The translations under genes were made by a program, and so were the position numbers. From contig RSEE01000019.1 of the NCBI GenBank assembly GCA_003971905.1, positions 1 through 64,000 of the forward strand: a stretch of 64,000 bases of DNA. The letters run 5' to 3'. The first letter of the stretch is position 1; each line of letters starts with the position of its first letter. This document shows positions 1-64,000 of the stretch, one piece after another. The notes under the pieces were generated by a model. That model had not been told where the DNA came from. It did no database searches and worked only from the letters and a program-made list of their open reading frames with translations. Source of the DNA: Moniliella sp. 'wahieum'. Lineage: Eukaryota.

Positions 1-1977
1 GTCCTGTGGGCGAGGTCGAACTCGGTGCTGGATGCTGTCGAGGACGAGGCGAGGGGGCGGGGGCTCGAGGCGGGGGGCGAGGGGGGGGGCCACGCACGGG
101 GAGGGGCCAGGGCCGGGGGGGGCGATGGGCACGCGGGCACGGCACGACGGCGGCGGCGGGAGAGGCGGAGGGGGAGAGGGTCGGGGCGGGGTCGCGCATG
201 GGGTGCGGGCGACGAGACGCGCGGGCACTGCGCCGGGGCCCATGGGGGCGGCGAGCGGAGAGGGGCATGGCGGGGCGGGGGGGGGGGCAGGTGGTGGGGG
301 CGGCGGAAGCGAGGCAGCGGCCCGCGTGTCGAGGCAGCCCAGCCGCGTCGGTCGGCAGGCATCAGGCAGCCCGCAGGCCAGCAGCCAGCCACCGCAGCGC
401 AGCGCTCTCCTGCCGCCGTCGGCCGAGCCACTCCAGTGTCACGCGCCCCGTCACACTCACTCTACACGCCCCAGCACGCAGCACCTGGGGCGTGTCGGGA
501 TGCGTGACGCATGGCGCGTGACATGCGGGACACGCCCTGCAGGAACGCGCCGGGAACGCGCTGGCATGCATGACCCCGTGCATTGATGCATGATGCAGAT
601 TGCACCGCGGCGCCTGCGGGGAGATCCCCACTGGCCATGTGCGCCCTGCCGCCGCCGGCCGACGCACGGTCGGGTGCGTTATCCGCGTGATGCTGGCGCG
701 CTGGCGCAGGGCAGTGTGGCGGGCGAGCAGCTGGCTGTTCGGTGGCCGCGAGTCACGCGTCACGCGTCACTTGGCACGTCACACGCACTCGGCACCAGTG
801 CACCAGTGGGCGATGGGCAGTGGCCCTCAGGCCTCAGTACCCTCCGTACCAATCGCTGCGCCCAACGAATCTGCCTGCACTGGGAATGCATATTGCATGC
901 TCACACCGGTCCCGATCCGGGGCGCACTGGGTGCGGTCCGCATGTTCCGCACCCAATCCCGGAGTTGCCGGGGTAAGCAAGCTTGGCTTATTAGCGCTTG
1001 TCTAACCTTGCCCTCGGCCGCCCCCTCCATCCATCCATCCATCCATTGTCCCATCAACACTTGTTGGGAGAGATGTTTACCCCCTACACCACCAACCCCA
1101 GTGAGCGCGTCGACAAGGTGCGGCATAGCAGCCCCGAATGCTCAAGCGCACCATCCGAAGCGCCCTGAGTGGGCGACCATTGGGCCATGGGTGGCGGCCT
1201 GGTGGTTGAGTTGGGGCTCGGGGCACCATAGGGAAACATTGGGCCAAGTCCGGCAGGCATATGAGAAGGCCGAGACCCGGGTGAGAGGGTGTGGTGGCGG
1301 ATCTGTCAGTGACGGTTGACGCCGGGACCACCATCCGAGCCACCTGCTGGGCCTGTTGGCCTTCTGGCTGGTCCGCAGCTGTCCCGGAGTCAGATTGCCA
1401 TTGAGATGGCCTTGGTTTCGCTTGCGTACTCCGGCGTCGCAGTCTATGTAGAAGCATCTTTTAGAAGGCATCTTTTGGAATGTGGATTCGTCTGGCCGCG
1501 TCGACGGTGCCCCTGAGGTGTAGGAAAGCAAGCGTGGAGATGGACATATGGATGCCTCCAAGGCTGAGGTGATATGCTCGGCTTTGCGACTGGTTTGGAT
1601 AGGACATTGGCGGGGCCCTGTGGCATGTGGGGCCTGGAGCCGTGGGATCGGAGAGAAGGAGCAGGGGCGGAAGCGGAAGCGGAAGCCAGCGGCCATCCCA
1701 TTTTCGAGCCGAGGGCAAGCGTCCCCTCAACACGTGCAACACTTGCCCCCCCCAGCCGCGAGGGCATGGCAGCAGCGCGGTGATGGACGTGTGATGGTGG
1801 GCCCGGCGCCAAGCGAGGCAGGGGGGCATGCGACGACAGCGTGGCGCGGCGCGCGCGGGTGGGCACTGGTCCGCGGTGGCCGCAGGGGGCAGTGTCGCGG
1901 GCGCTGCTGGCAGAGAAACGGCAGGCGACCGCAGCTTTTTTCTGCTGCTCCTCCTCCGCCTCTGCCCCGCCGCCGCC

Positions 1978-2037
1978 CTCCTCCCCATCCTCCCATCCTC
2001 CCCATCCTCCCCATCCTCCCCATCCTCCCCATCCCCC
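1978..2037. repeat. 9-mer tandem repeat (CTCCCCATC)n directly upstream of the rrm4 ATG
   Basis: About 6 imperfect copies seen directly. Confidence 0.8.
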
Positions 2038-2040
2038 ACC

Positions 2041-4637
2041 ATGTCGGGCACGTCCAAGTACGCCCCCGCCGCCACCAGCTACGCTGCGGCCGCCGGCGCC
2101 GCCCCTGAGCCCGCCCCTCCAACGCCTCCCTGGGCGCCGCCCCCACCGACGACCCTTTCCCCCCCCTCGGCGCAGCTGTCGCGCCGCCTGTCAGTGGCGT
2201 CACCATCGTCTCTGCTGCCGAGGCAGCCGAGTCGGGCCCCAAGGAGGACACCACCGCGTGGCCTGCCAACCCTCACCTGACGCAGCCCTTCCTCTTTCTC
2301 TCTCTCCCACCTCCCCGCCCAGGCCACCAAGCACGACCTGGCCAACCACGTGTTCCAGCACTGTCTTCCTGTCAAGTTTGATCTCACCCCATCCCCCGCA
2401 TCCGATGCGGCGGGGGTGGTCCACTTTGACCGCATGTTCAATGGTACGTCTCCTACTCGGTCTGCCCCCACCTTTGAGTCCATGTCGTGGCTGGAGGGAC
2501 TGACATTGACACCGCGCCTGATTGCCAGCTGAACTGGCCTACGCCACTATCGACTCGCCCCATCTCTCCATCCGTCCCCCTCGGAGGCGGACCCCGAATC
2601 CCAGTCCAAACGTCGACTCTTCAAGCAGCTTCCTCCTTCCACCTCGCCCACCGACCTCTTCCGCCTGCTGCGTCCCTATGGCCCGCTGCGCAAGGTAACC
2701 CTGATCATGACCAACCCCAAGACGGGCCAGCACACTGGCTTTCACGGCATGGCTACCGCCGACTTTTATTCCGAGGCCGATGCGCAGGTGGCAGAGCGGG
2801 CGCTGCATTGCGCCAATCTCGATGGAAACACCATCTCTGTCTCGATTGACACCACTGTTCGTTCTACCCTTGACATTCGTGCGTCGGCGCCCGTCTTTGT
2901 CCCGCGGATCCATACCGCTGCTGAGACCGGGGCACAGACGAGCATGTATGCTCCCTCTGCCGGCTTCCCTACCTCGTCATCTTCCTTGCCCCAGCTGGGT
3001 TTGACTACAACTACCTCTCCTCCCCGGCCAGTCCTTTGCCCCCAGCCTCCGGCCCACGCAAACTCATTGACCCTTGCAACCTATTCATCAAGAATTTGGC
3101 GGCGGGCGTGACCAGCTCGGACCTGTACCAGGCGTTCACAGGGTACGGAGACATTGTGTCGGCTCGGGTTATGCGCGACGACCAGGGCAACAGCCGTCAA
3201 TTTGGGTTTGTCAGCTTCAAGCAGCCGGACGAAGCGGACGAGGCGATGCGCGGGATGAATCGGCGCAAACTTCAAGGCAAAGCGATCAGCGTGAGCTTGC
3301 ACGAACCCAAGATGCTCCGCCAAGAAAAGTTGGCAGCCAAATTTGCTGCGCAGAATGGGAGCGGTGCTCTGTCGCCGGGGGGTTGCCGCGGAGCAACTCG
3401 ATTACCTCGAGTGGAAGGGACTCGAACGATGGCGCGTCGCGCACGAGCGAGCCAAAGCGTACCCCCAAGTTGCAGCGCAAGCCTTCCAACTCTTATTTCC
3501 GCGCTGCCATGGAAGCCGACAACCGCGGCGAAACGTATACTGTGGCGCAACTGACCGCGCTGAGCGCTTCGGTCCGCAATGAGGTCTTGGCTGGTCTCTT
3601 GGCGCGCCGGATCAGAAAGTTGCCTGGATTCGATGAGGTGGCCGCAGAGGAAGGCGTGTACCACCAAGAGACGCCCGAAGAAAGCTTGGCTCGCCGCCAG
3701 GCTCTACTGGCCAAGGCTGCCCGCGGCGGCGAGGCATCGAGTGACGAGCCGGATCAGATCAACTGGACCGACGAGGAGGTGCATGAGATTGTAGAGCAGC
3801 TGGTTGCCAAGTTGTCCCTTGCCCAAGCGGTCGAAGCATTGGAAAACCCCGAAACGTTGCTGCGGCATACCCTGCACCATGCCGTATCCGAAGACGTTCG
3901 TCCGCTCACCCCGCAAGCCATGAGCCAACGCACCCACTCGTCCGACTCGGTCCGGGACACGACCCTGGCCACTTCCCTGGACATGTCCGCCGCCAGTTTG
4001 ACTCCGGACCTCCGCCCGCCCGCGCCGCAGTCGGGCGTAAGCGAGCGGTCCAAACTGTTGTCGGCGGTGCGTGGATTGGGCCTCCCCGTCGCCTTGGCGG
4101 AGGACATTACGGGTCTGCTCGTTGACCTGCCCAAGAAGGAACGCGCAATGTGCCTGTTCAACCGCGACTTTCTCATTCAGAAGGTCGAGGAGGCACGCGT
4201 CATTCTTACCCTCAGTGACGATGAGGAAGAAGACACAGCTTTCACCTCTTCCGCTGCGCCTTGTCCTGCCCCGGCACCTACTCCCATGCCTGAACCGGCC
4301 AAGGAACCTAAGCCCGACCTAACTACGCTGGCTGCACTCCCCGCGGCGCAGCTGGTGGAACAATTGCAAGCGGGTGCATTGGCGCCTGAGGTGCTGCCTG
4401 CCTCGCCAGAGCAGTGGCAGGCGACCGAAACGTTTGTTGTTCCTGGCCGGCTTGGCAGCGAGCGATGCCAAGCAAAAGTTGGGCGACCGGGTGTTCAAGG
4501 TGATCAAAGCTGGAGGAATCAAGGGCGCACCCAAATTGACCATTGCCCTGCTGGACTCGGAAGACTTGCGCACCCTCGCTCATTTGGCCGACTCGTTCCC
4601 CTCGGCCTTGCGGGCCAAGGCACTGTTACTCAAGTAA
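2041..4637 (+). CDS. rrm4: Rrm4-like RNA-binding protein (3 RRM domains + C-terminal MLLE/PABC-like domains), endosomal mRNA transport
   Basis: RRM3 reads IDPCNLFIKNL...IVSARVMRDDQGNSRQFGFVSF...LHEPKMLRQEKLAAKF. RRM2 reads GFHGMATADFYSEADAQVAERALH. The C-terminal MLLE reads KQKLGDRVFKVIKAGGIKGAPKLTIALLDSEDLRTLAHL. Intron 2444-2528 (GTACGT..CTGAC..CAG). Several frameshifts. Confidence 0.9.
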
Positions 4638-5054
4638 GCACTCGGTCGGCGTCGGCCTCTGCCTCTACCTCTGCCTCTGTCTGCTCTAGCTCTACTCTAG
4701 CTCTACCTCTGCCTCTCGCTCCGTCTCCCATTCTCGTTTCTTTCTTGGTCTTTGTCTTTCTTCCCATTCCTGTTTTCGGTGTCTTGGCGCCCCAGTACCC
4801 TTTTTATCCAATTTCAGTACCCTTTATCCACTTTCCCCATCCACTTTCCCCCCAATCAACGTTCCCCATGAAGTTCATGCCATCATGCGTCAGGCAGCCT
4901 CAAAGTTATATGTGATGGGGCTATGTGAATCGTTCCGGCCTCAGGCCTCAGGTCGAGTTGTGCATCAACCCCCCCAAAAAGATGAACGTTGAGTACTGAG
5001 TGCTGAGTTGAAAATCTGTAGCCACATGGAATCCGATTGACCTCGTCTTGCTTC

Positions 5055-6144
5055 TCACCACGCCATCTGGCGCGAAGCGGGCTGTGTCTCGTGTTCGTAC
5101 TCGATCTCGAGCCCGGGCTTGCCTGTGGTTAAAGCGCATCAGTGTCAGTTTTCCGTGTGCGCTCCCCCAGGCCAAAGAAGAAGACGTACCCTTTTTGTTC
5201 TTCTTGCCCTTGCGGTCGGGGGCAGATCCGCGCTTGGTTCCCCTTGACGGAGCAGGTCCCTTGCCCTTCTTGGATTTTGGTGCGTCATCCTCTTCATCGT
5301 CGTCCGACTCCTCCTCCTCCTCGTCCGACGATCCAATCGTGTTGCCATCCGAGTCAAAGAAGCCGTCCATCCCCTCCACTTCGTCCGACCCTTCGTCCTC
5401 CGACTCGTCCTCGTCCGAGTCGTCCGAGACAAACTCACGTTGGCCTACCAACGCCTCATCCTCATCCCAAGCCTCGTCCGCATCAGCTCCAGCTCCTCCT
5501 CCTCTTCCTCCTCGCTCTCCTCGTCCTCAAGGTCCAGCTCCTTCTCCGCCTCGCGCTTCTGGTCCAACACCGCCCGCCACACATCCTCGTTGACGTTCAG
5601 CGGGGCATCGCCATACGCGCCACTCTTCAGTCGTTCCAGCAGTTCCTTCTCGATGGACTTTTCCAAGTGAGCCGCCTTGAGCGCTTTGCGTTCGCGCACC
5701 GCTTCCCGTCGCTCGTCGTCTTCTTCTTGATCCCGACGAGAGCCGGCTGGGACTCCTCCTTGGCCTTGATGCGGCGCAACTTGATCAAGTACTGCGTGAT
5801 GCGGGTAAGACGTTGTTTGGCTTTGTGCGTGATAACCGGGGCCAGTAGACCAACTCCTCATCGATCTGCTGCAACGCTTTGGCATAGTTGGTCGACAAAC
5901 GGATCCGCTCCCATGCACGCGCAGGAAGGTGCGACCGCTCAGCCGTCTTGACGTACAGGTACACCACCCCGCCTTGCTCGCGCACCGTCGCATACGCATT
6001 GTTGGCCAACGGACAGGACTGCCGGTTGCACAGACCGGTCAAGTTGTACTCGTTCCGGCAGAAGGATTCGTGGGTCGGCGCACGGATCTTGTACGAGCAG
6101 AACTGGGTGCCGATGACGGACCAGACCACGTCTTCCGACTGCAT
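5055..6144 (-). CDS. MAK16: Mak16, 60S ribosome biogenesis factor
   Basis: [19 protein letters not shown]...[56 protein letters not shown]; acidic tail. Intron 5123-5189, last exon [11 protein letters not shown]...W*. Confidence 0.95.
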
Positions 6145-6515
6145 TCTTTGGTTGGTGCACGCTCAAGCGCGGGAGGGCAACGGTGGAGAGTGGAGGGTGG
6201 AGGGTGGTGGGGTGGGCCTGCTGGGTCGGGTGGGTCAGCCAGGCCGAGGGCAGGGAGCGAAAAATTTTGGGCCTTACGTCAGATGGCCGATGTTTGTGTT
6301 TGAAATGCGGCGTCGAGGCGCCCCTTGGAGCTTGAAACTTGAAGATATGCACACTGCACCCCGCCGCCAGATTTGAAGATTGAAGATTGAAGCTTCAACT
6401 GGCCGCTGGCAGAGCGAATGCCTCCACCACCAGCCAGCCTCCACCCATCCCATCTCCATCTCCATCCTCCCCATCCCCATCCTCATTCCCACCCCCACCC
6501 CCACCCCCTCCCCAC

Positions 6516-9486
6516 ATGGGCCATCCACGCACCCACATCCGCGCACGAAAAGCACGCCCGCTCACCATCCAGCGCCCCCCCCCCGACGCCGCCGCCCTCG
6601 CCCCCCCACTCGCCCCCCCGCCCCACCCCGACAACACTGGGCTGCGCCTCAGTGGCGCCGCCCTGGCGCGAGCACCGCCTCCTGCGCACCCCCCCTGGAT
6701 TGCTGACCTGGTCCGCCCCTTTGACGGCCTCACCCCCACTCTCCCCCCCGACCGGGTCCTCTTCTCGGTCCTGACCCAAGGCAATTCCGAGGGTGAACAG
6801 TGCGCTGTTTCGATGGACCCGGTCCCAAAGCGAGGCATTCGACCAATTCCTCGACGCTGTCCTCGCCTCCTCCTCCCTGCCCTCGAGTGACCAGGGCATC
6901 ACCTCTCCCTCGGGACGGCTGATGGTGGTCTCGCACTTGACCCGTCTCGTCGGCATCGCTGGCTTGGCCCGCTACTTTGGTCATGTGTATGGCGTAGACG
7001 GCCTATCGGTCGCCCAGTCGTCCCGGGCCCTGGACGTACTGTGCGATCTATGCGAATCATCCGACGTGCCAACTCGTAAGATTGGCTACCGCGGCCTTGT
7101 CCATCTCTCTTGTGCCGACCCTTCGCTGCTGAAGCGCACAGCGGACGTGCTGTGTCAACTGCTCACTGCACCGCAAGAGGCCGAACGTGCTACCGTACGC
7201 GCCTCCCTCCGTGCCCTCCTCCGCCTCGACCCCGCACCACCATCGATGCCATCTTTGATCCGACATTCAATCGGTACCTGCCTTGCGCCAAGTCGCACTT
7301 GCCTTTCTGGTTGGCGAAGCCACATCCCGTCCCCTGCCCGACGCGCAGGACGATGACCAAAAGGAGGACGCCTACTTTTTCTCGACAGAGGACCCCCCCG
7401 CCGCCTTCCTGGACCAACTTGAGGCCGACCCACTCCTACAAGCTCGTCTAGCACAGAAGTGTGTCGAACGGTTGGTTGCCCGTACCAAGGCCGAGGCGGA
7501 TGACGCAACGGCGCTCACTGCTGCTTGGGAACACGATCCCAGCGAAGAAAATCTCACTCCGCTGTTGGTGTGCGATGCATTGCCCTATCTATGGGGCAAG
7601 CAGGCACCAAAAGCTGTCGTGACCCTCTTTGACCACTTGAGGATGTTGCTTTTGGATGCATTGGCGTTGCTGGCGATGGAAAAGCTCATCGTTCTTCTAG
7701 AGCGGGAACAGGTGCCTGTGGGAGAAGCTGAGGCAGTGTTTGAGGTGCTGCGCGACGCCTATCCCCGCACCCCTTTGTTTGACGGGCAAACTTTGCTCCC
7801 TTCCCTCTTCGTGGCCGCAAAAGCAGCATGGATGGCACTGTCGCAACCGCGCGATGAGCATGGCATCTTCTCGGTTGATGAGGGTGGGATGAGCTATTCT
7901 TTGCCGCCTCCCGAACCTCCTACCACTGTGGAGACAGAACCCAGCACAGCGCCCTTGGTATTGCAAGCGTGCAGGATTTGATTGCTTACCTCTCGCCGCA
8001 GCTCGCGCCACGCGGGGAGGAGTGCACAAGTACTCTACGAACGGTTCCGCGCCCTCTGTATCGGCACCGACACTGGCTCTCTCATCTCGCTCGTGTCGGA
8101 TGGAATGCGTGTGCCACTAATTCGAATTGCCTCGCTCATTGCGCTTGCGCGACGGCAGGCAGCCATCAGTAACGCTTCCTCGGGCGCGTACGATGCTCAC
8201 ATGAGTGACTCCCTTTTCTCTGCTCTTCGCTCACTTGGTTCCCCTACCCACCTGCTCGCTGCCACCCTCACCGACGCCGCGGTATCGGTGCTGGAGGTGG
8301 CTGAGGCAGCGCTGTGGGGCCTGTCGATGGCTCTGCCATGTGTACGTGACCTCCCTTCCTTGTCTCCTCTTTGCACTTTTGTCCGATTCTTTCTTGAGCG
8401 CCGCTAACTGACGCTCCTGTGGGCTTGTGCTACAGCGGCCGCGACTCGGTGCGTTTGGTGTTGCCTGGGTCACCGATACACCGGCAGGCCAAGTACTGTG
8501 CCAGCAATGGGAGCACGCTACCTCCGCTCGTTCGGCTGTGGTGCTCCTTGTGGCCAAGCAGCCTGCGTCCGAACGCGCTTACCTCTCCTCCCGTCCGGGG
8601 GATTGCCAAGGTCGCTCATACCCTGACGCTCCCGCCGGCCGAACGGAGGGCGCAGGAACTGCATCCGGTCTGGTTGAGCGTATCGGTTCCGCTGGCTCTG
8701 CCACTGCCTGCGACACTGAATGCCATTTCGACGGCGCCGGGACAAGGACAAGAGATGCGCGGTAAAGCTGCCAACGGCAAGCGGTCCCGCTCTCCCCTCA
8801 CTACGATAATGATATGGACATGGAGGATAGCGCGCCTTCCGCACCCAAGGAAGCTCCCTCGAAGACCATCAAATCCGAAGCACGCTCGCTCTCCATTCGT
8901 GGCGCGCACAAACGAGCTCGTCCAGACGTGCTACCCAAAATCGTATCCATTCGCGGAAGCGCACAAATACCTACGCCTCCACCTACTTTGGCGCATGCAC
9001 CTCCCGCTGCACCTGTACCTGTACCTGTTCCTGTTCCTGCTCCTGCTCCTGCTCCTGCTCCTGCACCTGCTCCTGTGCCTGCTCCGGCTCCGGCTCCTGC
9101 TTGCATCTGCGCCGGTTCCCGCGTCTGAACCACCATCTCGATCAGGTGCAGCGAACCTATTCCGCGCTGAGCGCCACCGTCTCCTTCGTCCCGTCCCTGC
9201 ACCCGCCCCTGCTCCCGTACCTGCCAAAGGTCCACGCGGCCGCGGCGCCATCAAGGGCCGCTTACATTCCGACCCCTCAGTCCAGGGCGAAGGACAGATC
9301 CAAGCGCGCACCGCGGCCACTCGTGGTGGTCGACACCATGTTCGGCCCGGGGCGCGTCCCACCGCCACCGCGCCAGCCTCGACCAATGGGCATTCCGCCC
9401 CCTCCCTCGGGGCGGGCAGGATGCGCAACGAGAACTCTTGCCGCGCTAACGGTGGTGGTAATGCGGTAGCCCAGGGTACCGGGTAA
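6516..9486 (+). CDS. Large helical protein with an API5 (apoptosis inhibitor 5)-like N-terminal region and a P/A/R-rich tail
   Basis: ALDVLCDLCESSDVPTRKIGYRGLVHLS...LKRTADVLCQLL...VRASLRALLRLDP resembles the API5 DLCED..IR..AIK.LP...ADILTQLL pattern. Long overlapping ORFs joined by frameshifts; both ends uncertain. Confidence 0.55.
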
Positions 9487-11058
9487 CCCTCGCCTGGAAC
9501 ACGACCCGGACGCGTGTAACCGGGAACCCGGAACCCGGAACCGGTGCCGGGACGCGCGAAAGGGAAAACGGCAAGCAGTAATCGAGTAATCCAAAGGACA
9601 AGGCAATCGAATCGAATGGAATCGATTGAGTGGGGTCGTTCGTACATTGCCCACTAGAACCCAGCGGGTACGCAGGGCTCACGCCCTCACGGGCAGAGCC
9701 TGGCAAGCTGGCAACGCAGACGCAGTAATACGCACCAAAGCAAATCCAGCACCGTAGTCAATAAAACATCGCCCCCTCGGGCCACGGTCGAGACCACCTG
9801 CTAGCCACGCAGGACGCAAGCGGACCCAGGGAATAACCATCCCTGACAGAATAATTCGATTGATCATATGCATGGCGCAGGATGCATGACATGCATGACC
9901 GGTGACCCCCACGACACTAGCCGGGAGCCACGACACTTGGGGCCCAAGAGGCAGTTCGTTTCTCAGTCATGAAAGTCATTGCTCATTAGCTCACTGGCAC
10001 TCGAGGCCAACCGGGAGTCATTAATCATTGTCCCATGTCCTGGCCCAACTAGCAACTAGCAGACAGACAAAGCTCTTTCGGGTCCAAACAACGTGTCCCA
10101 CACACGCCCAGCGAGTTCGACAGACCCACAGCGCGGCCACAGCGCTGCAGCGCGATCTGTGCACTGCAGTGGGACTGAGGAGCCCCGGCAGGTGTTGTGT
10201 TGACGTTGATGCAATCGATTATCGATCATCTGCCTGCTTCGAGATCCAAGCGCCTCTCCAACCTCCTGCCGAGCAAGGCCAAAATCAGGCCTGCATATAG
10301 TAATTTGGCCTTCTCCCTCGCGCGGCGCGCAAGTGTGGGCTGATATGTGTCTCTCCTCGCTGGTGTTGATTCTTGGTCTGTATCCGTACCCAGTCTAAGT
10401 TGGTCGTATTGCACCAAGAAGGCAGGGTGCAGTCCCATCCTGAAGATTGTGCACTCCATTCAGGGCATACTTGTGTTTTCAATCAACCGACGGCTGTGAG
10501 AGAGGAATGAGATCTGAGAGAGAACGCGACAAGGAAGAAGACCAGGTTAGGAGTGATGGTGCCAGAGACGCGTTTGTGGATCAGGGAGGGAGATTTGGAC
10601 CTCACCTTGAGGAACTCGGGTATAAAGGAGGCCAAGCTGGGGTCCCCATGGACGCACCCAACCATCCCCTTCTTCTCTCTGGCCGTATGCATGCGATGCG
10701 CGCGGGGTAATACACGGGTAATAGTCATGGCTCCTTGATCGATCAACAACAAGTCGGAAGACTGGGGTATTCCATATTCCCTCGTATTCGGATCAGACTC
10801 CTCGGACCTAGATGCGGTTGCAGCGTGCAACTGCATCGGAGATACCGGTTCAACCAAGTGATCGTCGAAAAAACGCTGGCACATTTCGGTGCCCCTCGGC
10901 TTCAGGCCGGCTTCCGGTCTCAGGCCCTCAGGGCCTCTCATATAACCCTCACAGGGTGAACCTGCGCCCGATTTTTTCCTGCGCCGGCCCCACCTCTCCG
11001 TACTAACCTTCAACCCCGTTACGCGTTACCCTCTCTCCGTCCTATCCCTCTCTCTTTC

Positions 11059-13167
11059 ATGTTCCCAGCGCCTGAACAGGCGGCGGCTGCCGTCCATCCC
11101 ACAATAGAGGGCACTCGCCCTACCGACGACGAGAACCAGCACTTTGGTATCCCAACCGAGCATTGGGACGAGCTTGACGACGCAGACCGCGACTTGATCC
11201 GCGTCGCCTCTCGCCAGGGGGCTTATCCCCCGTCCATTCCCAAGACACGATGGGTGGTGATCCTGAGAAGGGAATTGGTCATGCCATGCCGGCGGCTAGC
11301 GAGACCAAGACGGACTGCCTGCCCCATACTGACCTTGAGGCTCAGCAATCGAATGGGCCTGACCTGGGCTTGTGCCCCTTTCCTTCACAGCAGCAAAACA
11401 AAGAACAAATTATCGTTCATTGGGAGTCCAATGACGATCCCGAAAACCCCTTGACTTGGAGCCCAGTTTTCGGTACGCTCTTGCTCGTCCCGGACCTGTT
11501 TTGTGTCGACCCTGAGGACCAAAACTGACGCTTTTTTTGTTGGATTGACAATACTAGCGGATACATTACCATGCTGGTCGGTTTCCTGGTCTTGAATCGA
11601 CTTTTGTTTCTACTATCCCCCAGGGCACGATGGAACAAATCTTGGTCAATTTCACGTGTCGGAAGAAGTGGGAACATTGGTCATCTCGGTACGTCTATCG
11701 TTGTGCCCCTCCCGTATATGTGTTTACTTGCATATTATCCCTTTGCCTCCCCTCTCCTGTTTCTGTCGGAGAGTGTACTTACCATACGGTGTTGCCTTAA
11801 CTACAGATCTACGTCGCAGGATATTTGTTGGGCCCATTGATTTGGGCGCCTCTGACAGAAAGAGTCGGCCGATACACCCCTTCTGTTATAGCCCTCGTCG
11901 GATTTGTCTCCTTCAACTTGGGGTGCGCGCTTTCGAAAAATATTGGGTCCCTGCTCGTCTTTCGATTTTTGACGGGTGTGTTTGGCGCCTGTCCCCTAAC
12001 CACTGCAGGTGCTGTCCTCTTTGACATTTGGAAACCCAGGGTACGTCCCCCCTTTATGAAGGAAGTTACATTTGGTAGCGGAGCGCAGCTGATTCATCCC
12101 CCACCCTTCCCTAGCCACGTGGGTATGCGATGGTTTCCTTCTCGCTTGCTCCTTCGGCCGGGCCAGCGTTGGGCCCGATCGTTTCAGGTGCAATTCAGGT
12201 AACAGGTACGTCATGGCGCTGGGCGTTCTACGTGTCCGTCATCTTCAGTGGTGCCATGCTACTGCTTACTACCCTGACGCTTCGGGAAACCTATGCCCCG
12301 GTTCTCTTGGCTCGCAAAGCACTTCGCCTTCGTAAAACGCACAAAGACGAACGCTACGTTGCACCAATAGAGCTAGTCGAATTTAAGCCCAAGGACTTTG
12401 CCTATCAGCTTTTTCTCAAACCTTTGGTCATGATGGCCACCGAGCCCATGCTCCTCTCTGTTCTGTCTTCCTTGCTTACGGTACGTTCCCTTGAGTATCC
12501 TCTTCGTGTATCCACCCCCCCCCCACCTCATCTCAGTATTAGTATATTGACGCATGCACAACCAGGGTATGGACTCTTGTACCTTCTGTTTGAGTTTTAC
12601 TCGACGTACCACACTATTTACGGTCTCAATGCTCTGCAGGAAGGACTTACCTTCTTACCGTTTTTCCTCGGTAACGTTGGTTGCTGTCTATTCTATGCCC
12701 TCTTCACCTTGCCACGCTACAACCGCCAACTCGATGAAGCTCATGCTCGTGGCGAGACCAAGTTACCACCTGAAGCTCGCCTGCCCATCTGCAAGATCTG
12801 TGGTCCCTCGCTGGCCATCAGTTTCTTCTGGTTTGGTTGGTCCAACTACAAAGAGGCAACGTTGTGGGCCCCGTTATTAAGTGGCCTATTGATCGGTGCT
12901 GCCGTTTGCGCCCTCTTTCTCGCCCTTACAACGTACGTGGTCGAGACGTACCAATCCAATGCGGCGTCCGGTTTGGCTGCCCAGACCATCCTTCGGTCCG
13001 CGACAGGCGCCGGGTTGCCATTGGTCGCTCAGGCCATGCTGTCCAACATGCATGTTCATTGGGCCTCGACCCTGCTGGCTTTCTTGGCTCTCCTCATGAC
13101 ACCCATCCCCTTTGTGTTGGAACGGTGGGGGGAACAGTTGCGTACCAAGTCGCGCTTCGCCTTTTGA
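11059..13167 (+). CDS. MFS drug:H+ antiporter (DHA1 family)
   Basis: VHWESNDDPENPLTWS; motif A-like GPLIWAPLTERVGR; VFRFLTGVFG; motif C-like GPALGPIVSG; WRWAF; ETYAP; PPEARL. Several introns (for example donors at 11473 and 12041). Confidence 0.92.
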
Positions 13168-13851
13168 CACCTATATACCGTATTACCTCCTCCTTTCTAT
13201 CAGCCTTGAGTGCCGTCGTCATGCCAATAGTAGTATGCAGCGCTCTCTGCCCAGTCTATATACCATTCAGGTATGGCATCATGGAAAACTACAGTGTAGA
13301 AGAAAGGCCAAGTAATAGCCCTGCGGTGACTGATTAGATGGGGTGCGGGCTTATAGGGTGGCAGAACGGGGGCGCAATGGGTCAATGTACTTCGAGGGGG
13401 GGGGCGGGGGCTGCGAGGCACACAAAAGTGCATAGACACAAAATGGCATTTTTTCCAAGCTCAACAGAGCACATCTCGACGGCTTCCGGGTTTGGGTGGT
13501 AAGAACCAAGCAAGCGTGGTTGATGGCGGTGGGACGATCGTGGCCGGGACGCATGCCGCGGGTTTGTGGACTGCGTAATGGAGTCGTGAACGTGGAGCGT
13601 TGGGTGTCGTTTTGCGTTATTAACCTCACTTTGAGAGTTAGCCGCTATTAATTAGCGTCGTGGACCAATTGAGCCAACATAGATATTTGAAGCGGGCGGA
13701 ATGGGCGGAAGCGGCGGGCGCGATCGTGTTGCGCTCCAATTTCCAACCCAACCAAAAATCGCATCTGGGCCGAAGCGACCCGCGACGAATCCGCGACGAA
13801 TCCACGCCGACGTGCCCACCACCACCACCTTGCTCCAGCTGTCTGCCCGCC

Positions 13852-15748
13852 ATGGCGTTCAACTTCAACAGCAGCGCCGCCAAGCCCGCAGGGGAAGCGC
13901 CCAAGTTCTCCTTCGGCGCTCCTGCCACCACTACCGCGCCCGCCGCCAGCGCCCCCGCCGCGCCAGCTACCACCTTCAGCTTTGGTGCCGCACCCGCCAC
14001 CACAACTGCCGCCCCAGCTGCTGGCAGTCTCTTTGGCCAGGCTGCCAAGCCGCCGCTGCCCCTGCTGCCGGAACCGGCCTCTTTGGTCAGGCGGCCAAGC
14101 CTGCGGCCGCGTCTACGACCGCGCCTGCTGCTGGCGCTGGCCTCTTTGGTCAGGCGGCCAAGCCTGCGGCCGCGCCCGCTGCTGGGGCCGGCCTCTTTGG
14201 TCAGGCAGCCGCGCCTGCGGCCGCGCCTACTGCTAGTACGGGCCTCTTTGGGCAGGCAGCCAAGCCCGCTGCTGCCCCGGCTAGCGGGACTGGACTTTTT
14301 GGTCAGGCCGCTACCACCCCAGCGGCAGGTACGACTCCTTCCTTGTTTGGCGCCAAACCTCCTGCCACTACCGCCGCTGCCGGGCAGCGGCGGGTGGGAC
14401 CACGCCCAAACCTGCTGCTACGGTTTGTTTGGATCTACTACGCCTGCCACCTCGGCCGCTCCGGCTCCGGCTCCGGCTGCAGCTGCGGGAACAGGGCTGT
14501 TCAACTTTGGAAGTAAACCGGCCAGCACACCTGCCACGACTGCTGGAACTACCACCCCTGCCCCGGCGACCGAAGCCGGCGTCAAACCCTTGTTTGGCTT
14601 TGGGGCTCCGACTACCTCGGCAGCTCCGGCTACCACGGCCCCGGCCGCAGAGAGCAAACCTGCATTTAACTTTGGTGGACAGACTGCCTCGGCTGCCTCT
14701 ACAGCTCCGGCGGCGGCGGCGACCAAGCCGGCCCTTAGCTTTGGTGCCCCCGCTACCTCTGCGGCTCCTACAACTACAGCTGCGCCTGCCACTACCGCCC
14801 CGGCCTCGACTCCTGCCGCTGGCGGGCTGTTCGCGCCCAAGACTGCGACGGCGACAGCGACAGCGACGCCGGGGACAACGACGACGCCGGCCACTGGAGC
14901 TACTGCACCTGCAGCGACTGCTGGTGCGACGACCGGTGCACCGGCTGCGGCAGGAACGACGACCGGCACCGGTGGAGCGACGACTACGTTGGTCGCGCCA
15001 GCACCTTCGCAGTTGCGTGGGCGCAGCATGGAAGAAATTGTCAACGGGATGAACGCCGAGTTGGAGAGTTCGGTGCGTGCGTTCCGGTCGCAAGCAGCGG
15101 AAGTGGCGTCGCTGGATAGTGTGCTGCGAAAGAGTGGAGCGGCACTGGGTCAGCTCGACACGGAGCTCCACGCTGCGGAGGCGCGGCAGCATGCGCTGGG
15201 CCAGTCGTTGGATGACATTGAGGCGGAACAGGCGGCGTTGTCGGCACTGTTGGACCAGTATGAAGCTACATTGCAGGGCGCCCAAAAGAAGGGACCGTTT
15301 GCTTCGCAAGGCCTGGCCTCGTTGGCAGATGCCGATGCGGGCCTGGCGAATGCCGAGCGGGAACGAGCGTACGTTGCATCTCCATGCTGCGGTCACTGTG
15401 TGATGTGATGGGAACAAGCAAACTAACATGAGATATGCGCAGCTACTCGTTGGCCGAAACGCTCAACCTCCAACTGGACGATGCGGCACGCAACGTAGGT
15501 GGGATCATTGCGCAAGTCAATGCCCTCACCGCCCCGCCACACACGGCATCGACGGGAGCAGGAACGAGCGAGGAGCTGAACGCGGTGGGGGCAGGCGAGG
15601 AAGATGCAGTGGCTCAGATCGCCGCCATCTTAAATGCGCACCTGGGCTCGCTGCGTGGGTCGACGAGACGGCAACGGCACTGCGCGACCGCCTGGCTGCG
15701 CTCCGGAGGGGACACACCGATGCGGCGCAGCCGTCGTGGCGGCGCTGA
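13852..15748 (+). CDS. NSP1: FG nucleoporin Nsp1/Nup62
   Basis: FSFG/GLFG/FNFG repeats, then the Nsp1_C coiled coil PSQLRGRSMEEIVN...ERERAYSLAETLNLQLDD...QIAAILNAHLGSL. Intron 15369-15442. Confidence 0.93.
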
Positions 15749-16285
15749 GCTGAGGCTCAGCCCTGAGGCCAGCCTTGAGGGCGTGTGATGTGTGGCGTGT
15801 CCGCCTGTGGCAACGTCGGGTGTGCTAACGCGGTGCGTCCGGGAGCGTTTGAGCACACGCGGGCATGGCCTGGCAGGGGGACAGAGAGCGGAGGATGTGT
15901 TTCGCACAAGAAGAATTGTACAAGCTTTTGTCCGGCAGCCGTTGCAGCTTGAAGAGGGGTGGAACGGGGGGATGTAAGATGGGAGAGCGCGTGAGGCTCA
16001 CGCCTGAGGGCCTATGGACACCAGACAGCAGCGACAGAGTCCTCTTCTCGTCTGACGAGCAAGGTTAACACGTTAACCGTTAATCGATGTTAATCGTTAG
16101 TATCGGCCATCCCCAGTGATGGAGCCGCGCAGCGCAGCGGGAGTCCCGAGGGAAGAGAAGCGTCGGAGCCCCTCTTGCACAGTGGCGCTGCGCCTGGGAG
16201 CGGCAGTGCCGAACCCTAGCTGGCTACAGCTGGTGTGCAAGGGGGGAGCACAGCGCCGGCAGCTGGGCAGTGTGTTCCATGTGTC

Positions 16286-16294
16286 GTATATAGG
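16286..16294 (+). promoter_or_regulatory. Candidate TATA box upstream of the HD1 gene
   Basis: TATATAGGG about 315 nt upstream of the ATG at 16601, followed by a pyrimidine-rich leader. Confidence 0.35.
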
Positions 16295-16600
16295 GCAGTG
16301 CGACACGGGCCCCGTGCGGCCAGGGGGGATGTGCCTCTCCGGCGCTTCTCTGGTGCCTCTGTTGGGCTACTACTCGGGGGCTACTCAGTACTCAGCTGCC
16401 TACTCAGCTGCTCCTGTGGTGCTCCTCTGCCCTCGCCTGCCTCGCCTGCCCGCCTCCCCCCCCCTCGTCTGCGTCTCCCGTCTTGCTACCACCCCTGCGC
16501 TGCACATTGCCGCCCACTCAGCTGCCCGCCCAACCCATTTCGCCCGTCCTCGCCCGCTCACAACAGAGCGTTCGTCACCCCTCCCCCTCCCCCAGCCACC

Positions 16601-18340
16601 ATGTCCGCCCCACTCCACACCCTTTCAGCCACACCCTTCTCCAGATCCCCGCCGATCGTGCTCCCAACTTGTGCCATCTTCTTTCCCATGCCGATGATGC
16701 CGATGCTGATGCTGAAGCCGATTCCGATCCCGATCCCGAGGCCGATTCCTTTCACCCCTCGTACTCCGTCGGCCCCTTCGATCCTCCTCCCGATCCCGCT
16801 TTGGCGCCGCTCGCCATTTGGGCACGCGCCACCAGCCAGCTCCCGCGCTTGGACAATCAGCGGCGTGACTACTTTGTCGATCTGCTCTCCCGGATCGACA
16901 CTTCCTCTCCCTCGACTGCTGATGAGCCCACTGGTAAGACTAGTACCAATAGTGCCACATACCAGGATGCTTCCGAGTCGCAGGTGTCTTCCGCGATCCT
17001 AGCCCGCGGCTGTGGATGGTGCAACACTTTGATTATCTCTTCCCTACCAATGAGGAGAAGACCCTGATGCGTGAGAGCCATTCCTTCACCCCAACCAACA
17101 GCCTGTCGGAGAAAGCACCGACGTAGTGGCAGACGGTACGGTTCCACAGCTGCTACGACCAAGGCCGATATCCGACGTGCAAACAAGGCATTGATCAGTG
17201 GTTCACCAATTCCCGCCGTCGCCTGTTCTGGACCACCTTTTACCGCACCTACGCCAACGAGGACCGGGCCAAGATGAAACGCATTACAAACCAGTGCTGG
17301 TTGATGCAGGCTCTCATCCCTTGGGGCGTGGAGGGGAGGAAGGGTTGGACCATATCGACCCAAAGAGCATGGACGATCTACGCTCCATCCTGGCCCAGCC
17401 CGTCAATGCCAAACCAAAAGTACTTCGTAAACCGTCCCAGTCCAAGTCGCGCAACCAGCCGCAAGGCAAATCCAAGTCGCGGATCAAAGAGTCCCCCATC
17501 AACCTGCAACAACGCACAGCTAGTGCCGAGACCTGTTTCGCCGACTTTCAAGAGGTGGTACGTAACATGGCCATGTCGGATGTCGAACGTGTCGGTCCCT
17601 GGCTCGATAAAGTCAACCGTCAATCCTGCTTGATATATGGCACGCCTTACGTCGGCCCTGTGTCCAATGTCGAGATGGAATGGAGTTTACGTCGAATGGG
17701 TGCCCACACGTACAGTCCCGAGCTTGACGCCGATTCGTATGTTTTTTTTGTTTTTTGTTTTTTTCCCCTATCCTCTGCCCCGTTCTCCCCATACTGACAT
17801 ATCTTCCATCTCTCTTTCTCTTTCAACAGAGTCCCCCGCTTCTTCACCGGCAACAGCCGCCTCGTCCAAACCAGGCAACAGTACCGGTCACACATCTCAA
17901 CGCGAATCGGAAGCGTTTCCCAGTCCCAAGAATCCTAGCACTGACAACCTTTCCACTTGGCCATATCATTCAAGTGGCGATTCATCCGATCTTAATAGTA
18001 GCTTAAGATATCCCCAGCCGATACAACTGACCGATCTACCGCCCACCGAAACCTCCCAACCATCTAGATTTTTCCCCCCGGCTTTCAATCCGATGGTCAC
18101 GAACCCGTATGGCTTCCGCCAAGCTATGACGAACCCACATCTGAGCATGTCTACTTACGGGTTGAGCCTACCCCCAGAAGAGATTTACAGTAACAATATC
18201 GAATTTCCTACGCTTTGGACGGAATCAGAAACCGTAACGGCAGGCCCCATGCACATGTTCCTTGACCCCTCCGTCCCCCAGCCCTTACTCCCTGTTTTTC
18301 AACTCTCTCTCCTAGGACCTTTGAGCTCCCCCCCCCCCGC
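16601..18340 (+). CDS. bE: HD1-class mating-type homeodomain protein (bEast-like)
   Basis: Manual translation. 17010-17069 gives LWMVQHFDYLFPTNEEKTLM (HD1 helix1/2, W...F.YP..EEK type). 17190-17290 gives IDQWFTNSRRRLFWTTFYRTYANEDRAKMKRI (HD1 WF.N.RRR..W plus the EDR..MK stretch of smut bE). Downstream ERVGPWLDKV resembles the bE constant-region EKVGDW motif. Intron 17737-17829. The 3' end is uncertain. Confidence 0.85.
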
Positions 18341-19361
18341 CCCACAGGCTCCTCTTCGTCTTCTCCCCCGTCTTCTCTCGTCTTCTTTCCTTCTCTCGTC
18401 TTCTCTCGTCTTTTCTTTCGTCATCTCTCGTCCTCCTGATGGTTCAGTTGGCACGACGGTGAAGTACCAACGCCGATTTTTTTTTCACATGGATCTTCCA
18501 CGAGGAAATAGTCAGTTAGCTCATCCTCTCTCTCCTCGCTCCCCTACCCTGCTATCTCTCCCCACAGTCCCCGCTGCTCCTATGTCACGCTCTCTCTTAC
18601 ATATATACGTCGGTCGCGATGGCAGGTTTTTGCACCAGTTTTTCAGCCACACCATTCTATTGCAGTTTCGACGGCCTGATGTGCGTGTCACAGTTCTTAC
18701 CCCCCCCCCCCCTGTCTATCTGATCTCATCTTCCCTCTTTTCCCCCACCGCAAATCCATATACTGCCGTTCGCCCTGCCCTGTTCCGCCTTGCTCTATAC
18801 TCTTCCTGCTGGATCTAGCTCCGTGCTCCGTGTTGTTTCTGTCCTTCTAGTTCTGGCCGGTCCCACAGCATCGACATGTCATGTCCTCGTGCGGTTTTTT
18901 GGGGGGGGGAGGCACACATTATTGCTACCTGGTACGTAGATATTGTACTGTGTTTGTGTTGCTATAATTATAAAAACCCATCCGTGAAGTGACTACTACT
19001 AGTGACTTGTGAGTACCGAAACGACGGTGCAGAGCAACCCAATGTACTGCAAATATACGCTGCCACATTGCAGGCGTCTATATACTTCTTTCTTCTCTTC
19101 GTTGCGTACACACATTACCGGATTCGGGGGACAGCTGTAGAGGATACTACCCCCTTTTCGGCGCACTTGGCACCCCAGAGTACTACCTATTTCAAACCCC
19201 AGATCCGACCGAACCGAGGAGCGGCACCAGCTACAATACTACCTAATACCAACGCAGCTGTACATTGCTCGATCAACTGTGCGGTCCACAGAGGAGCAAA
19301 GGCGGAGAGAGTAAAGCCTATCATTGGATGCCATGTTAACAAGAAGTGCTAACAAGCCATT

Positions 19362-21229
19362 TCATCGATCACCAGGGTGGGGGGGGGGGGGGGGGGGGCA
19401 ATCCCATCTCATTGCAACAGAAGAAAAAATACCGTGGGAAGGAACCGACGACAGAGAGCTCCCTTCCTCCCCATTTGCAGATGTGTATGCGTCACGTTTG
19501 ACTTCCGCCGTCGTAGGCGGCCGGGGATGAAGGAGGGAAGGAATGGGATTGGCAAAGATGGGATTCGCCGCCAACGTACTCACAGGTCCAAATAACTTCT
19601 CCGCCACCACATTCGCTCGTACATTCAGTTCCTTCCACATTCGTACCTCCACATCTTCCCCCCGCCAATCCCTTTCCCATTCCCTGTATCGGTACCGGTA
19701 CCGGTAGCTGTGCTCCTACCGGGCTCCTCCTCCCGCGGCTGCAGCAGCACGTCCCCCGGTACATCCGCCATCGAACCCACATCTTCCTCTTCTTCTTCCT
19801 CCTCTGCCCCCGACACGGCATCTCGCAGTTCAACACGAGCAGAAACATCGGTTGCGGTACACTTGCACTTTCGCGCGCTGATAGGCGTCCCCAGCCCCGA
19901 AGCTAGACTGTGGTGACTGTTGCTCACGCTCCCGGGCGTATGCGCCCGTGCGAGGGTGGCGTATAAGCTCGTGTCTTGCCCACTAGCGGAAGCGTAAGTA
20001 CCGCCCCCAATTAGTACCAGCACAAAGTCAGTAATCCTTACACTTGGTTCTCGGTGCCTACCCCCCCCCCCCCCCCCGCCCGCTTTGCCCCACAGTACCA
20101 GACCAAACAACACAAAACACCAACACCAAACACCAAACCCAACCGAGAGGGAGAAAACGTACCTCGCACGTGTTGAGCAAGGGGACGATGCGCTGCGGCG
20201 GGTCGTCCGGCGGGGGGCATCGGGGTCGGCGCCTACTGAGCCAGAGGATCGCGAACGGTCTGCCTGATCCGATCGGGTAGCCGGGACAATCATACCGGGA
20301 TGCAAGATCGGGCCCTGCTCTTCCTCCTCATCTTCTTTCGATGGCGACGGACTGGGATCGCGTTTCGCGTCGCGCTCGCGCCCTCCAAAGCCCATCGCAG
20401 CAGCTGGCGCAGACGTAGGCGTCGGCATCGACATGCCCATCCCCATGCCCATCCCCGTGCCCATCCCCGTGCCCGTCCCACCGCACGCGACGATCGAACG
20501 TCCGCGTCGTACACTTTGCGCGCCTCCCGGTCCCTTTCCTTTCCCTTTCTCTTTCCCTTTCCGTCCCATCCTCCCGTCCCACTCGTCTGCGTCCCCGACC
20601 GCGACCGACCCGTCGGCGTCCGATCCCGTTCTCGCCGTCCCGATCTTTCTCCTTGTCCTTGTCCTTGTCCTTTGGATTTTCCTTGTCCTTCTCCCGCTCG
20701 GCGGTACGCGCAACACTGCTTCGTGCGCGGGCGCGCGCGGGTGGCAGCATGCGAATGGCAAGGTGACCTGTAGAACTAGGATAAGGGTAACGAGACTGCA
20801 ATTGCTCCATAGCTTGGCGCCACGAAAGTCGCGACCGCACCTAGAGCTTGGACCCGCTCTTGCCCCGTTAAGGAGTCCAGTTCCTCCGCCCCGCTCGGGG
20901 TAGGTAGTGGCAGCCCAAGCGCCGGCGAGGATGGGGCACCATCAGCCCACGAAGCGACTCGGCCACAGGTGTAAATCCCCTCCACGCGCCTGGAAGCACA
21001 GCCTGCGGTTGTGCCTGGGCGGGGGTGTGGGTGTGTAGTGGGTGTGCGTAGGGCGGGCGGCAGAGGCAGCTTGACGCTCGTCGGGCACATCGAGCGCAGT
21101 GGCAAACGCATAGACGGCGCCGCTGTCAGGGAGCACGATGATGGCGGTGTGCGGTGTGCCGGGCTCAGCTTCGCCAGGCGCAGCAACGCTCTTGGCCAGA
21201 ACCGAGGTGAACTTTTTGATGCGCACCAT
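19362..21229 (-). CDS. Roadblock/LAMTOR2 (Ego3-like) domain protein with very long low-complexity insertions
   Basis: Motifs in the roadblock order: MVRIKKFTSVLAK; HTAIIVLPDSGAVYAFA; ERVQALGAVA; WKELNVRANVVAEKLFGPV. Intron 19983-20162 (GTACGT..CTGAC..TAG). Confidence 0.5.
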
Positions 21230-21673
21230 GGGGGGCGTGCAGACAGGCGGAGGGGGCGGCGAGGACCAACGAGGAGGCTCTATCGACGACGCCATATCGA
21301 TCCGCGCGCTGCCATCGACCGCCATTCACTTTGAATCTCGACTGGCTGTCAGAACAAGGAGACTGCCGGTGCAACCTCCCGCCTGCGCGGGTTCCGCTGT
21401 GTGTGTGTGTGTTCCGCCTGGCGTGTGTGCTGGGTTGGGGGGACAGGGGGGTTAGGGTTGGGCGGGGTGGTGACGTGAAAGGTGAAACGTGCAATGGGAT
21501 CGGGTGACCAGTGACCGGTGATGTGCGACTGTGTCGTGTGTGCGGTGTCATGTGACAGACATGCGACGTGGCATGCGTGGCATGTGGGTGGTTTCGAAGG
21601 GCGCCATGCGCTGATGCCGTGCTTGCGCTCCGACATCGATATCGATCGTCATCAATGGGGTCAGCCGGCCAGA

Positions 21674-21726
21674 CCTGAGGGGCCTGAGGCCTGAGGCCTG
21701 AGGCGTGAGGCGCTGAGGGCCTGAGT
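21674..21726. repeat. (GCCTGAG)n heptamer cluster in a divergent promoter
   Basis: cctgaggggcctgaggcctgaggcctgaggcgtgaggcgctgagggcctgag. Confidence 0.8.
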
Positions 21727-22226
21727 TCGATCATGCGCCACTGGCCATGGGCATTGGTAATGCTGGGTTGAACGTTTGAATGTGGATCCGGCGATCATTC
21801 TGGCGTGCTGCGTGGGGATGCAGATGGCCTGCGCGTTGGGCAGGTGGGCCGAGCGGTGTGAGCGCCGCACAGCTGGGCGTTCCGCCCCCGGGGGCTCGCG
21901 CTGGTTCCGCTGCGCTCCGCTCGTCACGCAGCGGTCTGGTGCGGTGGGAGGCCAGTCACACAGAGCATGGGTGATGGGCCCCGACGCCACGCACGCGCCA
22001 ACGCCCCAATTGCAATTTCCAAAACGAGGGACCGCCCTGGCGTGGCACGAGGCAGGCTGGGCGCCGGCGCACCCAACCCCCGCCGCTGCCGCCCGTGCGG
22101 ACAGTGCCTGGCGTCTACGCCCGCCCGTGGCCGCCACCGGTCTTCTTATAAGCCCTCTTGGCTGGGTCTGTGTCCTCATCCTTCCCTCCCCGCTGCTGCT
22201 CCCACACTCTCCTTTCGCTGCCCACC

Positions 22227-23842
22227 ATGCCCCTCCTCGCTCTCCGCTCCTTTGCCCGCCCTGCCCTCCGCGCCCACCGCCTGCCTCTCCTCCCCGCTGC
22301 CCCCATCCGCTTCCTCCACGCGCCCGCCCCGCCCTCCTCCCACTCCTCGCCTCCTCCTCCCCGCGCTGCCGCTGCCTCTGCCTCTGCCTCTTCTGCCTCT
22401 GCCTCCCCACCAAGCGCCACGACCCCTCGCTCCCTCCCCTCGTCGGCCCGCCCAGCTCGACACACCCCGCTTGCAGCCCGCCCTGGCCAAACGGCCTCCC
22501 TCCAAGACCGCCGCCCCCCCCAGTGCCGCCCCCACCGGCCCAGCGCCCCCTCGCGGGCCCCGGGCCCCGAAGGAGATGCCGCCTCGGCTTCGGAGCGCAC
22601 TGCCACTGCTCGCCAGCTGTCTCCCCGCTCGGCTCCTGCCACTGCCCCTACCACTACTTCCACCCCCCACCAGCAACACGGTGGCCCACCCGCCCTTGTC
22701 CAGCACCTTGGCCCCGCCCTCACACCACCGCCACCTTGCCTTTCCGACCCGCACCCCGTTGCCTCTCCCTCCGCTCCGACTTTGGCCCCGCCTCCGGCCG
22801 GCTCCGCGGCCTCCGCACCCGCTCGCCCGGACCTGGTCCGCTGTACGCGACGGCGCGGCGCACTACTACCACGGTACGAAGGAGATGTACCGGCAAGTGC
22901 GTCTTTCGGGGCAGCTGATCCTCGGCAGTGGACGGGTACGACCTGACCCGTCGGAGCGGGGGCAACTGCGTCGTACGACGCGAGGGGACTTGTTACGTCT
23001 GATCCCGTTGTTCCGTTGTCGTGATCCCTTTGCGGAACTGCTGTTGCCCGTGGCGGTCAAGATGTTCCCACGTATGTTGCCTTCGACATTTGAACCGGCC
23101 AACGCGGAGGCGATGCGCGCCGTGCGCACTCTCAGGCTCGTGCCGTGCAGCACAAACTTTTTCGGATACCTTGGCCCGCCATGCTTGTGCCCCCCACTGC
23201 AGTAACAGTGTTGCACTAAGTGCCTTGGCTGCGCTGCGCGCTCATCCCGCTTCCGATCCCCGCCACGTCATCAAGGCTGCCCAGGCATTTGATGAAGACC
23301 GGGTCTTGGCCTCGCTCCCCGCAGTGCGTTGGTCGCTATGGCCCAATTCCTCTCGCTCGCTTCGCACGGCACGTTTTTCCCTTGCTGGCGCGGCCGAGAC
23401 GGCAGCCGTCTCGGTCTTAGCTTGGACGGCTACCTCCTTTGTACTTCGTCGTCGTCTCACCGCCCTTCGACAGGACGATATCCTCCTGCTTTACTCGGCT
23501 AAGGAACGCGCCTTGCTCAATGGCGACGAAGTTCGTTACGCTGCACGCGAACGCGGGATTGACCTTGCTATCCCTCCTGCCCATGGCGCCATCTGCATCG
23601 GCGTCATCGGCGCCCCTCGCGGCCAGGAACGTGAACAGGTGCTCCGCTCAGCCTTGCACGATTGGGTCCAGTTGCATGTCGAACACCGCATTGCACCTAC
23701 AATCTTGGTTCTCGCTTCGGCTGTTACCGCTGCCCAAGGCGGCTTGTCCACCCCCTTGTCCACCCCCTTGTCCTTGACCCAGTCCTTGACCCAGGGCGAG
23801 GGGAGGAGGTGGTACATGCACCACCAACGACGACGACGATGA
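22227..23842 (+). CDS. Divergent LETM1/Mdm38-like mitochondrial inner-membrane protein
   Basis: R/A/L-rich presequence MPLLALRSFARPALRAHRL; HYYHGTK...ERGQLRRTT.DLLRLIP...PFAELLLPVAVKMFPRMLPSTFE; LRRRLTALRQDDILL...EVRYAARERGI...LHDWVQLH. Confidence 0.85.
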
Positions 23843-24074
23843 CCACCACCGCTGCACGCCCACTGGCTCACTTGGTTGGCTACGCGGCGTGCTTGCTTGC
23901 ATAACGCTTCTCACCCACAACCCCGGGGGTTGGACCCCCATCTGCCCCGCCCGCCCTTGTGAGTTGTGACTTGTGAAGCGGGTGCGGGTCATCGGTCATC
24001 GGTCACCTGTAGCGCGTGCAACAAGCTTGTTGCCACAGTCTATTCCCCTCTTTGGGTCTTCTGGCCTGCCCTGT

Positions 24075-24185
24075 CCCGTTCCATTCCCGTTCCATTCCCG
24101 TTCCCGTTCCCATTACTTCCCATTCCCATTCCCATTCCCATTCCCATTCCCATTCCATTCCCATTCCCATTCCCATTCCATTCCC
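24075..24185. repeat. (CCCATT)n microsatellite
   Basis: Seen directly. Confidence 0.9.
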
Positions 24186-24307
24186 CTCCTGTTCCCCTGC
24201 CTTGTACTGGACGCTTCCTTGACCAGGCGGACCCTCCTGTGCCCCAGCTAATCATTTCATCAATCATCGTTCATCGTTCACCGTCTCCTCCTGCTGGCCT
24301 TTGGGCT

Positions 24308-24412
24308 GTGTGCTTGTGTGCTTGTGTGCTTGTGTGCTTTGTGCTTGTGTGCTTGTGCTTGTGTGCTTGTGTGCTTGTGTGCTTGTGTGCTTGTGTGCTT
24401 GTGTGTTGTGTG
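24308..24412. repeat. (TGTGTGCT)n microsatellite
   Basis: Seen directly. Confidence 0.9.
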
Positions 24413-24923
24413 CTGTTTGTGCGGTGCGTGTGCGCGCAAGGTAACCCGCGTCTCTCTCTTGTCGTGGCGGCTGCATGCTGTGTGACATGGGACTAGTATG
24501 GGACTAGTATTGCATGCATCGCATTCTGTCCGACAGGCGCTGGGTTCTGGTCAAGGCACCTTCCACGCGCGGAAGGCTGTGCAGTGATCCGGTCGGAGAA
24601 GAAGCGCGAGAATGAAATGGCGAGCGGTTGCATGTTGCACCGAGGCAGATGCTTGGACATTGGATGGCCCACAGCGTAGATCCAGTGGCACACAGGCGCA
24701 CTGCGGGGGGCCGGCGGTGCGCGCCACGCAGAGCTGCGCAACGTCCAACCCAACACACACAACCCATGCACGGGGATGCATGTCATGCATGTCATGCATG
24801 ATGCTGTGTTGGGAGGCGCGTGTGGGACGGGACGCGCACTAGCCGGCACTGCCTGCTTGCTTGTGTGTTGTGCGTCGGGGAGCATGCATCTGCGTGCTTG
24901 CTGCTTGCCACCCCCCCCCACGC

Positions 24924-26220
24924 ATGTCGCCGCCGCCTCCCCGCCGCGTCTGTCGCCTGCCCACCCGCCCGCCTCGGCACCGCCTCCACCTCTACCTCTG
25001 CCGCCCGCCGTACCCAGCGCATCCGCCGCCCTCCTTCGTCTCGCCACTTCTTCCCTCCAGGACCAAGTCAGCGTCCCCGGCGCATTTGCCCACGGCCACG
25101 CCGAGCGCCAGGCCGCGCGCCAGACCGACCGCCAGGCCGAACGCGATGCCGATGCCCATACCGATCCGGACTTGGCGCCCCCGCCACCCAAACGGCGTCG
25201 CGGCTTGGCGGGCGCCTTGGTCGACGGCGCTATGACCGCCTCCCTCGTCGCTGGCGCCGCGGTGTTTGGCGCCTACTCCCTCTGGCAGTCCTGGGCCGCA
25301 AAGCCACACGACGATGCTGACGATACTGATGATGCTACTGTCACGATCTGCGCGCCCAGCGACACGATACCTCCTTGGTCCCAGATGCTCAAAACGGACT
25401 TTTGGCCCCAACACCAGGTACGTTCCTTGCTACGTTTCCTTCTCATCCCACCCTCCTTTTCCCTTTGGTCTCCCTTGCGCCTGGCCTTCTCTGAATGGAT
25501 CGGTTGCTCGGGCGCCTTGATCGCCGGATGCTTGTATGCCTGCCTGCCTGCCTGCTGCCTGCACGAAGCAGGAACCGATACTAACCCCCGCCTTTTTCGG
25601 ATGATTTTACTGGACGGGCATGGTCCTGGGTAGACACCGAGCTCAAAGCATGCCACCCCTACTGCTAGCCCGGTTCCCGCAACGCCGCCACCCACGCCAT
25701 ATACATTTCCAACCGAGTCGCCGCACCCTCATGCCCTCCCCAGCGTAGACGCACCGCCACGGCCGGCACGGGCGTGCCCTTACGCTCCACCCCGTCCAAG
25801 TCTACTATGGTCCCAGGGGGGTTTGGCTCCCAACCTTCCCTGCCCCTGTCGCACTTCGACCCTTTCCTTCCTTCCCCGTCCGCAGCGCCGGCGCCTCCCC
25901 CCGTCCCCGCGAGGGGGAGAAGAAAGCTATGCCTGGGACTCAAGCGTGGCGCATCCGTACCCTCCGCTCCTGCCCGACGGAATGGTGATGGTGATGCTGA
26001 TGGCGATGGTGATGGGATGGCATGCGCACGGCCATGATAAGGAGGATGACGAGGACGACGCGGCCTTTTCTCGTATGCAAGATCGGTTTGGCAGCTATGA
26101 TAGCTGAATGACCACGGCGTTGTGGCCGGCCGGATACCGAGGCGTTGCACGCCCAAATACAACAAGATGAACGTGAACTTGAACATGAACATCAACATGA
26201 ACATGAACGGAACGTGAACT
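24924..26220 (+). CDS. Hypothetical protein with a single hydrophobic segment and a low-complexity body
   Basis: PPPKRRRGLAGALVDGAMTASLVAGAAVFGAYSLWQSW. Intron 25418-25633 (GTACGT..CTAAC..TAG). Acidic stretch followed by MQDRLAAMIAE after indel correction. Confidence 0.6.
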
Positions 26221-27326
26221 TGAGCACCGTTCTTCCCTTGCCCTGTCGGGATTGGGATGGGCCAAACCCCTTCGCTCTATGCAAATCCCTCACCGGCCTC
26301 GGTAGCTTCCCGCTCCATTTGGATCTGCATCCGCCTCGCACTCTGCCTCGCACTCTGCCTCGCGCTCTGCCTCGCGTTCCGCTTCACGCCCCGCCTCGCG
26401 TCCGCTTCGCGCATTCCCGTACCTGCTTCCCCACGTACCGTCCCCCATCTTCCGCCACGTTTGCCTTTCGTCTAGCTCCGACCGCTACCGCTACCGCGAC
26501 CACCCCGCCCGCGAGCGCGAGCTGGATGCCTCCCTCGCATACCCCACCCATGGAATGCTCATGCGAGCAATGCGTATGGGAACGCACATGGGAACGCACA
26601 TGCACATGCACATGCGTATGGGAACGCACAAACCGATGCAAACTGACCCCGCGCGCTCGCTCTCCTGACCCACTACGTCTCTCCCCTCCGGCCCGCTCGC
26701 CTCGTCGAACGGCACCTGGACCCGGTACTGCTTCCACTCCCAATCCTACACCCACCGTGCGTCACCTCGTGCGTCACTTGTGCATCATCACCTCGTGCGT
26801 CCCGCCCTTCTTCTTCTTCCCACTTGCTTCCCGCTCGCCTCTCGCTCCGCCCACGCTCCCGCCCCTCCCTCCCGCCCGGCTTGGCGCTAACCCAGCTTCT
26901 CTTCTGTCTGGAGCCGGGGCGCGGTGGGACGGGCGATAGATGATTTTATCGTCGGTATGCAAGCTTCAAGGGTCAAGCTTCAAGCTTCATGTTTGGGTTG
27001 GCGCGAACCGCGAACCGTGAATCCTTCCTGCTGGTTGGTTTGGCAGCGGAAAAGGTGGCTCGCTTGCACGGTCCAGGGCATGGGTTTGGGCTGGGGTGGG
27101 GTGAGGGTGGATGGGGTTGGGTTGGGTTCGGTTCCTATTGCATCCCCCTTGCTTCACGTTGGGCCAGGATTGGGTACTCTGTCGGTACGGTACGGTATGT
27201 ATGGCGTGCGTAGTATAAGATCGTAGTTGTAGCAGACTATAGAAGCTACCGTGCCGTACCTGAGGCCTGAGTGGATGCGAAGGATGCTGGTGGCCTTAGA
27301 GATTGGACAGTAGCAGCATGTATTAC

Positions 27327-27379
27327 GTTGGAGGTTGGAGGTGGAGGTGGAGGTTGGAGGTTGGAGGTTGGAGGTTGGA
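27327..27379. repeat. (GGAGGTT)n microsatellite
   Basis: Seen directly. Confidence 0.85.
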
Positions 27380-27899
27380 CATAGAAGCCGGGTACATACA
27401 GGTTGATGGGAGGTATGTGTGTACTGAGGACTGATTACTGAGGACTGAGGTCACTGATGGGTACTAAGATGGCGTTCGATTCTGCGTATAGTACGGACGG
27501 TAGGGGTACCAGTGGTCCGCGCAACGTGGCCTTTTGCTTTTGTGTTGTTGCGAGTTGCGTTGCGAGTTGTGGGGTTGTGTGGGGTGGGGCTGGGTTGGGC
27601 TGGGTTGGGTTATTGTGCCGCAGCACTTACCAACTGATGGGCAGAACACTGCGGTTAGGGCGGCGCTCGACATATGGCGCTTTAAGATCACCTGCGTCGT
27701 AGCCTTGCAGAGTCGGCAGGTCGTGTGCGGGAACGGGGGTAAACGGGGTAAACGGGGGTAACGCCCTCACGCCATAAACGGAGCGTAGGGTAGCGTAGGG
27801 CCGAGTAGCATGCACCATTTAACACGTTCCACGTCGTAAGCAGCGTAGCAGCAAGAGCAAGGAGCAAGGAGCAAGGAGCGAGGTGCCAGGGCAAGGTAC

Positions 27900-29183
27900 C
27901 TACAACTGGTACGTGGCCCGCACCTTGGCATAGTGCTTAGTTCCCACGTACGTTCCACCTTGTCCCTCACACACGTTACCACCCCGCCGCCACTGGCCCG
28001 AACCCGCTCCTCTGTCGTTCCATGCAGTTTTCTTCCTGCCCTTGGGCGAGAGCGAGAACATGACTTTGACCCTGGCCTGGGCGGTCTTTTTGTCTTTGTC
28101 TTGACCTTGGGCTTGATCTTGACCTTGACCTTGGGCTTGGGATTCCCCTAACCCTTCCACGTGGCCAGGGTACAGCGCGGGGTACGCCGCCCGTTTCAAC
28201 GAGTCGCGCGCAGGGGTAGAAGCAAGGTAGCCACCTGCGACCAAAACGTATTGTACGTCGTCGTATCCCTAACGCAACGGCGTTGCCCCACCCGACCCAA
28301 TCCCCATCCCCATTCCACTCCCGATCCCGATCCCGCTTACGCTCCCATTCCGCCTCGCGCGGTCCCGACCACGGCGGCGCAAGTGTACTGCTCCCATGCG
28401 GCGAGCGGCCAGGCGTACAAGGCACATGGATCCACCGCGATGGCGTACCGAACCCTCGCTCTGCAGGAGGAGAGCTCGTCCGCCGGCTCCGCCCTACGCT
28501 CGTCAAAGGTCCGGGCCGCACCACATGCTTCGAGAGGTACGGGTGGACCAGGGGTGGGGTAGGGTCGGGTGCGTGCCGGTGCCTGTACCAGTACCCGTGC
28601 CCAGTACCAGTACCAGTACCATTCTCATTCCCATTGGCAGTGCCCAGTGCGGTACCGGGGGCAGTAGGGGAGCCGAGCCTGCGCTTGGTGCATGCCACGA
28701 CCGACTTTGCTTGTGCGGGCCCAAGATGGTCGTGGAGGTCGTAGAGGCCGTGGGGATGGAGGGGCGGATAGGGTATGGGAGGCCGCTGTGGTGGGACGGG
28801 CAGCAAGTGCAGGTGGGAAGGTAGGTCGGATCGAGGCATACGGACCAAACACGTCCCCAAGCGGCGCATCGGTGCGTTGTTGCAAGCACAGCGATTCTAC
28901 CTCGTCGACCGTTTGCTGCGCTGGAGAAGAGGGAAAGAAAGAAAGAAGAGAGGTGGTTCGTTTCGTCAGCACACTTGTATATGATGATATCTCGCAAGAG
29001 CGACAACCAAGCAAGAGCGAATAAAGGGAATGCCTACCCATCCGTTTTGGACCTTGAAGTGGGCATAGCGCAGCCGGCGCGCACATTGCCGCGCCAGGTG
29101 TTGGATCGCTTCGGGCGGCAGCGGCGGTCGTGGCGGGAAGAGGCTGTGGCGGTAGTGAACGTAGGGGGGGGGACAGCGGGCAT
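27900..29183 (-). CDS. Whi5/Nrm1-like G1/S transcriptional repressor (GTB motif)
   Basis: Splicing intron 28921-29037 (GTAGGC..CTGAC..CAG) and correcting one base gives LARQCARRLRYAHFKVQNGW|AQQTVDEVESL, which fits L..RL.YA..KV..GW....L.EVE. The rest is low complexity; the 3' end is uncertain. Confidence 0.7.
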
Positions 29184-29586
29184 GGGGGAGGAGCCGGAGG
29201 GGGAGGAGAAGGGAGAAGGGAGAAGGAGGCAGAGGAGACGGAGGGAAGAGGAAGAGGAAGGAAAGGGGGGATGGGGGGAAGAGTGGAGAAGACCAAGCCG
29301 GCGGCGCTTATTTATATCCCGGGCGCCGACCCCGCCCGGTGGGTTGAACGTTGGGCAGCTGGGCGCGGTGCGTCTCAGTGGCTGTAGTGTAGATCAACGC
29401 GGCGCCACGGTGGTTCACGTGGCCTGCGTGCTAGGGTTGGCGGCGCAGTCGTTGCGATGCAATTAATTAATTGGGGCTAAGGCCTAAGGAAAAGTGGCAA
29501 GTGAGAGACTTCAAACAATTCAAACGCAACGCTTGGTTTGCCTCACCACCGCACCATCCACTCGCCTTCTGCCTTGGAGCCTCCCG

Positions 29587-29880
29587 ATGGACCAGTCCGG
29601 CCGGCTCTCCGAGTTTGAGCTGCGCACCGCACTCGTCGACCATACCGTCCTGATCCACACGACGACGGGCGCGTTCAAGGGCCGCTTGGTGTGCATCGAT
29701 GGCGCACGCAACGCCATGCTGCAAAGTGCCACTGAGATCCGCCGCCTGCACCCTATGCTACGCGCTACGTCGGACCCGTCATGGTTCCTGGTGCCCACAT
29801 TGTTCGTGTAGAGGTAAAGCAGGCACAACTACCTCTCTCGGCCCGCGGCGCACGACCGATCATGGGCTTACCTGCCTTGA
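29587..29880 (+). CDS. Sm-like protein, probably the NatC auxiliary subunit Mak31/Naa38 (LSMD1)
   Basis: Sm1 LVDHTVLIHTTTGAFKGRLVCIDGARNAMLQSATE and, after a frameshift, Sm2 RYVGPVMVPGAHIVRVEV. Confidence 0.7.
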
Positions 29881-30204
29881 CGGTGTCGATCAGAGGCCCG
29901 AGCAGGGTCAAGTTTCAAGTCCCTTGTCATTTTCCCACGTGGCTGATGCACCTGCCACTCGCTGCCCGTGCATTGATACCCTCTCTCACGCCGCTTCCTA
30001 TGCATTTGGCATCCTCGCTTTGCATCGTTGTGCCCCTCCGAGGGTTGGGGGGGGGGGGGGGGGGAAGGGGCGAAAAAAGGGGCGAATACAGGACGTGGGC
30101 GCGGGTTGGAAAACGCATTCGTCCCGTTCGCGCTTTCCGACTCTTGCTCAGCTCCTCTTTCGACTTGAGAGATTAATTTTCTACAACTTTTGTTCATCTT
30201 GCTC

Positions 30205-30270
30205 CCATTTCCATCTCCATCTCCATCTCCATCTCCATCTCCTTCATCTCCTTCATCTCCTTCATCTTCT
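30205..30270. repeat. (CCATCT)n / (CCTTCATCT)n microsatellite
   Basis: Seen directly; it produces the spurious MEMEME ORF. Confidence 0.85.
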
Positions 30271-31058
30271 TCGCCATCTTCTTCATGTACCACGGGAGTA
30301 CCCTTCGAGTCCACTTTCTTGTCTTGCTTGGCCTGCTCGGCTCCCTTGGGTTGGATTTCCGGGTTGCGGCAACTCCATTTCCTCGCCCCGTGGAATTCAC
30401 ATGGTCACATCCTCGTCCCTGCCACTTGCACACACATTGACCCTCGTCATCAAGTTCAGTGTCGTTGTCAATCTGCATGACCTTGCTCTCGTCCTTTCCC
30501 TTGTCCTTGTCTTTGTCCTTGCTCTCGCGGTGTAATTTGGTGTCCACTGCCACTGCCAGCGGTGCTGAGACCGGTCCCCTTGGTTCTCACTTTGCAATCG
30601 GTCCGACGAGACGATTCCACCTCCTCGCACAGCCTCCTCTACCATCACATGTCATGCGAGTCGCTGTGACGACCTGTTTACCCTGTTGGACATTGGACGT
30701 TGAACGTTGAACGTAATACATCCCTGCTCGAGTCGGTTGAACGAGGGTAGCCCAGAGGGAAGAAGGAGTTGTGCTGCTCTTCGGCCATTGGATATGACCA
30801 TGGACCCAGGAGAGATCGGGAGGTGTGCGTGCTGCGCGATGAACATTTCCGACAGCACCGCCCGCAACCCTAGCATGCGCGCAGGCCGCCGATGACGTTG
30901 CGGTGCGCTGGGGCGGGCGGGCGGGGCGGGCACGGCGCCAGTGTCGCGTGCGATAACGCCCCCGCGCAGGCTGGCCACGTTGCCGCTCCGAACGCTGGCG
31001 GCGACGCCCACCACAACCACCACCAGCACCCCCACCACCACCGCCTCGTCTCTCCACC

Positions 31059-34000
31059 ATGTCGTACGCTGCGGTCGTCCGTGCGCTGTACGACTACGAA
31101 GCCACCGCCGACGACGAGCTCACCGTCGCCGAGGACGAGGGCCTCTACGTCCTCGACAACACCGACCCCGAGTGGTGGAAGGTCAAGCGCCGCGCCCCCG
31201 TCGATCCCACCCACCGGCCATCCCCAGCCCTTCCCGCCCGGCCGCTCCGCCGACGACACTGGACTCGTGCCCGCCACCTACGTCGAGCCTGCCGAGCCGC
31301 TGCGCATCAGCCGCGCCCTGTACGACTACTCGGCCACGGCCGAGGAGGAACTGTCCATGCACGAGGAGGACCCGCTGGACGTGTTTGAGTTCGACGGCGA
31401 ATGGCTCTTGGTCAAGAAGCATGACGACCTCACCGGCCGCATTGGTTTGTTCCCGCCAACTACGTCGATGACGCTGACACCCAGGGCGAGGTAGCTGCCA
31501 GCGGCGGCCGCTGCCCATATCCAGCCCAGGCCCATCAACAGTTGCAGGAGCCTGAGCCTGAGCCCGAGCCCGAGCCCGAGCCCGAGCCTGAGTATGAGCC
31601 TGAACCTGCCCCTGCCCCGCCGCCTCCGCCGCCTCCGCCCCCTGCACCCGTGGGCGTACCTACCCCTCCGCCTCCGCCTCCTGCGCCGGTGGCGGTGTTG
31701 CCTCCGCCCCAGCGTCCAGTTCTTGCGGCCACGCGGTCTACTCCGCCGTGGGGAGCGAGGAGGACGAGGAGGACGAGGATGCTGAGTACGAAAGTGGCCA
31801 GATTAGCAAACCGACAGTCCCATCGGGTTATCGGCTAGCAATGAGGATACGATTAAGATGTGGTCGGTCAATGTACGCTTGGAATTTTCTCCCTTGCGCT
31901 CACTCGTGTAACTGACCTGGATTCCCGTCTCCTATTTCGTCGTGTTAGATCCTGGACCAAGAAGAAGAAGCGCAAAGGCACGGTTGGTATCGGCAGTGGC
32001 TCGGTCTTTTTCTCTTCCGAGTCGGACAAGATCCCTTCGACGACGCTCAAGGTGCTGTCTATTAACGACGTCGAGGTGGCCAAGAAGCAAGTCACGTTTG
32101 AGCTCGAACCCGGTACGACGGCTGACATGTCATTTGAGGAGGGGGGCATGGAAGTGATTGTTGTTGTCGCCAACAACAAGGACGATGCCCGGGATATCTC
32201 CGTCAAACTTATTTCCAGCCAAACGGCCACTCGGCAAGCTAAACGTGCGGCCTCCCAGCCATGTCCGCCGCCGCTGCGGCACAGGAAGAAGCTCCTCCTT
32301 CTCTCCCCGTCCGTGGGCCCAATATGTCCTCGCCGCCGAACCAGACTCTGCTGGTTCGGGTCCGCTGCCTTGAACCCCGGAGAAGAGCACGGGTTAGCAC
32401 TCTACGACTTTGAGGCTGCCGGAGACGATGAACTGTCGGTGGTTGAAAACGAACCATTGGTGATTGTCGAGAAGGAAACGGCGATTGGTGGAAAGTGCGC
32501 AACAAGGATAACGTTGAGGGTGTGGTACCTGCCTCGTACATTGAAGCCACTGCTCCCGCCGCTGCTCCCCCGCGTGCAGCCAGCGCTCCAGGCGATCCCA
32601 TGGCCGCATCGCACCTCACCTCACGGCGGATAGCCGAGGAGAGGCCGAGTGGCCCAGCAAGAGAGGGAGCTGGCTGCTCTCGAGGCCCAGAGGCTGAGCG
32701 CACCCGTGCCGCTCGCGCAGCTGAAATCGAGCGGCGCAAAAAGGAAATTGTCGAACGTCGTCGGCGTGAGGAAGAAGACCTCGATCGTTCTCGGTCTGCT
32801 CCGCCCGGTGGCAAGGGCGAACGCCGCGCCCGCTTTGCTGATGACAACAGTGCCAAGGCCGGTGGGTCGGGCGACAAGCCGCGCAAGCCATCCCGGAACA
32901 ACACACGCATGTGGCATGACAAGACGGGACAGTTTAACGTCGAGGCTGAGTTCCTTGGTTTCCACCACGGCAAGATTCGTTTGCACAAGATGGCGTTGTG
33001 ATTGAAGTGGCGATTGAGAAGATGAGCTTGGCGGATATTATGTTCCTTGAGGACATTACCGGTCGCCGTCTCCGGCCTAAGGACGATGATGATATTCCTT
33101 TGGCCATGCGGGGGCGGCGCCGGACAACCGTCGAGGACTTGGCTGCCGGGCGTAAAGGCGCGAGGTTGAAGAGCGTGGGGATGCGAGCATGAGCGTCGCC
33201 GTATGCTCCGTGAACAGCGCGAGAAGGAGAAGGAGCGCGAACGGGACCGAGTGCACGGTCGAGGGCCGACGTGGAACGGGTGGACCGCTTGGAGCGCGAG
33301 CTGGCACGCGAAAAGCAGAAGGCTCGTGAGGCGGAGTTGCAGCGCGAGAAGGAGAAGGAGAAAGAGAAGGAACGTGAACGCAAGGAGCGCAACAAGTCCA
33401 AGCGTCCCAACACGGACTGGTTTGAATGGTTCCTTGCCGCTGGCGTGGATGTGGACGACTGCACCCGCTATGCCAATGCGTTTGAGCGCGACAATATTGA
33501 CGAGGCGGTTTTGCCTGAACTCGATCCGTCCGTGCTGAGGTCGCTGGGGTTGCGCGAGGGAGACATCATTCGGGTGCGCAAGTACATCCACACCAAGTAC
33601 GGCCTACCTGTACCCGGATCCAAGTCGGACGCGGATCAGATCCGCTCGATGAGGCTCTGGCGCGCAAGATCCAGGCAGACGAACAAGCGGCGCGGCGCTC
33701 AGGCAAGGCGAGCGACGCTCCCGGTCTTTTCTCCGAGGCTGACGGAACGCTCAAGAACACACGCGCCGTGGCAGGCCTCAGAACACGCGCAATACGACAC
33801 TAGACTCGGTTGATGCTAGCTCCCTCCAGGCCGCGACGGATCTGCTGCGCAACCCGTCGCCCCCGCCCGCGCGCAAGACGTCGCGGCCCCGCAGGCTCGA
33901 ACGGCTTTGACGATGATGCATGGACGAACCACCCGGCAGTACCAAATCGGCCTCGTCGGCTCCGCCTCCGCTCCCGGGCAACCACCCTAGCCGGGGCGCG

Positions 34001-34902
34001 ACGCCTCAGGTGGTCTCGCCTCCCCCGGCGCCTGCACCTGCTCCAGCCCCAGCTCCTGCCCCAGCCCCGGCTCCGGCTCCAGCACCGGTTGCGGCCCCGG
34101 CACCTGCACCGCCTGTGGCACCCACACCCCCCCGACCCGAACCAAGACTTGTTGGATAGGCTGGCAGCTATGAAAACAGCTTCCCCCCCTGCTCCCAGGC
34201 CGGGAGCTACCCCGCTGGGTGGAGGAGGATGTACGGCATGCCATCGGTTTCCCCTCAACCAGGGATGCTGGGATCCCCACGCCCCAGCCGCGGGGACCGA
34301 TGGCGCCCGTGCCGCAAAACCAAGGTCTACTCCAACCCCTCGTCCCGACAAGCGGCACAGGTCAGTTTGTCCCCACCCACGGGTATGGGGGGTATGGGAA
34401 TGGCACCCATGCAGACGGGCATGCCTACGGGGATGCCCATGGGTGGCATGGGAATGCAGCCCATGCAAACGGGCATGGGAGGGATGGGGATGGGAATGCA
34501 ACCCATGCAAACGGGTATGATGGGCATGGCTCCCATGCAGACTGGAATGCCTCCCATGCAAGCGGGCATGGCTCCCATGCAGACCGGCATGGGCATGGGC
34601 GGTATGGGCATGGCATGCAGCCTATGCAAACGGGCATGCCTGCGACGACGTTTGGGCAGTCAATGATGCCTGCGCAAGCGCAAGCGCCGCAGCCCACCTC
34701 GACGTTTGGCATGCTCTCGGCGCAAGCACAGCAGCAGGAGCGCGAGAAGGACATGTCCCCCGGCAACGTCTTTGCCCAAATGAAGTCGGGTGCGTTTGCT
34801 CAAGACTCGGCCGACCCCCAGTCGGCCGACAAGTACGATGCTCTCCGCGGCTTTTCCCAAGGCGGCGTCATCTACCCTCAGCAGACGGGATGGTACCAGT
34901 AA
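31059..34902 (+). CDS. SLA1: Endocytic adaptor Sla1 (3 SH3 domains, SHD1, SHD2, C-terminal QxTG repeats)
   Basis: Three ALYDY/ALYDF SH3 domains; TRMWHDKTGQFNVEAEFLG (SHD1); DWFEWFLAAGVD...LGLREGDIIRV (SHD2); PMQTG repeats. Intron 31873-31948. Confidence 0.96.
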
Positions 34903-37244
34903 CCGCCCCCACTCCATTCCGCTTCACTCCATCCTACTCCACTCCATTCTACTCCACGCACACTCTCTTGTTTCTGCTCCGCCCCACTTTTTCTGTGTGC
35001 TGTCCATCCGGCTCCTTCCCCAATCGGACTTGCTGGTGCCGACGCCTCGACGTAGGTCTACCTTGACTGGTCTGCGACCAGGACACTGGATTGGATTTCG
35101 TTGCCTTCGTTCTCTGTCTCGGCTCGGTGGGAGCCCCAACTACCAGTAGCTGGCTAGCAATCCATTTTGTGATGATGCTCCTCTCTCGAACGTCATGCTC
35201 GTAGTTTGGATCGGGTGCAGTCCTACGTGGAAAGAGGAGTCACGGTGGGCACAACGGTCTAGGTGAGATAGGTTGGACATGTAGGATCCTATTGGGCATA
35301 TGATTGTATCGGGTAGGATACTTGGGTACTACTAGCCCTACTGGGGCCACCAACCTTGGGTGGGCCACACTTCAGGCCTGATTAATTCATCTTTGGCCTG
35401 ATTGGCCTGATTTAGTAGATGAGAAAGCCAGACTGCAGAGTTGTGGCGTGCTGGCCAACACAGGCCACGTGTATATATATACGCCAATCTTACGACATAG
35501 AGTGACCTTGGCGCTTCCAAGTAACCCCACCCGCAAGATGAACGGTTCGGTTGGACGCGGCGTAGCGTTTCCCTGTCCCAGCCTTAAGCTCTGTCAATGA
35601 TATGGACGCAACATAGAGATCCCCCGTTCCGCTGTAACCCTCTTCCTCGCTACCACCTCTCCTTCCCCTTCCTTTACCTCTCCGACTCACCCACCTCGTT
35701 ACTTGATTACCACTCGCTGATTAGATGCCTCCCAGGTCTCTCCCAGGTCAAAGCCTTTCACGCGTTGCTGATGCACCGCCAGTCCCCAAATCTCTCTCGC
35801 GTATCCTATCATTTTCTGCAGTGTGTTAGGTCCTTTTTCTTTCGGAAGCAAACCGAGCTGGACTCTTGCGCCATGGGAGAGATCGGTCATGCCTCGGCAA
35901 CGTTCAACACCTCTTCAGCAGGGTAAACATCATAGTCTTTTCAACCCGTTCCAATTCGCCCTGGCCGCGGTCGGGTCAAAAGATCTCCCTAAAGCCGCCT
36001 AGCCATTTCAGCGACAAATCGTGGGAGAGAACTTACGTAGTCGGAGCCAAGAAGGCTTCTCCTCTCGCTGTTGCAGACCAAATACTATGTCACAAGTCCC
36101 GAGCCTCCTCGGCTTCTGGCTCCCGCCAACCAGGGCCCTGACCTCGAAATGCGCGCTACGGACCTAATGGATGCTACACGCCCAACAGTGCGCGCCTCGG
36201 AAGCATGGCACGGCATTCAGGACAGGAATGACGCCGTATACATGAAGTTTCTACTTGGCAATCTCAATCACCCTTCTCCAATATGTCGATTGTCATACGT
36301 TGTAGTAGTAAGTAGTTCTGCACTTTGAGTCATCTTCATTCCTCACTGGCCCTAATAGGCCACGTGCCGCCTGGTTCTGGTCCCATCGGGGACATCAGGG
36401 CAAGGTAAAAGGCTGACCGAAAGTACCGGCAGATACGCAAGCACAGATCATCTATACCTGATCCTCCGCTGTTCACGATGGAGCTTGCTACCGCTGTGGT
36501 CACTGCTCACAGAACACATCTTGCGCCCGCCCTATTGGATTTTCACTCGGTGACAGGGGATACAAGAGGGACCGGGGCCTATGCCCCCCTTCTTTCAGTA
36601 CAATGCACCCCTCTCCCGTTTTATCGGCTGGTTAGAGATCTAAATAACGGTTCCGCACACAGCTATAGTGTTCCAGTTGAGTATTCGCCAGGTCACATTC
36701 CTGGGACCCACTTTTTCATCAAAGGACTGCCTCCAGTACGGGCACATTAACTGCGTATGCTGACAAAAGAGGACGGAGAATGTGGCTCTGCGGCGAGGTA
36801 CAAGAGGCTATGAACAGGGCAGGACATTGTATAACCGTGGTACCGGGGAGCAAAGGTAGCGTCCGGGGGTGCTAAGAGGAGTGATGCCTATCGCGCAACA
36901 GGATGGCGTGATGGAGGTACTGCCCCAACAATGCACACAAACCCAAGGTGATTGGCATAACTACAAGAAAATGAAGAGACGATTCAGGTATGAGGTACGG
37001 TGGGCCAAGTAAATTTCAGCATTGAGCTCGACGCCAGTTGTGAAGCATGGAAGGGAGCTTGCCACAATGCATGGGACAAGGAAAGGCATAATGAAAGCTG
37101 CACTCGGGCAAGGAGGGGGGTACATGGGGGGTTCAATCCTCTCCCCCCTCCTGCAGGTCCAATGGGTTGGGAGAAGGGTACGCTGGGGTTCAATCCTCGC
37201 CCTCTCCTCAAGTCCCAGGGCCAGAAGGTAACAAGGCATCTCGC

Positions 37245-37690
37245 TCACAGACGGCGACCACGACGGCCACCCTTCCTGCGGGTCGAGTCGGTCGGGACGG
37301 GGGTTACATCCTCAATCCGACCGATGCGCATTCCCGAACGGGCCAGTGCACGCAGAGCCGATTGGGCTCCCGGACCAGGCGACTTGGTGCCCGTGCCACC
37401 AGTAGCACGAAGCTTGATGTGCAGAGCAGTGATGCCCACCTCTTTGCAGCGCGCGGCCACGTCCTGCGCCGCCAGCATGGCTGCGTACGGGGAGGACTCG
37501 TCCCGGTCGGCCTTCACCTTCATCCCGCCCGTCACACGACTGATCGTCTCTTTCCCCGACAGGTCCGTCACGTGAATGAACGAGTCATTGTACGAAGCGA
37601 AGATGTGGGCCGTGCCAAACACAAGCTCCCCATCGCCAACCTGGGGCCAAGTGCGACAGCGGGAGCAGCAGTACGGGTCTTCGGGGGCAT
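37245..37690 (-). CDS. RPS14: 40S ribosomal protein uS11 (S14)
   Basis: MPPK...[27 protein letters not shown]...[21 protein letters not shown]. One indel near the 5' end; predicted 5'-UTR intron 37695-37862. Confidence 0.97.
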
Positions 37691-40600
37691 TGTTCTGCAA
37701 ACATGAGGGTCTGCCGTCAGTAGCCTGATGGGCCTCACGCAGGGAAGGGGGCGCTGCCGCAAAGGGCACAAAGAAACGAGCAAGGCAAGAGAGCATTGCT
37801 GCTGTGGCACCGTGCGAACGAGCCAAAACAAGCGAACACTCTCAAGAAGGATGCCGACGCACCTTGAGTCTGGTTGGTGGGAATCTAGCCCAGTTCAGCC
37901 GTTCTTCGCCCTCAATTGAGGCGGAACGCTGAAAGAAGGGTAGTAGGGTTGCATATATGCTGCGGCGCAATAATTTGCGCCACGCTTCACATTCATACAC
38001 AGCTTGTAATAACCCTACTGTATTAAAGGATAGTGCTAGGGTTCTGAACGCCCCCCGAAAGAGCAATTGATCGGTGATTTACGTCAGTTGGGCAGATTTG
38101 TTCCGCGCGCTCCCCCTGCTCGCACCATATTGCTTCTCTGTTTTCTGGCTCCTTTCTTGTAGCATGTTTGAAGGCGGGTGGTTTGCCACCATGCCTTGTT
38201 GCATGCCTTGGGGCTGATCCCTTCTCGGCTTCTATGCCGCCAATGAGTCAGACGTAAGGCCACTGAGTGAGAGTGTGCTCATGGTGGTATGAACCTAGAG
38301 TAAACCCGTGCAGTTGCAGCCAATGCCTTGGATCACATTCCCGTTTCACCAGGATCACTCTGCCTACTAATGTACATGGCACTTCGACGCGCTCGCTTCC
38401 TCTCCTCTCACTGTTGGGGCCATTCCATTCATGTACACAACTAAAGAATTCTTGGCAGTTGTACATAACGTAAAACAGCACAAAAGGGGCGCCGAGCTCA
38501 ATACCCGGCTCGCTCATCTACTGGCGAGTGCACCGTTATAATAGCTCGTATCAACTTAACCAGGAAGCCTGTCGTGTGACCCGCTGATCAAGACCCTTTC
38601 GCACCTACCGTTCTCTTCCAAACTGGATGGAGGGGGAGTGCTGAGGCGATTGAGCACCCGGCATGCATGTGAACGAGGGATCATCTGCAATGAGGCGACT
38701 GTGTGACTCCTCCCTGTAAACATCTTGCCGATGCACAAACATCTTGTTGACCGTCTCGAGGCGTGTCAGTACCGTGCCATCGATAATTGCCAAGGGGAAG
38801 AGCGGCTCTTGAGTAGTACGCCCGTGGTTTTTGCTGTTATTATTACCTTCCGTTTTTGCTCCAACAATTGATGCAACTCCTTTTCCCCATGTCCCATACT
38901 ATGCAGTGCTGTCTCTTGGTGTATTACCGTGACCTTTTCCGGTACGCAACTTCAACCCCCCTTCACAGCTGAATCCGTCAAGGTATGCCCCCCCCCCCCC
39001 AGCCCTGATCCTCCAACCGCTCCTGATCCGATCACTTGGCAAATTCCGTGTGCCTGACCCCTGTCCCCCACCCGCCTCGTTTCCACTTCTTTCACCGCGT
39101 CTGGAGTCGCCCCGTGTTGTTGATCTTACTTCTCTGCATCTGATAGCAACCCCGAGCGACGCTAGTCGCCCCATGCCTGTTTGCCTTACCTTTCTAGGCT
39201 GTCCGTGCGGCAGCCGTCTCCCCTGTTCTCCCTGTTCCCGTTCTCCCTCTGTTGCCTTGTTTTCTTTTTAGTCCCTGTCTGTTAGCAGTGGTTCATGGTT
39301 TTCCACCACGGTCCATCTTTGTCCTCCCTTCGTCTTTGCGTCGCCCCTCTTCGCCTGTTCTCCGCTTCACCCCCTGCCCGCTTCTCGCCAATTGATTCAG
39401 TACAGGCAACTCCTCCCGCTCTTAGTCGACTTTCTACTCCCGGCGCAGATCGCCAGCCCTCGTCCTTTGTCCTCAGTACTCTCAGTACTCAGTACCCCTA
39501 GTCCGCGTGAGCCCTCTTCGTGCCACGCCTCGGTCCAGCCCAGTTAGCCGCGTGGGATACTGCCCTTCGCCACGCCGCTCCCCGTCTCAGCCCAGCCTCA
39601 GTTCAGCAGCGTTGGTCCTCCGCTGCCTTCCCCTTCCCTGAGCCCGAAGGCTTCAGACACGCTACTGCCGCCCAAGCCGGTGCTACGCAGCCTCGCCACA
39701 CTTGCAGCCGCCTTGCTATAAGCCGAGAGGCCTCTCCTTGTCCCTAGCTCCGCAGCGGAACCACCAACCAGCCCAAGCGCCTACCGTGAGTCGTCCTTAG
39801 GACCTCCAAGGGATTGTACCCCTTAAACCCCGGGCGAGCCCCTGGCGGCGCCCGCCCCATGACAGGAGACTCGGGCAAAGCTTCTGGTCTCCATCCACTG
39901 TGAGGGTGCGGGGGCATAGACCCCGCCCAGATGAAAACTGGTAGCCTTCTGGGAAATCAGACAAACATGAGAGCATCTGTCCTGAATGGGTTGTCCACCT
40001 AGTTATCCACCCGCAAAAGGATTATTAAGGCATCGGAAGCGTTCAGAACGTGGAGGTCAGTATTATTAGTTGGCCGAGCATACTAGGATAGATGCGCCTG
40101 TGTAAGCAGGTGCCGTGTGCCCCCCCAGCGAACCAGTTGGGTTTTCTGTCAGGCTATGGGATGCCAAAGCCTTATTCCAAAGTAGGACGGACGGGAGGCA
40201 CATATCCAGAATTGTAGGGTGCTTGGGCACCAAATGAATCAGGGGTATGATAAGCTGGACTTGCCCTTAAATATACCTCACTATCTTCTCGCACGGATCG
40301 CAGGTGGACCAGTACACGCCAATGAACTTCTTGCTTTTGCGGAGATACTAGCACTCGAGGGCGAGTCAGACGGGCTTGATTGTTGGCGATTGGTCCGGCA
40401 GCGACCAGACTCCCACATAGAACGTACCGTGCTGCAAATTGGCGCAAGTACTACGATGCCGAACCGTGGAAGATACAAGTGCTTGTGATACTGAACCGTG
40501 TCGCGTTACAGTGTTGGCAGTTGAGCCACCGATGACGAGCAGCTTGTGCGAGGTGAACAGGTGTCTGTGTCCGGAAGTGACTTGAACTGATGAGGCCTGG

Positions 40601-43600
40601 AGTCCGGATGGTCCTTGAGGGTGATGCAATCGCACTGGTGGTGGTGGTGGTCTAAGCCAACCAGCAACGCCTACAGAGGAACAGCAAGCAGCGAGTCGCC
40701 ACCAGGGGCTAAGCTGTGGAACAAGGAAAACAGGAAGAGAAACAACAAAACTCCCAGGCCTGAGGAGGAGCTGAAGGACATTGGCCAAAGCACGAGCCAC
40801 CCGATTGCTCAACATGAACTGTTCTGTCCGTTTTCACTAGGTCACTACATGTTGCATAGTTGCATGGCAATATTGCTTCGCGCGAGCGACCCTGCCCGCA
40901 CGGGCTTCAGCCGCCTCACGTCGCAGGGCAGCACAGCATGCTCTCCAGCCATGCTTCTGTTTTTGGGGGTGATGCAGGATGATCGCTGAAACAGCGGCCC
41001 AGACCTCAATTTGAGGTGTACAGTCATTCACGCTCCGCAAATCTCAGCTCGATCGACCCCTGGGAATCCGACCCTGTGGGGTAGCGACCACACAGCTGCA
41101 TCCCTTTTAGGCGGACTACATGCCCCCGCCCACCACCTTTCCCGCCATCATCTTTCTGTTGAGCCACTACTGACACTCTACAATGCCTCCCTCCCGCACC
41201 GTCAGGCCACCCCACAGTAACCAGCAACGCCGCTCGCCGCCCGAGGGACACACGACGCATCAACCCTGCGCCGGAGCCCGTGGTGGAGACTGCTTTCGAA
41301 GGTGAAGAACCGTCCCCTGAAGAACCACCAGGTGGCACCAGTGGGCTCAACAGCAATTCCGCCGGCGACTCCGAAGGCGGAGAGGGAAAGAGGAGTACGA
41401 AAACCGAGAGTTACGTTGTAGTCCCTCCTCCCCCCCTGGTTCCGTGTTGGTTCGTGAAATGATTATGCGGGGTCAATTGAACCAGCAGACGACAACGATG
41501 AACAGCGAAGAAGTTACGCTGGATCTTGACGCTGACATCTTGTTCCTCCGCACAATGGACTGATGAAGAGAGCTCCGTTAATCAGGGCGAATTTGCTGGC
41601 ATTCCCCCTCTGATCTGGCCCTTTCGCCGGAGGAAGGGTTCCATATTTCACGGATCCGCTCATCGTTACAAGGGCAACAAGCATCACTCAGCGAGGAAAG
41701 CGTATGCGAGATCAAGACTCTTCGGGTGCTCTTTTTGTCAATAACAATGCGAAGCAGGAATCGTTGGCCAGGGGCTTTACTATGTCCAACCCACGCCAGT
41801 ATTTCGAACGCTTGCTGGAGCACAAAACAGGTCAGGGGACCATCAGCTCTCGTTGCACACTCCAGGATGACTTGTACTATACTGACACTTTCTCTATCCA
41901 TGAATGGATCGCCACTAACAGACTAATGGTACAAATGGCTCGCGGTATGGGTCTGTCTGCATCCCGAGAGCAGGATCGGCAACAATAAGGATTTAGGCTT
42001 GGTTTTACGTCCGCAAGCGGCTTGTTCCCCTCGAGGTCTGGAAGAGTGCACTTTTGACCCGGGAAGACAACTCCTGGCCCATATCGGTCGTGTGACAGAC
42101 GGTTTGTCCAAGTTCTGTTGACGGTGTTCCTGAAGCCGACTTGGTCGACCATGACGTTTTTACGCTTACACTGGTTATGGCCTTGCTTAACCCTCTAACC
42201 TAACCCATTGCTTTGGAGTAGAAGGTTAATAAAATGTGGAAATAATGCATACTTGTCGAAGCCTCTGGCACGGCTTTTTCCTGTGTAACGAGGGATGTAG
42301 ACTTAGCATTAAACAGGTGCGAATTTCTCGGATATATAACCCTGGCGCAAACACAAGGTTAAGCTAAGTACTTCTATTATAGCGAGATATGAATAATGGC
42401 CAAGATCCACTACAACTTATGGCCGGCGTGTTTTTATGCCAGTTGTTCCGGGAACTTAGATTCATCCTACAAACCCCGCAGCCATGCAGGTGACCGGAGG
42501 TCTCGTCAATCAGTCAGTACGGCTCCCTATACCCTCCCCCCCATGTCAACGGGTGTCTGACTGACCACATCCACGTTGACTGTACTACCTAGTCTACTGC
42601 ATCAGTTGCACAACATTCTTGCTTGAGTGATGAGGTCCATCGTTCTTCGCTGTGTCAGGGGAGGGGCTCAAAAACGGTTAGCATCGTTGGCTATCCCTCC
42701 GAGCTGGACCGTCCGCTACTGTACCCACAATGCGTATTATGCGCGCTATGGACTTCCTGGGAAGCTTGTGATATCATGGTCGCTGCCAGATCAACACACA
42801 CCTGTTGAGAGCCGTGTTACCAAAGAAGACTGGGGCGCACAGCTTGCTCTCACAACTACCGGGAGCGGCCCAGGCATGGTTACATCTCAGACTGAAGTCA
42901 CTTTCTCCCTGTTTCTTCATTGGTGCCGGTGAGCCTGCTACACTCGGGCGGAAGTGGAGGGGATGCAATCAGGAGGAGAAGGCGCTCCCTGAGCGCAACC
43001 AAAGAGGAGGGACAGCGGCGGCACAAGGCCGATTCTTCACTCAAGAATCTCATTGATCTCGCTTGACTCCTAATTAACCCTGAGACCAGGGTACGCGCCG
43101 ATGCGCGCGGGTAAGGCTTGATGCGGTGGATCTCATAATTAAATAAGGTTTTTAAAAGCAGCGAGATGAGGGGCACCATCATTTCGGTCGGTGAATCCGG
43201 TACAGCCCCCGAACTCAAAAGAGATCCATAGTTGTCTGGAGCCGTTTTTGTACTCGGGGACAGGAACGAGATAGGGGGTGTGCAACAGCGTCTGGCAGTG
43301 GGGTTGATCTTGAACGGGAACCAGGTGGAAACCGAGTCTACACCAGCCTTGGACCGTGAAAGTTCTCCACAGTTTAGATTCAGAGGAACACCGGAGCACT
43401 GAGTGGTTGGCAACCTGGAGCGGCGAAGGTGGCACCTATAAGCCTAGAGAAGGACGAGATGTCGGTATACCGGATGGATTGACGAGGGTGGAGAGGCCAA
43501 CTGATTGCCAAAGATCGGTGGTCAAGAGCCAAGGGATCATGGGGAATTTGTTCCCCCGAGAAGGGGGGAGGAGTTCCTCAAACTCTTGCAGCCCCCCCTA

Positions 43601-46600
43601 AAAACCCACTTCCCCACAACTTGTCAAGGGCTGCGCTGGATCTGAGATGGGCTATCCAAGCTAAAGCCCGCCTGTTCTGCACATGCTGTGTGGCTTAATT
43701 GCGTGCTACACTGGTGACACGCGACCAATGGCACTGCAGCAGCAGTGTGCTTTTCTTTTTTCTCCCTTCCTCTGAAATGGGAGTATAGCTTTTGTGGGAG
43801 CTATGCAATGAACATGATGACTTTACCACCTCCATCTCCAGTTCGCTACGCCATACATCACGTTTTTGCCTCCCAGATAGAGCAATACTTTAGGGATGAA
43901 ACATGACATAATAACTTATCGAGCGTCCTCAACAAGGCGTATATTGGCCAACATCTCCCAGCGTGTCTGTCGGACAGCAGAATTGAATGTGATGTGGTTT
44001 GATGACAGGAGGGGGTCTAGGCCCAGCAGATGAGAAGAAGAAGAGAGACGGATGATGGGGCCCGGCACTGGGCTGGTGCGGCGACATTGGACATAACCGA
44101 ATCTAGATTCTGCGCTAGTCGGGCATCTAAATCATCATCCCGGTCTCACAGGTTCCCCTGGTTTGACCTGTTGAGTGAGACGCCACCTGCGGCCCAGCCC
44201 ATTCCGCCTCCGGTTTATTCCGGAGTAGATCTTCCCGAGACTTCTGCCCCCAGTAATTCATTTCCGTAGTCCACCATCTCCCTCCTCACTGGTAGCAGAC
44301 CGCTGGGCAGATCTCCTCCGACATGACCCGGCTGTGGACACATTTACTGCAGTCTTTTTTTATTTCTTTCTGACGCTTACTACAGGTGTTTTCTCCTTTT
44401 GTGTATACTACCACAATCACTCTACATTATTCTGCCAGAGGCCCCCTCAACCCATTTTATTTTCACCTTGAATAAAAACAAATAGAATCATCTAGCTGTC
44501 GCACAATACATACATTATCCACTCAGCTCGTCTCGGTGTCACCCTGGACAGCGCAGGTGTTGCTGAGGTCCCCTCACTTCAAGTCGATAGACAAAGGTCG
44601 GCGTGGTGCCATTGATGTTGGGGCGATGCCCCAATCACGCCATCCTGCGTGATAGTCATCACCCCTCTCTTTCCGCCCGGAAGCTTCCTCAGCTCCGCGG
44701 TACCCTCGTCTATATAAGGCCCTACCCTTCTCATAGCCTCCTGTACCTCTCTGAGAACCACATCCTCCATTCCACTCCTTCAGCAATTGACCTCAACGAT
44801 ACTGGTGTCTGCCATTGTGATGCTGCGCATGTTGCATCCATTCTCTCCAGGATGGCTCCATCTAGCCCTATGCATAATGGCGGTGACTATGGAACAGGAG
44901 TCCTTACAGTAACATGTCCACAGTGGTACATTACAACAACAGGGCATATACATTAGGGGCATTTTTTCAATATGCTTTGAATCATGGCAGGTATTGATGC
45001 TCTAATGCACTGCCAGTTCGATCGTCGATCAGAGACAGCTTTAATCAGTTCACAGGTTAGAAACGTCTAAACAGACAAAGTGTGGGTGATGACGGACTTG
45101 TTCAAATCAGCTATTAACTGGGGTGAGCGTTCCGCGCACCATAATTTCTGTTTCGGACTGCCAATTGGTGAAGCGCTGAAGTCAAACTTAGGCGCTCAGA
45201 GCTCAGTTGTCTTGCTGGATCGGATGCTACGCAGTCTTTGTGCGTGGCAGAAGACAATTGGGTTGCCTCCATAGATTCCGCTTACGCGTAAACGGAAAGA
45301 AAATGGAAGCAGAGGAGGGAGATGGATGAGGGGGCACATCGCGCTGACCGATTTTGAATTTATTTTGACAACAGATATTCAGAACCCCTGGAAAATTCAT
45401 TGTGGAAGAATATCCCTCCATGAAGATGGAGACATGCTATGTTTATTTGTTGTTGGGGCTACGATGGATGAATCATGACCTATATACAGTCAACATATGG
45501 TATGCTACATGTCCACAGCGAACACATTTACTCCCAGAATTATAATGACCCCAAAGCAATACTCAGACCCAGGATTGTGGCCGCGGGTCTCCTGGGGTTG
45601 GTGTTATGCTGGGACGCTATGGGTACCGATGCTCTTGTTCGCATCCAAGAATTATTTTCCCTTTTGTCTTGACGATGCGAGGATACTATGCAAGAAGAAA
45701 GCAGGCAAAATCCCCATGGTCTGGAAGGAATTAACAAACGAATATCAACGGACATGGTTCACCACTGGGATATCTACTATGTTCATCCGTACCCACAATG
45801 TTATCTAGGGGGTATGTGAACTGAAGACGGCCTCCAGAGGGTCTGTATGTCCCGGTAGGCGGTTTCCCTGTTTCCTCAAGCGGAGTTGGCGGTATCAAGT
45901 AGGACACGCAGGATGAACGGGTCGGTTGAGGTGCAGCGGTTCTTTTCTCAGCGATAGGCTCTGTTAATAATATGATCACGGCATAGGAATGGGCACAAAG
46001 CTCGTTTCGTCGCTCGAATAGCTGTAAGCATAACTAACGACTGAGGGTGGGGGAAATGAATATCCTGGGTGCCTACTTAATCATTACATACAGCATTTTT
46101 CACAACTAACTGATAAACGAGAAACATCTCCGTAGGTTCATCTGAACATATGGAGGGTGCTGACAGAAGCGTACAACGTATAGCACAGCGTGCGATAGAT
46201 GTCACTCTGGTCACAGTGTGGCAGAGTGGTAAGGTACTAGGATATTGCTAGACGTGCCTCAGTTGATCGGTGACGCTTGCCAACCAGGGTGGAAGAGTGG
46301 AACTCGCTGGTAGCCCACCCCCTGTTCTAACGCTATATCTCCTGTCTCCGCTGTCTCCTTCCTTTAGGGTGTTGCATAAATACTCGTTGCTCATCTTTTA
46401 TCTTCTCAGCAAGTCTGAAAGTTGGTTTGTAGCTGATCCGTGAGATCAGGGGTGGGCTCCCAATCGCACGCTAGCACATGCTTTCTGGGCAAATATTGGA
46501 TTCAGCAACTATTTTGACTAACTTCAGTCATACGTGTAATCTTTAGCTGACAACAGTATTACCCTGTCGACCCGATTTGGGAATAAAGACCAACAAAGTA

Positions 46601-48099
46601 AGATGCATAACATTATTTTAGGGTAATGGCTACTGAAACACTAATTTGTCACCGTTTCGCTGACCTTATACCCTTGTCCAATCGATTTATCCCAAGCATC
46701 TCGGTTTTCCACGTTTTTATTATATGTTTACATGGGCCCTCAGCAGTTCAGTAGAACCCCTCTGGGGGACACCTCTCGGCGTATAGCAGATGGCGCTTGT
46801 ATGGCAAGGCTGCGTAGGTAGGATTTTCTTGGTCAGTTATACGCTTCTAAATCTGATATCCGTACTCCGGGTGTGAATAAGGGGCAGCGTAAGAAAATTC
46901 TTCCATGTGACGGGGATCAGTGTAACGGGAACCGGGACTGCATGACACGTCGAGCTCTTAGCGACTGAAACTATGCTGTAGCTGAGAGATCTACTAGGGT
47001 TATGTTGGGTGCCAGCAAGAAGGCACTGGAGAGAACAGCGAGTCAATTACTAAGGGGGGAAAGAGTTGCCTGTACCGTATACGGACAACCAAACTATCAA
47101 GAGAGGATGGAGGGAAACGTAAAATGAACAAAGGGGAGTCGTCACCATAAGGGTTGGCCGTTCCCCACCATTCCTCGTAGGCGGGGAACAATGAAACAAC
47201 CGGTCCAGCTGGGGCCCCAGGTGTTAAGGACAAACAATATAGACAAAAGGGCACAGTCGTCGCCAAGGATTAAAATATGGTCGATGATAGTCGCCGCTTT
47301 GGGCACCTACGGACATGGTACGAGTGCCCCACTATTACCGTGAGACTGGATTGGGGTTGATAGGAGTGAGTGTTGCTAGAATAGGACAAAGGATCGCGCA
47401 GGAAGACCGTAACAGCCTGGACGCCCTCGGGCCTCACAGTTACTTCGAGCAGTTTTGACTCGGCAGTGACGCGCTGCCCGTGGAGCAACGCCCCCGGTTC
47501 ACTCCTGTTGACCTGCTCGTTGCGTGCGACCTTTTCCACTAGCAGTGGGTGAGCGCAACCCGGCGCATAGGAGGCGTTGGAAGAGTTCTGTGACAGGTGA
47601 AAGGTGGAGGGGGAGGCCGCCATAGATCGGGTTCGATCTAACCTAGCGCAGTGAGGCCCGTCTGCTCTAGCCAGGAGGCCGCCCAGATTGAGGGAGGTGC
47701 GATTGGGGTGGCCACATGGTGAGTGCCAATTCACAGGGGGAAAGGGACTATTGTAGAGCGGATACGTAGAATGGTGATCGGGCGGGTCGGCTCGCTACCC
47801 ACTATCGGACTGAATTGGATTTGGGAGTGAGCCCTATCGTTGTAGGTAGAGCAGACGGGCCTTAGCAGAAGAGATCGATCGGATCAGTCCGATTGTACCC
47901 GATGACCATGCAGGATGGCCAACCTGGGGACGGAGTTAGGAAGGGAAAAGGAGAGCGCGTAGGCTCCGTGGGCCCGCCTTCGCGGGTGATACAAGGCCAC
48001 ACCCCCACTACCTGTATACCTGCATTGGCATGCATCTCAAAAGACACGTCCTCTATCTGGATATATATGGGAAGACGATACTCTGAGGAAGGGATCATC

Positions 48100-48978
48100 G
48101 ATCCGTCATCGATCTTGATTCAAGCGACACAGCATGGCAGGATGCAGAATTGGAAATTGGAGCGAGCTTAGTCCTTCGGTGACACATATGCATAGAGCTT
48201 TTGAATTTTCCCAATTTGGTTCTTGAGCTCTTGGCACTCTTCTTCCTCGTCCGGGCCCTGAGGAGGCTCAGGGGGACCGCTGTCCGTCGCCTTGCTACCA
48301 CGAACAGGAGGGTTCGCTTCTTATTCGTCTTGCGGCAGATCAAGTACAACAAAAGTCGGGTCGACTAGCACAGAAGTAAGGGTACTTAAATTCCCACATG
48401 TGGCCAAACGTTTCGAGGCTGACGGTGCTTGCTGACAGACCAAAGAGTTGCTTGAGCCAGGCAGGCTCTTTTGTGATATGTTTTCGAAACCGAGCTTGTC
48501 GAGTGTGCCGACAAAGGATGCAAAGCTGGAGTACTTTTTTTGAAGCCGGTGCGAAGCACCATACTTGTAAATTGATCGTCGTTCTGCATGCAATCAACAG
48601 AGCATCGTAGCACAGGCACCGAAGTCTTTGTTCAGAACCCTCACCCAACAATACAACACATCAGAGTCAAAAAGAAAGAGAGCATTGACGTACAACAATC
48701 AGAAATGAGTCACCCGTAGATGGCCAGCGCACGAGGTGGTTCCACGCACCATCTTCGAGCATGTCAAAGAGCCTGCGGACAACACGAGGGGGTTTGCCCT
48801 GTTGGGACCCTTTCTTCTTTTTCCCATTTTGGCGCTCGTTCCCCGGGTGAGTATGGCCGGGCGGGGAGGATAAAGTACTTGGCTCCGCCTCCAGATTGCC
48901 TGGCGGTTGTGCGTTGGAGGAGGAAGGCTGGTAGTATACTGCAGTGGTCTGCACCGGGGGGAGAGCAGGTGCGCACAT
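48100..48978 (-). pseudogene. Degenerate or highly divergent HSF-type DNA-binding-domain gene (HSF/Skn7-Prr1 family)
   Basis: PPRVVRRLFDMLEDGAWNHLVRWPSTGDSFLIV | intron 48584-48693 | NDDQFTSMVL...SSFASFVGTLDKLGF...MWEFKYPYFCASRPD..YLICRK, then a coiled-coil-like EEEECQELKNQIGKIQK. At least 3 frameshifts. Pseudogene versus assembly error is unresolved. Confidence 0.7.
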
Positions 48979-51960
48979 GAGACACGGGATGGCGGGGCGG
49001 TGGGTGATTGTGATGGTGGTAGGGTGGATGGAGGGAAATCCAGATGCACCTCCCTACTTATACTGTGTGGGAAGGATGCTCTCGTCTCGTGCGGAAGGAA
49101 TGTCTGCCCCCGCTGAGACGCGAGAGGAGAAGCCGAGACTGCCGAACCAATCAATAATCATCGATGATGATCTCCCAGTTGTGCGCTCTCTACTGCTCAC
49201 TTGTTGTCACTGTGTCTATCTACAGTCGTCACTCGCGTCATGGCGACGCGTCACTAGTCACTCCTGGTCTGTTTACGCGGTACGGAAAAGAGCGGGGCCC
49301 TCTGCGGGGCCCGCCGCCTGGGGTTGCGACTTCCGGGTGCAGCAGGACATGGATACTAAACGTTGAACGGGTCTCAATTGCGACTCAAACTTCGCATCGC
49401 GTCATGCAAAAGGTTTTAATATCCGGGAGCAGATGGCAACATTATCTCTGTGTCCGCCCAAAATGGCTCTCAACTACAAACTAGAACAAAGTCTACGCCC
49501 ACTGCAACCCGCGTCCGGGGCTGTGGGAAGAGGCCGTCCAAACTATACCGACAGCTTACCTGCGCACGTAGAGACGATACCATCAGAGAGGTTTTATTCT
49601 TCCTCACAGGCCCCATCACACCACTGCAGCACCATACCCCTGTTGTGTTACTCACATACCCCGTTACTTTCATATCATGCCAACAAAAAAATGGGGAGCA
49701 CACTGTGTGTTGGCACTGTGGATAACCAACGGTTTCACCATCACGGTGCTAATATACTAGCATCGTGGACAATCCCAACTCTTCCCTTCAAAACAGGGCG
49801 AACTAACCCATATAACCAAAGAGACAGAGAAAACGCTCACTGTGTTCACTCTGCGCCACTCTCCTCGTCACCCTCTAGCGTGATTCGATCTAGAGGTATA
49901 TATATGCCTTCATGAAGCGAGTCGAAACAGAGTACACTCACAGATGTGTGTACGCTGAAAGTTTGCCTCAGATCCTATCTGACTGGCTAGTAAACGGGCC
50001 AACACAAGCCCCAACGTTGGCACGTTAGTTTCCTGTGATTCTTACGGCGTATATTCACTGGGCTTTCCCTACTACGAGAAAAGCAATACGCTCGCAAGGT
50101 AAAAGGCCGTTGATGCTTCGAGTGTGCAGTTCGGACACCACAACAGAACCGCCACTGCACAGCGGAAAGGTGTGGGTGCTAAGGCAACTTGTGTACGACT
50201 GCCACGCATGAAGAGTAATATATTGGGGTGTGTCGATGAGGTGACTGGGAACAAAAAGGCGACTATTATAAAAATGAGGAGGGGCGCGAGCTTCAAGAGC
50301 AGGCGCCGGGCTGGGAGGGCCACCTGCGGTGGGGTTTGTAGGGGTACCATCCCTTAGAGGTCCAAAAGTTAGGGCTCACACTAGTATTTACTCGCTGGAG
50401 CCAGTGGTTGGTGCCGATGGGGACCTGGAGACCGTGAGTAACCGCTCAGCGTATAAGAGGCGGCTGCCAGTGTATGAACAAGCCGTGTATGCTCCGGCGA
50501 CTTAGACAGTAGTAACGTGTCTGAAAAGCCACCTTTGGGGCTGATGTACGGGCAGTGTGGCAGCGGGTGACAAACACCGCCAGAGCTGGAACGAAGGACT
50601 GGACTTGGCCTCGACTCGAGGTGGCTAGAAGAGGGATCGCGCGACTTGACTGGGATTGGATTCGACATAGCTGCAGGATGACCCACCGACAGGACGCTGG
50701 AGAGCCGGGAGGTGAGAAACAGAGCTGGGGGACGAGGACGGATATAGCTAGCAGAGACGATTACCGGAAGACGCAATGCTACCTGTACTGGATGAATTGG
50801 CTGGAAACGGGCAAGAAGACTCCCAGTGGCCCTTTTATATAGCCACCGACTTCCACGTGCCCAGGGGACGACTATTGTTGCACGATACATGTGACGCTGG
50901 TGGCCACCCTCGGGGCACCGCTCATGTTTCGAAAAATGGCACGATGGAGCTTGGTTGGGTTTGGGAGCGAGCTCTATTGTGGGCTTGGGTAGAGCAAAGG
51001 GGAACCATAGACTGTAGAGTAGATGAGATCGGATCGCATCCAACGCTACCCATAAAACATCACACTCTCCCTCCCAAGGCGTGTCCTGGCACCTTGCAGG
51101 GGGTAGTTTCTGCATTATACTCAGTCCACTCCAACTAGGAGGCGATGGCATTATCGTGTTGGTCATTCAACGAACCTGGGGTCGGCGGGGTGTTGAGCCA
51201 CCGTGGGTGTTGGCTTGTGTGTTTTGGCCAACGTCCTTTAGTCATCCCTGGACTCAGGGCTAGGAGTTCCTTTGTTTTCTCGCTCCTGTGTTTTCTTTGT
51301 TCCGCAGCCTAGCGCCTGGCAGCGGCTGGCTGCTTGAGTTTCTCTGTAGATGTCTGGCTGGATTAGACCACCACGGCCGCTACCACCAGAGTGCCATTGC
51401 ATAACCCTCGAGAGGACATCAGGGCTCCAGGTTTCATCACGGGTTCCTATTCCCGGTTCTGGCGGGAGTCAACGCCCGCTGGCGCCCCTGCGAGCCCGAT
51501 GCTTGTTGGGGTGAGGAAGGCTAAGAGAGCGCGAGGCTCAGCCAGGCTCGGCGTCCCGACTTTTGCAGATGTGGTGGATTGTAACCAGATTGGACAGGTA
51601 CCAGCGGCGCACTCGTCATAAGCGCACTATAACCCACGGCAGTCCCGACACGCAATGATGGTGGTACCAAGGCTGCCCATAGCATGGTTGGCCGCTGGAA
51701 AGCACGCACACGACTTGGATGTGAGGAGTCTGGTTGATGTCACGGATGATTGGTGGACAGTCAATATTCAATTTCAACTTGACGCTCAGCTGCAACGTTC
51801 AACAACCGTCGACGTGCGAGGGCCGTGTGCTGACATAAGCCGGATGCGTCGGTCCGTCGGCGTGCCCCGAAGCGACGGCCGTCGCGGTCGCCATCACCCC
51901 CATCGCCTCGGCCGCCGCCTCCCCGTCCTTCCCCGCCCCCTTGGTCGTGGCGCCCCTCCC

Positions 51961-54900
51961 ATGAGCGACGACCGCCTGCTCACCATCCCCTGGGTGGCAA
52001 CCAGTACATCGACGTCGACCTCACCCGTCTCTTTGCCCCGCCCGTGCCCAACGAGGAAGCGGTCGACTTTGACTTCCTTCTCCAAGTCTTGGGCGATGAG
52101 CGCCCCCCGCCCAAGTACTGGCTCCGCGTCGCTGCATACTGTGCCGCCAATGGCCATCCTGCTGAGGCCGAGGAGGTGTCGCGCGCCGTGCAATTCAGCT
52201 CTTTGGCCGTCCCTCCCGCCCCGGGGATGCGCCTGCTCCCGAGCTCGTCGGCGTTTACACCTTCTTGCGTCCCTCCTTCTCGCCCGCGCCCGCGACGCTC
52301 CTACGTCCTTCTCCCGGATGCTCGCTTCAAGGTCCTTGATCCAAGGCTGTTCCTCTTCCGTTCGGCCTTTTTTCGGAAGCGGACACGCTTCTGCGCCAAG
52401 CTGAATCTCTTGCTCATCTTGTCCGCCCTCCCCCTGCTGGCCACTCCAACCCATTTGCCTATGCCCGCCAGCTCACCGACCTGTCCAAGGGCGTTTGTTC
52501 TATCCCGGGACATGCGCGATCAGGCCATGTCTGCGTTCGAAAAGATCTTGGCCAGTCGCCCGTACCACACGATCGCGCTGCTGGGCAAAGGATGTCCTGC
52601 TGCTGCGTCGCAAGAGCTACAGCGAGGCGCTAGCGGTGTACCAAGTGGCGCTGCTGCACGTATATGTGGCTCAAAAGCTCACTGGTCCTGACCCACGGAT
52701 GGTATCGGGTTGGCGACTGGGGCCTGGAGCGTTACAGTGAGGCACGCGAGCGTGGCGTCGCAGCTTGGTATTGGACCCGACGAACCAGCGCGTTGACACT
52801 GCTCGGTCTCTCGTCACTCTACCTGTTCAAGTCCAGTTCCCCGCTTCTTTCCAGGGCGGAAAGAGATGCCCTGCGCCAAGACTACTACGCAGAGGGCATC
52901 CGCCTCCTTTCGCGAGCTTTCCACATCAACGATCGCAGTGCCATCACGGCCGTCGCCTTGGCAGAGCACTTTATCAGCAAGGCCACCTTGGTGATCTCCT
53001 CTGGTCTCCTCTCTGACGAGTCTGGCACGCACTGGGAAATCGTACGTGACATGTTGAACCGCCCTTGACGCTGGGAGAGCAAGCGATCCAGTATGCCGAT
53101 GCGTCCCGCTCCACGATCCAAGCCAAGCTCCAACACGCGCGCGCACTCCATTTCATGTCCTACCTTCCTGGTGGCGAGATCGCGCTTCGAACGGTAGCCC
53201 AGCGCTTCTATACCTCCGTTTTGGAGGACAGTACCCGCTTGGCCTGGCGCGCAGCTCGGGGGCAGCTGCGGGTACAGTAGCAACCAAACACACTCTCCCC
53301 TGAAGCCCTCGCAGCCGGTTGGCCCAGATTCAAATTTCTACCGGAAGCACCGCACCGGCCAAGGAGACGCTGCTGAAGTACACTACCAAGGCCATGACCG
53401 GCGGTTCGAGCGGGGGTGGAGATCCTTTTGTTGGCTGCTGCCCTGCGTGCGCGGCAGAACAACAGCGAAGAGCCTCGGCAGATGCTGGAGCGTGCTCTCA
53501 AGGTAATTGAAGCAGCACAAGAGCAAGTGGGGGTGGATGAGACGATGCGGGTGGCTGGCCAAGGCCCGATGTTTAGTGCATCAGGCGATCCCCATCAAGT
53601 ACCCTGGAAGGGAGAGCAACTTCACACGGGCTCGGTCCATGCGCTTGCTCGCCTGGGGCAGCAAGATCCCTACATCTACATTGACTTGGCCCAAATGGTC
53701 CAGACGCAGGATTCTGGTCTGGCTGGAAGAGCATACGCATCGGCGCTTAGAATTCTCAATGAGCGTGGCTTGGGGCCGCGCGATCAGATGCTGGCCGACC
53801 GTGTGCGGGCCAATCTGGCTGCCCTCATTGCTCTCGGGTCCCAATTGTCGGATGCGGAAGTGGAGGAAAAGACGGCATCGCTCAACTTGGCTTTGGATGA
53901 GATCCAAGGCGTGCTGGCCCAAGTTGGGAGCAACAAGGACGAACCAATCCGGGTCGTTTCGCAGTACAATCTCGGTCGCACCTATGAACTGGCGGGGAAG
54001 CGCGCTGACGCACAGCATGCGTACGAGCAGCTGCTCCAGGAGCACCCTGAGAGTATGTCGACGCCAAGGTCCGTCTGGCGCTCATGTTAGCGACCACAAG
54101 GCCAGTCGAGAGGAACGAGACCATGCATACACTCTGTTCCGCGAGTCGATTGCATCGGCCCCGGCCAACCTGGATGCTCGGCTAGCCTATGCAGTTTTCT
54201 TGGCTGGTGAGTTGCCCGGATCGCCCTCGAACGTCAACTGGCTCAGTCTCCGAGACTTTTTGGCAGAGCCGCTCAAGCCGCCTGACATGGGTGCTTCGAC
54301 GTTTGGTTCCAAAGCAGCAGCAGCCGAGCTGCAGGCCAAAGCGCGTCGGGACGCCACATCGCTGGCTGCGCTCGGCTGGTCCTACTACCAAACCGTTTTG
54401 GCCCAGCGTAACAAGCCCGCTGCAGGCAGACGGCGGAGCAGGCCAAGGCGGAGCGGACCAAGGGCTTGTTCCGTGCAGTAGACCTCTTTGACCGGGCGAT
54501 TGCGGTGGACAAAAAGTGTGCCTTGCTGCCCAAGGCCTGGCCATCTTGCTCAGCGAGGATGTGTTTGAGATCACTGAGCGCGGTTCCAACCTCTCCCTTC
54601 AGGAACGCTATCATCGGAACGCGGACGAGGCCATCTCGATCTTGTCTAAGGTCCGCGAGGTCCGCAATGATGCCAGTGTGCACATTTGTATTGGTCATGC
54701 CCTGATGCGCAAGAAAGAGTATTTCCGCGCAATCAAGAGTGTACGTCCTGCCCTCTCACATTCCTTTGTCTGTCTGACTGCCATACTGACCTTCTCCGGT
54801 GATCGCAGTACGAGCTTGCTGAAAGCCTGTACCATCCTCAGGGGTTGCTACTTACTTCGTTGCTGCAAAGCATGGCCCGAGCCGAGTATGCCGAGGGGCT

Positions 54901-55992
54901 TTTGGTCCGCTCCCCTACGCACTTGGGAATGCGATTGCCTATCTGGTTCGAGCACAGCGTCAGCTGAAGGAGATCAATACGACCAGCTCGTTACTCGAGG
55001 CACGGTGGGTGAGCTACAATGAGGCGGTACTGCGGCAGCGTCTGCTAGCGCTGCTGCATGACGTTGGACCGCAGTATCGTTCTGCCAAGGAGATGCGTGA
55101 GGCGATCGAAGGGATGAAGCAGGCAGTGGAGCTGATGACGAGCTTGGCCCCGTTGGCCTCGGCGCGCCAATTGTCCCATATTACTGCGGATTGGGGAGCA
55201 ACGGATCAAGTTTGCGACAGGCACTCTGTTGCCCCAAGCCGAAGTCGACTTGGCGCAGCAAGAAGCGTATGAAGCGCAGGAGCAGACCAAGATCAAGGCG
55301 GCGGAGGAGACACGGGCTGAACGGCAACGTCTGCTCGCCGAGAAGCGCAAGAGGCTGAGGTGGAGCGGCAGCGTCGGGCGGAAAACTGGCGCGCCGTCGC
55401 GAGGTGGCGAAGGAACAGTTGAACGAGAAGCTCGACTGGTCCGTGCTCGAGGCTGTGGGGCAAGAGAAGAAGGCACGCGCCCCAAGAAGGACAAGGCGTC
55501 AAAAAAGAAGGGTCGCAAGAGCCAGCGTGGGGAAGGAGAAAGCGACGATGCCGTTCTCTCGGATGGAAGCGATCTCTTTGCTTCGGCTGGTTCCGACGCG
55601 GATGATGGAGATCCCGAGGAAGCCGAGGCCAAGCGGCAACGCAAAGCGAACGCAGCCTTGGCCCGAATCAAGAAGTCCAAGAGCAAGAAGGGCACGGGTA
55701 AGGGTAAGAGCAAGGGCAAAGGGCGTGGCAAGCGTCGCACTCGCAAGGTTGCCAGTGACGAGTCGGGGGATGAGGAGGACAACCCTCCCGATCTCAACGA
55801 TGAGTCGGAGGAGTCGGGGAGTGAGTCGGATGCCCGTCCGAAGAAACGGGCGCGGAAATCAACTCAAATGTAAGTGCCTTTCTGACTTGTTGTACACTAA
55901 GTGCAAGGAAACTGAACACTTTCTTCCTTTCCTCCTCGTTTTGGACAGTATGGACGACGACGACATCATCGACTCGGACGAAAGAGTTTTGA
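51961..55992 (+). CDS. CTR9: Ctr9, TPR subunit of the PAF1 complex
   Basis: N-terminal LLQVLGDERPPPKYWLRVAAY; TPRs (YNLGRTYE...AYEQLLQEHPE); AAQGLAILLSED...EAISILSKVREVRNDASVHICIGHALM; K/D/E-rich tail. Introns 54741-54808 and 55870-55948. Confidence 0.9.
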
Positions 55993-56837
55993 TTGTAGGC
56001 GTGGTTTGTGGTTCGGTTAGCGCACTCCCAAAAAAATGCACCTTGTATCGACTGGGTTTGTTTGTCATTGTGTGTATCTATGCATGAGAGGGTGTTGCAT
56101 ACTACAGTTACATTTGACTCTCAAAAGTTTCGACAGGCATCCGTGGTCCGGAGCCACCTTCCCATCCCGCTTCACTCCTCCCACGCCCCTCACCTCCACA
56201 TACGCACAGTGACAGCGACAGGAAGGGAACGGTGGTCTATATACTGTTTGCGAGAAAGACTGCGGGGTTTACAGTGCCATTGGCCAGGCCTCAGACAAAG
56301 CATCATCACTTCTGAACAGGTTGACAATCTCACAATATTGGCTGCATTCCTTTGGCCAAAAGTCCTCCCAACATCCTGTGCCCCAGGCACCGCTTCCCCT
56401 TTCCCCTCGACTACTTGCGCATAAACCAGTGAAGCACCCACTAAGCAGGGAAAATGCTATACTGCCCGTTGTCCCATAATACACACCCCGTACCTTCACC
56501 CAGTTTGGTTGCCATGAAAGCTTCAAGCCCACAATCGAATCGCCTGCGGACTGGATCTAGGTGTAGGCTCTGTCGTGGCTTCGTAATTCCTGCCCACTCG
56601 ATGGCTACATCTCTGTTTGATTAAGGGCTTGGTGTTCGGCGTCTTTGTGCGCCATCTCCGTCCGTATACTCTCCACAACTCTCCTGTCCGTGTTTGGGCG
56701 TACCCGCGTCTCCGCTGCTGGTTATAATACGAGGTTACATGTTATCCTGGCACCATCTGCTCAATGTACTACAACACTTGGCTATAGGGCGCGTAGACAT
56801 ATTTTTTTTCTTTTCTCCTCCAAGATACCTGCCCACA

Positions 56838-58719
56838 TCAGGCCGATTCGTCCTTGTTGTCCTTGAGCATCTCGCCCGCCTTTTCTGCGACAATAGCTTC
56901 GTCCTGGAGCTTGCGCGCATGGATGGCGGTCAAGACATGTTTGACGTTGGCCGAAGGGATGCCCTGGCGACGGGTCATGAGCGTCGAAGGGATGCTGGCC
57001 ACCAACGCGCCCGTCGAGTCGTACGCGTCCACCGGCTTGAGCAACTTGACCCCGCGCCAGCGTGTCATCACACGGAACGGATCACCGCGGATCATCATCT
57101 TGGACCGCTCGTAAGCAATGTCGTCAGCCGACAAGGTCTTGCTAAAGGTCGGCATCACCTCGGGCCAAATAAAGGGCTCGAGCAAGCCCACTTCGAACTT
57201 TTTGAACGAAGGTCGGCCACCATCACGGGTCTTTTTACCAGTCAACGGGTTGCGACGGATGTGGGGGCGGAAGATCATGGAACGGATAAAGGTGGTGCGC
57301 AATCCATAAACGGCCAACAGGTAGCTACGCAATTGATGTTTGTCCACGCCGACAGAGGTGCGGAAGGTGGCCTTCCACGCATCGTACGGCTTGCCCTGGG
57401 GGTGTAGTTCTTGACCATGCGAATGCGCATATCGGGCAAGAATTCCAGCTCACCCGCCCGTTCCGGCTGGGCGTACCAACGCGGCATGGTCAAGTCAAAC
57501 ACCTTGGTCGACAAGGAGTTGTCGACGTACACCAAGCTCCGATCGCGGTTGTGCCAAGCGGCAAGGAACTCCTCGTTGCGCTGAGTGGGCGTCATGGACA
57601 TCCAATCGATGAACGCTTCCTGCTCCTCGGCAGCATCGAGGTCGGCGCCCTTGCTGAGGAACTCGGAGAGAGCAACCTGCTGCGACTCGACCGAAGTAGC
57701 AAGCTCAGGAAGCATGTCGGCCTTGTTGGTGACATCCATGCCTTGCATGTACTCGATTTGTTTTTGCAAGACGGCTTTGCGTTTGTTGAGCGAGCGCACG
57801 TACTCGGCTTCTTCTGCCTCGATCGCCTTCAACTTGGCCTCGGGCAGCCTCTTGCACTTATTGGCAAACTGAGCCTTGGTCCCTCGTGCTGAACAAGCAA
57901 CGTATCAACCTGGGCAATCATTTGTTCCATCTTGGCCACCCGTTCCTTGATCACCTCCTCCGACGGAACAGGGTATCCCGATGTGAACCCAGTGCGCCAA
58001 CCAAGGCGACGAATGCAATCGTACCGCACCTGGAGCATAGCGGCGGACTGGTCGGCTTCGCCCAAGGTCTGCCAGATAGGCCAAAGGATGGTATCAATCT
58101 CGGACTCGAGTTCGGACGGGGTCAAGGCAGTGTAATAATCCTCGTACGGCAGCTCGCCCGAAATCCACGATTCCACATCGACCAAATCTTCGCTCGACTC
58201 GGGCACTTGGTTCCCGGTATCCTTGAGGTAGGCGTGCAATTGCTCCTGCGACGGACGCCAAAGCATCGAGCGCGCCTGGACAAAGCGCCGCTTTTCAGAC
58301 GAGAGGGACGGGAGGTGGGCCTTTGCAATGGACGCTCTCGCCTGATGGTACAAGCCACCACCGCGGCTGCGGGATAAGCGGCCGACGTAAGTAAGTTTGC
58401 GCACCATCTTCTTGTACACTCTGGCCTGGCGCATGGCGTGCTTGCGGGCGGGGTCGGCAAAGGGGATGCGCTTGGGCTTTTTCGTGTGCGACAGGGGGTT
58501 TTCGGGGCGATCACACGGGCCTGGAGAGCGGTCTGGTTGGCGGCGGCAGCGACGACGGGGGAAGCTTGGGCGGCGGGGGCGGGCACGTCGGCTGCGTCGG
58601 AGGCGGTGGCAAGCATGCGCTTGGCGATGGGGACGAGGGGGCGACGGGGCGCGCGCGGCGAGGCGGCGGCCGGCCGCGTGGGCAACGGCGCGGCGCGCGG
58701 CAGACGTCAGCCGGTACAT
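56838..58719 (-). CDS. MRP20: Mitochondrial ribosomal protein uL23m (Mrp20-like) with a long N-terminal extension
   Basis: Presequence MYRLTSAARRAVAHAAGRRL; L23 core FLPDMRIRMV...ATFRTSVGVDKHQLRSYLLAVYGLRTTFIRS...KKFEVGLLEPFIWP. Confidence 0.8.
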
Positions 58720-59047
58720 CGGATCCTTCGTGGTCGTCGGAGCGCAGAAGGCAGAGCGAGCGCTGGCCGGCCAAACATTCTCGGGTCCATTCCGCCGCGG
58801 GCGGAACTCAGGTGTGGCGGACCTCGCTTGAAATTGCGGTTGAAACGTAAAAAAAAAAACACATCCCAACCATGCGATGTTGCACTGCAACGACCAGAGG
58901 GTTATGACTGCTACTGCTAACTACTACTCCTACTGCCCATCCGCGTCACCTGCTAGCCCCTCGCTTAGGGTCCGTGGCGTTTTGTGTTGCATTCCTGGTC
59001 GCGTCTCTGGGGGTCCCGGCCTCGGACGCGCAATACCATATGCCAGC

Positions 59048-60298
59048 TCACCTCACGCTCACGCTCACGCTCGCCACGCCACTCCCTCGGCTCCCGCAGC
59101 ACCGCAACCGTGTACGTTCGGCCTCGCCTTCGCCCGGCGGCGCCCTCGATACCCGTGTCGGGTCCCGAGAAGCGTTCCATGTACTGCCATCCGGCTTGGA
59201 GCGGCAGCTCATCAGGATGCTCTCGATGCGCGCGCCGGGCGTCTGCAGTCCAAACTTGGTCCCGCGGTCGTACACGAGGTTGAACTCGACGTAGCGGCCG
59301 AGTCGGATCTGTTGCCAGGCGAGGTCGTGGTCGGTGTAGGAGTAGCTTTGCGTTTTTCGACAATGGGTACGTAGGCAGGGACAAAAGCGTCGCCAAGGCT
59401 GCGCACCGTAGCAAACAAGCTCTCCAGATCATGTTTTTGGCTCGACACGGCCGTTTGGGGCGCATGCTTCGTACCATCAAAGAGCGGGATGTGAGCGGGT
59501 TCCAACGGTCGGGCAGAGCAAGGTCATCAAAAAAGATGCCCCCGACACCGCGGTTTTCGTTGCGATGAGGGATCCAAAAGTACTTATCGCACCACCGTTT
59601 CCAGGCCGGGTAAAACCCCGTGTCGTGCTTGTCGGCGGCCTGCTTGAGCGTCTGGTGGAAATGAGTGGCATCTTCCTCGTTGAGGTACATGGGCGTCAAG
59701 TCAGCGCCCCCGCCAAACCACCACGCCACAGGCTCCGTCTTGCCATCGTCGCCCTTCTTGGCCTGTTCAAACCTAGGGTTGGCCGATCCATCCTTGAGAG
59801 TGGGCGGGTGGGTAAGCTCAAAGTAGCGGTAATTCAAGTGGGTGGTAGGGCAAAACGGGTTTTTGGGGTGGATCACCATGCTCAGTCCAGCGGCATAAAA
59901 CGGCAAGCCAGTGATCTCGGCTGCGGAGCCATCGATTTTGTACCCCGTCTTTTCGACCAAATTGGAATGGTTGGCGCTCATCTGCCGAATGGCAGCAGGC
60001 GGCAGGTGACCATGGACAATGGAGATGTTGACGCCAGCCTTGTTGAACGTCTCGCCACCCTGGATAACGCAGGAGATCCCTTCGCCACCTTCCTTGCGGG
60101 TCCACTGGTCCACAATGAACTTCTCGCTGGGTTCGGTCGCTTGAAGCGCCTGGACGATCCGGTACTGGAGATCCTTAATGTAGGTCTCCATACGCAACCG
60201 CATGGGCTTGGACGGATCGTCCAGTACCTTGAGATCCAGCTTGGAGACATCGGGCAGGTTGGCCTTGGAGGATTTCCAAGCGTCGGACGAAGCGACAT
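59048..60298 (-). CDS. HEM13: Oxygen-dependent coproporphyrinogen III oxidase
   Basis: [97 protein letters not shown]. Confidence 0.97.
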
Positions 60299-61034
60299 GG
60301 TGGGTTTGCACAGCAGAGAGAAGGGGGAGGAGAGGATACGATCCAAGCGGTACAATCAGGGCCTGTCTACGCCGGCGGAGACGAGTGGGGAGGATGGTGG
60401 GGGTGAGTGACACCAGGAGTCGGAACGAAGCTCATATCCGGTTCGGGACGGTGTCAGTGATCAGTGATCGATGATCTCGTCCGAGATTGGCCCAGGCGGG
60501 AATCGACCAAGCCGAAGCTAATAGCCGGTAACCCTGACGCTCTACCGGCCGGTCTGAGTGGCTGGCCAATAGGAGGGATTGATTCGAGCGGTGGAAGCAC
60601 AATCGCCAGATCGCTACCACACACCACCCAATTGCATTGCCACTCCTCAGGCCACCGCTTGTCCTGGATCCCCTCTTCTCACCATCTTCATCTTCTTCAT
60701 CTTCTTCCAGCCAGCACGTGGATGGCACGCTTAGCTGATCTCTTACCTACATGTCACCCAACCCAAGCTAACCCAACCCAAGCCAAACCAAGCCAACCAC
60801 CAAGCCATGCACCCAAGCCATACCCCTCCCAACCCAGGGCCTCAAGGCCTCATCTGATACATCCACCGCAAGGCGAAAAAGTAACGAAGCAAGGTCATTG
60901 GTAATTGGTAGAGATGAGCAAGCACTCCCGCTAGGCCGGTCGACCGTCCCATTGCATCTCCCTGCCTTTTCTGAGGGGCATAGGGGGGGGGGGGGGGACA
61001 GAGAGAAATGGAAGACGGAGGATGGAGGAAGGCC

Positions 61035-61088
61035 GTGGAAGACCAACGTGGGAGACCAACGTGGGAGACCAACGGGAGGCACGTGGGA
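61035..61088. repeat. 13-mer tandem repeat GTGGGAGACCAAC (about 3 copies) just downstream of the SEC24 stop
   Basis: gtggaagaccaac gtgggagaccaac gtgggagaccaac gggag. Confidence 0.8.
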
Positions 61089-61139
61089 AAAAGGAACGAG
61101 GAACGAGGACGGTGGAACGGTGGGGGGGGGAGGCGACGA

Positions 61140-64000
61140 TTACTTGGCCGCATTGACGCGTTCGCGCAACTTATTGAGGAACTGAGCGTACGACACGCCG
61201 CCCGGGTCCCGGGTCGCGATCTTCAATCAACTGGCGCAGGGCCCATTGGCGCAACGACGGGTCGCCACCTTCTTGACCACGTAAAGGGTAGGGTAGAAGG
61301 GGCCCTTGCGCGCCGTGCGAAGGTAGTCAACCAATGCACGCACCCGTACGTTCATCTTATTCTCCAGCTCGGGCAGGAGGGTCTGTGAGGCGGAATGGTA
61401 AAGGGGTCGGGTCAGTCGCCGAAACAAGGCAGGAAGAGGGGGAGGGGGGAAGGGGAAGGAGGAGAGATACGGTACCTTGCCACCAGGCACGTCGGCTTGG
61501 TTGTCCACGCCAAACACGTCAATCATGAGCTGTGGTACGGCATCGCGTCCCAACCAGAGGAACAAGGTGAGTCCATCGTCAATCAGGTACAAGCCATGCC
61601 GTTCAAACTTTTCCGATGTCAAGTTGAGCCGGGGCGGGAGGACAAAGTGGCCGCCTTGCGCGGTCTCGTCGGGGGAAGAAAGGGAGGGGAGGGGGAGGGA
61701 GACGCGACCCAAGTTCCGGCCAAAGCGGGCATGTTGTGCAACGAGTACAGATTGGGAACAAGGTAGGGGTACCCGTTCGCTTGGCAAGGTCGTCAACAAC
61801 GCCTGTGCATACGCGCGCAGATCGGGCGGCAGCTGTGCCGATTCTTTCAGTGCAGGGGTTTTGAGCAACCCAAGCACCAGCAACGGCAACAACGCCAGGT
61901 TCGAACACATGGCCAATGCTGCCGACACGCCTCCCTGAGCGCCCGTGACAGCATGTTTGTACCCGACAAAATGTCGATCAACTTGTTCAGCACAGCATCC
62001 CGAGCGTCTTCCAAGCGCGAAGAAAGCGCACGTTCAATGCTCTTGTTGGCCAAGAGCATAGTGATCGCTTGTTGGTCCGCCGAGGCGTACACGTCGCTCA
62101 AGTTGGTGGTGGTGGGCAAGGCCAGGTTGATCACGCGAATCCGACGTTCGCCAAACGACGTTGAGTGTAGCAACACGGCCTGGAACAGACGAGCGGGGTA
62201 GTGATGTTTTCCTCAATTTCGCACTCCACCGCATAGTTTTGGTCGAGCGGCACAGCGGACATGGCGAGCAAGTCGGAGGAACGAACGAAAAAGTTACCGT
62301 GAAAGGCGGTGGGACGGATGCCGCGGGAATGCGGACGCGCAAGATGGCCTCGAGACCAATGGGCGAACCAAGCACCTTACTAAGCTCAGTGTGGAACTTG
62401 GTGGCTTCCTCGGCGTTGCAGCGTTAAAGCCAGGGTAGAAAAACGTTTCGCCACCCGTGTAACGGGGCAAGCAAGCCAAACTTGCCACATCCGTGTACCG
62501 CGAACTGAACAGCCACATATCCACCGACACTTGAGCCCGAGCACAATCAATCGGGAAGGTTTTGTAAACTGCGAGCCGGCTTGGAGCAAGCTCGATTCCT
62601 TGGCCGTGCCAAGCAACTTGGGATCGTCCCGGACCTTGAGCGGACCCAGGCCCAATGTAGGCAACGTCGAGGTCAGTGTCACGATTTTCCCGCCCGTAGG
62701 GCTAACCAGTTGGAATGCCGCCTGGAGTGCCGAGCCCATCCCCGACCCCACCTGGGTCGAAGCGGCAAACATGTCCGGGAAGCCTTGGAGCAAAGCTTCG
62801 ATCCCAGCCCTGGCACAAGTTCATCAGAATGTCGGTGGGTTTAGGCAAGAAAGGGTCGTCGAGGTCAGACACGACGAGGATTTCAGGGTCGGAGCGGCCT
62901 TCTGCACACTAAACACGTGCAAAGCTTGGTCAACCGCAATAAAGCCAACGCGGGTACGGCCGTCGGCATTGGGGATGTCATCAAGCGAGTCCAGGATGGT
63001 TTGGGCGGCAAGAGCGGCCATGCCGTTGCGGATGCTATCGACCGTCACGTCGATAAGAAAGACGTAGGTGGGCGCTTGAGGAGAGCGAACCATGTACTCC
63101 CTCGGCGCGATGAACTCGACAACGGCACTGTTGAGTTCCGGACGGGTACGCCGATCCCGTGGCTGGTTCGTCTCGTGATCCCAGTCAAATGTGCTGGGAA
63201 CTTCGTTGCCGATCCCACAGATGGTGCACTTCCACCGATTGCCATTGTCGGTAAACTGGACAAAGGGGTTGATGTACGCGCGACACTTTCGGCACCGCAC
63301 AATGATCGGTTCATCCACCACGGCACCTGGTCCACTAGCGGTACGTCCGTCGACCCCGGTGGCGGGAGGCGATTGGGGGTCAAGATCAAGCCGAGCGGAT
63401 GTTGGTCTTGGCCAGCAGCGTTGCCGTGGTTGGGATGGCAGCGAGCGTGCACCGCTGCCACACCGGGTCCGCATTGACGACGGGGCTCGTGGTCAAGGTG
63501 GCGTAAGAAGGAAGTTTGGGTGAAGGCGGGCGGGCGTCGGAGGCATATGGGTCGGGAGCCATGCCGCTCAAATTAACCGTCGACAGCGCAGGGCCTTGGG
63601 GAGGGAGGAAGCCATTGCCATCCATCCCACCTGGTGCCATACCCATGGGAGCAGGGGCGCCATTGGGAGCAAGGTGCATGCCGGCCATCTGGTGCGCCAA
63701 GGCACTGGGATCGTGCCCGCCCATGGCGGGCATGCCTGCCGGCATGCCGGCAAAGTCGCTGGCAGGGAGCGGGGCGACGCCATACGCAGCCGCCTCATTG
63801 ACAGCCTGCGAAGGCATGACCGCCGGTGTATCCGGCGCACCGGGGGTGAAATTTCGGGCTGGCCGCTCATAGCAGGTGCGCCGTACCCCGAAGGCGGCGG
63901 GCCCGAGAAGGGGAAGCCGCCGCGCCGGCCTGCGGCTGCATGGGATGAGACGGAGGGGCGCAGACGGGCCAGGCGGGACCATGCCCATGGGCGCGGGCGT
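61140..64000 (-). CDS. SEC24: COPII cargo adaptor Sec24 (5' end outside the window)
   Basis: Zinc finger [12 protein letters not shown]...[43 protein letters not shown]; gelsolin-like [12 protein letters not shown]; ends [16 protein letters not shown]. Confidence 0.96.

Follow-up and report, generated by a model that had tools for sequence, protein, structure and literature searches.

A bE/HD1-like mating-type gene without a bW neighbour in 64 kb of DNA from an apparent smut relative

The homeodomain (HD) gene at 16.6-18.3 kb of the stretch of fungal DNA analysed here (64 kb, GC ∼60%; hereafter the window) is, judging from its sequence, a genuine bE/HD1 orthologue and not a generic TALE factor, and in the assembly it stands alone, with no bW in the 16.6 kb that precede it or the ∼45 kb that follow. 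In smuts and their relatives, the dikaryotic phase, which in pathogens is the infectious one, is under the master control of the bE/bW heterodimer, and the back-to-back HD pair is among the most conserved gene arrangements in basidiomycetes. The gene described here adds a member to a known family, and its arrangement is unusual yet not unprecedented.

Structure and identity of the homeodomain gene

An earlier note on this DNA had called the gene an HD1, and the assignment holds, as the gene contains both halves of the Pfam family Homeobox_KN together with three blocks that match published bE proteins. Profile positions 1-26 match the fragment at 17013-17123 with 15.9 bits, and positions 27-40 match the fragment at 17166-17285 with 17.0 bits; each half is below the Pfam cut-off of 24 bits, and jointly they make up the whole profile with no overlap. 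Helix 1 (RLWMVQHFDYLFPTNEEK) gives an ungapped but weak alignment (E ∼1.3) to the MEIS and PKNOX homeodomains. Two hallmarks of the TALE class are present: helix 3 contains WFxNxRRR, and the stretch from helix 1 to helix 2 has three additional residues.

The predicted gene (Table 1) starts at an ATG in a CCACC context, on the same strand as NSP1. Its first exon reads MSAPLHTLSATPFSRS in frame 1 (16601-16648) and ADRAPNLCHLL...STADEPT in frame 0 (16651-16932). For the loop between helices 2 and 3, we enumerated all in-frame, stop-free GT/GC-AG solutions that join helix 1 and helix 3. Nine were found, and the 45-nt intron at 17105-17149 is the most bE-like of these predictions; it would excise an in-frame TAG at 17124-17126 and leave a loop of 31 residues from K to W, as against 46 codons, including the TAG, if the sequence is read through. 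An alternative solution runs from GTGAGA at 17071 to CAAG at 17163. A frame mismatch across predicted intron 3 coincides with a C5 run (17833-17837), so that the frame of the gene changes at three homopolymer runs (C4 at 16647, G4 at 17333 and C5 at 17833), in addition to the in-frame TAG at 17124. The 3′ end is uncertain, with the frame open to 18818 across CT-rich sequence. The GC content of the gene is 0.548 and that of the next 1.3 kb is 0.52 (0.522 over 18.3-19.6 kb, which includes a poly-G of 20 nt at 19379-19398), compared with 0.63-0.68 in the surroundings; together they form a low-GC island of ∼3 kb. GC3 periodicity is too weak to set the reading frames in the low-GC bE gene.

As a reference for the conserved blocks, we used Figure S1 of Kijpornyongpan and Aime 2020 (PMC7766764), which contains 18 bE proteins, from 16 species plus two extra Meira copies; the comparison was made by eye, is unscored and concerns short motifs only. 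In that figure, the block that follows helix 3 has the form WF[IT]N.RRR-S.W-T.F.R.[FY]-A..[DE][KR]..M, a further block, C..[FW]..[IV]...[EK][RK]VG[DP]W, is found in most of the 18 rows ∼95-150 residues past helix 3, and a long variable loop, which we counted as 31 residues in U. maydis and 25 in M. globosa, separates helix 2 from helix 3 (PMC7766764). By eye, the window gene and these proteins have three collinear blocks in common: helix 1, the post-homeodomain block and C...ERVGPW. The post-homeodomain block here reads RRR-LFW-TTFYRTY-ANEDRAKM (17196-17285) and is closest, again by eye, to the Violaceomyces row. The C-terminal block, TCFADFQEVV...ERVGPWLDKV (17531-17614), lies ∼128 codons past the W, and its ERVGPW appears identical in Acaromyces. 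The homeodomain sets in ∼120 residues from the N-terminus. Two features depart from the figure. Helix 3 reads WFTNSRRR-LFW here, whereas 17 of the 18 rows have WFIN, WYIN or FFIN and all 18 have S.W, and the N-terminal region of the window gene is Asp/Pro-rich and not alignable by eye to the bE proteins shown.

Database searches added little to this comparison. Named bE proteins are absent from the results of the word-based and phmmer searches: the homeodomain fragment returned 65 candidates in a word-based homologue search, none with E ≤ 0.01, and one candidate in another search, with none at E ≤ 10, while phmmer with the post-homeodomain piece (139 aa) against 1.84 billion representative proteins returned four matches to repeat proteins, which we judged to be spurious. 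The helix-3 fragment had 0 matches in the PDB, the ESM Atlas gave no usable match, and metagenome scans found no relatives of the bE piece or of the NSP1 C-terminal domain.

The lack of a named bE among these results would be in keeping with another TALE homeobox factor, of the Cup9/Tos8 kind, which would not be a mating-type gene and would never have had an HD2 neighbour. The same can be said of Pfam matches that point to the generic Homeobox_KN family with each half under the gathering score, and of the missing b-locus synteny. To our knowledge, factors of the Cup9/Tos8 type have a compact TALE homeodomain without bE-specific flanking blocks. The window gene, by contrast, has RRR..WT.F.R.Y-A..DR..M, C...ERVGPW and the long loop in common with the published bE alignment, and a homeodomain ∼120 residues into a protein of ∼480-490 aa, as in bE. 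The two Homeobox_KN halves, taken together with the Figure S1 blocks, the loop and the homeodomain position, therefore point to a bE orthologue, with the figure as the decisive element, and we regard a Cup9/Tos8-like factor as highly unlikely.

Table 1. Features of the window (positions in nucleotides unless given in kb)
Feature	Position	Strand	Basis or remark
PAB1	2.5-4.9 kb	+	Pfam ORF map
MAK16	5.0-6.2 kb	-	Pfam ORF map
API5	6.8-8 kb	+	Pfam ORF map
MFS transporter	11.8-13.2 kb	+	Pfam ORF map
NSP1 nucleoporin (FG repeats and Nsp1_C)	13852..15748 (13.85-15.75 kb)	+	Pfam ORF map, ORF translations
Intergenic interval, 852 bp	15749..16600	.	GC 0.643
Cluster of three GTTAAYCG (TAAT-core) words	16072..16096	+	∼500 bp upstream of bE ATG
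Predicted bE/HD1 (TALE-class) mating-type homeodomain gene	16601..18300 (16.6-18.3 kb)	+	conceptual product of ∼480-490 aa
bE exon 1, N-terminal (variable-domain) region	16601..16933	+	frame change at C4 run 16647-16650
bE predicted intron 1 (GTAAGA...GCAG, 50 nt)	16934..16983	+	read from sequence; frame 0 to homeodomain frame
bE homeodomain helix 1 to helix 2, PRLWMVQHFDYLFPTNEEKTLMRESH, TALE spacing	17004..17081	+	Homeobox_KN
bE predicted 45-nt intron (GTCGGA...CACAG), helix 2/helix 3 loop	17105..17149	+	intron enumeration
bE helix 3 and post-homeodomain block, QWFTNSRRRLFWTTFYRTYANEDRAKMKRI	17196..17285	+	Homeobox_KN, Figure S1 block
bE G4 run, frame 2 to frame 1	17333..17336	+	GLDHIDPKS in frame 1 from 17342
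bE conserved C-terminal block, TCFADFQEVVRNMAMSDVERVGPWLDKV	17531..17614	+	Figure S1 block
bE predicted intron 3 (GTATGT...AACAG, 93 nt)	17737..17829	+	read from sequence
bE Ser/Pro-rich C-terminal region	17832..18290	+	ORF 17634-18815, frame 2
∼3.5 kb without recognisable gene	18301..21860	.	microsatellites present
LETM1-like gene	21.9-23.8 kb	+	Pfam ORF map
Whi5-like piece, LSM gene, SLA1	29-34 kb		Pfam ORF map
Mitochondrial S11 gene	37.2-37.8 kb	-	Pfam ORF map
Block of 13 kb with lower GC, no family matches	38-51 kb		Pfam ORF map
TPR gene, mL23, HEM13, SEC24	52-63.5 kb		Pfam ORF map

Surroundings of the gene and the search for bW

The gene map is based on Pfam searches of 432 stop-to-stop ORFs of at least 80 aa over the whole 64 kb. 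The source fungus looks like an Exobasidiomycete-like smut relative. Its earlier placement as a relative of the smuts proved correct, since the best named matches of HEM13 (coproporphyrinogen oxidase; ORF 58968-60431, minus strand) are to Tilletiaria anomala (55% identity) and several Tilletia species (51-56%). These are followed by Ustilago, Sporisorium and other Ustilaginomycotina, and the best matches overall are two proteins from public read assemblies, at 64% identity across the full protein and 83% across the first 263 residues.

The upstream neighbour, NSP1, starts with MAFNFNSS at 13852. Pfam assigns Nsp1_C (72.2 bits) to ORF 13642-15405(+) and Nucleoporin_FG (44.2 bits) to ORF 13683-14513(+), which is in another frame. 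The gene, predicted to have one intron near 15381-15443, changes frame at least three times and runs into a last-exon tail (...WVDETATALRDRL...SWRR) that reaches 15745, and its stop codon occupies 15746-15748. Both NSP1 and bE are on the plus strand, as described before, and the distance from the NSP1 stop (15748) to the bE ATG (16601), previously given as about 850 bp, is 852 bp. This interval is simply the 3′ flank of NSP1 and the presumed bE promoter. An HD2 gene within it, for which the earlier note had allowed, was not found by Pfam or motif scans; Pfam on ORFs of at least 28 aa and homeodomain motif scans likewise detected no other gene and no homeodomain relic between 15749 and 16600. 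A bW gene cannot fit here, because 852 bp is less than the size of bW in the published alignment. No repeat able to drive a collapse flanks the interval. The word GTTAAYCG has three matches in the 64 kb, all of them inside one 25-bp stretch (16072-16096); the total is not unusual, with three or more in 30 of 100 shuffles, and the cluster may be a candidate regulatory site. A scan for promoters and terminators of the bacterial type, which is not relevant to a fungus, returned 0 matches in the interval. On the other side of bE, Pfam and motif scans detected no homeodomain relic in 18301-21860.

The window is without bW and without any sign of a pheromone/receptor locus. In all 16 Ustilaginomycotina of Figure S2 of PMC7766764, bW carries ...QV.IWFQNRR[NH]R, preceded by ILE.A[FY] and NIT.AEK..LA..TGL. 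When all six frames of the 64 kb were scanned for W[FYLM]x[NH]x[RK]x, a single site was returned, WFTNSRRR at 17199-17219, which is that of bE itself. Four looser helix-3 sub-motifs, also in six frames over the 64 kb, added nothing homeodomain-like, and IWFQNRR[NH]R was absent from these frames, whole or piecewise. Eight loose bW-piece patterns gave 16 scattered matches in six frames; on neither strand did different bW pieces lie <400 nt apart, apart from a chance pair antisense to bE. At the DNA level, a degenerate pattern for IWFQNRR with at most three mismatches matched once, at 54301. The match reads VWFQSSS, has a stop codon just upstream and is not from a homeodomain, and at least one match arises in 27 of 100 shuffles. 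The earlier observation that the window holds no WFQNRR-type HD2 is thus borne out by a single helix 3 in six frames, by the lack of any cluster of bW pieces and by a DNA pattern at chance level.

Domain searches gave a similar picture. Among the 432 ORFs of at least 80 aa there were 0 Pfam matches to homeobox, STE3, DEAD or Helicase_C families; with respect to a second homeodomain this silence is weak evidence, because the same pass also missed bE, whose domain is split. In a Pfam search at E ≤ 1 of 116 ORFs (98 of 28-79 aa overlapping 15.5-21.9 kb and 18 longer ones), the sole homeobox match was the bE helix-1 fragment, and of the 160 ORFs of 42-79 aa at 37.9-51.7 kb, the 148 innermost contained no homeobox or STE3. 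Six small ORFs in the window have CAAX-like ends, and none of them resembles a pheromone precursor. No STE3 or pheromone gene was found in the 16 kb upstream of bE or in the 45 kb downstream, and the 432 ORFs contain no DEAD-box helicase, the usual neighbour of the b locus. The TPR gene at 51.8-54.5 kb was considered as a candidate for nat1, which we take to be a b-locus neighbour, and was rejected, as all its matches are to generic TPR families, with none to a NatA-auxiliary family.

Assembly quality and the whereabouts of bW

The assembly evidently carries many single-base indel errors. Against its 83%-identical relative, HEM13 aligns ungapped, yet its frames run -3, -2, -1, -3, -1 within ∼400 nt (four breaks). 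The domains of SEC24 are scattered across six overlapping ORFs, the MLLE domain of PAB1 falls in two frames, as do its RRMs, and the FG repeats and the C-terminal domain of NSP1 lie in separate frames. Single-base indels thus disrupt even essential genes, and reading frames in the window are untrustworthy. Since essential genes show the same damage, the frame breaks of bE are uninformative on decay. The earlier note had offered three readings (one HD gene per mating type, a moved bW or a lost bW), and its interpretation is supported only in part. It had missed these errors across the assembly, and it had also missed a fourth reading, that of an extra unpaired bE copy.

We think, with moderate confidence, that bW is located in another part of the genome: either a bE/bW pair was split by rearrangement, or the gene in the window is an extra bE that accompanies a canonical pair, a situation seen in Meira miltonrushii; the location of bW, like the splicing and function of bE, is what we infer here. 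HD1 proteins must dimerise with the HD2 protein of another allele to be active (PMC7766764 section 3.2, PMC6730849, PMC10262431). By analogy, the product of the window gene would be inactive alone and would become a transcription factor once its N-terminal domain pairs with a bW of a different allele. A location of bW elsewhere is favoured because both genes are kept in 16 of 16 genomes (PMC7766764 section 3.3) and in asexual Pseudozyma, as stated in PMC10262431, and because Meira has extra bE copies. The absence of the helicase fits a position of bE away from the ancestral b locus. Most of the 16 species have a DEAD-box helicase close to bW/bE, with six exceptions named (PMC7766764); since 6 of 16 species thus lack this synteny, the hint is a weak one. 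Some observations run against the overall reading of the gene as a bE whose partner lies elsewhere. The post-homeodomain region found no relative among the 1.84 billion representative proteins, bE needs three frame changes and a very short intron and could be decaying, and the low-GC island could resemble a long non-recombining, possibly idiomorphic, MAT segment.

Loss of bW from the lineage or strain, with bE as the leftover of a decaying b locus in an asexual or self-sufficient fungus and possibly a pseudogene, is in our estimate unlikely, even though there is no bW in the 64 kb and bE is followed by 3.5 kb without recognisable genes. The three frame breaks of bE and the in-frame TAG in its homeodomain loop could be read as signs of decay, and truncated bE or bW genes are known in five Ustilaginomycotina species (PMC7766764 section 3.3). 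However, HEM13, SEC24, PAB1 and NSP1, all essential, show breaks of the same kind and density, which therefore look like assembly errors. Every conserved bE block is intact, and the retention of both genes in 16 of 16 surveyed genomes (PMC7766764) and in asexual Pseudozyma (PMC10262431) also argues against loss.

Less probable than loss, we think, is an idiomorphic system with one HD gene per mating type, in which this haplotype would carry bE and the opposite type bW at the same place. The known cases have fused HD and pheromone/receptor loci, whereas the window contains neither STE3 nor a convincing CAAX precursor, and the literature surveyed yielded no case from Ustilaginomycotina. The solitary bE and the ∼3 kb low-GC island over bE and its downstream flank would agree with idiomorphism, and single-HD alleles do exist in Cryptococcus, Trichosporonales, Wallemia and one Microbotryum (PMC6730849). 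The more specific proposal that the interval between NSP1 and the LETM1-like gene is an HD locus that carries only one HD gene in each mating type, unfused to the pheromone/receptor locus, seems to us improbable to a slightly greater degree. There is, finally, a slim chance that bW truly sits beside bE and that a segment was dropped or misjoined near 15.7-16.6 kb. Base-level quality is demonstrably poor, but the errors seen are single-base frame shifts and not structural ones, and the interval bears no sign of structural error: the window contains 0 N, no repeat family occurs at the interval, composition is continuous across it, and the genes on both sides are orderly.

Comparison with known systems

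With a same-strand NSP1 that ends 852 bp upstream of bE and no HD2 motif in the 64 kb, the locus does not show the canonical divergent pair. Both bE and bW were present in all 16 Ustilaginomycotina genomes surveyed in section 3.3 of PMC7766764. Compared with bE of the U. maydis b locus and the orthologues from the 16 genomes, the window gene has the same homeodomain position (∼120 residues), the long loop, both blocks and a similar length. Unlike Ustilaginomycotina bE genes, it has no divergent bW and no nearby DEAD-box helicase. Word searches of the literature brought up no member of the Ustilaginomycotina described as having a sole unpaired bE, which is no proof of absence. If the lone bE were the only HD gene of its genome, it would represent a new route to simplified mating or to loss of sex in Ustilaginomycotina.

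Single-HD MAT alleles are described for pathogenic Cryptococcus, Trichosporonales, Wallemia and one Microbotryum, and HD and pheromone/receptor loci are fused in Cryptococcus, Trichosporonales and Wallemia (PMC6730849). Judged from the window alone, the locus likewise has one HD class, as do those with SXI1 or SXI2 (Cryptococcus, Trichosporonales) and those of Wallemia and Microbotryum violaceum caroliniana A2. In those systems, which belong to other subphyla, the HD genes are fused with pheromone/receptor genes, in contrast to this 64 kb, where no such gene is present. A Cryptococcus-like reading is without linkage support because no STE3 or pheromone gene was found in the window. Were the idiomorphic reading true, this would be the first single-HD allele in Ustilaginomycotina and the first to have arisen without MAT fusion.

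A published precedent comes from Meira miltonrushii, an Exobasidiomycete with three bE genes, two of them extra and unpaired (PMC7766764 section 3.3, Figure S1). The earlier note had held that any of its readings would make the MAT architecture atypical, a claim that goes too far: with unpaired extra bE copies in Meira miltonrushii (PMC7766764), one window with a solitary bE does not in itself amount to an atypical MAT system. The window, which covers 64 kb only, shows neither a receptor nor a second bE, in contrast to Meira miltonrushii. If bE here is merely separated or duplicated, as in the reading we prefer, the locus would be one more example of the known MAT diversity of Exobasidiomycetes; what it has in common with Meira miltonrushii is an Exobasidiomycete or Exobasidiomycete-like host with a bE outside a single canonical bE/bW pair.

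Frame integrity across the window

Single-base frame shifts are widespread within the conserved domains of essential genes in the window, namely HEM13 (the coproporphyrinogen oxidase gene), SEC24, PAB1 and NSP1. Judging by these frame shifts, the assembly looks unpolished, and the reading frames of the window are not trustworthy.

Essential genes with disrupted reading frames
Gene	Position	Observation	Compared with
HEM13	59096-59510	4 frame jumps in ~400 nt	83%-identical relative
SEC24	61230-63492	conserved domains frame-broken	
PAB1	2533-4912	conserved domains frame-broken	
NSP1	13642-15748	conserved domains frame-broken	

Surroundings of the homeodomain gene

The HD1 gene, bE, lies within a low-GC island (16601-19600), where the GC content is 0.55 across the gene itself and 0.52 across the following 1.3 kb, against a background of 0.63-0.68. 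Homopolymers are abundant in the downstream part of this island and include a 20-nt poly-G at 19379-19398. No recognisable gene was found in the 3.5 kb between bE and the LETM1-like gene (18301-21860); the long minus-strand ORF in this interval, at 19628-20941, is of low complexity and has no family match. On the upstream side, the word GTTAAYCG, which contains a TAAT core, occurs three times in the 64 kb, and all three copies fall inside 25 bp (16072-16096), ∼500 bp before the bE start. The total count is not above chance for 64 kb; the trio may be a cluster of binding sites.

A 13-kb block and a close relative

GC content is also lower across 38000-51500 (13 kb): it lies at 0.47-0.56, apart from a single 1-kb bin that reaches 0.60, compared with 0.58-0.68 elsewhere. 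None of the ORFs of at least 80 aa in this block has a family match. The block gave a single weak hit, to Ribosomal_L32p at 43627-43800 on the minus strand (E 0.0087), and long ORFs are nearly missing from the 42-47 kb portion. The block may be poor in genes, may be centromere-like, or may hold genes that have diverged.

The best HEM13 matches overall, P0001 and P0002, are proteins from public read assemblies that reach 83% identity with the window gene over 263 aa, far nearer than any named species. Because these matches are so near, public data contain a close relative of this organism, and the MAT region of that relative offers a possible comparison for the window.

Follow-up and report, generated by a model that had tools for sequence, protein, structure and literature searches.

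Basidiomycetes rely on HD1/HD2 homeodomain pairs to decide which partners are compatible for mating; in smut fungi the pairs also switch on the infectious filament. The question addressed here is whether the 64-kb stretch of DNA that was analysed (the window) encodes an HD1 protein of the bE type, and whether such a gene would be the mating-type gene of the species. It was raised by a plus-strand region at around 17 kb, in which the initial annotation had pieced together a homeodomain by manual translation and had concluded that the fungus has its HD (b) mating-type gene here. With an HD1 gene in hand, a first step toward mating-type typing would be taken in a poorly known lineage.

A TALE homeodomain divided between open reading frames

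The three peptides on which the proposal was built are all present in the window. LWMVQHFDYLFPTNEEKTLM was found by six-frame ORF translation at 17010-17069; it is read in the same frame as ORF 16953-17126, and IDQWFTNSRRRLFWTTFYRTYANEDRAKMKRI shares this frame past an in-frame TAG at 17124-17126. It occupies 17190-17285, so that its end differs from the position 17290 originally given. ERVGPWLDKV is encoded at 17585-17614 in a different frame, that of ORF 17195-17797.

A TALE-class homeodomain is encoded here and, as had been stated at the outset, no single ORF shows the whole of it. The halves are in separate ORFs and each falls below the cut-off of the Pfam profile Homeobox_KN, the first piece alone matching profile positions 1-24 of 40 with E 0.036 and the second positions 27-40 with E 0.0072. 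When the region 16953-17340 was read through, with the TAG taken as X, Homeobox_KN (PF05920), a profile that had been suggested for checking the region, scored 26.8 bits against a curated cut-off of 24 (E 4.6e-6); the match again consisted of the two stretches 1-24 and 27-40. The domain has the features of the TALE class, among them three extra residues in the spacer from helix 1 to helix 2. When all six frames are counted, the homeodomain motif W[FY]x[NK]x[RK] occurs a single time in the 64 kb. Because of this uniqueness, and because the family-specific blocks described below are clear outliers, the homeodomain is taken as more than a chance resemblance. Scanned in fragments, the gene matched no Pfam family beyond Homeobox_KN, apart from one chance match to DUF4454 (E 0.13). 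The Pfam family specific for Ustilago b proteins goes under the name Ustilago_mating.

Among solved structures, the homeodomains of PKNOX1, MEIS1/2 and TGIF aligned to both halves (E 0.12-1.3). Helices 1-2, with the three extra TALE residues, and helix 3 could be matched, helices 1-2 without gaps in the case of PKNOX1 and MEIS. That these are the best structural matches, and that the gene is solitary as such factors are, would suit an ordinary non-mating TALE factor (MEIS/TGIF/CUP9-like) whose resemblance to bE is confined to the homeodomain. The structural matches are, however, weak (E 0.12 or worse) and do not extend beyond the homeodomain. MEIS/TGIF-type homeodomains have an N-terminal arm with a run of basic residues, and by eye there is no such run before helix 1 of the window gene.

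Conserved bE blocks outside the homeodomain

The blocks that distinguish a bE protein from other TALE proteins were assessed against supplementary Fig. S1 of PMC7766764, which aligns 18 bE (HD1) proteins from 16 genomes, all of them Ustilaginomycotina. Column patterns were derived from nothing but those 18 rows, and every six-frame position of the window was scored against them; the comparison is thus one of patterns, supplemented by eye, rather than a formal alignment. Helix 3 and the following 18 residues, at 17199-17276, agreed with 15 of the 16 constrained columns, and the next best position in six frames reached 8/16. The part of the pattern after helix 3 reads S-x-W-[TSKQ]-x-[FIWM]-x-[RK]-x-[YF], then [ACG]-x-x-[DE]-[KR]-x-x-M, and the sole miss is an L that replaces the invariant S after RRR. 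Five of the 16 columns are generic for TALE homeodomains. The other 11 are outside the homeodomain proper, and ten of these agree. Further downstream, at 17534-17614, a C-terminal block matched all 12 constrained columns of the pattern [CFM]-x3-[WFY]-x2-[MIV]-[IV]-x8-E-[KR]-V-G-D-W-x3-[LVI], for which the next best position in six frames gave 9/12.

Helices 1-2 (17007-17069) agreed with 8 of the 11 constrained columns of R-x-W-F-L-x-H-I-x-x-P-[YF]-P-x4-K-x-x-L, a score equalled by three chance sites. The misses are V, F and L in place of [LIR], [LIM] and P. All bE rows but one have the P-[YF]-P element (17 of 18; Ceraceosorus reads P-F-V), and the window gene has L-F-P. The blocks follow one another as in the family, with helices 1-2 first, then a variable loop, then helix 3 with SGWT..R.Y/A..DK..M and finally C...W...ERVGDW. 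The three motifs that the initial annotation had named as typical, WF.N.RRR..W, EDR..MK and E.VG.W, turned out to be conserved columns of the 18-row bE alignment (PMC7766764). By eye, the row nearest to the block after helix 3 is that of Violaceomyces palustris, and the rows nearest to 17534-17614 are those of Tilletiaria, Acaromyces and Pseudomicrostroma; Acaromyces ingoldii shares WFTN and ERVGPW with the window gene, and Tilletiaria anomala shares AETC...ERVG.

With the Ustilaginomycotina bE proteins (Ustilago maydis UMAG_00577 and the other Fig. S1 rows, PMC7766764) the gene thus has in common the TALE homeodomain, the variable loop between helices 2 and 3, the stretch WF.N.RRR-S.WT.F.R.Y-A..DK..M and the stretch C...W..I...ERVGDW...V. 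It also shares a C-terminus rich in Ser, Thr and Pro, a region that shows no conservation among the bE proteins of that alignment. It differs from them in L-F-P for P-[YF]-P, in L for S after RRR, in an N-terminus that could not be aligned by eye, in a stop-bearing loop that needs splicing and in having no divergent bW neighbour. Since two blocks beyond the generic homeodomain fit the bE columns, at 15/16 and 12/12, the sequence supports membership of the window gene in the bE/HD1 family, TALE class, and to this extent the original assignment as a bE-like HD1 gene was upheld. The same evidence bears on the non-mating TALE factor considered above: ten of 11 positions after helix 3 and the 12-position C-terminal block are bE columns outside the homeodomain, and such a factor is very improbable.

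Searches with the parts outside the homeodomain added no relatives. Word-indexed protein searches with 17342-17737, and with 17166-17333 against longer proteins, found none, and the ESM Atlas gave no usable match to 17342-17737. In a full HMMER search of 17342-17737 against 1.84 billion representatives, four matches had E 0.001 or better; they were judged spurious because the proteins are internally repetitive (ANATO, Tox-SGS or no family) and were matched in 3 to 8 stretches. A metagenome scan returned two loci that matched query residues 29-54 at 50% identity. One of them, L001, was judged a chance match, since the ORF there looks bacterial and enoyl-ACP-reductase-like. A literature search for WFINARRR found nothing relevant.

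Gene model and the origin of the frame steps

The features of the gene are collected in Table 1.

Table 1. Features of the bE-like gene, with positions in the window
Feature	Position	Strand	Basis or remark
Putative start codon ATG, context CCACCATGTC	16601..16603	+	sequence; plausible
N-terminal region, ~135 codons: ...DDADADAEADSDPDPEADS...LAIWARATSQLPRLDNQRRDYFVDLLSRI...SESQVSSAILAR	16604..17006	+	ORF translation
Frame step inside helix 1 at GCCCGCGG (AILAR -> RLWMVQHF)	16993..17009	+	too short for an intron
TALE helices 1-2: RLWMVQHFDYLFPTNEEKTLM	17007..17069	+	Homeobox_KN profile 1-24
Loop between helix 2 and helix 3 with in-frame TAG 17124-17126; presumed intron	17070..17189	+	sequence
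Helix 3 and bE-type block: IDQWFTNSRRRLFWTTFYRTYANEDRAKM	17190..17276	+	Homeobox_KN profile 27-40; bE columns
Second frame step, within exon, in a G-run-rich stretch (CCCTTGGGGCGTGGAGGGGAGGAAGGG)	17292..17368	+	ORF 17127-17633 to ORF 17195-17797
Conserved C-terminal bE block: CFADFQEVVRNMAMSDVERVGPWLDKV	17534..17614	+	bE columns
Predicted intron, 93 nt: GTATGT donor, CTGAC branch site 17794-17798, T-rich tract, CAG acceptor	17737..17829	+	sequence
Ser/Thr/Pro-rich C-terminal region (ESPASSPATAASSKPGNST...)	17830..18340	+	ORF 17634-18818; frame stays open to 18818

Of the two gene limits proposed initially, 16601 and 18340, the first is plausible as a putative start and the second is arbitrary. 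Upstream of the homeodomain the coding frame is that of ORF 16294-17067. As this ORF has no upstream ATG, the start must sit in another frame or exon. The N-terminal region accordingly begins in the frame of the putative ATG and finishes in that of ORF 16294-17067, with a step somewhere between. Its 135 codons are acidic and proline-rich; the region matched no Pfam family, and by-eye alignment with the N-termini in the 18 bE rows failed. At the step inside helix 1 the reading changes from the frame of ORF 16294-17067 to that of ORF 16953-17126. The end at 18340 is arbitrary because the frame after the intron 17737-17829 is not fixed. When this intron is spliced, a frame is joined that stops at 17936-17938, so that a further single-base error is required to enter the long ORF; one place where it could sit is the C5 run at 17833-17837.

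Two candidate introns in the loop that joins helix 2 to helix 3 keep the frame, 17071-17163 (93 nt, GTGAGA..AAG) and 17105-17149 (45 nt, GTCGGA..CAG), and splicing would be expected to remove the TAG. The spacing from the conserved K to the W would be 15 residues with 17071-17163 spliced and 31 with 17105-17149 spliced, as against about 23 to 44 in the 18 bE rows (counted by eye on the alignment). The 17071-17163 model would thus give the canonical TALE loop length, yet a loop shorter than in any of the 18 bE rows.

Altogether the coding sense of the gene runs across three reading frames, and within about 1.75 kb it changes frame at least three times. This density, the in-frame TAG and the missing partner gene (see below) might be those of a decaying relic of a former b locus, from which bW has been lost and in which bE is decaying through a nonsense codon and frameshifts; in five of the surveyed species, PMC7766764 records bE or bW proteins that are truncated. 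Frame steps of the same kind are nevertheless found elsewhere in the window. The CPOX gene (59.1-60.2 kb, minus strand) has three in about 1.1 kb relative to the related protein P0007, with no space for introns, and is therefore as densely or more densely affected, and the Sec24 gene (61.2-63.5 kb, minus strand) has two frame changes in the middle of conserved stretches. CPOX functions in heme synthesis and Sec24 in ER export, and both are conserved genes expected to be intact. The like nature of these steps argues for assembly error rather than decay. Moreover, the TAG lies in a stretch flanked by usable splice signals, and the conserved blocks of the bE-like gene are without degradation. A decaying relic is therefore quite improbable.

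The frame steps of the bE-like gene are presumably one-base assembly errors, mostly at short homopolymers, and the gene is probably genuine and intact. The preservation of the family blocks at 15/16 and 12/12 argues for selection on the encoded protein. The prediction that ORF-based annotation would miss the gene was borne out, as frame steps and introns together split its coding sequence; the cause would lie mainly in single-base assembly errors, plus one or two introns, and not in unusual biology. Errors of this kind in the assembly will conceal many genes from ORF-based annotation.

The locus and its missing partner

HD1 and HD2 genes are normally closely linked and divergently transcribed, HD1 being the TALE-type partner (PMC2916851 and PMC8305134). 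In PMC7766764, bW and bE of 16 Ustilaginomycotina genomes are handled as one locus, and most of the species surveyed have a DEAD-box helicase gene close to the b locus. The surroundings of the window gene are different. No bW/HD2 partner, pheromone receptor or second homeodomain was found within 16.6 kb upstream or 45.7 kb downstream of it. The upstream neighbour, at about 13.85-15.75 kb, encodes an FG-repeat nucleoporin (Nsp1_C, E 4.1e-20), and because this Nsp1 gene is on the same strand as the bE-like gene, the two do not form a divergently transcribed pair. Five short bW motifs (ILExAF, NITxAEK, RQVxIW, QNRR and WFQN), taken from the bW alignment of PMC7766764, in which the homeodomains are very strongly conserved, formed no cluster in the six frames of the window, and WFxNxR occurs in them just once. 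Pfam scans of 417 ORF pieces, a set without about 233 low-complexity ORFs of at least 60 residues and all shorter ORFs, turned up neither a second homeodomain nor an STE3-type receptor or a DEAD-box helicase. Small CAAX-ended ORFs showed no excess, with one found against 0.4 expected by chance. The pheromone response element known from Ustilago work, ACAAAGGGA, gave 18 matches with at most one mismatch, compared with 12.9 expected, and none at 15.7-16.6 kb. Rfam and tRNA scans of the whole window found nothing.

The other genes of the window encode a poly(A)-binding protein (RRM domains and MLLE), Mak16, API5, an MFS transporter, a LETM1-like protein, SLA1, RPS14, a TPR protein, CPOX and Sec24. 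The base composition, 0.49-0.69 GC per 2-kb window, is that of GC-rich eukaryotic DNA.

With the divergent bW neighbour tested for and absent, the sequence does not establish the broader claim of the initial annotation, that the fungus has its b mating-type gene here. Our tentative preference, held at somewhat less than even confidence, is that the gene is the HD1 mating gene of the species in a locus without bW. Against it stand the window's want of a bW, a receptor and a DEAD-box helicase gene, the fit of helices 1-2, which is no better than that of chance sites, the unalignable N-terminus and the TAG in the loop. A bE gene without bW would point either to gene duplication at MAT, for which one genome among the 16 from Ustilaginomycotina is so far a precedent, or to each allele having lost an HD gene. 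Such loss usually goes with a change from tetrapolar to bipolar mating.

Duplication would make the window gene an extra bE copy outside the true b locus, with a working bE-bW pair elsewhere and a modified mating role or none. There is a precedent in PMC7766764, where Meira miltonrushii has two additional bE genes (rows Meimi_2 and Meimi_3), and the window gene is likewise a bE gene outside one standard bE-bW pair. No bW adjoins it, helices 1-2 diverge more than in any row (8/11, with L-F-P for P-[YF]-P) and the N-terminus is unalignable, all of which would suit such a copy. On the other hand, 15 of the 16 genomes have one bE row each, extra copies being limited to M. miltonrushii in that survey. 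There the bE duplicate is described together with a pheromone receptor duplicate, at MAT a and MAT b loci alike, and no STE3-type receptor gene was found in the window. Both family blocks of the window gene, finally, are very well kept. An extra copy is on this evidence a real possibility, though a doubtful one.

Loss of one HD gene per allele has its parallels outside the Ustilaginomycotina. MAT alleles with a single HD gene occur in Cryptococcus neoformans, in 24 Trichosporonales species and in Wallemia, and in a Microbotryum HD1 has been lost in one mating type (PMC6730849). Like SXI1 of the C. neoformans MAT-alpha allele, of Trichosporonales and of SXI1-only Wallemia, which is an HD1 without HD2 whose partner comes from the opposite mating type (same source), the window gene is an HD1 with no HD2 beside it; the likeness is one of the HD1-only arrangement. 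In PMC6730849, SXI1-type loci and the pheromone/receptor locus have become fused (in Trichosporonales the two are about 55 kb apart), whereas the window has no receptor 16.6 kb upstream or 45.7 kb downstream of the gene. Because the window extends just 45.7 kb downstream, it leaves room for receptor linkage at about 55 kb or more. That the mating-type allele sequenced here has kept HD1 only, with bW lost and HD2 carried solely by the opposite mating type, is unlikely, and none of the 16 Ustilaginomycotina genomes surveyed in PMC7766764 shows such an allele. If true, it would be a further independent origin of the complementary HD loss seen in Cryptococcus and Trichosporonales.

For the preferred reading, an HD1 mating gene in a locus without bW, a mechanism can be proposed by analogy with known HD systems. 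In bE proteins the N-terminus is a hypervariable recognition domain that exists in many allelic forms, and dimers form solely with a non-self HD2. The N-terminal part of the bE product would pair with an HD2 (bW-type) protein of a different mating type, and the HD1-HD2 heterodimer would be a transcription factor that switches on post-mating development. As no bW is located beside the bE-like gene, the gene for the HD2 partner would have to lie elsewhere or be confined to the opposite mating type, and in the second case the arrangement would parallel SXI1/SXI2 of Cryptococcus and Trichosporonales.

The lineage of the DNA was approached through the CPOX gene. In a search over proteins of 123-394 residues, the ten closest proteins were all unnamed, at 64-76% identity, and no named protein exceeded 57%. 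A 40-row tree, built from the window with 15 unnamed and 24 named proteins (the other 81 of 120 listed proteins being omitted), groups the window with the ten unnamed proteins (100/99). On the same side of the tree as this group (98/94) are Atractiella, Wallemia, a Tremellales species and the Agaricomycetes; the ascomycete and aphid rows stand apart. As a tree of one gene with midpoint rooting only, it is compatible with a basidiomycete lineage, and the Ustilaginomycotina-type bE agrees with this placement. RPS14 proved too conserved to be placed via solved structures. The SLA1 piece matched SH3 clusters only in the ESM Atlas, in which the commonest taxa were Zoopagomycota or Ascomycota. Mak16 gave as a hint only its best solved-structure match, named 'Protein mak16' in the S. 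pombe style, at 158 bits, the weakest chain scoring 139 bits.

Reading-frame breaks in conserved genes

Near the 3' end of the window, the conserved genes CPOX (heme synthesis) and Sec24 (ER export) are both interrupted by changes of reading frame. Single-base errors seem to be frequent in the assembly, and consequently many ORFs will be broken. In the Nsp1-type nucleoporin gene, the repeat part is likewise joined to the end only via a frame change.

Features located in the window
Feature	Position	Strand	Remarks
Nsp1-type FG-repeat nucleoporin gene	13850-15750	+	GLFGQAAKPAA repeats, Nsp1_C domain
C10 homopolymer	18331-18340		gene-poor stretch 3' of homeodomain gene
C13 homopolymer	18701-18713		gene-poor stretch 3' of homeodomain gene
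G20 homopolymer	19379-19398		gene-poor stretch 3' of homeodomain gene
Example low-complexity open frame	19625-20941	-	438 aa
CPOX gene	59097-60227	-	three frame changes inside conserved stretches, no intron-sized gaps
Sec24 gene	61230-63492	-	at least two frame changes inside conserved stretches, no intron-sized gaps

Gene-poor and low-GC stretches

In the approximately 3 kb past the bE-type (HD1) homeodomain gene (18800-21800), the open frames on both strands are all GC-rich and of low complexity, and none has a Pfam match. Further along, at 38000-51500, the GC content falls to 0.49-0.56, and no Pfam family was matched among the scanned ORFs of at least 60 residues. This region may consist of repeat relics, of lineage-specific genes or of genes unrecognisable through frame errors.

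CPOX relatives and an extra bE copy of Meira miltonrushii

The CPOX protein (59516-60191, minus strand) is 64-76% identical to ten unnamed relatives. Named relatives all reach at most 57% identity, in a search filtered by length (123-394 residues) that may hide longer named proteins. In the 40-row, midpoint-rooted CPOX tree, the window forms the first branch inside the clade of the ten unnamed relatives (100/99 support). Its lineage seems thinly represented among named records, as far as the length filter reveals them.

In the published alignment of bE proteins (PMC7766764, supplementary Fig. S1), the row Meimi_2, an extra bE copy of M. miltonrushii, carries an HD2 helix 3-like stretch further along (…QVTVWFQNRRSR), and its presence suggests an HD1-HD2 gene in this species, either fused or mis-modelled.
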